Below, piece by piece: positions 1-19,102 of a DNA stretch of 19,102 nucleotides; positions within the stretch are counted from its first letter, which is position 1, and the number at the start of each line of letters is the position of its first letter. This DNA comes from a virus (lineage: Duplodnaviria > Heunggongvirae > Uroviricota > Caudoviricetes), in the IMG/VR virus record IMGVR_UViG_2630968705_000015. The stretch is one strand, 5' to 3'. The notes beneath the pieces are model-generated. The model was not told where the DNA came from. It did not search any database and worked only from the letters and a program-made list of their open reading frames with translations. Made by a program: the position numbers and the translations under genes.

Positions 1-318
1 ATGAAAAAGACAGCTGCTATATCATTAATTAGTGTTTTTCTTATGTCTGGTTGTGCTGTGCATAATGATGAGACAAGTATCGGTAAATTCGGTCTTGCCT
101 ATAAAAGTAATATCCAGCGTAAACTCGATAACCAATACTACACTGAAGCCGAAGCATCTTTAGCCAGGGGCAGAATATCTGGTGCAGAAAATATAGTGAA
201 AAATGATGCAGCTAATTTCTGTGTTACTCAGGGCAAAAAAATGCAGATAGTTAACCTGAAGACTGAAGGGGCAGGATTACATGGCGTCGCGCGTCTGACA
301 TTCAAATGTGGAGAGTGA
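1..318 (+). CDS. yegR: Small lipoprotein (105 aa), bacterial flank; likely YegR-like by position
   Basis: ATG at position 1. N-terminus MKKTAAISLISVFLMSGC is a signal peptide with lipobox L-M-S-G-C. Lies on the bacterial side of the P2 core. Symbol is inferred from remembered E. coli K-12 gene order (yegQ-cyaR-ogrK-yegZ-yegR) and the 105-aa length, not from sequence recall. Confidence 0.6.
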   Translation: MKKTAAISLISVFLMSGCAVHNDETSIGKFGLAYKSNIQRKLDNQYYTEAEASLARGRISGAENIVKNDAANFCVTQGKKMQIVNLKTEGAGLHGVARLTFKCGE

Positions 319-550
319 GAATAGATTCAAGACTACCATGGACACATCCATTTTTATCTCTGATAAGGTATTCTTCAACACCATTATTGAATGTGAGTAA
401 TAATGACAAGCAGATAGATGAAACTACAGCAGAATTTTTATTTTATGCGGCTATCAGAAAATGATGGCATAAATATTCCTATGCTTTAGCTTCATTTTTT
501 GTAAGCGTCAAACATGCGCGTTCTGGCTGTGCGTAGCCGGACCCTGTGCG

Positions 551-583
551 AGCACGATGCCGTTAAGTGAAAGGCATCGTGCT
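551..583. repeat. Perfect 11-bp inverted repeat (AGCACGATGCC / GGCATCGTGCT) with 11-nt loop
   Basis: Read directly from the sequence. No flanking T-run on either strand, so not a canonical intrinsic terminator. A weaker hairpin (GGAAGGA ... TCCTTCC) follows at about 614-656. Confidence 0.5.
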
Positions 584-666
584 ATGAAGGGGAATTCTAT
601 CGATATGGTCAATGGAAGGAGGTAACCCGGTATGAATCCTTCCTTCTGTTTCATTGAATTACGCAT

Positions 667-693
667 AAAAAATAAGCCCGTGTAAGGGAGATT
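667..693. other. P2 attachment-site core at attL, identical to the 3' end of the cyaR (ryeE) sRNA gene
   Basis: AAAAAATAAGCCCGTGTAAGGGAGATT matches the 27-bp P2 att core as I recall it, and is the reverse complement of the CyaR 3' terminator (...AATCTCCCTTACACGGGCTTATTTTTT). Sequence to the right diverges from cyaR and runs into int. Confidence 0.75.
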
Positions 694-772
694 TAGGGTG
701 TCACCAGTAGGGGCTTTCAACGGTACAATGCGGGTTTGAGCGGCATAAATTACCACTGAAAGCCCTTAAACG

Positions 773-1786
773 TTACTCTACTGTGGACACTGTGTGGACA
801 CTCTCGGCTTCAGTACCACCTCTTAGCGGATTAAGAGAAATGGCGTCCTGAAGGTACTCTGGCGCAAAATGAGCGTAAACCATAGTTTGCTCAATCCGCG
901 TGTGACCTAGTATCCGTTGTAGCGTGATAATACTTCCTCCATTAATCATGAAATGAGTGGCAAAGCTGTGCCTTAGTGCATGTGTGGCTTGCCCCGTTGG
1001 CAAATCCGGTTTTATTGCTTTCATTGTTCGTCTGAAGCGAGGGTAATCAGCATCAGGGAATAAAAAACCTCGTTTGTTATCCGCGATCATTTTGGCAACA
1101 GCCTCTGAGATCGGGACGGTGCGTGGTTTGTTTGTTTTCGTTTTAACAAACGTGACGCGGTTATGGATGATATTTTCTGCTTTCAAACGAGCTGCTTCTC
1201 CCCAACGTGCTCCTGTACTCAGGCAAAGAATCGCAATCTTTTTATTGTCGCCGTCAAGTGCTGCAAGCAGTAAGGCAATTTCTTCCTGTGTGAGATAGCC
1301 TGTTTCTGGTTTTTCCTCCTTAAGCCTCTTTGTCCCTCTGATAGGGTGCTCACCAAAGAATAACTCCGCTTCAATCAGGGCTGTAAACATGCCGCTAATA
1401 CATGTTAAATCACGATTGATACTCGAAGGTTTAATACCCTGACTTCTTCGGGTGGCGCAGTACTGGCTGATAAGGGATTTCGTGATTTGAAATGCGCATG
1501 GGTCATTCGTTATTTTTGTGAAGATTTCAATTTTTCCAAGATTAGATTTCCCATGCTCTTCGTGTTTACCCTTTAAATCCCACCAGATCTGTGTCAGTTC
1601 CGACAGACGTCGTTTGTCTGTTGGTTTTGATAGCCATTCTTTATTGTGGTGGTTGTACAACGTGTATTTTTCGAAAGCGACAGCTTCGCTTTTCTTATCA
1701 AACTTCCTACGGATGCGTTTTCCGTTACGTCCAGTAGGGCGGATGTCCACTTCATATCGACCATCATCGAGTTTTTTGATTGCCAT
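773..1786 (-). CDS. int: Tyrosine integrase (P2 Int-like, 337 aa)
   Basis: ORF track. C-terminal HALRHSFATHF ... LGHTRIEQTMVYAHF fits the tyrosine-recombinase R/H-x-x-R/Y pattern. Adjacent to att core. GGAGGG ribosome-binding site upstream of the ATG. Confidence 0.9.
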   Translation of the reverse strand: MAIKKLDDGRYEVDIRPTGRNGKRIRRKFDKKSEAVAFEKYTLYNHHNKEWLSKPTDKRRLSELTQIWWDLKGKHEEHGKSNLGKIEIFTKITNDPCAFQITKSLISQYCATRRSQGIKPSSINRDLTCISGMFTALIEAELFFGEHPIRGTKRLKEEKPETGYLTQEEIALLLAALDGDNKKIAILCLSTGARWGEAARLKAENIIHNRVTFVKTKTNKPRTVPISEAVAKMIADNKRGFLFPDADYPRFRRTMKAIKPDLPTGQATHALRHSFATHFMINGGSIITLQRILGHTRIEQTMVYAHFAPEYLQDAISLNPLRGGTEAESVHTVSTVE

Positions 1787-1901
1787 CAGAAAACCCTCCG
1801 AGTGGTACTTTTTTTTGCTACTACTAATCGCTTTTTTCGTGGTGGCTGAAATTTAGCCACCAATAGTAGGCACTTGTGATGAATATATTCACGATAAATT
1901 G

Positions 1902-2201
1902 TTAACCAGTCTTTTGACCGGAGTGGGGCGACGTTGTTTCGTTTTGCCCAAAGTGTGCGAGAGCGGGCGCAATTTGCCCGGCTTCTGGAGCTACCTGATC
2001 AGTCATGAACCACAAAGTATATTTAGTAAATCTGGGATGTTGTAAGACCTTCATTATGGCTTCAACTCCAGCGTTTTTTGACCGGCTCTCATAGCTCGAA
2101 AGTGAGCTGTAGGCTACACCAGTTAATTCACTGAATTCTTTACGGTTTAACCTTTCAGATTCACGGATTAGCTTCAACTTCTCCGAAACGTCTATTGACA
2201 T
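1902..2201 (-). CDS. C: Immunity repressor (P2 C-like, 99 aa)
   Basis: Track ORF 1902..2273 starts at TTG. Internal ATG at 2199-2201 has a GGAG site 5 nt upstream and gives 99 aa. Helix-turn-helix-like segment QQ/KEFSELTGVAYSSLSSYE. Divergent from cox. Confidence 0.75.
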   Translation of the reverse strand: MSIDVSEKLKLIRESERLNRKEFSELTGVAYSSLSSYESRSKNAGVEAIMKVLQHPRFTKYTLWFMTDQVAPEAGQIAPALAHFGQNETTSPHSGQKTG

Positions 2202-2322
2202 AATTACTCCGATTGCGTAATTTCTTGCTGATTGTGTGAAATGTTGTGCTTCTGGAGTTATCCTTTTAGGCAATAATTAGCCATTAGGAGCCATTAGAAG
2301 CACTAATGGAGAATCGTAGCAG
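2202..2322. promoter_or_regulatory. Lysis-lysogeny switch region between C and cox, with repeated AGCCATTAG elements
   Basis: 121-bp gap between divergent C and cox starts. Direct repeats AGCCATTAG at 2279-2287 and 2289-2297, plus an inverted copy CTAATGG at 2303-2309. Promoters Pe/Pc not resolved. Confidence 0.5.
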
Positions 2323-2598
2323 ATGAATAGACAGCTTGTAAGCGTGACTGATGCCGTGCCTTATCAGGAGTTTGCAAAACTCATTGGTAAAACTCCAAGA
2401 GCTGTAAGGGGCATGATTGAGAAAGGGAAATTACCAGTTATTGAGATTACTGACCCTCAGTCAGTATCGGGGCGTGCTGGTGAATATTGGGTATACCTTC
2501 CGGCATGGAATAACGGACTAAAACTGGCTTATGAAAGCCGTCCTAAAGAGATTCGTGACGGCTGGTTGATGTGGTTAGGTCTCGGTGAACCACGTTAA
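2323..2598 (+). CDS. cox: Cox-like excisionase / transcriptional regulator (91 aa)
   Basis: ATG at 2323. 91 aa as in P2 Cox. First gene of the rightward early operon, opposite C. Confidence 0.8.
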   Translation: MNRQLVSVTDAVPYQEFAKLIGKTPRAVRGMIEKGKLPVIEITDPQSVSGRAGEYWVYLPAWNNGLKLAYESRPKEIRDGWLMWLGLGEPR

Positions 2599-2608
2599 GG
2601 AGAACCGT

Positions 2609-2779
2609 ATGAATGAGCCTCGTTGTATTGCTCAGTTATTGCGTAACGAAAGCCCCAGGGCGATTGACTTCACCATCACCCACGGTAAGGGGCGTAAGGG
2701 AATCATTATCCGCACCAAAAAACAGAGTCCGTTAAAAAAGGCTCTGACCTTTCTGAAAAGCCGGAGGGTCTGGAAATGA
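2609..2779 (+). CDS. Small early protein of unknown function (56 aa)
   Basis: Track ORF starts at GTG 2585. ATG at 2609 follows an AAGGAG site at 2596-2601 with 7-nt spacing. Stop overlaps the B start (ATGA). Sits where P2 has a small ORF between cox and B. Confidence 0.5.
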   Translation: MNEPRCIAQLLRNESPRAIDFTITHGKGRKGIIIRTKKQSPLKKALTFLKSRRVWK

Positions 2780-3276
2780 CAGTGATGACGCTCAATCTCG
2801 TTGAAAAACAGCCAGCAGCTATGCGCCGGATAATTGGCAAGCATCTTGCCGTCCCTCGCTGGCAGGATACATGTGATTATTATAATCAGATGATGGAACG
2901 CGAACGGCTAACGGTTTGCTTCCATGCGCAGTTAAAACAGCGTCACGCAACGATGCGTTTTGAAGAAATGAACGACGTCGAACGTGAACGGCTGGTTTGT
3001 GCAATTGATGAATTGCGTGGGGCATTCTCAAAACGCCGTCAGGTTGGCGCAAGTGAGTATGCATATATTAGTTTTTTAACAGTCAGTCAGCGTCGTACTT
3101 TATTTATGCATGCCGGATTGACTGAAAAAGAATTCAACCAGCCATACTGGCGAATTAATGAAGAATCATGTTACTGGCGTGATGCTTTATTCCGTGCATT
3201 ACGTGAATTATTCAGCCTGTTTGAGTATGCACCGACAATTCTGACGTCGGTAAAACCAGAGCAATATCTGCATTAA
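2776..3276 (+). CDS. B: P2 B-like replication protein (166 aa)
   Basis: ATG at 2776 after a GGAGGG site. 166 aa equals the remembered P2 gpB length. Position between cox and A. Confidence 0.75.
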   Translation: MTVMTLNLVEKQPAAMRRIIGKHLAVPRWQDTCDYYNQMMERERLTVCFHAQLKQRHATMRFEEMNDVERERLVCAIDELRGAFSKRRQVGASEYAYISFLTVSQRRTLFMHAGLTEKEFNQPYWRINEESCYWRDALFRALRELFSLFEYAPTILTSVKPEQYLH

Positions 3277-3339
3277 ATAATTAACCAGAGTTTTTAACGC
3301 ACTTAATCGTGCGGGGCTTCTTTTTGCCTGGAGAAAGTC

Positions 3340-3564
3340 ATGCATACAGTTTCTGAAAATCAGTGCGGTAAATACGCATTACTGCTGCAACAGGCCAGAA
3401 CCGAAGCACAGGCCGACGCTGCGACGCGCTTTTCTTCTCATCTTGACGCCATGATTCGCCACATCACAAAGGCGGAGTTATCCCGCGTGGAGATAGTCGA
3501 GCTGCTCAGTCAGGAGTCGGAAAAATTTCACAACATCGGATTGTCTCGCGGGGAGGTGCTTTGA
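3340..3564 (+). CDS. Hypothetical early protein (74 aa)
   Basis: ATG at 3340 preceded by GGAGAAAG. Stop overlaps the next start (TGATG). Confidence 0.55.
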
Positions 3565-3863
3565 TGTCCTGTTCTCGTTCAGTTGTTTTACTGAACAATG
3601 CCTTAAAAATCGTCGTTATGAAAAATGGCGATTTGTCTCTTATTCAACTTGGTCTTGATAAAGAAAAACGCGAAATAACTGAATCTGTTATCGCGATTTA
3701 TCAGAGTGAATTAAACCTCCTGTCTGATGTGGTCAATTTACTTGTTAAACGCGCTGTATTTCACAAGCAAATTTCCTCAGTGGATGAACTGACAAAATTA
3801 ACGACAGAACTTGCCAGTTATTGCGCTGATGTATCCAGGAAACTTAACGATAAAAGGAGCTGA
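3564..3863 (+). CDS. Hypothetical early protein (99 aa), AT-rich
   Basis: Track start is TTG 3561. ATG at 3564 follows a GGGAGGTG site. Locally AT-rich compared with neighbouring genes. Confidence 0.55.
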   Translation: MSCSRSVVLLNNALKIVVMKNGDLSLIQLGLDKEKREITESVIAIYQSELNLLSDVVNLLVKRAVFHKQISSVDELTKLTTELASYCADVSRKLNDKRS

Positions 3864-3865
3864 TA

Positions 3866-4090
3866 ATGCCGGACAACGTAGATTTTATTCAGGAACAACA
3901 GGCTGAATTACTGGAGCGCCAGATTAACGCGGCAAGGGTAAAACATTGCGGTGCTTCTGCGCTGGTTTGCGAAGAGTGTGACGCGCCAATACCTGCTGCC
4001 CGTCGTGCGGCTTACCCGTCAGCCACGCGTTGTGTTTCCTGTCAGTCAGTCTTTGAAGCAAAAAACAAACATTACCGGAGAACGGCATGA
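3866..4090 (+). CDS. TraR/DksA-family C4 zinc-finger protein (74 aa)
   Basis: AAAAGGAG site then ATG at 3866. Motif CEEC-x17-CVSC matches the DksA/TraR CxxC-x17-CxxC finger. Confidence 0.65.
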   Translation: MPDNVDFIQEQQAELLERQINAARVKHCGASALVCEECDAPIPAARRAAYPSATRCVSCQSVFEAKNKHYRRTA

Positions 4091-4362
4091 GTATTCGTAT
4101 TGAAATTGGCGAACGTTATGTCGTTACCAGTGACAGCTTTCAGTTTATTCTCCACGAGAAAAAGAGAGCGGAAAGCGGTAAAAACGCCGGTCAGGAATGG
4201 CTGGCGGTGGTTGGTTATTACCCGAAATTAAGCCAGCTCGTTTCCGGCCTGATGCATCACGATATTCTGACCGGAAGCGCAAAGTCTTTTGCTGATTTAA
4301 ACGCGCAGGTTGAGCAACTCAGCAAGCGTTGTTCAGAGGCTTTTGGCTCATATGGCCGTTAA
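4087..4362 (+). CDS. Hypothetical early protein (91 aa)
   Basis: ATG at 4087 overlapping the upstream stop (ATGA), GGAG upstream. Last small ORF before A. Confidence 0.55.
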   Translation: MSIRIEIGERYVVTSDSFQFILHEKKRAESGKNAGQEWLAVVGYYPKLSQLVSGLMHHDILTGSAKSFADLNAQVEQLSKRCSEAFGSYGR

Positions 4363-6475
4363 AGCCTCCGGGCGTTTTGTCCCTCCGTCAGCATTTGCCG
4401 CAGGCACCGGTAAGACGTTTACCGGTGCTTACGCATGGAACGCGCCACGCGAGGCCGTCGGGCGCGAAAGACCCCTTACACGTGACGAGATGCGTCAGGT
4501 GCAAGGTGTTTTATCCACGATTAACCGCCTGCCTTACTTTTTGCGCTCGCTGTTTACTTCACGCTATGACTACATCCGGCGCAATAAAAGCCCGGTGCAC
4601 GGGTTTTATTTCCTCACATCCACTTTTCAGCGTCGTTTATGGCCGCGCATTGAGCGTGTGAATCAGCGCCATGAAATGAACACCGACGCGTCGTTACTGT
4701 TTCTGGCAGAGCGTGACCACTATGCGCGCCTGCCGGGAATGAATGACAAGGAGCTGAAAAAGTTTGCTGCCCGTATCTCATCGCAGCTTTTCATGATGTA
4801 TGAGGAACTCAGCGATGCCTGGGTGGATGCGCATGGCGAAAAAGAATCGCTGTTTACGGATGAGGCGCAGGCTCACCTCTATGGTCATGTTGCTGGCGCT
4901 GCACGTGCTTTCAATATTTCCCCTCTCTACTGGAAAAAATACCGTAAAGGGCAGATGACCACGAGGCAGGCATATTCTGCCATTGCCCGTCTGTTTAACG
5001 ATGAGTGGTGGACTCATCAGCTTAAAGGCCAGCGTATGCGCTGGCATGAGGCGTTACTGATTGCTGTCGGGGAGGTCAATAAAGACCGTTCTCCTTATGC
5101 CAGTAAACATGCCATTCGTGATGTGCGTGCACGCCGCCAGGCAAATCTGGAATTTCTTAAATCGTGTGATCTCGAAAACAGGGAAACCGGCGAGCGCATC
5201 GACCTTATCAGTAAGGTGATGGGCAGTATTTCTAATCCTGAAATTCGCCGGATGGAGCTGATGAACACCATTGCCGGTATTGAGCGTTATGCCGCAGCAG
5301 AGGGTGATGTGGGGATGTTTATCACGCTGACCGCGCCGTCAAAGTATCACCCGATACGTCAGGTCAGAAAAGGCGAAAGTAAAACCGTCCAGCTAAATCA
5401 CGGCTGGAACGATGAGGCATTTAATCCAAAGGATGCGCAGCGTTATCTCTGCCGTATCTGGAGCCTGATGCGCACGGCATTCAAGGATAATGATTTACAG
5501 GTCTACGGTTTGCGTGTCGTCGAGCCACACCACGACGGAACGCCGCACTGGCATATGATGCTTTTTTGTAATCCGCGCCAGCGTAACCAGATTATCGAAA
5601 TCATGCGTCGCTATGCGCTCAAAGAGGATGGCGACGAAAGAGGAGCCGCGCGAAACCGTTTTCAGGCAAAACACCTTAATCGGGGCGGTGCTGCGGGGTA
5701 TATCGCGAAATACATCTCAAAAAACATCGACGGCTATGCACTGGATGGTCAGCTCGATAACGATACCGGCAGACCTCTGAAAGATACTGCCGCGGCTGTT
5801 ACTGCATGGGCGTCAACGTGGCGCATCCCGCAATTTAAAACGGTTGGTCTGCCGACAATGGGGGCTTACCGTGAACTACGCAAATTGCCGCGCGGCGTCA
5901 GCATTGCTGATGAGTTTGACGAGCGCGTCGAGGCTGCACGCGCCGCCGCAGACAGTGGTGATTTTGCGCTGTATATCAGCGCGCAGGGTGGGGCAAATGT
6001 CCCGCGCGATTGTCAGACTGTCAGGGTCGCCCGTAGCCCGTCGGATGACGTTAACGAGTACGAGGAAGAAGTCGAGAGAGTGGTCGGCATTTACGCGCCG
6101 CATCTCGGCGCGCGTCATATTCATATCACCAGAACGACGGACTGGCGCATTGTGCCGAAAGTTCCGGTCGTTGAGCCTTTGACTTTAAAAAGCGGCATCG
6201 CCGCGCCTCGGAGTCCTGTCAATAACTGTGGAAAGCTCACTGGTGGTGATGCTTCGTTACTGGCTCCCACACCTTCTGAGCACGCCGCAGCAGTGCTTAA
6301 TCTGGTAGATGACGGTGTTATCGAATGGAATGACCCGGAGGTCTTGAAAGTGCTTAATCTGGCATTGAAAATAGAAGCATCACGTAAATGTACAAACAAA
6401 GGAGACACACGAGCAGGCATAGTTGGCGAGTCAACCGCGATTTTCAATGTACAGGATGCTGATAATCAACAATGA
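4352..6475 (+). CDS. A: Rolling-circle replication initiator (P2 A-like)
   Basis: HUH-type motif PHWHMM (about 5543-5560) and tyrosine motif GYIAKYISK (about 5697-5723), typical of RCR initiators. Start uncertain: track gives TTG 4310; first in-frame ATG is 4352, overlapping the upstream stop. Confidence 0.8.
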   Translation: MAVKASGRFVPPSAFAAGTGKTFTGAYAWNAPREAVGRERPLTRDEMRQVQGVLSTINRLPYFLRSLFTSRYDYIRRNKSPVHGFYFLTSTFQRRLWPRIERVNQRHEMNTDASLLFLAERDHYARLPGMNDKELKKFAARISSQLFMMYEELSDAWVDAHGEKESLFTDEAQAHLYGHVAGAARAFNISPLYWKKYRKGQMTTRQAYSAIARLFNDEWWTHQLKGQRMRWHEALLIAVGEVNKDRSPYASKHAIRDVRARRQANLEFLKSCDLENRETGERIDLISKVMGSISNPEIRRMELMNTIAGIERYAAAEGDVGMFITLTAPSKYHPIRQVRKGESKTVQLNHGWNDEAFNPKDAQRYLCRIWSLMRTAFKDNDLQVYGLRVVEPHHDGTPHWHMMLFCNPRQRNQIIEIMRRYALKEDGDERGAARNRFQAKHLNRGGAAGYIAKYISKNIDGYALDGQLDNDTGRPLKDTAAAVTAWASTWRIPQFKTVGLPTMGAYRELRKLPRGVSIADEFDERVEAARAAADSGDFALYISAQGGANVPRDCQTVRVARSPSDDVNEYEEEVERVVGIYAPHLGARHIHITRTTDWRIVPKVPVVEPLTLKSGIAAPRSPVNNCGKLTGGDASLLAPTPSEHAAAVLNLVDDGVIEWNDPEVLKVLNLALKIEASRKCTNKGDTRAGIVGESTAIFNVQDADNQQ

Positions 6476-6596
6476 TAGCTATTGTGACTATGCTAACCAT
6501 ATGAATCTATTGTGTGATTATGAGTAATGACTTTTTCTAATATTTGATTTTTAATGTAGTAACTTAGCTAATTTTAAAATTTGTAAAAGGATGTTT
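6476..6596 (+). promoter_or_regulatory. AT-rich intergenic region, presumed promoter of the SIR2/HerA cassette
   Basis: About 120 bp of very AT-rich DNA after the A stop, with several TTGnnn / TAnnnT hexamers (for example TTGATT 6544-6549, TAAAAT 6575-6580). No promoter could be assigned unambiguously. Confidence 0.3.
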
Positions 6597-7844
6597 ATGT
6601 CGATTTATCAAGGTGGTAACAAGTTAAATGAGGATGATTTTCGTTCTCACGTTTATTCCTTGTGTCAATTAGATAATGTTGGCGTTCTGTTAGGTGCTGG
6701 TGCTTCTGTCGGTTGTGGTGGGAAAACGATGAAAGATGTATGGAAATCGTTTAAGCAAAACTACCCTGAGCTTTTGGGAGCACTTATTGATAAATATCTT
6801 CTGGTTTCGCAAATTGATTCTGATAACAATTTGGTCAATGTTGAACTTTTGATAGATGAAGCAACTAAATTTCTTTCTGTAGCTAAAACTAGACGATGTG
6901 AAGATGAAGAGGAGGAATTCAGAAAGATATTAAGTTCATTATATAAAGAGGTTACGAAGGCTGCATTATTAACAGGAGAACAGTTTAGAGAGAAAAATCA
7001 GGGTAAAAAAGATGCGTTTAAATATCACAAAGAGTTAATTTCAAAATTAATTTCAAATAGACAGCCCGGTCAGTCGGCTCCGGCAATTTTTACAACAAAT
7101 TATGATTTGGCCTTAGAGTGGGCTGCAGAAGATTTAGGAATACAGTTGTTTAATGGTTTTTCTGGGCTACATACACGGCAGTTTTATCCCCAGAATTTTG
7201 ATTTGGCTTTCAGAAATGTAAATGCGAAGGGCGAAGCAAGATTCGGACATTATCATGCGTATCTCTATAAATTACATGGCTCACTTACGTGGTATCAAAA
7301 TGATAGCTTGACTGTTAACGAAGTTAGTGCATCTCAAGCATATGATGAATATATTAATGACATAATCAATAAAGATGACTTTTATCGCGGTCAACATTTG
7401 ATTTATCCAGGGGCGAATAAATATAGCCATACAATCGGCTTCGTTTATGGAGAGATGTTTAGACGTTTTGGGGAGTTTATTTCGAAACCTCAAACAGCGT
7501 TGTTCATAAATGGGTTTGGTTTCGGTGATTATCATATAAATAGAATAATATTAGGCGCGTTACTGAATCCATCTTTCCATGTTGTTATATATTATCCTGA
7601 ATTGAAAGAAGCAATTACCAAAGTAAGTAAGGGTGGCGGTTCGGAAGCTGAGAAAGCTATTGTTACTTTAAAAAATATGGCTTTCAATCAAGTAACTGTA
7701 GTTGGGGGAGGAAGCAAGGCATATTTTAATAGTTTCGTAGAACATCTACCATACCCTGTGCTCTTTCCACGAGATAATATTGTTGATGAGTTGGTTGAAG
7801 CAATTGCTAATCTTTCTAAAGGAGAAGGTAATGTCCCTTTTTAA
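6597..7844 (+). CDS. SIR2-like (sirtuin-family, predicted NAD+-hydrolysing) defence protein
   Basis: Motifs LLGAGAS (about 6694-6708), FTTNYD (about 7092-7106) and KLHGS (about 7273-7284) correspond to the GAGxS / TTNYD / HG signature of SIR2-like domains such as Thoeris ThsA. ATG at 6591 or 6597; 6597 has better spacing from the AAAAGG site. AT-rich. Confidence 0.8.
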   Translation: MSIYQGGNKLNEDDFRSHVYSLCQLDNVGVLLGAGASVGCGGKTMKDVWKSFKQNYPELLGALIDKYLLVSQIDSDNNLVNVELLIDEATKFLSVAKTRRCEDEEEEFRKILSSLYKEVTKAALLTGEQFREKNQGKKDAFKYHKELISKLISNRQPGQSAPAIFTTNYDLALEWAAEDLGIQLFNGFSGLHTRQFYPQNFDLAFRNVNAKGEARFGHYHAYLYKLHGSLTWYQNDSLTVNEVSASQAYDEYINDIINKDDFYRGQHLIYPGANKYSHTIGFVYGEMFRRFGEFISKPQTALFINGFGFGDYHINRIILGALLNPSFHVVIYYPELKEAITKVSKGGGSEAEKAIVTLKNMAFNQVTVVGGGSKAYFNSFVEHLPYPVLFPRDNIVDELVEAIANLSKGEGNVPF

Positions 7845-9663
7845 ACTTACTGAAATCTCGGCTATTGGATACGTTGTAGGATTAGAAGGGGAAAGAATTA
7901 GGATAAACCTGCATGAGGGGTTGCAAGGCAGATTAGCATCGCATAGAAAGGGGGTGAGCTCAGTAACGCAACCAGGAGATCTTATTGGGTTCGATGCAGG
8001 TAATATATTAGTTGTCGCAAGAGTGACAGATATGGCATTTGTTGAAGCGGATAAAGCGCATAAGGCAAATGTAGGCACATCTGATTTAGCTGATATACCT
8101 CTAAGACAAATTATCGCCTATGCAATTGGCTTTGTGAAAAGGGAGTTAAATGGTTATGTTTTTATATCAGAAGATTGGCGCTTACCTGCATTGGGTTCTT
8201 CTGCTGTTCCTTTGACTTCAGATTTTTTGAACATCATTTATAGTATTGATAAAGAAGAACTCCCAAAAGCGGTTGAATTAGGTGTGGATTCTCGAACTAA
8301 AACCGTTAAGATATTTGCAAGTGTTGATAAATTATTGTCGCGACACTTAGCCGTTCTTGGTAGTACAGGATATGGTAAATCAAATTTCAATGCTTTGTTA
8401 ACGAGGAAGGTTTCTGAAAAATACCCTAACTCAAGAATAGTTATTTTTGACATAAATGGTGAATACGCGCAAGCTTTTACAGGTATTCCAAATGTAAAGC
8501 ACACTATTCTAGGGGAATCCCCAAATGTTGATAGTTTGGAAAAAAAGCAGCAAAAGGGTGAGCTATATAGTGAAGAGTATTATTGTTATAAAAAGATACC
8601 ATATCAGGCATTAGGTTTTGCTGGGTTAATTAAATTATTAAGACCAAGTGATAAAACACAATTGCCCGCATTAAGAAATGCATTAAGTGCAATTAATCGG
8701 ACTCATTTTAAAAGCCGTAATATTTACTTGAAAAAAGATGATGGTGAAACTTTTCTTTTGTATGATGATTGTCGTGACACAAATCAAAGTAAATTGGCTG
8801 AGTGGTTGGATTTATTAAGGCGTAGACGTCTTAAAAGAACGAATGTATGGCCACCGTTTAAAAGTTTAGCGACTTTGGTTGCTGAATTTGGATGTGTAGC
8901 TGCTGACCGTTCTAATGGAAGTAAACGTGACGCGTTTGGTTTTAGTAACGTGTTGCCATTGGTAAAAATCATACAACAACTTGCAGAGGATATAAGATTT
9001 AAATCTATTGTTAATTTAAATGGAGGGGGTGAGCTAGCAGATGGTGGAACGCATTGGGATAAAGCTATGAGTGATGAAGTTGATTACTTCTTTGGTAAGG
9101 AAAAAGGACAAGAAAATGATTGGAATGTTCATATAGTTAATATGAAAAATTTGGCACAAGATCATGCTCCAATGTTACTTAGTGCATTGTTGGAGATGTT
9201 TGCTGAGATACTATTTAGACGTGGGCAGGAACGTTCGTATCCTACGGTACTTTTGTTGGAAGAAGCGCATCATTACCTGCGTGACCCTTATGCTGAAATT
9301 GACTCACAGATTAAAGCATATGAACGACTTGCTAAAGAAGGTAGGAAATTCAAATGCTCTTTAATTGTCAGTACTCAGCGACCCTCAGAGCTTTCTCCTA
9401 CTGTTTTGGCAATGTGTTCAAACTGGTTTTCGTTACGTTTGACTAATGAAAGAGATTTACAGGCTCTCAGATATGCAATGGAAAGCGGTAATGAACAAAT
9501 CTTAAAACAAATATCAGGTTTACCAAGAGGTGATGCTGTTGCATTTGGTTCTGCATTTAATTTGCCTGTAAGAATTTCAATTAATCAAGCAAGGCCAGGG
9601 CCAAAATCTTCAGATGCTGTTTTTTCTGAAGAATGGGCTAATTGTACAGAATTACGTTGTTAA
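7831..9663 (+). CDS. HerA/FtsK-like P-loop ATPase, partner of the SIR2-like protein
   Basis: Walker A GSTGYGKS (about 8359-8382), Walker B VLLLEEAHHY (about 9247-9276), STQRPSEL motif, and a roughly 175-aa N-terminal domain before the P-loop. Track start is TTG 7780; ATG 7831 follows an AAAGGAGAAGG site and overlaps the SIR2 stop by 14 nt. ATG 7783 is an alternative start. Confidence 0.8.
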   Translation: MSLFKLTEISAIGYVVGLEGERIRINLHEGLQGRLASHRKGVSSVTQPGDLIGFDAGNILVVARVTDMAFVEADKAHKANVGTSDLADIPLRQIIAYAIGFVKRELNGYVFISEDWRLPALGSSAVPLTSDFLNIIYSIDKEELPKAVELGVDSRTKTVKIFASVDKLLSRHLAVLGSTGYGKSNFNALLTRKVSEKYPNSRIVIFDINGEYAQAFTGIPNVKHTILGESPNVDSLEKKQQKGELYSEEYYCYKKIPYQALGFAGLIKLLRPSDKTQLPALRNALSAINRTHFKSRNIYLKKDDGETFLLYDDCRDTNQSKLAEWLDLLRRRRLKRTNVWPPFKSLATLVAEFGCVAADRSNGSKRDAFGFSNVLPLVKIIQQLAEDIRFKSIVNLNGGGELADGGTHWDKAMSDEVDYFFGKEKGQENDWNVHIVNMKNLAQDHAPMLLSALLEMFAEILFRRGQERSYPTVLLLEEAHHYLRDPYAEIDSQIKAYERLAKEGRKFKCSLIVSTQRPSELSPTVLAMCSNWFSLRLTNERDLQALRYAMESGNEQILKQISGLPRGDAVAFGSAFNLPVRISINQARPGPKSSDAVFSEEWANCTELRC

Positions 9664-9820
9664 TTACCTGATGTACATGGCTAGTGCAAGTTGGTAGCGC
9701 ATGTCTATATGCATTTATTTGCATGTGTTTTATTGAGTGAGCGCACAAGCTTGATGACCCGACAGGTATGTATTTAGACTGAATTTACACCTGCATTAAA
9801 ACCGCCCCACGAAGCGGGCG

Positions 9821-9839
9821 GGCGAGGCGGGGAAAGCAC
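9821..9839. other. cos cohesive-end sequence (P2-type 19-nt GC-rich site)
   Basis: GGCGAGGCGGGGAAAGCAC matches the P2 cohesive end as I recall it. Lies between the variable locus and the end of Q, as in P2. Confidence 0.65.
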
Positions 9840-9848
9840 TGCGCGCTG

Positions 9849-9953
9849 GCGGTGGTGCGGATTTTATTTTTTCAGCGTCTCAGCGCGTCGTGACGGCGCT
9901 TAGTCTGCCCGTTGAGGCGTTGGTGTGTCTGCGGGGTATTTTGTGCGGTGGTG
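9849..9953. repeat. Direct repeat GCGGTGGTG (9849-9857 and 9945-9953) in G-rich DNA flanking cos
   Basis: Read directly from the sequence. Possibly terminase-recognition elements; function inferred only. Confidence 0.3.
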
Positions 9954-9980
9954 AGCGTGTGAGGGGGTGATGACGGGGTG

Positions 9981-10003
9981 TAAAAAAGCCGCCCGCAGGC
10001 GGC
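9981..10003 (-). terminator. Rho-independent terminator after Q (minus strand)
   Basis: Minus-strand reading GCCGCC-TGCG-GGCGGC followed by TTTTTT, directly after the Q stop codon. Confidence 0.6.
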
Positions 10004-10008
10004 GATGT

Positions 10009-11043
10009 TCAGCCGTTGTCAGTGTCCAGTGAGTAGTTTTTAAATCGGATGACCTCCTGACCGAGCCAGCCGTTTATTTCGCGGATCCTGTCCTGTAACG
10101 GGATAAGCTCATTGCGGACAAAGACCTTTGCCACTTTCTCAATATCACCCAGCGACCCGACGTTCTCCGGCTTGCCCCCCATCAACTGAAAGGGGATGCG
10201 ATGCGCGTCCAGCAGGTCAGCGGCGCTGGCTTTTTTGATATTAAAAAAATCGTCCTTCGTTGCCACTTCACTGAGCGGGATAATTTTAATGCCGTCGGCT
10301 TTCCCCTGTGGGGCATAGAGAAACAGATTTTTAAAGTTATTGCGGCCTTTCGACTTAACCATGTTTTCGCGAAGCATTTCGATATCGTTGCGATCCTGCA
10401 CGGCATCGGTGACGTACATGATGTATCCGGCATGAGCGCCGTTTTCGTAATACTTGCGGCGGAACAGCGTGGCCGACTCATTCAGCCAGGCAGAGTTAAG
10501 GGCGCTGAGATATTCCGGCAGGCCGTACAGCTCCTGATTAATATCCGGCTCCAGCAGGTGAAACACGGAGCCGGGTGCGAAGGCTGTCGGCTCGTTGAAG
10601 GACGGCACCCACCAGTAAACATCCTCTTCCACACCACGGCGGGTATATTTTGCCGGTGAGGTTTCCAGTCTGATGACCTTACCGGTGGTGCTGTAACGCT
10701 TTTCCAGAAACGCATTACCGAACACCAGAAAATCCAGCACAAAGCGGCTGAAATCCTGTTGCGAAAGCCACGGATGCGGGATAAACGTTGAAGCCAGAAT
10801 ATTACGTTTGACGTAAATCGGTGAGCTGTGATGTACGGCAGCACGCAGGCTTTTTGCCAGACCGGTAAAGCTGATCGGCGGCTCATACCATCTGCCGTTA
10901 CTGATGCACTCGACGTAATCCAGAATGTCACGGCGGTCGAGTACCGGCACCGGCTCACCAAAGGTGAATGCCTCCATTTTCGGGGCGCTGGCGGTGATTG
11001 TTTTTGCCGCAGGTCGCGGTGTTTTCCCTTTTTTCTTGCTCAT
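10009..11043 (-). CDS. Q: Portal protein (P2 Q-like, 344 aa)
   Basis: ORF track. 344 aa as in P2 gpQ. Start overlaps the P stop by 1 nt. First structural gene after cos. Confidence 0.85.
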   Translation of the reverse strand: MSKKKGKTPRPAAKTITASAPKMEAFTFGEPVPVLDRRDILDYVECISNGRWYEPPISFTGLAKSLRAAVHHSSPIYVKRNILASTFIPHPWLSQQDFSRFVLDFLVFGNAFLEKRYSTTGKVIRLETSPAKYTRRGVEEDVYWWVPSFNEPTAFAPGSVFHLLEPDINQELYGLPEYLSALNSAWLNESATLFRRKYYENGAHAGYIMYVTDAVQDRNDIEMLRENMVKSKGRNNFKNLFLYAPQGKADGIKIIPLSEVATKDDFFNIKKASAADLLDAHRIPFQLMGGKPENVGSLGDIEKVAKVFVRNELIPLQDRIREINGWLGQEVIRFKNYSLDTDNG

Positions 11044-12815
11044 CAGTAAAACTCCAGAATGGTGGATGTCAGCGGAGTGCTGATACCGGCGGTGAGTGGC
11101 TCATTTAACAGAGCGTGCATGGTCGCCCAGGCGAGGTCGGCGTGGCTGGCTTCCTCGCTGCGACTGGCCTCATAGGTGGCGCTGCGTCCGCTGCTGGTCA
11201 TGGTCTTTCGGATAGCCATAAACGAGCTGGTGATGTCGGTGGCGCTGACGTCATATTCCAGACAGCCACGGCGGATAACGTCTTTTGCCTTGAGCACCAT
11301 TGCGGTTTTCATTTCCGGCGTGTAGCGGATATCGCGCGCGGCAGGATAGAACGAGCGCACGAGCTGGAACACGCCGACACCGAGGCCGGTGGCATCAATA
11401 CCGATGTATTCGACGTTATATTTTTCGGTGAGTTTGCGGATGGATTCAGCCTGGGTGGCAAAGTCCATGCCTTTCCACTGGTGACGCTCAAGTATTCTGA
11501 ATTTACCTCCGGCCACCACCGGCGGTGCCAGCACCACGCATCCGGCGCTGTCGCCACGGTGTGACGGGTCGTAACCAATCCATACCGGGCGGGAGCCGAA
11601 CGGATTGGCGGCAAACGGCGCATAGTCTTCCCATTCTTCCAGCGTGTCGACCATGCAGCGTTGCAGCTCCTCGAACGGGAACACCGACGCCTTGTCGTCA
11701 ACAAATTCACACATGAACAGGTTTTTAAAATCGTCGGCGCTGTTTTCGCGTTTAAGCTGCTCAATGTCGAAGAGCGTGCAGCCGCCTTTCAGGGCGTCCT
11801 CAATGGTGACAATCTGCCGCCACTGGCCGTCCGCACAGAGAAGCCCACCGGCAAGGGCGTTATGACTGACGTCGATTTCCACGCGTTCGGCGGCGCTGGC
11901 GCGTCCCCGGTTGAACAGTTCACCCGACCAGAACGGGTAGGCGTCGTGCGCCAGCGTGGACGGGGTGGAGAAATAGGTCGAGCGCAGGTGACTCTGTGAG
12001 GCCATACCTGATGCCACCTTACGCAGTACCTGAAAATTCGGTATCCAGAAAATCTCGTCGACGTACAGGTCGCCGTTATGGCTCTGCGCGGTGTTGGAGT
12101 TGGTGCCGAGAAAAATCAGTTTTGCGCCGTTATTGCCCAGGACAATCGGGTCACCGGTCAGGTCAACGTCAACCAGCCGGGCAAAGGCGATGATGTATTC
12201 GCGGAACACATACGCCTGCGTTTTACTGGCCGACAGAAAAATCTGGTTATGACCGGTTTTCAGGGCGCGCAGCAGCGCCTCGCGGGAAAAATAAAACGTC
12301 GCGCCAATCTGGCGGGATTTCAGGATATCGCGGATGCGGTGCTCAAGCCCGGCGCGATACCAGTGCAACTGATAGTCGAAAGACTGCTCAAAGAAAATCT
12401 GCTCCAGCTTTTCGATAGCCTCGTCACTGAAAAAATTCTTTTTCGGTTTGCGACGCCCGCCTTTGTTGCGGTTAGCGACGTTCGGATTAAGGTCTGCCTC
12501 GTTGCCGGTCTGGCTGTAACGGTTGACCCGTGCCAGCCGTTCAATCTGGCGTCCGAGCAGGTCAATTTCCTTGAAGTCACCGCCGGTTTTCTGCGGTTTG
12601 ATGATGAGCTGGGTCAGCCGCGCTTCCAGACTCATTTCGACACGGCTGATGGGGGCAACGCTGTCCCAGCCGTCGCGCTGTTTCCAGCTCTGCACCGTCG
12701 GGCGTTTCATCTGCAACATGGCGGCAATCTGCGGCACGGAAAACCCCTGCCAGTACAGCAGCGCCGCCTGACGACGCGGGTCGTGTAAAAGAGTGGTGTC
12801 TGTGGTGATGGTCAT
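11043..12815 (-). CDS. P: Terminase large (ATPase) subunit (P2 P-like, 590 aa)
   Basis: Track ORF starts at TTG 12845. Internal ATG at 12813-12815 with a GAGG site gives 590 aa, the remembered P2 gpP length. Divergent from O. Confidence 0.85.
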   Translation of the reverse strand: MTITTDTTLLHDPRRQAALLYWQGFSVPQIAAMLQMKRPTVQSWKQRDGWDSVAPISRVEMSLEARLTQLIIKPQKTGGDFKEIDLLGRQIERLARVNRYSQTGNEADLNPNVANRNKGGRRKPKKNFFSDEAIEKLEQIFFEQSFDYQLHWYRAGLEHRIRDILKSRQIGATFYFSREALLRALKTGHNQIFLSASKTQAYVFREYIIAFARLVDVDLTGDPIVLGNNGAKLIFLGTNSNTAQSHNGDLYVDEIFWIPNFQVLRKVASGMASQSHLRSTYFSTPSTLAHDAYPFWSGELFNRGRASAAERVEIDVSHNALAGGLLCADGQWRQIVTIEDALKGGCTLFDIEQLKRENSADDFKNLFMCEFVDDKASVFPFEELQRCMVDTLEEWEDYAPFAANPFGSRPVWIGYDPSHRGDSAGCVVLAPPVVAGGKFRILERHQWKGMDFATQAESIRKLTEKYNVEYIGIDATGLGVGVFQLVRSFYPAARDIRYTPEMKTAMVLKAKDVIRRGCLEYDVSATDITSSFMAIRKTMTSSGRSATYEASRSEEASHADLAWATMHALLNEPLTAGISTPLTSTILEFY

Positions 12816-12988
12816 GAATACCTCGCCGTGATGAATACACGGCAAGGCTACTGAGTCGCGCCCCGCGATTCGCTAAGGTGCTGTTGTGTCAGTGATAAGC
12901 CATCCGGGACTGATGGCGGAGGATGCGCATCGTCGGGAAACTGATGCCGACATGTGACTCCTCTAATCACTATTCAGGACTCCTGACA
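12816..12988. promoter_or_regulatory. Divergent late-promoter region between P and O
   Basis: Position equals the P2 PP/PO region. I searched for the Ogr-type TGT-N12-ACA dyad and found no exact match, so no promoter is placed. Confidence 0.35.
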
Positions 12989-13843
12989 ATGGCAAAAAAA
13001 GTCTCAAAATTCTTTCGTATCGGCGTTGAGGGTGACACCTGTGACGGGCGTGTCATCAGTGCGCAGGATATTCAGGAAATGGCCGAAACCTTTGACCCGC
13101 GAGTCTATGGTTGCCGCATTAACCTGGAACATCTGCGCGGCGTCCTGCCTGACGGTATTTTTAAGCGTTATGGCGATGTGGTCGAACTGAAGGCCGAAAA
13201 GATTGACGATGATTCGGCGCTGAAAGGCAAATGGGCGCTGTTTGCGAAAATCACCCCGACCGATGACCTTATCGCGATGAACAAGGCCGCGCAGAAGGTC
13301 TATACCTCAATGGAAATTCAGCCGAACTTTGCCAATACAGGCAAATGTTATCTGGTGGGTCTGGCCGTCACCGATGACCCGGCAAGCCTCGGCACGGAAT
13401 ACCTGGAATTCTGCCGCACGGCAAAACACAACCCCCTGAACCGCTTCAAATTAAGCCCTGAAAACCTGATTTCAGTGGCAACGCCCGTTGAGCTGGAATT
13501 TGAAGACCTGCCTGAAACCGTGTTCACCGCCCTGACCGAAAAGGTGAAGTCCATTTTTGGCCGCAAACAGGCCAGCGATGACGCCCGTCTGAATGACGTG
13601 CATGAAGCGGTGACCGCTGTCGCTGAGCATGTGCAGGAAAAGCTGAGCGCCACTGAGCAGCGACTCGCTGAGATGGAAACCGCCTTTTCCGCACTTAAGC
13701 AGGATGTGACTGACAGGGCGGATGAAACCAGTCAGGCATTCACCCGCCTGAAAAACAGTCTCGACCACACCGAAAGTCTGACCCAGCAGCGCCGCAGCAA
13801 AGCCACCGGCGGTGGCGGTGACGCCCTGATGACGAACTGCTGA
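12989..13843 (+). CDS. O: Capsid scaffold protein (P2 O-like, 284 aa)
   Basis: Track ORF starts at 12923. ATG at 12989 gives 284 aa, the remembered P2 gpO length. Coiled-coil-like C-terminal region. Confidence 0.75.
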   Translation: MAKKVSKFFRIGVEGDTCDGRVISAQDIQEMAETFDPRVYGCRINLEHLRGVLPDGIFKRYGDVVELKAEKIDDDSALKGKWALFAKITPTDDLIAMNKAAQKVYTSMEIQPNFANTGKCYLVGLAVTDDPASLGTEYLEFCRTAKHNPLNRFKLSPENLISVATPVELEFEDLPETVFTALTEKVKSIFGRKQASDDARLNDVHEAVTAVAEHVQEKLSATEQRLAEMETAFSALKQDVTDRADETSQAFTRLKNSLDHTESLTQQRRSKATGGGGDALMTNC

Positions 13844-13901
13844 CCGGCGTCAGTCAGTCCGGGAAAACCTTCACGATTAACCCTTAATTTCAGGAAAAAC
13901 T

Positions 13902-14975
13902 ATGCGCCAGGAAACCCGCTTTAAATTTAATGCCTACCTGTCCCGTGTTGCCGAACTGAACGGCATCGACGCCGGTGATGTGTCGAAAAAATTCACCGTT
14001 GAACCGTCGGTCACCCAGACCCTGATGAACACCATGCAGGAGTCCTCTGACTTTCTGACCCGCATCAACATTGTGCCGGTCAGCGAAATGAAAGGGGAAA
14101 AAATTGGTATTGGTGTCACCGGCTCCATCGCCAGCACCACCGACACCGCCGGTGGCACCGAGCGTCAGCCGAAGGACTTCTCGAAGCTGGCGTCCAACAA
14201 GTACGAATGCGACCAGGTTAACTTCGATTTTTATATCCGCTACAAAACGCTGGACCTGTGGGCGCGTTATCAGGATTTCCAGCTCCGTATCCGTAACGCC
14301 ATTATCAAACGCCAGTCCCTTGATTTCATCATGGCCGGTTTTAACGGCGTGAAGCGTGCCGAAACCTCTGACCGCAACAGTAATCCGATGCTGCAGGATG
14401 TGGCGGTCGGCTGGCTGCAGAAATACCGCAATGAAGCCCCGGCGCGCGTGATGAGCAAGGTCACTGACGAGGAAGGTCGCACCACCTCTGAGGTCATCCG
14501 CGTGGGTAAGGGCGGTGATTATGCCAGCCTTGACGCACTGGTGATGGATGCGACCAACAACCTGATTGAGCCGTGGTATCAGGAAGACCCTGACCTTGTG
14601 GTGATTGTGGGGCGTCAGCTACTGGCGGACAAGTATTTCCCCATCGTTAACAAGGAGCAGGACAACAGCGAAATGCTGGCCGCTGACGTCATCATCAGCC
14701 AGAAACGCATCGGTAACCTGCCGGCGGTACGCGTCCCGTACTTCCCGGCGGATGCGATGCTCATCACGAAGCTGGAAAACCTGTCCATCTACTACATGGA
14801 TGACAGCCATCGCCGCGTGATTGAGGAAAACCCGAAACTCGACCGCGTGGAGAACTACGAGTCAATGAACATTGATTACGTGGTGGAGGACTACGCCGCC
14901 GGTTGTCTGGTGGAAAAAATTAAGGTCGGTGATTTTTCCACACCGGCTAAAGCGACCGCAGAGCCGGGAGCGTAA
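13902..14975 (+). CDS. N: Major capsid protein (P2 N-like, 357 aa)
   Basis: ORF track, ATG with AGGA upstream. 357 aa as in P2 gpN. Position O-N-M. Confidence 0.85.
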   Translation: MRQETRFKFNAYLSRVAELNGIDAGDVSKKFTVEPSVTQTLMNTMQESSDFLTRINIVPVSEMKGEKIGIGVTGSIASTTDTAGGTERQPKDFSKLASNKYECDQVNFDFYIRYKTLDLWARYQDFQLRIRNAIIKRQSLDFIMAGFNGVKRAETSDRNSNPMLQDVAVGWLQKYRNEAPARVMSKVTDEEGRTTSEVIRVGKGGDYASLDALVMDATNNLIEPWYQEDPDLVVIVGRQLLADKYFPIVNKEQDNSEMLAADVIISQKRIGNLPAVRVPYFPADAMLITKLENLSIYYMDDSHRRVIEENPKLDRVENYESMNIDYVVEDYAAGCLVEKIKVGDFSTPAKATAEPGA

Positions 14976-14978
14976 CCG

Positions 14979-15722
14979 ATGACGAGTCCCGCACAGCGCC
15001 ACATGATGCGGGTCTCGGCAGCGATGACCGCGCAGCGGGAAGCCGCCCCGCTGCGACATGCAACTGTCTATGAGCAGATGCTGGTCAAGCTCGCCGCAGA
15101 CCAGCGCACACTGAAAGCGATTTATTCAAAAGAGCTGAAGGCCGCAAAAAAACGCGAACTGCTGCCGTTCTGGTTGCCGTGGGTGAATGGCGTGCTGGAG
15201 CAGGGCAAAGGTGCACAGGATGACATTCTGATGACGGTCATGCTGTGGCGTCTGGATACCGGCGATATTGCCGGTGCGCTGGAGATTGCCCGTTATGCCC
15301 TGAAGTACGGTCTGACCATGCCGGGTAAACACCGCCGCACCCCGCCGTACATGTTCACCGAGGAGGTGGCACTTGCGGCCATGCGCGCCCACGCTGCCGG
15401 TGAGTCTGTGGATACCCGCCTGCTGACGGACACCCTCGAACTGACCGCCACGGCTGACATGCCTGATGAAGTGCGCGCAAAGCTGCACAAAATCACCGGT
15501 CTGTTTCTGCGTGACGGTGGTGATGCCGCCGGTGCGCTGGCGCACCTGCAACGTGCGACACAGCTCGACTGTCAGGCAGGCGTCAAAAAAGAGATTGAAC
15601 GACTGGAGCGGGAGCTGAAACCGAAGCCGGAGCCGCAGCCCAAAGCGGCCACCCGCACTCCGCGTAAGACCCGGAGCGTGACACCGGCAAAACGTGGACG
15701 CCCGAAAAAGAAAGCCAGTTAA
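14979..15722 (+). CDS. M: Terminase small (endonuclease) subunit (P2 M-like, 247 aa)
   Basis: ORF track, GGAG site. 247 aa. Basic lysine/arginine/proline-rich C-terminus. Confidence 0.8.
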   Translation: MTSPAQRHMMRVSAAMTAQREAAPLRHATVYEQMLVKLAADQRTLKAIYSKELKAAKKRELLPFWLPWVNGVLEQGKGAQDDILMTVMLWRLDTGDIAGALEIARYALKYGLTMPGKHRRTPPYMFTEEVALAAMRAHAAGESVDTRLLTDTLELTATADMPDEVRAKLHKITGLFLRDGGDAAGALAHLQRATQLDCQAGVKKEIERLERELKPKPEPQPKAATRTPRKTRSVTPAKRGRPKKKAS

Positions 15723-15821
15723 CAACCGAATGCGCCCCGCGCCAGGGCGGCACGCCGGTCAGTGACGGTGAATCACCTGACACTGCACCGGCGTCCACCG
15801 CCCGACTTTTCAGAGGTAGTC

Positions 15822-16331
15822 ATGATGACGCTGATTATTCCGCGAAAGGAGGCTCCCGTGTCCGGTGAGGGTACGGTGGTTATCCCGCAACCGGCAGGCG
15901 ACGAGCCGGTGATTAAAAACACGTTCTTTTTTCCCGATATCGACCCGAAGCGCGTCCGGGAACGTATGCGCCTTGAGCAGACCGTCGCCCCTGCCCGTCT
16001 GCGTGAGGCCATCAAGTCAGGCATGGCGGAGACGAATGCGGAGCTGTACGAGTACCGCGAACAGAAAATTGCTGCCGGTTTTACGCGTCTGGCGGACGTC
16101 CCGGCGGACGACATCGACGGTGAAAGCATCAAAGTTTTTTACTACGAGCGCGCCGTGTGTGCGATGGCGACCGCGTCACTTTATGAACGTTATCGCGGTG
16201 TGGATGCCAGTGCGAAAGGCGACAAGAAGGCCGACAGCATTGACAGCACCATTGATGAGCTGTGGCGGGATATGCGCTGGGCAGTGGCGCGCATCCAGGA
16301 CAAGCCGCGCTGCATCGTGAGTCAAATCTGA
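15822..16331 (+). CDS. L: Capsid completion protein (P2 L-like, 169 aa)
   Basis: Track ORF starts at GTG 15762. ATG at 15822 after a GAGG site gives 169 aa, the remembered P2 gpL length. Confidence 0.75.
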   Translation: MMTLIIPRKEAPVSGEGTVVIPQPAGDEPVIKNTFFFPDIDPKRVRERMRLEQTVAPARLREAIKSGMAETNAELYEYREQKIAAGFTRLADVPADDIDGESIKVFYYERAVCAMATASLYERYRGVDASAKGDKKADSIDSTIDELWRDMRWAVARIQDKPRCIVSQI

Positions 16332-16534
16332 TGAAGACCTTTGCGCTACAGGGCGACACGCTCGACGCCATTTGTGTCCGCTATTACGGGCGCACTGAGG
16401 GCGTGGTCGAGGCCGTGCTCGCCGCAAATCCGGGACTGGCTGAACTGGGGGCGGTGCTGCCACACGGCACCGCCGTCGAACTGCCCGACGTTCAGACCGC
16501 GCCCGTGGCTGAAACTGTCAATCTGTGGGAGTAA
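16331..16534 (+). CDS. X: Tail protein X (67 aa)
   Basis: ATG at 16331 overlapping the L stop (TGATG). 67 aa as in P2 gpX. Track ORF 16262..16534 is the same frame extended upstream. Confidence 0.75.
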   Translation: MKTFALQGDTLDAICVRYYGRTEGVVEAVLAANPGLAELGAVLPHGTAVELPDVQTAPVAETVNLWE

Positions 16535-16537
16535 CGC

Positions 16538-16819
16538 ATGACAGCAGAAGAAAAAAGCGTCCTGTCGCTTTTCATGATTGGGGTGCTGATTGTTGTCGGC
16601 AAGGTGCTTGCCGGTGGTGAACCCATCACCCCGCGTCTGTTTATCGGGCGCATGTTGCTCGGTGGTTTTGTCTCGATGGTTGCCGGTGTTGTTCTGGTGC
16701 AGTTTCCTGACCTGTCACTGCCTGCGGTGTGCGGCATCGGCTCCATGCTGGGTATCGCCGGTTATCAGGTGATTGAGATTGCCATTCAGCGCCGCTTTAA
16801 GGGCAGGGGGAAACCGTAA
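16538..16819 (+). CDS. Y: Holin (P2 Y-like, 93 aa)
   Basis: Hydrophobic transmembrane segments with a charged C-terminus. Directly upstream of the endolysin. GGAG site. Confidence 0.8.
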   Translation: MTAEEKSVLSLFMIGVLIVVGKVLAGGEPITPRLFIGRMLLGGFVSMVAGVVLVQFPDLSLPAVCGIGSMLGIAGYQVIEIAIQRRFKGRGKP

Positions 16820-17316
16820 TGCCGGTAATTAACACGCATCAGAATATCGCCGCCTTTCTCGACATGCTGGCAGTGTCCGAAGGGACGGCGAATCATCCGC
16901 TGACGAAAAACCGGGGCTATGACGTGATAGTCACCGGACTGGACGGGAAGCCGGAAATATTCACCGACTACAGTGACCACCCGTTCGCGCATGGCCGACC
17001 GGCGAAGGTGTTTAACCGTCGCGGTGAAAAATCCACGGCCTCCGGTCGCTATCAGCAGCTTTACCTGTTCTGGCCGCACTACCGCAAACAGCTTGCCCTG
17101 CCTGATTTCAGTCCGTTGTCACAGGACAGACTCGCCATTCAGTTGATCCGCGAACGCGGTGCACTGGATGACATCCGGGCGGGACGCATTGAGCGCGCCA
17201 TTTCACGCTGTCGCAATATCTGGGCGTCCCTGCCGGGTGCCGGTTACGGTCAGCGTGAGCATTCACTGGAAAAACTGGTCACCGTCTGGCGTACCGCTGG
17301 CGGCGTACCGGCTTAA
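16819..17316 (+). CDS. K: Endolysin, lambda R-like lytic transglycosylase/lysozyme family (P2 K-like, 165 aa)
   Basis: Motifs FLDMLAVSEGT, GYDVIV, FTDYSDHP, GRYQQL and IWASLPGAGYGQ closely resemble phage lambda R endolysin. Start overlaps the Y stop. Confidence 0.9.
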   Translation: MPVINTHQNIAAFLDMLAVSEGTANHPLTKNRGYDVIVTGLDGKPEIFTDYSDHPFAHGRPAKVFNRRGEKSTASGRYQQLYLFWPHYRKQLALPDFSPLSQDRLAIQLIRERGALDDIRAGRIERAISRCRNIWASLPGAGYGQREHSLEKLVTVWRTAGGVPA

Positions 17317-17330
17317 ACGGAGTAAACACC

Positions 17331-17756
17331 ATGAAGAAATTATCCCTTTCACTGATGCTGAACGTGTCGCTGGCGCTGATGCTGGCACTGTCCCTGATTT
17401 ACCCGCAGAGCGTGGCCGTCAGTTTTGTCGCTGCCTGGGCGATTCTGGCGACGGTTATCTGTGTGGTTTCCGGTGGTGTCGGGGTGTATGCCACTGAGTA
17501 TGTGCTGGAACGCTACGGGCGGGAGCTGCCGCCGGAATCGCTGACTGTGAAGATTGTCACGTCGCTGTTTTTGCAGCCGGTGACGTGGTGCAGACGGGCG
17601 GCGGCTCTGGTGGTGATGGTGGCGACATTTATCTCGCTGGTCGCCGCCGGGTGGATTTTTACTGCGCTGATTTATCTCGTGGCGTCGGTGTTCTTCCGGC
17701 TGATACGTACGGCCTGCCGTCAGCGTTTTGAGGGGCGGGAACCATGTCAAAGCTGA
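17331..17756 (+). CDS. lysA: Lysis-timing membrane protein (P2 LysA-like, 141 aa)
   Basis: Very hydrophobic multi-transmembrane protein in the lysis cassette. 141 aa. Confidence 0.7.
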   Translation: MKKLSLSLMLNVSLALMLALSLIYPQSVAVSFVAAWAILATVICVVSGGVGVYATEYVLERYGRELPPESLTVKIVTSLFLQPVTWCRRAAALVVMVATFISLVAAGWIFTALIYLVASVFFRLIRTACRQRFEGREPCQS

Positions 17757-18169
17757 TGATTGTGCTGGTTGTGTTGTTATCACTGGCGGTGGCGGGGCTG
17801 TTTCTGGCGAAGCATGAAAACGCCAGCCTGCGCGCCTCGCTGGACAGGGCGAACAACGTCGCCAGCGGTCAGCAGACGACCATCACCATGCTGAAAAATC
17901 AGCTTCATGTTGCCCTCACCAGAGCAGACAAAAACGAGCTGGCGCAGGTGGTACTGCGTCAGGAACTGGAGAACGCCGCGAAGCGTGAAGCACAGCGCGA
18001 GAAAACCATCACGAGGTTACTGAATGAAAACGAGGATTTTCGCCGCTGGTATGGCGCTGACCTGCCTGATGCTGTGCGCCGGTTGCACCAGCGTCCGGCC
18101 TGCACCGACGCCAGTGATTGTCGCCAACGCCTGCCCGAAAGTGAGTCTTTGCCCGATGCCGGGCAGTGA
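17744..18169 (+). CDS. lysB: Inner-membrane spanin (Rz-like; P2 LysB-like, 141 aa)
   Basis: N-terminal transmembrane segment followed by a charged coiled-coil-like region. Overlaps the lysA stop. 141 aa. Confidence 0.75.
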   Translation: MSKLMIVLVVLLSLAVAGLFLAKHENASLRASLDRANNVASGQQTTITMLKNQLHVALTRADKNELAQVVLRQELENAAKREAQREKTITRLLNENEDFRRWYGADLPDAVRRLHQRPACTDASDCRQRLPESESLPDAGQ

Positions 18170-18314
18170 CCCGGAGACGAACGGCGATTTAAGTGCCGAT
18201 ATCCGGCAGCTTGAGAACGCGCTGGCACGCTGTGCCAGCCAGGTAAAAATGATTAAACACTGTCAGGACGAAACCGATGCTCAAACCCGACAGCCTGCGC
18301 AGGGCGCTGACTGA
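18024..18314 (+). CDS. lysC: Outer-membrane lipoprotein spanin (Rz1-like; P2 LysC-like, 96 aa)
   Basis: Starts inside lysB in a different frame. Signal peptide with lipobox LCAGC, proline-rich. GAGG site 8 nt before the ATG. Confidence 0.7.
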   Translation: MKTRIFAAGMALTCLMLCAGCTSVRPAPTPVIVANACPKVSLCPMPGSDPETNGDLSADIRQLENALARCASQVKMIKHCQDETDAQTRQPAQGAD

Positions 18315-18744
18315 TGCCGTCACGGTACTGAAAACTAACCCCGATATGCTGCGGATATTCGTGGATAACGGGAGTATTGCCTCCACACTGGCGACGTCGC
18401 TGTCATTTGAAAAGCGTTACACGCTCAATGTCATTGTGACCGACTTTACCGGTGATTTTGACCTGCTCATCGTGCCGGTGCTGGCGTGGCTGCGGGAAAA
18501 TCAGCCCGACATCATGACCACCGACGAAGGCCAGAAAAAGGGCTTCACGTTTTATGCAGACATCAACAATGACAGCAGCTTTGATATCAGCATCAGCCTG
18601 ATGCTGACCGAGCGCACGCTGGTCAGTGAGGTGGGCGGCGCACTGCATGTGAAGAATATCCCGGAACCTCCGCCGCCGGAGCCGGTCACCCGCCCGATGG
18701 AGCTGTATATCAATGGCGAACTGGTGAGCAAGTGGGATGAATGA
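18277..18744 (+). CDS. R: Tail completion protein (P2 R-like, 155 aa)
   Basis: ORF track, ATG at 18277. 155 aa. Position after the lysis genes. Confidence 0.75.
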   Translation: MLKPDSLRRALTDAVTVLKTNPDMLRIFVDNGSIASTLATSLSFEKRYTLNVIVTDFTGDFDLLIVPVLAWLRENQPDIMTTDEGQKKGFTFYADINNDSSFDISISLMLTERTLVSEVGGALHVKNIPEPPPPEPVTRPMELYINGELVSKWDE

Positions 18745-19102
18745 GTTTAAGCGTTTTGAAGACCGGCTGACCGGACTGATTGAGTCGCTGTCACCGTCAG
18801 GGCGTCGGCGACTGAGTGCCGAACTGGCGAAACGTCTGCGGCAGAGTCAGCAGCGTCGGGTGATGGCGCAGAAAGCCCCGGACGGCACACCCTACGCGCC
18901 ACGTCAGCAGCAGAGCGTCAGAAAAAAGACCGGTCGTGTTAAGCGAAAAATGTTTGCGAAACTTATCACCAGTCGTTTTTTGCATATCCGCGCCAGCCCG
19001 GAGCAGGCATCAATGGAATTTTACGGCGGGAAGTCGCCGAAAATCGCCAGTGTGCATCAGTTCGGTCTGTCGGAAGAAACCCGTGCGTATTACCGTGAAG
19101 GA
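18737..19102 (+). CDS. S: Tail completion protein (P2 S-like), truncated by the window end
   Basis: ATG at 18737 overlapping the end of R. I translated it by hand: open frame MNEFKRFEDRLTGLIESLSP... runs to the window edge. Absent from the ORF track because it has no stop. Confidence 0.7.
   Translation, partial: MNEFKRFEDRLTGLIESLSPSGRRRLSAELAKRLRQSQQRRVMAQKAPDGTPYAPRQQQSVRKKTGRVKRKMFAKLITSRFLHIRASPEQASMEFYGGKSPKIASVHQFGLSEETRAYYREG

Follow-up and report, generated by a model that had tools for sequence, protein, structure and literature searches.

What lies on the chromosomal side of a P2-type prophage that occupies the 3' end of a small RNA gene, and what becomes of that gene when the phage integrates? 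We take the 3' end of cyaR to be the classical P2 site locH, and Barreiro and Haggard-Ljungquist are said to have described in 1992 the P2 remnant that K-12 carries at locH. A P2-type prophage at cyaR/locH is an arrangement that is already known. In the literature that we searched, explicit documentation of P2-type prophages at cyaR was found in Table 2 of Archer et al. 2011 alone (PMC3032704), in which the P2-type elements Wphi2 of E. coli W, ogr-D' of K-12 and P2*B of E. coli B are all entered with the cyaR RNA as their insertion site; in Nilsson 2011 (PMC3448106) the names cyaR and locH do not appear. The present study concerns the left end of such a prophage in a stretch of DNA of 19,102 nucleotides, IMG/VR record IMGVR_UViG_2630968705_000015, which is called the window throughout. 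An earlier note, made from the letters of the window alone, had read this end as a junction in which attL retains only a 27-bp core and in which the flank to the left of the core is bacterial. Our analysis leads to a different answer for the flank. At a probability that we put at roughly 85%, window 596-807 is the attL of a P2-type prophage at cyaR, integrated in the surviving attR core of a fossil P2-like prophage. The features of the region are collected in Table 1.

Table 1. Features at the left end of the window, with the evidence for each
Feature	Position in window	Strand or placement	Evidence or remark
yegR, 105-aa predicted lipoprotein, Pfam YegR PF27694	1-318	+	ORF; annotated in related genomes; inside the probable fossil block
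AT-rich variable segment, 176 bp, 32% GC, directly after the yegR stop	319-494		genome comparison
Conserved flank, inside the probable fossil block	495-595		matches in 5418/5426 E. coli genomes
Stable hairpin	551-583		folding against shuffles; 16 nt before the probable fossil P arm
Probable fossil P arm, now the B arm of attB/attL	596-666	+	alignment to the resident and P2 P arms
Core (O), crossover region	667-693	+	identical to the attP core of P2; reverse complement of the CyaR 3' end
P' arm of the resident prophage	694-807	+	0 mismatches to P2
Cox-binding region	710-783	within P' arm	P2 annotation
P' Int arm-type repeats	781-807	overlap int 3' end	P2 annotation
int, P2 tyrosine integrase, 337 aa	773-1786	-	ORF, domains, 336/337 aa identical to P2 Int
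Immunity repressor C	1902-2201	-	position, annotation
cox, excision directionality factor and Pc repressor	2323-2598	+	ORF, annotation

The left junction of the resident prophage

The 27-bp core, AAAAAATAAGCCCGTGTAAGGGAGATT, occurs once in the window, without mismatches and with no copy expected from shuffled sequences, and it is identical in all 27 positions to the annotated attP core of P2 (AF063097 24356-24382). The last 27 nt of CyaR, as given by the Rfam alignment of the copy at attR, are the reverse complement of this core, which in that orientation mirrors the terminator loop, the 3' half-stem and the U-tract of the RNA. The earlier note had proposed this double identity and had named the alignment of the core to attP and cyaR as the place where its reading could fail; the 27-mer matches both. 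To the right of the core the agreement with P2 continues, as P2 24356-24496 and window 667-807 correspond base by base with 0 mismatches, including the interval P2 24383-24496, in which the Cox and Int P' sites are annotated. The integrase has the Pfam domains Int_N and Phage_integrase, and the 3' end of its gene faces the core. A megablast search against phage records returned bacteriophage P2 at 97% identity, with attP, the Int, IHF and Cox sites and int annotated under the match.

The DNA to the right of the core had been described as phage arm rather than cyaR body, and our searches agree with this description. Rfam RF00112 gave no match in window 1-2400 even at E<=10, and within 319-772 no full-length match to the CyaR covariance model was found, only the last 27 nt of the RNA being present there. 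The Rfam scan of 1-2400 at E<=10 returned chance-level matches only (SNORD27, CRISPR-DR52, Flavo-1 and snoTBR7), and a promoter and terminator scan of the same interval found sites no more numerous than in shuffles, with none of note in 319-772. A terminator for int re-formed at attL by the core and the upstream P' sequence was also considered and was rejected, the fold being weak (z -0.17). The junction shares its core, Cox boxes, P' Int arm sites and int with the attL of P2 at locH, and its chromosomal site is that of Wphi2, P2*B and the K-12 ogr-D' element (PMC3032704). Every cis element that excision would require on the attL side is intact, the Cox boxes and P' Int arm sites as well as the core. 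In the mechanism that we propose, P2 Int, aided by IHF, would have carried out recombination between attP of the phage and the 27-bp core with which cyaR ends in the chromosome (locH), and window 596-807 would be the attL (B-O-P') of a P2-type (Peduovirus) prophage.

The right junction, the empty site and the cyaR gene

The window differs by 1 mismatch in 19102 from the genome of E. coli O78:H51 APEC E19025 (NZ_CP126931.1), from which we took 44 kb around the locus (L001, in which positions 4596-4622 correspond to window 667-693). In these 44 kb the core is present exactly at two places, L001 4596-4622 and L001 39163-39189, in direct orientation and with 34.6 kb between them. Ahead of the second core come D, ogrK (L001 38843-39061) with the ogr terminator, and a P arm that hardly differs from the P2 one, and a full-length cyaR is found at this end on the minus strand of L001 39166-39251 (RF00112, 100.7 bits against a gathering threshold of 47, model positions 1-85 of 85). 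Two direct core repeats, one of them at cyaR, thus identify the element as a 34.6-kb P2-type prophage with its attL in the window and its attR at cyaR. The earlier note had placed an intact cyaR and a second core at attR outside the window and had staked its model on the latter; the exact copy was found at the far end, and the model stands on this point. The prophage is thereby delimited exactly, core to core, from window 667 onward, which is useful mainly for annotation.

The unoccupied site was searched with a synthetic query in which window 495-693 is joined to the cyaR side of attR. In strain AH01 the empty site, consisting of flank, core and cyaR, is identical to this query in 340 of 340 positions. 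The query is covered by at least 80%, contiguously or nearly so, in 4572 complete E. coli genomes, a count that takes in K-12-type genomes with a small ogr-D' remnant intervening, and the junction of yegR, flank, core and int as it stands in the window is found in 783 of 5426 complete genomes.

It had also been suggested that integration into an sRNA gene can alter the expression or the 3' end of CyaR. In the lysogen, cyaR (87 nt) and the 95 nt downstream of it, which comprise the P arm and the ogr terminator, are identical to those of K-12, presumably the strain in which CyaR was characterised. The copy at attR folds as the full CyaR terminator (-18.9 kcal/mol, z -4.4); the half-terminator at attL has a z of -0.17. 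When the lysogen is compared with the empty site at cyaR, the differing DNA lies only beyond the U-tract. As phage and host have identical cores, like is replaced with like and cyaR is rebuilt unchanged at attR. An effect of the integration on CyaR is therefore not supported, none being visible in the sequence.

With regard to its other genes, the prophage differs from P2 in content and in nothing of kind. Window 6597-9663 encodes a SIR2-family protein (415 aa) and a HerA-type ATPase (610 aa), with PADLOC values of 1e-189 for SIR2 and 2e-277 for HerA, and is a predicted SIR2-HerA anti-phage defence pair, carried as cargo in the slot that separates gene A from the portal gene Q. Gene A (replication; window 4352-6475) is flagged in RefSeq as missing its C-terminus, and ISEc12, an element of the IS21 family, splits the gpS gene just beyond the right end of the window (L001 22666-25704). 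Because of the insertion in gpS and the truncation of gene A, the prophage looks defective and may never excise productively. On the chromosomal side of attR, E19025 carries a ParE/RelE-ParD toxin-antitoxin pair between trhP (yegQ) and yegP (L001 40798-41392), and the K-12 annotation of the trhP-yegP interval has no ParE/RelE-ParD genes.

The flank as a decayed P arm

Similarity to the phage does not end at the left edge of the core. Window 596-666 is identical to the P arm of the resident prophage at attR in 52 of 71 positions (73%, z 8.8, with 0 of 5000 dinucleotide shuffles as good) and to the P arm of P2 in 49 of 72 (z 6.8), and local blastn between window 600-664 and the resident P arm gives an E value of 2e-5. 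The megablast match to P2 extends left past the core to window 600, where the Int P-arm site begins in the P2 annotation, and window 600-627 agrees with this Int arm-type site in 22 of 28 positions. The outer Int repeat is kept with one change (TATGGTCA for TGTGGTCA), the inner repeat is lost (GAAGGAGG for TGTGGACG), and the IHF site region of P2 corresponds to window ~631-666. Such a fossil arm would presumably no longer bind Int and IHF usefully. The statement that attL keeps only the 27-bp core thus holds for the cyaR sequence, but it fails for the phage, since similarity to attR and attP runs about 70 nt further left.

The flank at the empty site of AH01 is identical to that of the window, and copies of about 90% identity are found in 5418 of 5426 genomes. 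K-12 retains the fossil flank and, after it, a truncated core of attL, AAAAAAATAAGCCCGTGTA, that is joined to D'. This distribution bears on two other explanations. One of them is that the P arm in the flank is recent and strain-specific, left over from a tandem double lysogen or from a rearrangement of the present prophage. Tandem P2 lysogens would indeed put a P arm to the left of the core-P' junction, and the P2 match does begin at window 600. However, the flank has only 73% identity to the resident P arm while the P' side is 100% P2, and the same flank stands at the unoccupied site of AH01 and, in copies of about 90% identity, in nearly all E. coli, so that we find a recent origin scarcely credible. 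The other explanation is that flank 319-666 is ordinary bacterial intergenic DNA and that attL shares only the 27-bp core with the phage. Its presence at the empty site and in almost every genome makes the flank operationally the chromosomal B arm, as this explanation would have it, but a similarity to the P arm that is collinear, abuts the core and reaches a z of 8.8 argues against a plain chromosomal origin, as does the opposite end of the block, which is described below.

We also noted a difference between this prophage and P2 in the 14 nt of the P arm beside the core (window 653-666; L001 39149-39162; P2 24342-24355). The resident prophage and the K-12 remnant have CATTGTATTACGCG at this place, the fossil flank has CATTGAATTACGCA and P2 has CAATTTATTGTACG, and CATTGTATTACGCG is closer to the fossil flank than the P2 version is. 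This likeness may be due to sequence exchanged by the two arms, phage and fossil, or to no more than the adaptation of a P2 lineage to locH.

The far end of the block and the sister lineages

A second relic is located 280-398 bp to the left of the window start. L001 3532-3650 matches the resident core and P' arm with 74.4% identity over 121 nt (local blastn, E 1e-14) and P2 with 74.6% over 122 nt (E 9e-14), and in multiple alignment a core with 18 of 27 positions kept, the Cox region and the two P' Int repeats follow one another collinearly; the identification of so decayed a core on the yegS side rests on its collinearity with the P' arm. The segment lies upstream of yegS, where K-12 has a further 70-nt deletion. 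On this alignment, L001 3532-3650 represents the old attL of a P2-like prophage, now fossil, within which yegR lies.

A scan for the cyaR pattern, with one genome per species, gave at least 120 enterobacterial loci, and E. fergusonii, E. marmotae and E. ruysiae were not among the matches listed. In most species representatives among these matches, 75-100 nt separate the cyaR terminator from yegS; in Escherichia sp. E1V33 the distance is 85 nt. The extra DNA between cyaR and yegS in E. coli amounts to about 0.9-1.06 kb. In the alignment of E1V33 with E. coli, homology splits inside the core at both ends of the block and resumes from CTGATTTTTT, a second copy of the core end, into the yegS promoter. 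The pristine Escherichia site is represented by one genome only among the matches listed, E1V33, and the age of the fossil is not bracketed by it.

Between the yegS promoter and cyaR, the order of the block is attL relic, AT-rich DNA, yegR, hairpin, P-arm relic and core. This is the order of a P2-like prophage skeleton, which implies that the present prophage integrated in the surviving attR core of the fossil. Decayed arms and cores are found in direct orientation at both ends, and the block is absent from a sister lineage, E1V33, with the break at the att core. Phage genes were not found inside the block, where tblastx and blastn against the resident prophage matched the two arms only. Taken together, these findings make a fossil P2-like prophage the most likely identity of the entire yegR block, which nearly all E. 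coli carry. We infer that the older P2-like prophage would have inserted first and would then have decayed to the block of ~1.06 kb. A decayed core and P' arm at the opposite end of the block, and the absence of the block from E1V33 and from most enterobacterial species examined among the matches listed, make it improbable that the flank is plain bacterial DNA, as it was originally taken to be; 596-666 would be a decayed P2 P arm in a block that is bounded by a second arm relic.

P arms of the P2 type beside cyaR are not confined to E. coli. They follow cyaR directly and clearly in at least 10 of the at least 120 species loci and in partial form in at least 7 more, and among the matches listed they occur in Citrobacter, Buttiauxella, Enterobacter, Trabulsiella and E. 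albertii. P arms after cyaR in so many genera indicate that the 3' end of cyaR is an Enterobacteriaceae-wide site for P2-like phages; the survey speaks against a P-arm-like sequence having been ancestral next to cyaR in the family as a whole. P arms at these loci also bear on the possibility of a transfer in the reverse direction, by which P2-type phages would have taken their P arm and part of P' from the cyaR-yegR region of E. coli through aberrant excision. The resemblance of CATTGTATTACGCG to the flank near the core, greater than that to the P2 sequence, suggests some exchange between flank and phage and would agree with such a transfer. Nevertheless, well-conserved P arms with both Int repeats adjoin cyaR in P2-like elements of Citrobacter, Buttiauxella, Enterobacter, Trabulsiella and others, whereas the E. 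coli copy has lost the inner repeat and the block is missing from E1V33. A chromosomal origin would, moreover, leave unexplained the second decayed core and P' arm in direct orientation. We therefore judge the reverse transfer to be very unlikely, and a fossil P2-like prophage remains our preferred reading of the block.

yegR, the AT-rich segment and the hairpins

Window 319-666, between yegR and the core, has no coding sequence. The AT-rich segment at 319-494 is present in ~945 complete E. coli genomes and is absent from K-12-type genomes, and neither terminal repeats nor a function were recognised for it. The PF27694 domain is found in all YegR homologues, and in a search of 5.8 billion proteins the family was almost restricted to E. 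coli and Shigella. By tblastn against 50,697 phage records, no phage homologues of YegR were found apart from records with host flank. Two phage records, ON470606.1 (32017-32649) and AY639599.1, include yegR and the fossil flank beyond attL, and both are more likely to be predicted prophages, or clones that contain host DNA, than packaged genomes. Of two distant YegR homologues, one lies among IS elements in an Enterobacter and the other in an ordinary chromosomal context. YegR as phage cargo was considered and is unsupported, there being no genuine phage homologue and the distant homologues standing in non-phage contexts; yegR may have entered after the decay of the phage. In the literature searched, which did not extend to subscription journals, we found no description of yegR as prophage-derived.

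Two hairpins had been reported in the flank, at 551-583 and at about 614-656, and they fared differently. The hairpin at 551-583 has a perfect stem of 11 bp and a loop of 11 nt, with folding energies of -20.8/-19.3 kcal/mol and z values of -5.4 for the plus strand and -7.3 for the minus strand; none of 200 shuffles matched its stability. The hairpin at 614-656, in contrast, has z values of -1.1/-1.6, with 23 and 14 of 200 shuffles folding as well, and 20 of its bases are missing in K-12-type E. coli, so that it was rejected as neither beyond chance nor conserved. Neither hairpin has an Rfam match (1-2400, E<=10).

The hairpin at 551-583 is close to the place that the ogr terminator takes in P2. 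The region 495-550 with the hairpin aligns to ogr or the ogr terminator only loosely by MAFFT and gave no blast matches. No U-tract follows the stem on either strand and the terminator scan made no call, and its candidacy as a rho-independent terminator was rejected, the stem being present and the U-tract lacking. It could be the old stem of a late-operon terminator or a 3' structure of yegR. One may ask whether it is a functional RNA element, such as a 3' stabiliser or terminator of yegR or a part of an unannotated sRNA, rather than a phage relic. High stability and a stem that is invariant in three divergent E. coli (including K-12 and ECMA0423), while the loop and the neighbouring bases vary, are in favour of a functional element, as is its place 57 nt after the yegR stop in K-12-type strains. 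The missing U-tract and terminator call and the missing Rfam match weigh on the other side, and the invariance of the stem means that covariation is absent. A functional RNA is in our opinion a possibility of some weight, though the less probable one.

Discussion

The 3' end of CyaR itself offers a further indication of the history of the locus. In E. coli the two halves of the cyaR terminator are GCCTGTGT and ACACGGGC, and in E1V33 and E. albertii the same 5' half is combined with ACGCAGGC. In four Kluyvera loci the halves are fully complementary, GCCCGTGT with ACACGGGC. The E. coli 3' half, ACACGGGC, equals the sequence of the P2 core, and its difference from ACGCAGGC in E1V33 and E. albertii is the pattern expected if a phage core wrote in the 3' half. 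This suggests that in E. coli a phage core replaced the original 3' end of CyaR. We think it somewhat more probable than the opposite, as far as sequence comparison can tell, that locH is not native: it would be the attR left by a ~1-kb fossil P2-like prophage, which almost every E. coli examined carries and whose integration put the yegR block between cyaR and yegS and overwrote the 3' half of the CyaR terminator with the phage core.

The fossil should be distinguished from the P2 remnant that is already annotated in K-12. Beside cyaR, RefSeq annotates that remnant as the cryptic prophage PR-X (ogrK, yegZ, which is D', and attR), of 629 bp. The present prophage and PR-X share the locus and the attR junction, with cyaR and the adjoining 95 nt identical, and K-12 keeps both the fossil flank and the truncated attL core. 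PR-X is younger, however, with ogr and D' still recognisable. The older fossil, in which yegR is situated, retains no phage genes and falls outside what is annotated as PR-X. The orphan gene yegR and its surroundings would thus fall inside prophage-derived boundaries that the PR-X annotation of K-12 leaves out.

The arrangement at cyaR is also comparable to that of phages at the 3' ends of tRNA, tmRNA and sRNA genes, in which attP brings the 3' end of the gene, and the gene is rebuilt at one junction while a displaced partial copy is left at the other. It differs from integration of the tRNA type in that the target is the terminator of an Hfq-dependent sRNA and in that the functional 3' half of the E. 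coli terminator, ACACGGGC, is the one that the phage carries. In this respect the locus would be an example of an sRNA terminator that was captured and rewritten by a phage core.

For the delimitation of prophages, the locus carries a warning that the 'bacterial flanks' by which prophages are bounded can themselves be phage relics, by which automated border calling can be led astray. We regard the fossil prophage as a modest evolutionary footnote and not as a new kind of system. If the proposed history is true, the Hfq-binding 3' end of E. coli CyaR is phage-derived, and the exact 27/27 core allowed the locus to perpetuate itself as a landing pad for later P2 phages. A fossil att site can, on this evidence, go on recruiting related phages.

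Follow-up and report, generated by a model that had tools for sequence, protein, structure and literature searches.

The two-gene SIR2-HerA system was reportedly first described from Escherichia coli NCTC 11129 by Gao et al. in 2020, and the E. coli SIR2-HerA, or Nezha, is said to have been the subject of work by Tang et al. and by Shen et al. in 2023 (both in Mol Cell). The same strain is named as the source of EcSir2-HerA, which protects against lambda, in a passage of PMC11514289 that cites Gao 2020. The accessions WP_021577683.1 and WP_021577682.1 were those expressed for the biochemistry of E. coli SIR2-HerA (PMC11472057), and PDB 8J4U has been equated with 'Nezha' (PMC13434337). Phage protection with depletion of NAD+ that requires the SIR2 active site has been described for the NCTC 11129 allele and for homologues (PMC11514289, PMC13434337, PMC11559045). 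According to the literature on these same proteins, 12 SIR2 subunits and a HerA hexamer (stoichiometry 12:6, PMC11559045) form a complex of ~1 MDa, whose assembly turns on the NADase and nuclease of SIR2 as well as the ATPase and helicase of HerA. At physiological ATP the NADase, helicase and nuclease are masked (inhibition at 0.5 mM, PMC11514289); phage replication then lowers ATP and releases this brake, so that NAD+ is hydrolysed, DNA unwound and cut, and growth of the infected cell stopped before progeny are made, an abortive infection. The ATP-gated activities and their abortive outcome are summarised in PMC13434337; according to the same source, debate continues over the natural trigger and over how much NAD+ depletion counts relative to nuclease and helicase action. 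The E. coli and Paenibacillus complexes indeed show ATPase, helicase and nuclease besides NADase (PMC11472057, PMC13434337), and protection might accordingly come mainly from action on phage DNA, through the SIR2-associated nuclease and the HerA helicase, with the loss of NAD+ being secondary. As phages are stated to escape by rebuilding NAD+ (PMC11559045; bioRxiv 10.1101/2024.02.11.579819), this is considered unlikely; if true, it would make 'NAD+-depleting system' an incomplete description.

The SIR2-HerA systems of Paenibacillus sp. 453MF (Garb et al. 2022; Liao et al. 2024, PMC11472057) and S. aureus (PMC11514289; PDB 8YHO/8YHX) belong to the same family and share its logic, in that the SIR2 NADase is switched on when HerA binds and is inhibited by ATP (PMC11472057, PMC11514289). 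However, EcSIR2 and EcHerA are only 28% and 23% identical to the Paenibacillus proteins (PMC11472057), EcSIR2 possesses a C-terminal extension, and stoichiometry and oligomer states differ from those in Paenibacillus and S. aureus (PMC11514289, PMC11472057). The E. coli Sir2-HerA types I-III (PMC13434337, 2026) are likewise two-gene sir2-herA loci acting by abortive infection, but share only ~13-22% identity with Nezha; type III uses HerA as a nickase and is a system triggered by phage SSB Gp2.5/Gp5.9, in contrast to the passive gating by ATP that is described for Nezha (PMC13434337). With regard to genomic location, Rousset et al. 2022 defined the gpA-gpQ hotspot of P2-like phages (PMC9122126), whose system 14, recorded as SIR2 with DUF87 and as 'SIR2 + HerA (Gao 2020)', has 188 occurrences (PMC9122126, Table S5B).

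In the present study a window of 19,102 nt was analyzed, which differs from E. coli APEC E19025 by a single mismatch over its whole length. We are highly confident that the cassette in it is Nezha, the SIR2-HerA anti-phage system of E. coli, and that a P2-like prophage carries it as cargo of the gpA-cos-gpQ hotspot, the analysis having established protein identity, intact catalytic motifs, operon structure and prophage position. System, structure, mechanism and occurrence in the P2 hotspot have all been published already, and nothing in the cassette is new.

The sir2-herA cassette and its products

Two open reading frames of the same orientation (+ strand) lie within 6476-9663, a span that begins with the first base after the stop codon of gene A and comprises an AT-rich spacer of 121 nt (6476-6596) and both genes. 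The first, sir2 (6597-7844, +), encodes a SIR2-family NADase effector of 415 aa, and the second, herA (7831-9663, +, its stop codon ending at 9663), a HerA/FtsK-type hexameric ATPase-helicase of 610 aa. The genes are thus adjacent, co-oriented and overlapping by 14 nt (7831-7844), forming one operon, and their lengths agree with the original prediction of overlapping, co-oriented genes of roughly 415 and 610 aa. For both genes the mechanically called frame is longer at the 5' end. That of sir2 (6591-7844) would give 417 aa; the second ATG, at 6597, is assigned as the true start because it is spaced 5-6 nt from the Shine-Dalgarno motif AAAGGA (6585-6590) and because it reproduces the N-terminus MSIYQ of the RefSeq and PDB proteins, from which the length of 415 aa follows. 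In herA, where the mechanical frame begins with TTG at 7780, the start is placed at the ATG at 7831, just preceded by GGAGAAGG. The G+C content of the cassette segment (36%, against 47% to its left and 57% to its right) marks it as compositionally foreign.

SIR2 is identical to WP_021577683.1 of NCTC 11129 and, in 415 of 415 residues, to PDB chain 8j4u_A, and likewise to the protein in entries 8SU9, 8SUB, 8SUW, 8SXX, 8UAE and 8UAF; the PDB holds 84 chains of it in 7 entries. For the E. coli proteins matched by SIR2 and HerA, cryo-EM structures have been deposited. The SIR2 sequence is therefore that of a solved, active enzyme throughout, with the catalytic Asn168 (in TTNYD) and His227 (in KLHGS) both intact. 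HerA, of which the PDB holds 33 chains in 6 entries, matches chain 8j4u_M in 609 of 610 residues and differs from WP_021577682.1 by one residue, Lys301 here and Glu301 in NCTC 11129. Walker A (GSTGYGKS, 177-184, with Lys183) and a Walker B-like motif (LLLEEAH, 474-480) are intact. At the level of DNA, the NCTC 11129 cassette shows the same 14-nt overlap, differs at 5 of 3,325 nt and occupies the same position, between gpA and gpQ of a P2-like prophage that lies next to yegR, while the host here is APEC E19025 or a near-identical strain. The divergence from characterised members, which the original prediction had left undecided, is consequently nil (no residue in SIR2, one in HerA). PDB matches to the Paenibacillus and S. 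aureus systems reached E-values of just 1e-10 to 1e-31.

Profile searches led to the same result. SIR2 was matched significantly by Pfam SIR2_2 (4e-10, 40.3 bits; cut-off 24.5) and HerA by Pfam DUF87, the HerA central domain (2e-20, 74 bits; cut-off 23.2), and the PADLOC profiles PDLC02186 for SIR2 (4e-190, positions 2-408 of 412) and PDLC02185 for HerA (2e-277, positions 2-582 of 585) were matched end to end. The NCBIfam equivalog SIR2_antiphage scored 507.2 bits on SIR2, above its curated cut-off of 500, and these matches, together with the near-complete identity to solved proteins, uphold both the pairing of SIR2 with a HerA/FtsK-type ATPase proposed at the outset and its correspondence to the SIR2-HerA defence family of the literature. 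HerA_antiphage scored 710.7 bits on HerA, below the curated cut-off of 800, and for this reason RefSeq lists HerA as 'ATP-binding protein'; this score is best regarded as a matter of annotation threshold, overridden by the near-identity to the solved HerA, and the RefSeq name as an under-naming of the HerA partner.

That the two frames play no part in defence, being a chance pair or a housekeeping sirtuin beside a DNA-repair HerA, is so improbable as to be negligible. No point in support of it was found, and it is refuted by the PADLOC matches and by the PDB proteins of a defence system, which are matched exactly or with one substitution; the cassette moreover lies in a prophage defence hotspot. 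A DNA-repair HerA was rejected since the repair-type NCBIfam model NF040819 scored far lower (95.6 bits) than HerA_antiphage. Types I-III were rejected as well on account of their low identity to Nezha, and the cassette is assigned to Nezha cluster 1.

The gpA-cos-gpQ hotspot and the distribution of the cassette

To the left of the cassette lies gene A (4352-6475, +, 707 aa), the P2 replication endonuclease (PHROG 91 'nicking at origin of replication', E=0). Residues 1-675 of gpA are 97% identical to P2 gpA, whereas the last 32 aa are unrelated to the last 86 aa of the P2 protein, the C-terminal tail having been replaced. The prophage also has an ISEc12 insertion in its gpS-like gene, which together with the altered gpA tail may have rendered it inactive. 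Homology to P2 and to phage pro483 ends at 6347 and 6354 and returns at 9792 and 9788, respectively, and the variable cargo segment (6348-9791) thus begins within the 3' end of gene A and stops 29 nt short of cos. On the right the hotspot is bounded by the cohesive-end 19-mer GGCGAGGCGGGGAAAGCAC (9821-9839, +): positions 9792-9839 match the P2 record at its cosR end, and the alignment of 9821-11000 starts at P2 base 1 (cosL). Gene Q follows on the opposite strand (10009-11043, -; PHROG 68 portal protein, 7e-176) and is named 'phage portal protein' in the annotation of the matching genomes. With gene A on the left, cos and Q on the right, conserved flanks and variable content, the segment has the features of hotspot cargo.

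Sequence identity of the flanks to P2, pro483 and further phages is 96-97%, and the flank-matching phages carry other cargo, among it DUF4238, CDT and VbhT/Fic; phage matches cover just 43% of the query 5000-11000, which corresponds to the flanks alone. In P2 itself the interval from gene A to cos is occupied by orf91, tin and old, and the placing of the cassette at the P2 tin/old position in the original prediction proved right. The role of old and tin is the same, namely prophage-borne exclusion of other phages, although their proteins are unrelated to those of the cassette and encoded on the opposite strand. Rousset system 14 (PMC9122126) has the same two-gene architecture in the same hotspot, but its representative HerA is a diverged allele (MSHFKLSELS... 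compared with MSLFKLTEIS... here), and the system is therefore present in the hotspot in more than one allelic form.

The repeat search revealed a sequence of 14 nt at the left homology break that is exactly duplicated; apart from this, flanking repeats, direct or inverted, of the kind that points to a transposon-like insertion were not found. No RNA family was found in an Rfam scan of the whole window.

Among 5,426 complete E. coli genomes the hotspot flanks occur in 2,240 and this cargo in 20, every one of which carries the allele at the same prophage position, with cassette conservation of 99% or more. In 50,697 deposited phage genomes the cassette was not found, either by megablast of the cassette or by tblastn of SIR2, the sole matches being to SIR2 domains with identities of 32% or less; within these collections it is therefore confined to prophages.

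Expression, the K301 allele and significance

The cassette presumably has a promoter of its own in the 121-nt spacer. It points the same way as the early operon, which a lysogen keeps repressed, and its expression in this lysogen, from the spacer promoter, is therefore an inference. Terminator-like sites lie at or beyond cos and not directly 3' of herA. It could be argued that the locus is Nezha by sequence and yet silent or inactive here, either because it would lack a promoter of its own and be transcribed only by read-through from the repressed early operon or because E301K would impair assembly. No sigma-70 consensus site turned up in a simple scan of the spacer's + strand (6476-6596), and the cassette is oriented like gene A, while for old and tin of P2 separate transcript starts have been mapped, on the other strand; HerA, for its part, is one substitution away from the tested protein. 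However, both reading frames are intact with good ribosome-binding sites, Sir2-HerA loci cloned with their native promoters were active (PMC13434337), and the conservation across the 20 genomes argues against a defunct cassette. The K301 allele, furthermore, is fixed in two complete genomes that are independent of each other, and conservation is poor in the stretch around residue 301 (YLKKDDGE here, YLEDSKGT in the Rousset P2-hotspot variant). Taken together, a silent or inactive locus is judged quite improbable.

As the stretch also differs in the Rousset variant, E301K is probably neutral, and K301 HerA would be expected to behave like E301 HerA. Two further possibilities, that K301 and E301 HerA differ in assembly, ATP gating or phage range and that the replaced C-terminal tail of gpA travels with the cassette, are jointly given very little credence. 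In the latter case the exchange would have taken place inside gene A and replication of the prophage might be affected; neither, if true, would change the identity of the system.

The natural trigger of the system and the order of its activities are already under study with exactly these proteins, and the finding matters as annotation only, raising no new question. The P2-like prophage gives this avian-pathogenic E. coli lysogen a textbook example of an abortive-infection system that depletes NAD+, and the value of recording it lies in its bearing on the prediction of phage susceptibility, for instance in phage therapy.

Identity of the gene pair with the characterised E. coli system

The SIR2-HerA cassette consists of sir2 (6597-7844, plus strand, 415 aa) and herA (7831-9663, plus strand, 610 aa), and the decisive evidence on its identity is a search against solved structures, in which the SIR2 protein was identical at 415 of 415 residues to chain A of PDB 8J4U (also 8SU9, 8SUB, 8SUW, 8SXX, 8UAE, 8UAF) and HerA at 609 of 610 to chain M of 8J4U. 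The counterparts in E. coli NCTC11129 are WP_021577683.1 (SIR2) and WP_021577682.1 (HerA), from which the proteins encoded here differ at no and at one position, respectively; over 3,325 nt, the DNA of the two cassettes shows five differences. Exactly these two proteins were expressed as the E. coli SIR2-HerA by Liao et al. (2024; PMC11472057), and the lambda-protective EcSir2-HerA of Zhen et al. (2024; PMC11514289) was likewise taken from NCTC 11129, with credit to Gao et al. (2020); Zhang et al. (2026; PMC13434337) treat PDB 8J4U as the system called ‘Nezha’. The single replacement affects HerA codon 301 (window 8731), which is lysine here vs glutamate in the PDB entry and NCTC11129, the remaining four differences (6923, 6926, 7637, 8293) being silent or non-coding. 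As the hotspot variant shown by Rousset et al. (PMC9122126) differs in the stretch around residue 301 too, the K301 allele is probably neutral and equivalent to E301.

The original prediction of two co-oriented, overlapping genes at this place was accurate, and both ORFs lie on the plus strand. Mechanically, the sir2 ORF opens at 6591; the real start is the second ATG, at 6597, since it lies 5-6 nt past the Shine-Dalgarno motif AAAGGA and gives a protein that begins with MSIYQ, as in the RefSeq and PDB entries. The herA start is the ATG at 7831, preceded by GGAGAAGG, not an upstream TTG; both genes overlap by 14 nt. G+C content is 36% in the cassette segment vs 47% to its left and 57% to its right.

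All profile searches agreed with the predicted family: Pfam found SIR2_2 in the first protein and DUF87, the HerA central domain, in the second, PADLOC matched both end to end (SIR2 PDLC02186, 4e-190; HerA PDLC02185, 2e-277), and the SIR2 exceeded the cut-off of NCBIfam SIR2_antiphage. Both proteins keep their key motifs intact: catalytic Asn168 and His227 in SIR2, Walker A Lys183 and the Walker B motif in HerA. The PADLOC matches and the near-identity to solved structures exclude a non-defence reading. The NCBIfam equivalog HerA_antiphage (NF042943) requires 800 bits, of which HerA (7831-9663) reached 710.7, and therefore this experimentally characterised protein is labelled merely ‘ATP-binding protein’ in RefSeq; the cut-off leaves out the founding E. 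coli HerA.

Position in the P2-like prophage

The window, which shows one mismatch in 19,102 nt to E. coli APEC E19025, carries P2 genes on both sides of the cassette, namely integrase, repressor C, Cox, a B-like gene and A (replication endonuclease), then Q (portal), P, O, N and M. Homology ends within the 3' end of gene A, at 6347 for phage P2 and 6354 for phage pro483, and restarts at 9792 and 9788, respectively. The P2 cos cohesive-end 19-mer GGCGAGGCGGGGAAAGCAC is found at 9821-9839; here the window matches both termini of the P2 reference record, cosR at its end and cosL at its start, with 9821 falling on base 1. Homology limits and cos position thus place the cassette in the cos-proximal gpA-gpQ hotspot defined by Rousset et al. 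(2022; PMC9122126), whose Table S5B lists as system 14 ‘SIR2 | DUF87’, with 188 occurrences, labelled ‘SIR2 + HerA (Gao et al., 2020)’. This is the site named in the original prediction: P2 has orf91, tin and old there, although its old and tin lie on the strand opposite to gene A, whereas the cassette shares the strand of gene A. In other P2-like phages, flanks with 96-97% identity enclose different cargo, for example DUF4238, cytolethal distending toxin and VbhT/Fic.

At the window start, a 105-aa low-G+C ORF (1-318) corresponds to yegR in NCTC11129 and is followed by the P2-type integrase (773-1786), so that both strains have the prophage at one and the same attachment site on the yegS/yegR side. 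Of 5,426 complete E. coli genomes, 2,240 were found with the hotspot flanks and 20 with the cassette at no less than 99% identity, all chromosomal and all in hotspot position; none of the deposited phage genomes in the searched collection contained it.

Hotspot edges and state of the prophage

The gpA tail (6348-6475; ORF 4352-6475) belongs to the variable region. Over residues 1-675 the protein shares 97% identity with P2 gpA, whereas its final 32 aa bear no relation to the final 86 aa of P2 gpA; pro483 diverges from the same point. For APEC E19025 as well as NCTC11129, PGAP calls gene A a pseudogene (‘missing C-terminus’). Positions 6292-6305 and 6349-6362 (57 nt apart) carry the same 14 nt, AGTGCTTAATCTGG, as an exact direct repeat, the second copy right at the P2 homology break; by our own estimate, chance alone would give about 0.03 such pairs in 3.9 kb, and the repeat could be a recombination footprint. 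A repeat search found no transposon-like terminal repeats, and an Rfam scan gave no matches. Amid otherwise unrelated cargo DNA, the palindrome-like island ATGCATTTATTTGCAT (TGCAT ... TGCAT; 9709-9726) is common to P2 and pro483 and may be part of an extended cos/packaging signal or a regulatory site.

In APEC E19025 a gpS-like virion morphogenesis gene (18737-19102 and beyond; L005 21938-22401) is truncated by ISEc12, an IS21-family element starting just past the window end, and hence the prophage is probably defective, with its defence cassette intact.

Mechanism and standing of the cassette

Since the proteins are those already characterised, a new mechanism is not called for. According to PMC13434337, PMC11514289, PMC11472057 and PMC11559045, SIR2 dodecamers and HerA hexamers build a supramolecular complex, and assembly turns on the NADase and nuclease of SIR2 together with the ATPase/helicase of HerA. 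These activities are inhibited by ATP at or below physiological levels; when ATP drops upon infection they are set free, with NAD+ depletion and abortive infection as the outcome. Phages can counter such systems by rebuilding NAD+, as summarised in PMC11559045 and bioRxiv 10.1101/2024.02.11.579819. Whether protection is achieved chiefly by nuclease/helicase is a question on the family, not on this locus.

The 121-nt spacer between gene A and sir2 (6476-6596) yielded no sigma-70 consensus, yet native-promoter clones of such loci were active (PMC13434337). That this copy is silent or inactive is possible but decidedly unlikely, and the cassette is presumably expressed in the lysogen. Proteins, structures, biochemistry, anti-phage phenotype and P2-hotspot residence are all published already, and the predicted cassette is correct, ordinary and known; its practical value is that the HerA partner and the defence repertoire of the APEC strain can be better annotated.

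Follow-up and report, generated by a model that had tools for sequence, protein, structure and literature searches.

The analysed window, a 19,102-nt stretch of DNA from the virus record IMGVR_UViG_2630968705_000015 (IMG/VR), carries two adjacent, co-oriented genes on the plus strand between the replication gene A of a P2-like prophage and its cos site. The first (6597–7844) encodes a SIR2-family NADase of 415 aa and the second (7831–9663) a HerA-family ATPase of 610 aa, whose start overlaps the SIR2 stop by 14 nt. The SIR2 protein is identical over 415/415 residues to PDB 8j4u_A/8su9/8sxx, is present in RefSeq as WP_021577683.1 ("SIR2 family anti-phage-associated protein"), and matched PADLOC profile PDLC02186 (E = 4e-190) and Pfam SIR2_2 (E = 4e-10). 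The HerA protein is identical to PDB 8j4u_M in 609 of 610 residues, the sole difference being K301 here against E in the solved E. coli protein, and it matched PADLOC PDLC02185 (E = 2e-277) and the Pfam DUF87/HerA central domain (E = 2e-20). Intact motifs were found in both, namely GAGAS (aa 33–37), TTNYD (166–170), and KLHGS (225–229) in SIR2, and Walker A GSTGYGKS (aa 177–184) and Walker B LLLEEAH (474–480) in HerA; their catalytic roles are presumed from the SIR2 and ASCE ATPase families and from the identity to the solved proteins. Neighbouring co-oriented genes, intact motifs, and identity to characterised E. coli proteins place the pair among SIR2-HerA systems, and judged by its sequence the cargo is the E. 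coli anti-phage pair SIR2-HerA ("Nezha"), which has been characterised before and is ordinary.

The same gene pair underlies the E. coli structures PDB 8J4U, 8SU9, 8SUB, 8SUW, 8SXX, 8UAE, and 8UAF, and both the gene order and the 14-nt overlap match those of the RefSeq pair, in which WP_021577683.1 is accompanied by an ATP-binding protein. PMC13434337 gives PDB 8J4U the name Nezha and outlines its activities, and in PMC11514289 8SXX is EcSir2. [quoted passage not shown] 2023 and Shen et al. 2023 (Mol Cell) for E. coli SIR2-HerA as an NAD+-depleting abortive-infection system; a P2-prophage location is not discussed in the papers examined. An anti-phage function is predicted for the K301 allele of HerA in its native prophage.

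An AT-rich spacer (6476–6596, plus strand, 24% GC) precedes the SIR2 gene and is the presumed promoter site. A Shine-Dalgarno-like AAAAGG stands 6 nt before the SIR2 ATG at 6597, and the start region AAAAGGGATGTTTATG is kept in a homologue from Scandinavium. Scanning 6300–10050 for consensus sigma-70 promoters returned 11 sites against 11.9 expected, none of them in this spacer, and the scan yielded no promoter or plus-strand terminator above background inside the block; terminator-like sites near its right end belong to the conserved P2 flank, outside the block. An Rfam scan of the whole window gave no family at the gathering score. Downstream of HerA, a non-coding spacer (9664–9791, plus strand, 40.6% GC) shows no homology to P2-like phages and is confined to the 20 E. 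coli genomes that carry the two genes, being 100% identical in all 20. We infer that the upstream spacer may hold the pair's own promoter, active during lysogeny, and that the 14-nt overlap probably couples translation of SIR2 and HerA.

On both sides the pair is framed by conserved P2 sequence, 97–98% identical to P2, and RefSeq copies preserve the complete order of P2 genes, int through ogr. The left flank is the conserved part of A (4352–6342, plus strand), as defined by alignment to P2 and its relatives, and the start of the RefSeq "replication endonuclease" maps to 4352. Across 3318–6347 the A region is 97.7% identical to P2 and ungapped, and it is 96.6–98.1% identical to six other P2-like phages as far as 6347/6354. 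The position of the P2 ori nick site (P2 29892 in the P2 annotation) is retained at window position 6210. To the right, the conserved flank begins at 9792–9839 (plus strand) with the 19-nt cos sequence GGCGAGGCGGGGAAAGCAC, which occurs once only, at 9821–9839 where the preliminary description had put it, and is identical to P2 cosL/cosR. The portal gene Q (10009–11043, minus strand), identified from its ORF, the P2 annotation, and the RefSeq name "phage portal protein", is the right-hand core gene that bounds the locus.

The preliminary description had reported by eye an AT-rich segment with a sharp composition break, and the GC check bears this out. GC content is 36.6% across 6476–9820 and 36.5% across the whole replaced segment, climbing back beyond it, against 53.7% in the conserved part of A (4352–6347) and 56.9% in the late region (9792–19102). 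Codon usage shows the same contrast, with GC3 of 0.27 in SIR2 and 0.25 in HerA against 0.56 in A, 0.64 in Q, and 0.71 in P. A maximum-likelihood two-changepoint fit over 4351–13000 placed the breaks at 6341 and 9801, with a log-likelihood of −5837 against −5986 for no break, a gain of about 149 log units. In the alignments to P2 and the six other P2-like phages, homology ends on the left at about 6343–6347; it restarts on the right at 9788–9793 in P2 and five of the six, 28–33 nt left of cos and within the 9760–9800 interval where a discontinuity had been expected, while pro147 has just a 57-nt match there (9791–9847) and continuous homology from 10085. Window positions 6348–9791 replace P2 30030–33545 and have no nucleotide-level homologue in P2 or among 50,697 phage records.

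The left edge required revision. The slot itself stands as first described and the A reading frame does stop at 6475, as the ORF confirms, but the break is not at 6476; it lies about 130 nt earlier, inside the A frame. Because the homology and composition break precedes the stop, the last ~43–44 codons of A belong to the replaced segment. This variable 3′ tail (6343–6475, plus strand; 40.6% GC over 6348–6475) still bears a residual resemblance to other A genes as far as about 6370, beyond which it runs through unrelated sequence to an early stop. At the same junction the 14-nt AGTGCTTAATCTGG occurs twice as an exact direct repeat, at 6292–6305 and 6349–6362. The true extent of the low-GC segment is therefore about 6343–9791, comprising both genes, both spacers, and the replaced A tail.

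This segment exactly fills the slot of orf91-tin-old in P2, the tin/old position to which it had been assigned. The two cargos are similar in length (3,516 bp in P2 and 3,444 bp here), equal in GC content (36.5% vs 36.5%), and both non-essential phage-exclusion cargo, but they share no sequence homology and P2 has a full-length A. Their orientations also differ, since in P2 a promoter near cos drives leftward transcription of tin and old whereas SIR2-HerA runs rightward, co-directional with A. As already noted from the sequence, no tin- or old-like gene is present: tblastn and blastp queries with P2 Orf91, Tin, and Old gave nothing significant (best match Old vs HerA, E = 0.016, 71 aa, 30%), and no Old-type model was among the PADLOC matches. 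A survey of the locus in the six other P2-like phages showed unrelated cargo in each, namely Fic/VbhT, Dcm with ParaMORC3, cytolethal distending toxin, DUF4238, a reverse transcriptase with retron Ec48, and DUF4209, so that, P2 tin/old included, seven different cargos lie between the common breakpoints 6347/6354 and 9788–9793. It is virtually impossible that the segment belongs to the conserved P2 core and owes its low GC to local compositional noise. Its position is collinear with P2, but nothing else speaks for this reading; the missing homology, the changepoint gain, and the unrelated genes in relatives contradict it, and the alignments already refute it.

Low GC alone is not specific evidence of foreign origin, because every cargo examined at the locus has 33–41% GC (35.1% for P2 tin/old). 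The horizontal acquisition first argued from composition is instead demonstrated by the alignments, because unrelated cargos in six P2-like phages share the breakpoints. With conserved flanks and an interchangeable, non-homologous interior between A and cos/Q, the locus corresponds to the gpA-gpQ defence hotspot of Rousset et al. 2022 (PMC9122126), for which 18,150 loci and 1,650 arrangements were reported. System 14 in Table S5B of that study (SIR2|DUF87, 188 loci), labelled "SIR2 + HerA (Gao et al., 2020)", shares the locus, flanking genes, and two-domain architecture with the present pair. Its representative HerA is a diverged allele, with an N-terminus (MSHFKLSELS...) nearer the Scandinavium protein than the present HerA. 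The locus was delimited there by annotated genes, and a break inside A was not reported.

Among 5,426 complete E. coli genomes, the 3.4-kb block was found in 20, and the A tail, both spacers, and both genes occur in exactly these 20; the block was not found outside a P2-like prophage context in this set. All 18 copies listed have the same backbone, and the four inspected are at the yegS/yegR-yegQ/trhP site. In all, ~3,000 P2-type cos-Q loci were located. The block copies are 99.5–99.8% identical to each other, their flanking A and Q-P regions 97.3–98.0%. This 4- to 12-fold lower divergence of the block is consistent with P2-like backbones having exchanged it recently, and it reinforces the evidence for horizontal replacement. 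A P2-like prophage of Scandinavium lactucae carries an 86%-identical SIR2-HerA pair in the same slot. None of the 50,697 phage records carries the SIR2-HerA block, so no isolated virion has yet been observed with it. Homologues of the same architecture (56–61% aa identity) occur in Vibrio (including V. cholerae ATCC 14035), Shewanella, Photobacterium, Marinomonas, and Paraferrimonas, with no P2 genes within 6 kb and no composition break (pair 38.5–41% GC, flanks 37–43%). GC content gives only a weak hint at the donor lineage: these marine gammaproteobacterial homologues match their own flanks, yet all hotspot cargos are AT-rich.

Insertion of the block into the prophage as an autonomous mobile element, such as a transposon or integron cassette, would agree with the sharp boundaries and the direct repeat at the left junction. 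We consider it highly improbable, however, since the only two gene-like ORFs of at least 60 aa both encode defence proteins, with no transposase or integrase, and a repeat search detected neither terminal inverted repeats nor flanking target duplications that span the block. Moreover, unrelated cargos share both breakpoints, which suggests that the flanks and not the cargo determine the junctions, and in the 5,426 E. coli genomes the block keeps to its P2-like context.

Very probably, the low-GC segment is a SIR2-HerA cargo module that a P2-like prophage acquired by recombination at its cos-proximal gpA-gpQ hotspot. In E. coli the host prophage sits between yegR and yegQ/trhP, and its cargo is the two-gene operon for SIR2-HerA. 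ATP would restrain the SIR2-HerA complex, which on infection would deplete NAD+ and thereby abort the infection. As the breakpoints suggest, P2-like genomes probably recombined to bring the module into this backbone, with one crossover in the 3′ end of A and the other some 30 nt to the left of cos, displacing an earlier cargo together with the conserved 3′ end of A.

A further reading, unlikely in our view, holds that this swap truncated gpA and crippled replication, so that the lineage is no longer an active phage but is grounded as a prophage and retained in the chromosome as a defence island. The A protein has 707 aa here against 758–765 aa in P2, STYP1, magyaro, pro147, and 569R9, five of the seven phages compared with it, lacking the conserved C-terminal ~95 residues, and in all four genomes inspected PGAP annotated A as "incomplete, missing C-terminus", ending at window position 6370, with a pseudogene flag. 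GpA is also reported to be the core gene most frequently pseudogenised in defective P2 elements (PMC13586616), the copies share one backbone and, where inspected, one site, and some carry further lesions (ISEc12 in gene S, an O-to-J deletion, and an int-to-A deletion in contig L012). Against this, the A ORF is open to its stop and the ori position is retained, and phage pro483, deposited as a phage genome, also has a shortened A of 723 aa. The NCTC11129 copy, at 1693497–1725787 of NZ_LR134222.1, has all P2 genes except A annotated as intact from int to ogr. The same holds for the O121 copy, except for two genes outside the regions covered, and a block less diverged than the sequence around it implies that exchange is still going on. 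It is unlikely that the crossover in A that brought in the cassette and removed the C-terminal ~95 residues, its junction marked by the 14-nt duplication, also grounded the phage, as it would have if the tail is needed for replication.

The analysis shows where E. coli SIR2-HerA/Nezha, whose structure is solved, resides naturally in genomes, at the P2 gpA-gpQ hotspot, and gives base-level boundaries for the exchanged unit (6343–9791). Beyond annotation its significance is slight, SIR2-HerA at gpA-gpQ being already known; the swap cutting into the A reading frame is the sole point absent from the literature examined. If the A tail is needed for replication, this would document how a prophage is turned into a fixed defence island by the hotspot swap itself. 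The swap into the A frame could bear on whether SIR2-HerA prophages remain mobile.

The sliding-window GC profile proposed in the preliminary description showed a plateau of 0.33–0.40 from ~6400 to 9800 in the window, bordered by 0.50–0.58 on the left and 0.50–0.63 on the right. A two-changepoint likelihood fit over 4351–13000 placed the breaks at 6341 and 9801, ~149 log-likelihood units above the no-break model. That description had claimed an AT-rich segment at 6476–9820 within a GC-rich backbone, and the contrast was evident in the measured values: 36.6% GC in this interval, versus 53.7% in the conserved part of the replication gene A (4352–6347) and 56.9% in the late region (9792–19102). 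Likewise, GC3 was 0.27 and 0.25 in the two genes of the segment (SIR2 and HerA), versus 0.56 in A, 0.64 in the portal gene Q, and 0.71 in P.

Ungapped blastn homology to the P2 A–cos–Q junction covered 3318–6347 (97.7%) and 9792–11322 (97.1%), so that window 6348–9791 (3,444 bp) stands in the place of P2 30030–33545, comprising the last 290 bp of A together with orf91, tin, and old. Six further P2-like phages, chosen because only their flanks matched the window, carried unrelated cargo in this slot: Fic/VbhT, Dcm with ParaMORC3, a cytolethal distending toxin, DUF4238, a reverse transcriptase with retron Ec48, and DUF4209. On the left, homology ended at 6347 in these phages, except in pro483 (6354); on the right, it restarted at 9788–9793 in five of the six, the sixth, pro147, having a 57-nt match only (9791–9847) and continuous homology from 10085. 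The 19-nt cos sequence GGCGAGGCGGGGAAAGCAC, the same as both annotated P2 cohesive ends, occurred once, at 9821–9839, as had been claimed, and searches with P2 Orf91, Tin, and Old gave no significant match to the window or to either cassette protein, in line with the claim that no tin- or old-like gene is present. The segment was thus described correctly, with one adjustment to its left edge: the stop codon of A does lie at 6475, but in the multiple alignment the nucleotide match decayed from 6343, with residual similarity to ~6370 and none further, which places the homology edge ~130 nt upstream of the proposed 6476, inside A.

The A open reading frame of the window (4352–6475) consequently encodes 707 aa instead of ~760, the conserved ~95 residues at the C-terminus being missing. 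Among seven compared phages, five (P2, STYP1, magyaro, pro147, and 569R9) had A proteins of 758–765 aa whose C-termini share conserved sequence (...RQQRNGSPLKPHEIAPSARLT...RWELEALARGATVNYDGKKFTYP...) absent from the window, and pro483, deposited as a phage, had a likewise shortened A of 723 aa. In each of the four RefSeq copies inspected, PGAP labelled A as a pseudogene ("incomplete, missing C-terminus"); GpA has been reported as the most often pseudogenised core gene in defective P2-like elements (PMC13586616). The equivalent of the ori nick site (P2 29892, window 6210) lies upstream of the break and is retained. An exact 14-nt direct repeat, AGTGCTTAATCTGG, was found at 6292–6305 and 6349–6362, 57 nt apart and in frame, encoding VLNL twice, with the second copy beginning 2 nt past the homology break. 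Other P2-like phages had either the upstream copy alone (P2, PhiR44_1, pro147, and 569R9) or neither copy; the chance expectation of such repeats in a 3.6-kb region is ~0.03. Short-patch conversion and a templated junction event are both possible origins of this repeat.

The segment is filled by two co-oriented open reading frames. The first starts at the ATG at 6597, which is the RefSeq start and is preceded by AAAAGG, and encodes 415 aa with a Pfam SIR2_2 domain (E = 4e-10), a full-length match to the PADLOC SIR2 model PDLC02186 (E = 4e-190), and the motifs GAGAS, TTNYD, and KLHGS. The second (7831–9663, 610 aa), overlapping the first by 14 nt, contains the Pfam DUF87/HerA central domain, matches the PADLOC HerA model PDLC02185 (E = 2e-277), and has Walker A (GSTGYGKS) and Walker B (LLLEEAH) motifs. 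The SIR2 protein was identical (415/415) to the chain common to PDB 8J4U, 8SU9, 8SUB, 8SUW, 8SXX, 8UAE, and 8UAF, and the HerA protein matched the partner chain at 609 of 610 residues (K301 in the window vs E). Of these entries, 8J4U is the E. coli Sir2-HerA system "Nezha", whose activities are inhibited by ATP and released on infection-associated ATP loss (PMC13434337), and 8SXX is designated EcSir2 in PMC11514289, which also mentions the dodecameric SIR2/hexameric HerA architecture. The cassette would act as published for these identical proteins. In the 24%-GC spacer upstream of SIR2, immediately past the A stop (6476–6540), CTATTGTG(A/T)(C/G)A(C/T)TATG was repeated directly in two imperfect copies, which could be a candidate regulator-binding site.

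Of 5,426 complete E. coli genomes, 20 carried the 3,345-bp interval at full length and at least 99.5% identity, each as a single chromosomal copy. The A tail with the upstream spacer (6348–6596) and the downstream spacer (9664–9791) occurred in exactly those 20 genomes, indicating a single unit composed of the A tail, the two spacers, and the two genes. Since 2,153 genomes together contained 3,082 copies of the conserved cos–Q flank, SIR2-HerA occupies ~0.65% of such loci, near the 1% of Rousset et al. The block was absent from all 50,697 phage genome records searched. The window was identical to APEC E19025 (NZ_CP126931.1) at 19,101 of 19,102 positions, and 400–19102 was identical to APEC E14033. 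Against the O18, O121, and contig L012 copies, block divergence was 0.2–0.6% vs 1.6–3.3% in the adjacent A and Q–P, as would be expected under recent exchange among diverged P2-like backbones. Contig L012 (JAEYGZ010000011.1, 7,015 nt), labelled "MAG: Bacillota bacterium", joins an int fragment directly to A from residue 581, followed by the SIR2-HerA block (99.4% nucleotide identity) and Q–P; the contig is almost certainly enterobacterial and misbinned, carrying a deleted prophage remnant.

A single scan of species-representative genomes, extending the search outside E. coli, revealed an 86%-identical SIR2-HerA pair in a P2-like prophage of Scandinavium lactucae. It occupies the same slot, and the A gene upstream of it is complete; the truncation of A is therefore specific to the E. 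coli lineage of the window. This prophage also had an extra 401-aa open reading frame between HerA and Q (L013, 9673–10878, minus strand), with a pentapeptide-repeat-like N-terminal sequence and an otherwise glycosyltransferase-like remainder, a second cargo gene of the hotspot. Homologues of 56–61% identity were found in Vibrio (including V. cholerae ATCC 14035), Shewanella, Photobacterium, Marinomonas, and Paraferrimonas, with no P2 genes within 6 kb. These pairs resembled their surroundings in GC content (38.5–41% vs 37–43%). An origin of SIR2-HerA in lower-GC gammaproteobacteria is compatible with the data, although composition gives only a hint of it because every hotspot cargo examined, P2's own tin/old among them, has 33–41% GC.

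The prophage lies between yegS/yegR and yegQ/trhP, and its genes follow the complete P2 order, int to ogr. In APEC E19025, the virion morphogenesis gene S is broken by ISEc12 (IS21 family, istA/istB; L003 22609–22694, L023 1013–3704); the window ends (19102) at this junction, and V to ogr resume after the element. In the O18 copy (L004, NZ_CP007275.1), where the HerA frame is annotated 7 codons longer, a deletion joins the capsid scaffold gene O to the baseplate gene J (at 12514–13505); this decayed prophage still holds the defence pair. Besides A, all genes were annotated as intact in the NCTC11129 copy, as were those of the O121 copy, save two outside the fetched regions. Copies of this prophage also differ in other "hypothetical protein" genes (L024 24874–26175; L025 9559–10542 and 16266–17051; L023 3776–4561), located where the tail-fibre and sheath genes meet (the Z/fun position of P2) and between S and V, so that several cargo slots change independently of one another.

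The block was not bounded by a transposase, an integrase, terminal inverted repeats, or target duplications, and its junctions were common to unrelated cargos; we therefore favour, as an inference from these features, exchange by recombination within the conserved flanks of co-resident P2-like genomes. The location itself is already known as the cos-proximal gpA–gpQ hotspot, surveyed in all E. coli genomes by Rousset et al. 2022 (PMC9122126) with 18,150 loci, 1,650 arrangements, and 169 curated systems, old and tin being the P2 reference cargo. System 14 of their Table S5B, "SIR2 | DUF87" (188 occurrences), is annotated "SIR2 + HerA (Gao et al., 2020)". A 2026 extension to thousands of P2-like prophages reported rapid swapping, with defence genes showing little linkage to core genes (PMC13586616). 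The finding is real and was correctly interpreted, but both the system and the hotspot were already known.

Follow-up and report, generated by a model that had tools for sequence, protein, structure and literature searches.

The window, by which we mean the whole 19,102-nucleotide stretch of DNA analysed here, carries two adjacent genes, sir2 and herA, read in the same direction within a P2-like prophage. The first, sir2 (6597..7844, + strand; RefSeq WP_021577683.1), is a real open reading frame of 415 codons plus a stop, with no internal stops in its translation, and encodes the 415-aa SIR2 NADase subunit of SIR2–HerA (Nezha). The second, herA (7831..9663, + strand), encodes a 610-aa HerA ATPase/helicase; the two reading frames share 14 nt where sir2 ends, and an AAGGAG lies upstream of the herA ATG at 7831. 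A SIR2–HerA system calls for an adjacent, co-oriented gene for a HerA/FtsK-type ATPase, and such a gene is found here.

The mechanical list of open reading frames starts sir2 at the ATG at 6591, two codons upstream of 6597. A Shine–Dalgarno-like AAGGA read from the sequence (6587..6591, + strand) lies 5 nt upstream of the ATG at 6597, and the RefSeq protein and the PDB constructs both begin MSIYQ, which corresponds to that same ATG. Given the AAGGA spacing, the RefSeq start and the PDB chains, we place the start of sir2 at 6597 rather than 6591, and the span 6597–7844 assigned to the gene in a first-pass annotation, made from the letters alone, is thus correct. A promoter scan of 6300–10100 returned sigma-70-like sites no more often than shuffled controls did, and upstream of sir2 no promoter-like site rose above chance; we therefore assign none. 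Hairpins resembling terminators were enriched, but these sit in the cos/portal region and not directly 3' of herA.

Prophage setting and the cargo island

The gene content surrounding the pair is that of a P2-like prophage, with integrase, C-type repressor, cox, B and gpA followed by Q, P, O, N, M, L, X, holin, lysin and lysB/C, and identity to E. coli APEC E19025 across the window reaches 99.995%. Homology to P2-like phages ends at 6347 and restarts at 9788, which sets the bounds of a 3440 bp cargo island holding sir2–herA (6348..9787, no strand assigned). The GC content of the island is 36.5%, compared with 47% in the left flank and 57% in the right. To the left lies gpA, the P2 replication gene A (4352..6475, + strand; Pfam Phage_GPA, 407.8 bits), the 3' end of which has been replaced at the island junction: its product matches P2-like gpA only as far as residue 675 (of 707), the junction has cost P2 gpA its final 90 codons, and RefSeq lists the gene as a pseudogene lacking its C-terminus. 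To the right lies gpQ, the P2 portal gene (10009..11043, – strand; Pfam Phage_portal; 'phage portal protein' in RefSeq). Other P2-like phages carry cdtABC, VbhT/Fic, DUF4238, or ParaMORC3 with Dcm at the same site. This is variable cargo between gene A and the portal gene Q, beside cos, and it places the island in the cos-adjacent gpA–gpQ defence hotspot of P2 that Rousset et al. 2022 reported (PMC9122126).

Of 5426 complete E. coli genomes, 20 hold the full island. A search of 50,697 phage records did not find it in any, and matched only its last ~200 bp (the cos region). The locus is a further instance of a rare defence that is carried by prophages and acts by NAD+ depletion. Searching the window from end to end for Rfam families and tRNAs gave no matches.

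Just outside the window, the prophage of the matching genome is broken by an ISEc12 element, and this insertion, combined with the truncation of gpA, may mean that the prophage no longer replicates and has been domesticated, retained only for its defence cargo. The same observations could also be read as signs of a decaying remnant, a defective prophage whose defence genes have ceased to be expressed or to work in this strain; the annotation of gpA as a pseudogene without a C-terminus, the ISEc12 interruption and the lack of a promoter-like site above chance upstream of sir2 would all fit. Against decay, the open reading frames of sir2 and herA are both intact, and the SIR2 protein is identical across strains: relative to E. 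coli NCTC11129, which also carries accession WP_021577683.1, sir2 differs at three bases, all synonymous. HerA differs by a single residue, and synonymous-only change in sir2 together with one residue in HerA is the pattern expected under purifying selection. In addition, PMC11514289 reports that the NCTC 11129 system defends against lambda. We consider a decayed locus very unlikely.

Active-site motifs and the C-terminal third of SIR2

The first-pass annotation had proposed that three short strings, GAGAS, TTNYD and LHGS, form a catalytic signature, and all three are present. GAGAS (aa 33–37; 6693..6707, + strand) is the glycine-rich loop that follows the first Rossmann strand and binds NAD; it comes after a strand predicted at aa 27–32 in an AlphaFold2 model of SIR2 that we built on the protein's own homologue alignment (mean pLDDT 76.6). 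TTNYD (aa 166–170; 7092..7106, + strand) holds the catalytic Asn168 (nt 7098–7100) and Asp170 (nt 7104–7106), and LHGS (aa 226–229; 7272..7283, + strand) holds the catalytic His227 (nt 7275–7277). In an alignment of 25 homologues, taken from 1883 database matches and 38–87% identical to SIR2, the invariant positions include G33, G35 and S37 of the first motif, T166, N168, Y169 and D170 of the second, and H227, G228 and S229 of the third. Judged by these invariant columns, the three SIR2 motifs are not chance strings.

The motif residues also fall on the active sites of characterised relatives. In HMMER alignments, IFTTNYDL and LYKLHGS of the E. coli protein (EcSIR2) lie opposite IFTTNYDL and LWKLHGS of the Paenibacillus protein PsSIR2, and opposite IFTTNYDL and LYKIHGS of the S. 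aureus protein SaSir2. Counting from the printed alignment, N168, D170 and H227 correspond to N163, D165 and H212 of PsSIR2, which have been called putative catalytic residues (PMC11472057), while N168 and H227 correspond to N226 and H287 of SaSir2 (numbering checked), beside which density for ADPR has been seen (PMC11514289). By alignment to E. coli SIR2, N168 and H227 have been described as conserved NADase active-site residues, and immunity conferred by Vibrio cholerae Nezha is lost in either the N168A or the H227A mutant (PMC11559045).

The NAD loop, N168/D170 and H227 are all intact, and the prediction of an active NADase is supported. The opposite view is that SIR2 is a catalytically dead scaffold which organises or regulates HerA, with defence executed by the HerA nuclease/helicase. 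Some precedent exists for this, in that the E. coli complex is credited with ATPase, helicase and nuclease activities besides its NADase in PMC13434337 and PMC11559045, and the literature describes a type III E. coli subtype in which a HerA nickase is repressed by Sir2. A dead scaffold is nevertheless difficult to reconcile with NAD-binding and catalytic residues that are invariant across the 25 homologues, with the loss of immunity in the Ala mutants of the close V. cholerae homologue, or with the NADase activity that PMC11514289 reports for EcSir2–HerA. We regard it as extremely improbable, and the active NADase remains our reading.

The remainder of the protein is better described than had been thought. 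The first-pass annotation called the C-terminal third uncharacterised, an impression that probably arises where the match to Pfam SIR2_2 ends, near residue 320; in fact this region comprises the remaining Rossmann strands and a C-terminal helix described in the published work. The AlphaFold2 model predicts three more Rossmann strands among residues 280–383 (300–305, 327–332 and 366–370). The first of them is followed by the conserved Rossmann-fold motif GFGFGD (aa 306–311; 7512..7529, + strand), which aligns with GYGFPDEHIN of SaSir2, GYSYKDQHIN of PsSIR2 and GFSFTDPNLD of ThsA. Invariant residues are numerous here as well, comprising G306, F309, D311, H313, N315, R316, A321, L322, N324, P325, P334, T367, P385 and P387 in the 25 homologues. 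Beyond a low-confidence linker, a C-terminal helix is predicted at aa 395–408 (7779..7820, + strand), corresponding to an extension specific to the E. coli protein. This 'unique C-terminal extension' of EcSIR2, a difference from SaSir2 and PsSIR2, has been found to bridge neighbouring subunits and to stabilise the HerA N-terminus (PMC11472057), and assembly of the EcSir2 dodecamer has been ascribed to the C-terminal helix or extension (PMC11472057, PMC11514289). The related claim that SIR2 lacks an extra sensor domain is upheld, as all 415 residues match single-domain SIR2 models and structures.

Identity of the system and its proposed mechanism

Comparison with the PDB leaves little room for doubt about the protein itself. 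Over all 415 residues SIR2 is 100% identical to the chain in 8J4U/8SU9/8SUB/8SUW/8SXX/8UAE/8UAF, where it is named 'SIR2-like domain-containing protein'. These are cryo-EM structures released in 2023–24, some of them entitled 'HerA-Sir2 complex from Escherichia coli Nezha system', 'E. coli SIR2-HerA complex' or 'E. coli dodecamer SIR2'. The primary papers on this very protein are those of Shen et al. 2023 and Tang et al. 2023 (Mol Cell), and its biochemistry is cited here by way of later papers. Family models agree: SIR2 scores 630.1 bits over its full length against the PADLOC SIR2 model PDLC02186, and 507.2 bits against the NCBIfam equivalog SIR2_antiphage NF042942 (cut-off 500). In a search of known folds with the AlphaFold2 model, E. 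coli SIR2–HerA structures rank first (TM 0.85), followed by SaSir2 (8YHX), PsSIR2 (8W9L/8WLD), the SPARSA SIR2, KomC, ThsA (8BTO, 6LHX, 7UXT), DSR2 and the Avs5 SIR2. The source strain of EcSir2–HerA has been named as E. coli NCTC11129 (PMC11514289), the strain whose sir2 differs from ours only by synonymous bases.

Pfam gives a match to SIR2_2 (PF13289) at 40.3 bits, above the gathering threshold of 24.5, which spans aa 163–320 in the 415-aa numbering (165–322 in the 417-aa query) and by itself leaves both ends of the protein undescribed. This match also bears on whether SIR2 might be a conventional sirtuin, that is, an enzyme that uses NAD to deacylate or ADP-ribosylate a protein target instead of hydrolysing NAD+ in bulk. 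Like sirtuins, the protein described here has a Rossmann fold and pairs a catalytic Asn with a catalytic His, and SaSir2 has been said to resemble typical Sir2 proteins (PMC11514289). The canonical sirtuin deacylase family (Pfam SIR2, PF02146) is nonetheless not matched at E<=0.01, SIR2_2 being the sole match, and the nearest structures are all anti-phage NADases. Moreover, the ADPR in the SaSir2 active site is the product of hydrolysis (PMC11514289), and PMC11559045 reports that the system depletes NAD+. A conventional sirtuin is hardly conceivable on this evidence, and we rejected that assignment in favour of the anti-phage NADase.

The partner gene is equally recognisable. HerA is identical to PDB 8j4u_M at 609 of 610 residues, the sole difference being K301 here in place of E301, and scores 919.8 bits against the PADLOC HerA model PDLC02185. 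The Pfam DUF87/HerA central domain is matched at aa 174–307, and within it a pattern match identifies the Walker A motif GSTGYGKS (aa 177–184; 8359..8382, + strand); a Walker B-like VLLLEE was found by pattern match in the translation (aa 473–478; 9247..9264, + strand). Against NCBIfam HerA_antiphage NF042943, HerA scores 710.7 bits, under the curated equivalog cut-off of 800, and RefSeq consequently names the protein only 'ATP-binding protein'. That cut-off is conservative, since the HerA of the solved Nezha structure differs by one residue only. The natural E301K allele might alter the gating of the NADase by ATP or by assembly.

Thus the gene is almost certainly the sir2 of the two-gene SIR2–HerA ('Nezha') abortive-infection system, carried as cargo in the gpA–gpQ hotspot of a P2-like prophage, and the sequence holds nothing against this identification. 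Published structures and biochemistry suggest how the system would act. A two-layer ring of twelve SIR2 subunits would dock onto a HerA hexamer, giving the complex of 12 SIR2 and 6 HerA subunits named in PDB titles and in PMC11559045, with the C-terminal helix of SIR2 likely holding the dodecamer together and contacting the HerA N-terminus. HerA assembly would switch on hydrolysis of NAD+ to ADP-ribose and nicotinamide; PMC11514289 reports both the NADase of the EcSir2–HerA complex and its activation by HerA assembly. The same paper reports inhibition of the NADase in vitro by 0.5 mM ATP, a concentration below the physiological level, and PMC13434337 likewise describes an ATP-inhibited NADase. 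Sub-physiological ATP would in this way suffice to keep the NADase off, and ATP is also proposed to inhibit the helicase and nuclease. Infection would lower ATP and release these activities, leading to a collapse of NAD+ and a halt to phage replication. With no separate sensor domain in SIR2, sensing would pass through HerA and the ATP level. A drop of ATP in infected, Nezha-bearing cells is reported in the literature on the system, and phage protection by Nezha in MG1655 is reported in PMC13434337.

The SIR2–HerA system found here is already known in detail, and the locus adds no new mechanism. Its value lies mainly in calibration: a reading of raw DNA made with no tools correctly recognised an active SIR2 NADase and its ATPase partner, and that prediction matches the published structures and biochemistry of an identical protein. 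The prediction of an active NAD+ glycohydrolase paired with an ATPase is supported by later papers, which report NADase activity of that protein, and the mutants and the assays with and without the ATPase that had been suggested for checking it are already in print. Three more peripheral openings, namely an effect of E301K on gating, domestication of the prophage, and use of the locus as a route to the phage trigger of Nezha, are jointly an unlikely prospect; none of the matters they touch, the HerA allele, the gpA truncation or the trigger, concerns the SIR2 catalytic signature.

Relation to ThsA, DSR2 and other SIR2–HerA systems

The first-pass annotation had likened the order and spacing of the three motifs to those of ThsA. 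ThsA of type I Thoeris (6LHX, 8BTO) does share with SIR2 its fold class (Foldseek E 1.7e-05) and, in matching order, a GAGxS loop, a literal TTNYD and an HG motif. In the ThsA sequence used, which is identical to residues 3–282 of PDB 6LHX, these are GAGLS at 28–32, TTNYD at 110–114 with the catalytic Asn112, and HGD at 152; in the 8BTO chain, Ala replaces the Asn of TTNYD. While the order holds, the similar spacing is at best loosely true: from the G-motif to the Asn there are 135 residues in SIR2 and 84 in ThsA, and from the Asn to the His 59 and 40, the longer distances here being due to a larger small domain and beta-hairpin insert.

Outside the motifs, similarity to ThsA is insignificant by sequence. 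Although GAGAS aligns with FAGAGLS of ThsA 6LHX, only the GAGxS region aligned when the family alignment was compared with 6LHX by hhalign (probability 6.6%), and the family HMM, run against ThsA with every filter disabled, yielded just three short collinear islands (GAGxS, TTNYD and GFxFxD) with scores near zero. As the whole active site could not be superimposed on ThsA by sequence alone, we relied on the fold search and on the SaSir2 and PsSIR2 alignments. When the family alignment was used as a profile against the PDB, the three SIR2–HerA structures were all that it reached at E<=1, with no ThsA and no DSR2 among them. ThsA-type proteins have SIR2 fused to a C-terminal SLOG domain and a TIR-domain thsB as neighbour. 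Membership of this type was rejected, since the whole 415 aa form one SIR2 unit and the neighbouring genes are herA, gpA and the portal gene; the best 25 of 29 PADLOC matches do not include the ThsA model, all being SIR2 or Aga_SIR2. Regulation differs as well: according to the title of 8BTO and a published abstract, gcADPR (a cyclic-ADPR isomer) activates ThsA, which carries the SLOG domain as a sensor, through filament formation.

DSR2 (8K98, 8WYA) has a SIR2 NADase domain with the same fold at its N-terminus. DSR2-type proteins are of ~1000 aa and combine this N-terminal SIR2 with a C-terminal sensor that binds the tail tube. We rejected membership here too, as SIR2 has 415 aa with no extra domain and the match is distant (TMq 0.40–0.43, 12–13% identity), a likeness shown at the level of fold. 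What links SIR2 to ThsA and DSR2 is the fold and the active-site motifs; they do not belong to one family.

Closer relatives are found among the SIR2–HerA systems themselves. The Nezha system of classical-biotype V. cholerae (strain A103) is of the same family and has the same active-site numbering, N168/H227, with Ala mutants of these residues abolishing defence, and Vibrio homologues are ~56–61% identical to SIR2 here; it differs in residing on a 25-kb genomic island beside Gabija rather than in a P2 prophage (PMC11559045). SaSir2–HerA (8YHX) and PsSIR2–HerA (8W9L, 8WLD) are likewise two-gene systems, sharing the TTNYD, HGS and G[FY]xFxD motifs and an NADase activated by HerA binding (PMC11472057, PMC11514289), but with only ~17–28% identity to SIR2 here. 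Their assembly also differs: SaSir2, which lacks the C-terminal helix, is a dimer when alone, whereas PsSIR2 passes from a 12-mer to a 14-mer upon HerA binding (PMC11472057, PMC11514289). With the E. coli SIR2–HerA/Nezha system represented by NCTC 11129 and the PDB entries, finally, the locus shares gene order, the 14-nt overlap and the location in the P2 gpA–gpQ hotspot, and it differs only in K301 for E301 of HerA and in the three synonymous bases of sir2.

Composition and setting of the defence island

Across 6500-9500, within the cargo island that carries the SIR2-HerA (Nezha) pair, the GC skew of the coding strand is positive and unusually strong (0.21-0.24) and GC content is 35-38%; together, the two features point to a foreign, low-GC origin for the island. 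In other P2-like phages, the cargo at this hotspot between gpA and gpQ is of quite another kind (4618-6760 in L002, the Escherichia phage P2 from O157:H43 T22, and the phage matches H17, H22 and H23), where we found the cytolethal distending toxin genes cdtABC, a VbhT Fic-type AMP transferase, a DUF4238 protein, and ParaMORC3 together with Dcm.

Junctions of the island

The left junction lies inside the replication gene A (gpA, 4352-6475), in its 3' end at 6348-6475. By sequence comparison, homology to P2-like gpA extends only up to amino acid 675; the C-terminal 32 amino acids bear no relation to P2-like gpA, and the final 90 amino acids of the 765-aa P2-like protein are absent. RefSeq lists the gene as a pseudogene in E. 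coli APEC E19025, the genome matching this prophage, and in E. coli NCTC11129 alike. An exact 14-nt direct repeat, AGTGCTTAATCTGG, occurs at 6292-6305 and 6349-6362, its second copy beginning at the left breakpoint of P2-like phage homology. It could be microhomology left behind by the recombination event through which the cargo arrived, or it could be due to chance.

On the right, conserved P2 cos-region DNA starts again from 9788 (region 9788-10008). It contains GGCGAGGCGGGGAAAGCAC at 9821-9839, which we take to be the 19-nt cohesive end of P2, as well as three G+C-rich, terminator-like hairpins (9802-9821 on the minus strand, 9842-9859 on the plus strand and 9988-10003 on the minus strand).

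Ends and integrity of the prophage

In the right end region (18737-19102), P2-like phage homology stops at 19083. The annotation of APEC E19025 shows a truncated virion-morphogenesis (tail completion) gene, and ISEc12, an IS21-family element, follows just past the end of the window (22338-23501 in the matching APEC E19025 locus); together these give a second indication of a defective prophage. At the opposite end, a 105-aa ORF (1-318; hypothetical protein WP_001353116.1), for which an NCBIfam search returned no match, has host yegS on one side and the prophage integrase on the other, and sits at or near the attachment junction.

The HerA allele and its annotation

HerA (7831-9663) scores 710.7 bits against the NCBIfam model HerA_antiphage, below the curated cut-off of 800, and PGAP therefore names it just 'ATP-binding protein'. 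For an experimentally validated Nezha HerA, this sub-cut-off score reflects a gap in the annotation, not in the biology. Compared with the solved structure and NCTC11129, the sole protein difference across the two-gene system falls at HerA codon 301 (8731-8733), which encodes Lys301 here, whereas both of those carry Glu301.

Follow-up and report, generated by a model that had tools for sequence, protein, structure and literature searches.

The open reading frame at positions 7831-9663 of the 19,102-nt stretch of DNA analysed here (the window) almost certainly encodes the HerA subunit of a two-gene SIR2-HerA (Nezha) abortive-infection system, carried as cargo by a P2-like prophage in its gpA-gpQ hotspot. 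This HerA is already known: the structure and biochemistry of a near-identical protein have been published. Table 1 lists the features of the window on which the assignment draws.

Table 1. Coordinates of the herA and sir2 genes, their motifs and domains, and the borders of the prophage hotspot that holds them.
Feature	Position	Strand	Remarks
P2 gene A (replication nickase)	4352..6475	+	hotspot left border; Pfam Phage_GPA E 3.8e-122
Low-GC cargo (SIR2-HerA cassette)	6348..9791		3.4 kb, in place of the phage P2 old/tin region
sir2	6591..7844	+	SIR2-family NADase effector; 8J4U chain A match, PADLOC, NCBIfam
herA	7831..9663	+	610 aa; almost certainly the HerA ATPase of the E. coli anti-phage system SIR2-HerA (Nezha)
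N-terminal all-beta (HAS-type barrel) domain	7867..8211	+	aa ~13-127, as predicted in the AlphaFold2 model
Walker A / P-loop GSTGYGKS	8359..8382	+	aa 177-184
Walker B LLLEEAHH	9250..9273	+	aa 474-481
STQRP motif	9370..9384	+	aa 514-518, where a core beta-strand in the RecA-like domain ends
P2 cos cohesive-end sequence GGCGAGGCGGGGAAAGCAC	9821..9839	+	identical to cosL, nt 1-19 of NC_001895
P2 gene Q (portal)	10009..11043	-	hotspot right border; Pfam Phage_portal, RefSeq annotation

The identity of the protein follows most directly from comparison with solved structures. It matches HerA at 609 of 610 residues in the E. coli SIR2-HerA / Nezha complexes (PDB 8J4U chain M and 8SU9, 8SUB, 8SUW, 8UAE and 8UAF), the sole difference from the solved chain being K301 in place of E301, in a column that varies freely among the HerA homologues of a 53-sequence alignment. 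The PADLOC HerA model PDLC02185 covers aa 7-605 with E 1.6e-277, and the HerA central domain, Pfam PF01935, is recognised at 74 bits (cut-off 23.2, E 2.4e-20), which bears out the proposal of a HerA-like ATPase in the first-pass annotation. At an E-value threshold of 0.01, the PDB chains matched by the 53-homologue profile belong to the HerA family only. The best NCBIfam match is HerA_antiphage (E 1.3e-213), whose 710.7 bits fall short of the 800-bit equivalog cut-off of that model, and RefSeq names the protein merely "ATP-binding protein" because its score lies under this curated cut-off. Such a label on an anti-phage HerA just below the HerA_antiphage cut-off is an annotation gap.

Translation of 7831-9663 on the plus strand gives a single open frame of 610 aa and a stop codon. 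A mechanical list of open reading frames starts herA at an upstream TTG (7780), but the ATG at 7831 is preferred because it is preceded by the Shine-Dalgarno-like AAAGGAGAAGG, is the annotated herA start in RefSeq for the matching genome, with the same CDS coordinates, and encodes residue 1 of the solved HerA protein. The Walker A motif that had been placed about 176 residues from the start, and the Walker B and STQRP motifs said to lie downstream of it, are all found in the translation, giving the protein a P-loop of the form GxxGxGK[ST] and a hydrophobic Walker B strand that ends in acidic residues. Across 53 homologues, down to 39% identity, the invariant positions are G177, G180, G182 and K183 of Walker A, L476, E477, E478, A479 and H480 of Walker B, and all five residues of STQRP (S514, T515, Q516, R517 and P518). 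The AlphaFold2 model assigns Walker B to strand E472-477 and STQRP to strand E509-515. Within the latter motif the invariant Q516 and R517 are putative catalytic residues. Judged from sequence, family-model scores and invariant motif residues place the HerA assignment far beyond chance.

The region ahead of the P-loop is where structure prediction contributes most. A single-sequence AlphaFold2 run gave an unusable model (pLDDT 34.7), and a model based on the 53-sequence alignment was used instead (pLDDT 84.7, pTM 0.83). In this model aa 13-127 are all beta, with nine strands (E13-19, 22-27, 35-38, 41-44, 51-55, 59-71, 91-105, 108-112 and 124-127), and the N-terminal beta-barrel is followed by a RecA-like ATPase core that is interrupted by a helical insertion (aa ~258-421). 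In Foldseek the complete model superposes on solved E. coli HerA at TM 0.76-0.91 and on Sulfolobus HerA 4D2I at E 4.8e-26, in both cases over about 600 columns, or nearly the entire query. All of the top 50 Foldseek matches are HerA, the best being 8SUB, 8J4U, 8UAE and 8SUW, whose titles include "E. coli SIR2-HerA complex", "Nezha system" and "12:6 with ATPgammaS". The barrel is invisible to sequence comparison: for aa 1-165 there were zero Pfam matches at E <= 10, and a phmmer search of the PDB returned the self-match alone. A HAS-type beta-barrel ahead of the HerA ATPase core, as the first-pass annotation had suggested, is recognisable by predicted structure only. In related SIR2-HerA structures the N-terminal barrel is the SIR2-docking surface (PMC11472057). 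The window protein would form a hexameric ring, the 609/610-identical entries being titled "Sir2_HerA complex (12:6)".

The partner gene, sir2, lies directly upstream of herA on the same strand, and the two share a 14-nt overlap between the sir2 stop and the herA start; the sir2 open frame begins at 6591, and RefSeq and the PDB construct start the protein at 6597. Its product aligns with 8J4U chain A, the solved partner chain, over aa 3-417 (E 1.6e-284), matches the PADLOC SIR2 model PDLC02186 (E 4.3e-190) and, at 507.2 bits, exceeds the NCBIfam SIR2_antiphage cut-off of 500. The matching genome annotates this product as WP_021577683.1, which is the accession of the published EcSIR2 (PMC11472057). 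The order of SIR2 followed by HerA is also kept where the genomic surroundings are unrelated, with HerA identities of 60% and 41%. Membership of the SIR2-HerA system, a further proposal of the first-pass annotation, is upheld by the adjacent SIR2 gene in the same operon, by PADLOC models for both proteins and by identity with the characterised E. coli pair.

Over its 19,102 nt the window differs from E. coli APEC E19025 at a single position; it is a P2-like prophage of E. coli, and its SIR2-HerA locus is 99.7% identical to that of NCTC11129. DNA homology to P2 and P2_4E6b stops at 6347 and restarts at 9792, and the cargo in between has a GC content of 0.36-0.37 versus 0.53-0.57 in the flanking phage genes. 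On the right, the cos sequence is present as one exact match, where zero are expected by chance, and the gene Q region shows 97% DNA identity to P2 nt 1-1500. In P2 itself old and tin sit between gene A and cos. The interval between gpA and gpQ of P2 is a known defence hotspot, and an entry in its catalogue reads "SIR2 + HerA (Gao et al., 2020)" (PMC9122126). On the left, the 3' end of gene A has been swapped for cargo sequence: protein homology to P2-like gpA ends at aa 673 of 707 (P2 gpA has 761 aa), and in the matching genome RefSeq treats gene A as a pseudogene that lacks its C-terminus. Gene S of that genome (APEC E19025) also holds an IS21-family insertion, from which defective assembly of virions is predicted. 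The same swap of the last ~90-100 gene A codons is present in 20 of 20 complete E. coli genomes that bear the cassette. Homologues on plasmids do not exceed 40% identity. At the left junction of the cargo a 14-nt sequence is repeated perfectly in direct orientation (6292-6305 and 6349-6362); it is chance-like and no mechanism is claimed for it.

Other scans of the DNA returned little. A search for repeats flanking the cargo gave short chance-like matches only, Rfam and tRNA scans of the window found nothing, and a promoter scan of 6300-10100 yielded 11 sites versus 12 expected, which is uninformative, and the cassette is assigned no promoter. The altered gene A could mean that Nezha has become fixed on a replication-impaired, domesticated lineage of P2-like prophages, or that the hybrid gpA tail does something connected with the defence cassette; a lesser possibility is a change in regulation of the complex by K301. 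These ideas are considered very unlikely.

Could the frame instead encode a VirB4/TraC/TrwB-type ATPase of conjugation or type IV secretion, or an FtsK-like DNA pump? Matches of this sort do occur: Pfam TrwB_AAD_bind at E 2.1e-5 (aa 170-218), FtsK_SpoIIIE at E 0.0057, and NCBIfam TrbE at E 1.8e-5 and VirB4 at E 1.6e-4 (VirB4 over aa 432-520), the latter two far under their cut-offs. These matches are weak, most of them cover the P-loop region alone, and shared ancestry within the FtsK-HerA superfamily would account for them. HerA models, however, match at full length and at least 200 orders of magnitude better than the VirB4/TrwB types; conjugation ATPases number 0 among the PDB sequence matches (E <= 0.01) and 0 among the top 50 fold matches; and there are no conjugation genes near herA, whose neighbours are SIR2 and P2 phage genes. 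With PADLOC, PDB identity, NCBIfam and Foldseek all pointing to HerA, the conjugation reading is refuted and is held to be very improbable.

Another reading makes the protein a DNA-repair HerA, housekeeping or phage, like that of the archaeal HerA-NurA pair, with resection of DNA ends for the P2 prophage as its task. It does share the fold of Sulfolobus HerA 4D2I and of Thermococcus HerA-NurA 9X1L/9X1M, and NCBIfam repair-HerA models match at E ~1e-27. These matches, however, are confined to the C-terminal ATPase half and lie far under the cut-offs, a NurA gene is absent and the operon partner is SIR2. Moreover, the cassette is low-GC cargo that P2 itself lacks, as do all isolated phages of the phage collection, where the portal flank alone matches. 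The SIR2 partner, the partial sub-cut-off matches and the cargo status lead to rejection of the repair reading, to which only a slight chance is given. An OLD-family or other P2 exclusion ATPase is extremely unlikely and is refuted by domain and fold searches: P2 carries old at the equivalent position, but old/tin of P2 has no homologous DNA in the window, there are no OLD, AAA_15/21 or Toprim matches in Pfam, PADLOC or NCBIfam, and the Foldseek fold matches are all HerA.

The frame is thus best read as the HerA of SIR2-HerA, and the HMM searches and structure prediction that the first-pass annotation had proposed as checks both returned HerA (anti-phage HerA models at E 1e-213 to 1e-277). No observation contradicts the assignment. 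What it had named as evidence against itself, best matches to VirB4/TraC or OLD proteins or a fold other than HerA, did not appear, VirB4-type models reaching E 2e-4 to 2e-5 and OLD models giving none. The same annotation had been written without recognition that this exact protein was already solved and characterised. The discovery value is small, since publications already cover the protein's structure, enzymatic activities and role in defence, and its place in the P2 hotspot is catalogued. The case serves as a positive control: raw DNA read at the level of motifs can lead to the correct identification of a defence ATPase.

The primary papers on the E. coli SIR2-HerA / Nezha complex are two in Mol Cell, one by Tang et al. 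(2023) and one by Shen et al. (2023), and the latter reportedly describes HerA-dependent activation of the SIR2 NADase. The characterised EcSir2-HerA originates from strain NCTC 11129 (PMC11514289). HerA-dependent activation of SIR2 NADase has been described, E. coli system included (PMC11472057), in agreement with the earlier claim that HerA drives assembly and activation. According to three later accounts that cite this work (PMC13434337, PMC11472057, PMC11514289), the HerA hexamer ring of the NCTC 11129 allele (E301) docks by its N-terminal face on a SIR2 dodecamer, assembly activates the SIR2 NADase and stimulates the HerA ATPase, and the E. coli complex has helicase and nuclease activities too. 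The same accounts hold that physiological ATP restrains the NADase, helicase and nuclease, and that the drop in ATP during phage infection lifts this restraint, so that NAD+ is depleted and growth stops before phage release (PMC13434337, PMC11472057, PMC11514289). NAD+ depletion and abortive infection have also been reported in bioRxiv 10.1101/2021.12.14.472415, and phage resistance via NAD+ depletion is described for the NCTC 11129 allele and homologues (PMC11514289; PMC13434337; bioRxiv 10.1101/2021.12.14.472415). The prophage-borne K301 copy in the window would act like the NCTC 11129 allele, and it may shield the lysogen, and hence the prophage, from competing phages such as lambda.

Among known systems, the E. 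coli SIR2-HerA / Nezha of NCTC 11129 has the same overlapping two-gene operon and the same P2-like prophage junctions as the window; it differs in carrying E301 rather than K301 and in its host strain, the window being APEC E19025-like. The systems of Paenibacillus sp. 453MF (8WIV, 8WLD and others; PMC11472057) and S. aureus (8YHO, 8YHX; PMC11514289) follow the same two-gene logic, in which HerA binding activates the SIR2 NADase, and their HerA proteins share the N-terminal beta-barrel, RecA-like core and helical bundle of the window HerA (Foldseek E ~1e-33, TM ~0.6, about 20% identity). Paenibacillus PsHerA (696 aa) carries an additional arm domain at its C-terminus and associates with a 14-mer of SIR2, whereas EcSIR2 has a C-terminal extension and makes a distinct contact with the EcHerA N-terminus (PMC11472057). 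The E. coli Sir2-HerA types I-III belong to the same family and lead to the same abortive-infection outcome as Nezha but are just ~13-22% identical to it, and type III works with a HerA nickase and phage SSB triggers (PMC13434337); the window system belongs to cluster 1 (Nezha) and not to types I-III of that scheme. In the HerA-DUF4297 defence system (9C1M, 8XAU, 8ZIQ) a homologous HerA scaffold activates its partner effector, as in SIR2-HerA, but that effector is a DUF4297 nuclease rather than SIR2, and identity in structural alignments is about 20%. The archaeal HerA-NurA proteins (4D2I, 9X1L), founding members of the fold, combine a HAS-barrel with a RecA-like hexameric translocase, as the window HerA is predicted to do, but at 16-17% identity and with a NurA nuclease as partner they serve DNA repair, not immunity.

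Two genes make up the low-GC stretch of this prophage, one for a SIR2-domain protein (sir2) and one for a HerA ATPase (herA). Translated, herA is one uninterrupted reading frame of 610 codons closed by TAA, and the coordinates and three motifs given for it in the first-pass annotation proved exactly right. A mechanical ORF list puts the start further upstream, at a TTG (7780); the ATG at 7831 is to be preferred, because it is preceded by the Shine-Dalgarno-like sequence AAAGGAGAAGG, is the RefSeq start in the matching genome and encodes residue 1 of the solved protein. Residues K183, E477, E478, Q516 and R517 are invariant in an alignment of 53 homologues.

Profile searches place the product in the HerA family. 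The Pfam HerA central domain PF01935 reaches 74 bits (cut-off 23.2), and matches to TrwB and FtsK are weak and confined to the P-loop. The PADLOC HerA model PDLC02185 covers amino acids 7-605 (E 1.6e-277), and the SIR2 model PDLC02186 matches the upstream product (E 4.3e-190). Solved structures gave the decisive evidence: the herA product is identical at 609 of 610 positions to the HerA chain of 8J4U, 8SU9, 8SUB, 8SUW, 8UAE and 8UAF, and amino acids 3-417 of the SIR2 product match the SIR2 chain in these structures (E 1.6e-284). Titles of the matching entries, also recovered by Foldseek, read 'Structure of HerA-Sir2 complex from Escherichia coli Nezha system' and 'E. coli SIR2-HerA complex'. 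The sole difference is a lysine at position 301, glutamate in the structure, at a position where the 53 homologues differ freely (K, V, P, E, A, Q). The SIR2 product exceeds the NCBIfam SIR2_antiphage cut-off; the top NCBIfam match of HerA is HerA_antiphage (NF042943; E 1.3e-213), at 710.7 bits, below the 800-bit equivalog cut-off, which is why a structurally solved HerA carries the RefSeq name 'ATP-binding protein'. Some homologues are mislabelled 'nucleotidyltransferase'.

The long region before the P-loop had been read as consistent with a HAS-barrel. Pfam gave no match to amino acids 1-165 at E <= 10, phmmer against the PDB returned only the self-hit, and AlphaFold2 run on the single sequence produced no usable model (pLDDT 34.7). 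Since these approaches failed, a second prediction was run from an alignment of 53 of the 718 homologues found at E <= 1e-20, which come from Enterobacterales, Vibrio, Shewanella, Aeromonas and more distant metagenomic sequences. This model (pLDDT 84.7, pTM 0.83) has nine beta-strands and no long helix in amino acids 13-127, followed by a RecA-like alpha/beta core; Walker A follows strand 172-176, strand 472-477 bears Walker B, and a largely helical insertion (about 258-421) splits the core. Its best PDB fold matches are the E. coli SIR2-HerA chains (Foldseek E down to 2e-103, TM 0.76-0.91). The rest of the best 50 are all HerA: Paenibacillus SIR2/HerA, HerA-DUF4297, S. aureus HerA, Thermococcus HerA-NurA and Sulfolobus HerA 4D2I (E 4.8e-26 over 609 alignment columns). 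A 53-sequence profile against the PDB likewise retrieved HerA-family chains only (E <= 0.01). The predicted structure supports the N-terminal barrel domain, and the family assignment stands: neither VirB4/TraC or OLD proteins as best hits nor a non-HerA fold was found.

Coordinates of features in the window
Feature	Position (nt)	Strand	Remarks
Hypothetical ORF, 105 aa	1-318
Region upstream of integrase	1-772
Gene A	4352-6475
P2 ori nick site	about 6210		P2 nt 29892
Direct repeat AGTGCTTAATCTGG, copy 1	6292-6305		14 nt, perfect
Direct repeat AGTGCTTAATCTGG, copy 2	6349-6362		14 nt, perfect
End of P2 homology	6347		aa 673 of 707 in gene A
Gene A/cargo junction	~6347-6373
sir2	6591-7844	+	overlaps herA by 14 nt
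herA	7831-9663	+	GSTGYGKS aa 177-184; LLLEEAHH 474-481; STQRP 514-518
Return of P2 homology	9792
P2 cohesive end (cos) GGCGAGGCGGGGAAAGCAC	9821-9839		exact, 19 nt; 158 nt downstream of herA stop
Terminator-like hairpins	9802-9859, 9988-10005
Hairpin matching tQ	9988-10003	-
Gene S, truncated	18737-19084		tail/virion morphogenesis

The window spans the left two-thirds of a P2-like prophage and differs at one base in 19,102 from chromosome 1851929-1871030 of E. coli O78:H51 APEC E19025. The order is int, C, cox, B, orf80-83, A, the cassette, cos, Q and P (minus strand), O, N, M, L, X, Y, K, lysA/B/C, R and S. Between host yegS, outside the window, and the integrase lie the hypothetical ORF and an AT-rich spacer of about 450 nt, where the attachment site should fall (1-772). 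Gene S is cut by the right edge of the window; beyond it, in APEC E19025, an IS21-family element (ISEc12, istA/istB; L001 28770-31072) interrupts the gene, which probably leaves this particular prophage defective in making virions.

The 3.4-kb cargo between the P2 homologies has 36-37% GC against 53-57% in the phage genes. Given the distance from the herA stop to cos, the cassette immediately adjoins the packaging site, an arrangement described for P2/P4 hotspots. It occupies the position of orf91, tin and old in P2, which is the cos-proximal gpA-gpQ defence hotspot of P2-like phages (Rousset et al. 2022, PMC9122126); supplementary tables of that paper list 'SIR2_2 + DUF87' arrangements and a 'SIR2 + HerA (Gao et al., 2020)' system. 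The promoter scan gave sites at chance level, and Rfam and tRNA scans no matches. Terminator-like hairpins cluster near cos and after gene Q (7 against 2.5 expected in the scanned region); one corresponds to tQ of P2, and the others, flanking cos, may end the cassette's transcript.

At the left junction gene A departs from that of P2, whose protein has 761 aa: its final ~90-100 codons are exchanged for ~34-42 unrelated ones that continue into the cargo. The RefSeq annotation calls it a pseudogene; the ori nick site is kept. The second copy of the direct repeat lies exactly where gene A homology ends, and the repeat may be microhomology used in acquiring the cargo, or else coincidence; the repeats around the cargo are short and probably fortuitous. 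The junction is common to 20 of 20 E. coli genomes with the cassette, which is found whole, each time with the same flanks, in 20 of 5,426 complete genomes. Among them is NCTC11129 (99.7% identity), source strain of the characterised EcSir2-HerA (PMC11514289). The phage collection held no isolated phage with the cassette, and plasmids no homologue above 40% identity. At 60% and at 41% HerA identity the SIR2-then-HerA pair persists in quite different neighbourhoods, so it is the pair that forms the functional unit, with the prophage just one of its vehicles.

This analysis establishes identity, operon structure, domain architecture, conserved catalytic residues and mobile-cargo context. In the published E. 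coli complex, an EcSIR2 dodecamer is bound by EcHerA through an interface involving the HerA N-terminus, the SIR2 NADase is activated when HerA binds, and the HerA ATPase is stimulated by bound SIR2 (PMC11472057); in related complexes the beta-barrels of HerA form the SIR2-docking surface (PMC11472057, PMC11514289). One report describes a quick drop in ATP in infected E. coli carrying Nezha, the anti-phage SIR2-HerA system, and proposes that this relieves the inhibition that ATP exerts on NADase, helicase and nuclease, with NAD+ collapse and growth arrest as the outcome (PMC13434337). The K301 allele would be expected to act identically, and the pair would protect the lysogen against competing phages.

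The first-pass annotation correctly identified an ordinary, published defence gene. The SIR2-HerA pair in the window is none other than the known system (cluster 1/Nezha in the E. coli classification of 2026), and is not among the divergent type I-III Sir2-HerA systems of E. coli, which share ~13-22% identity with Nezha.
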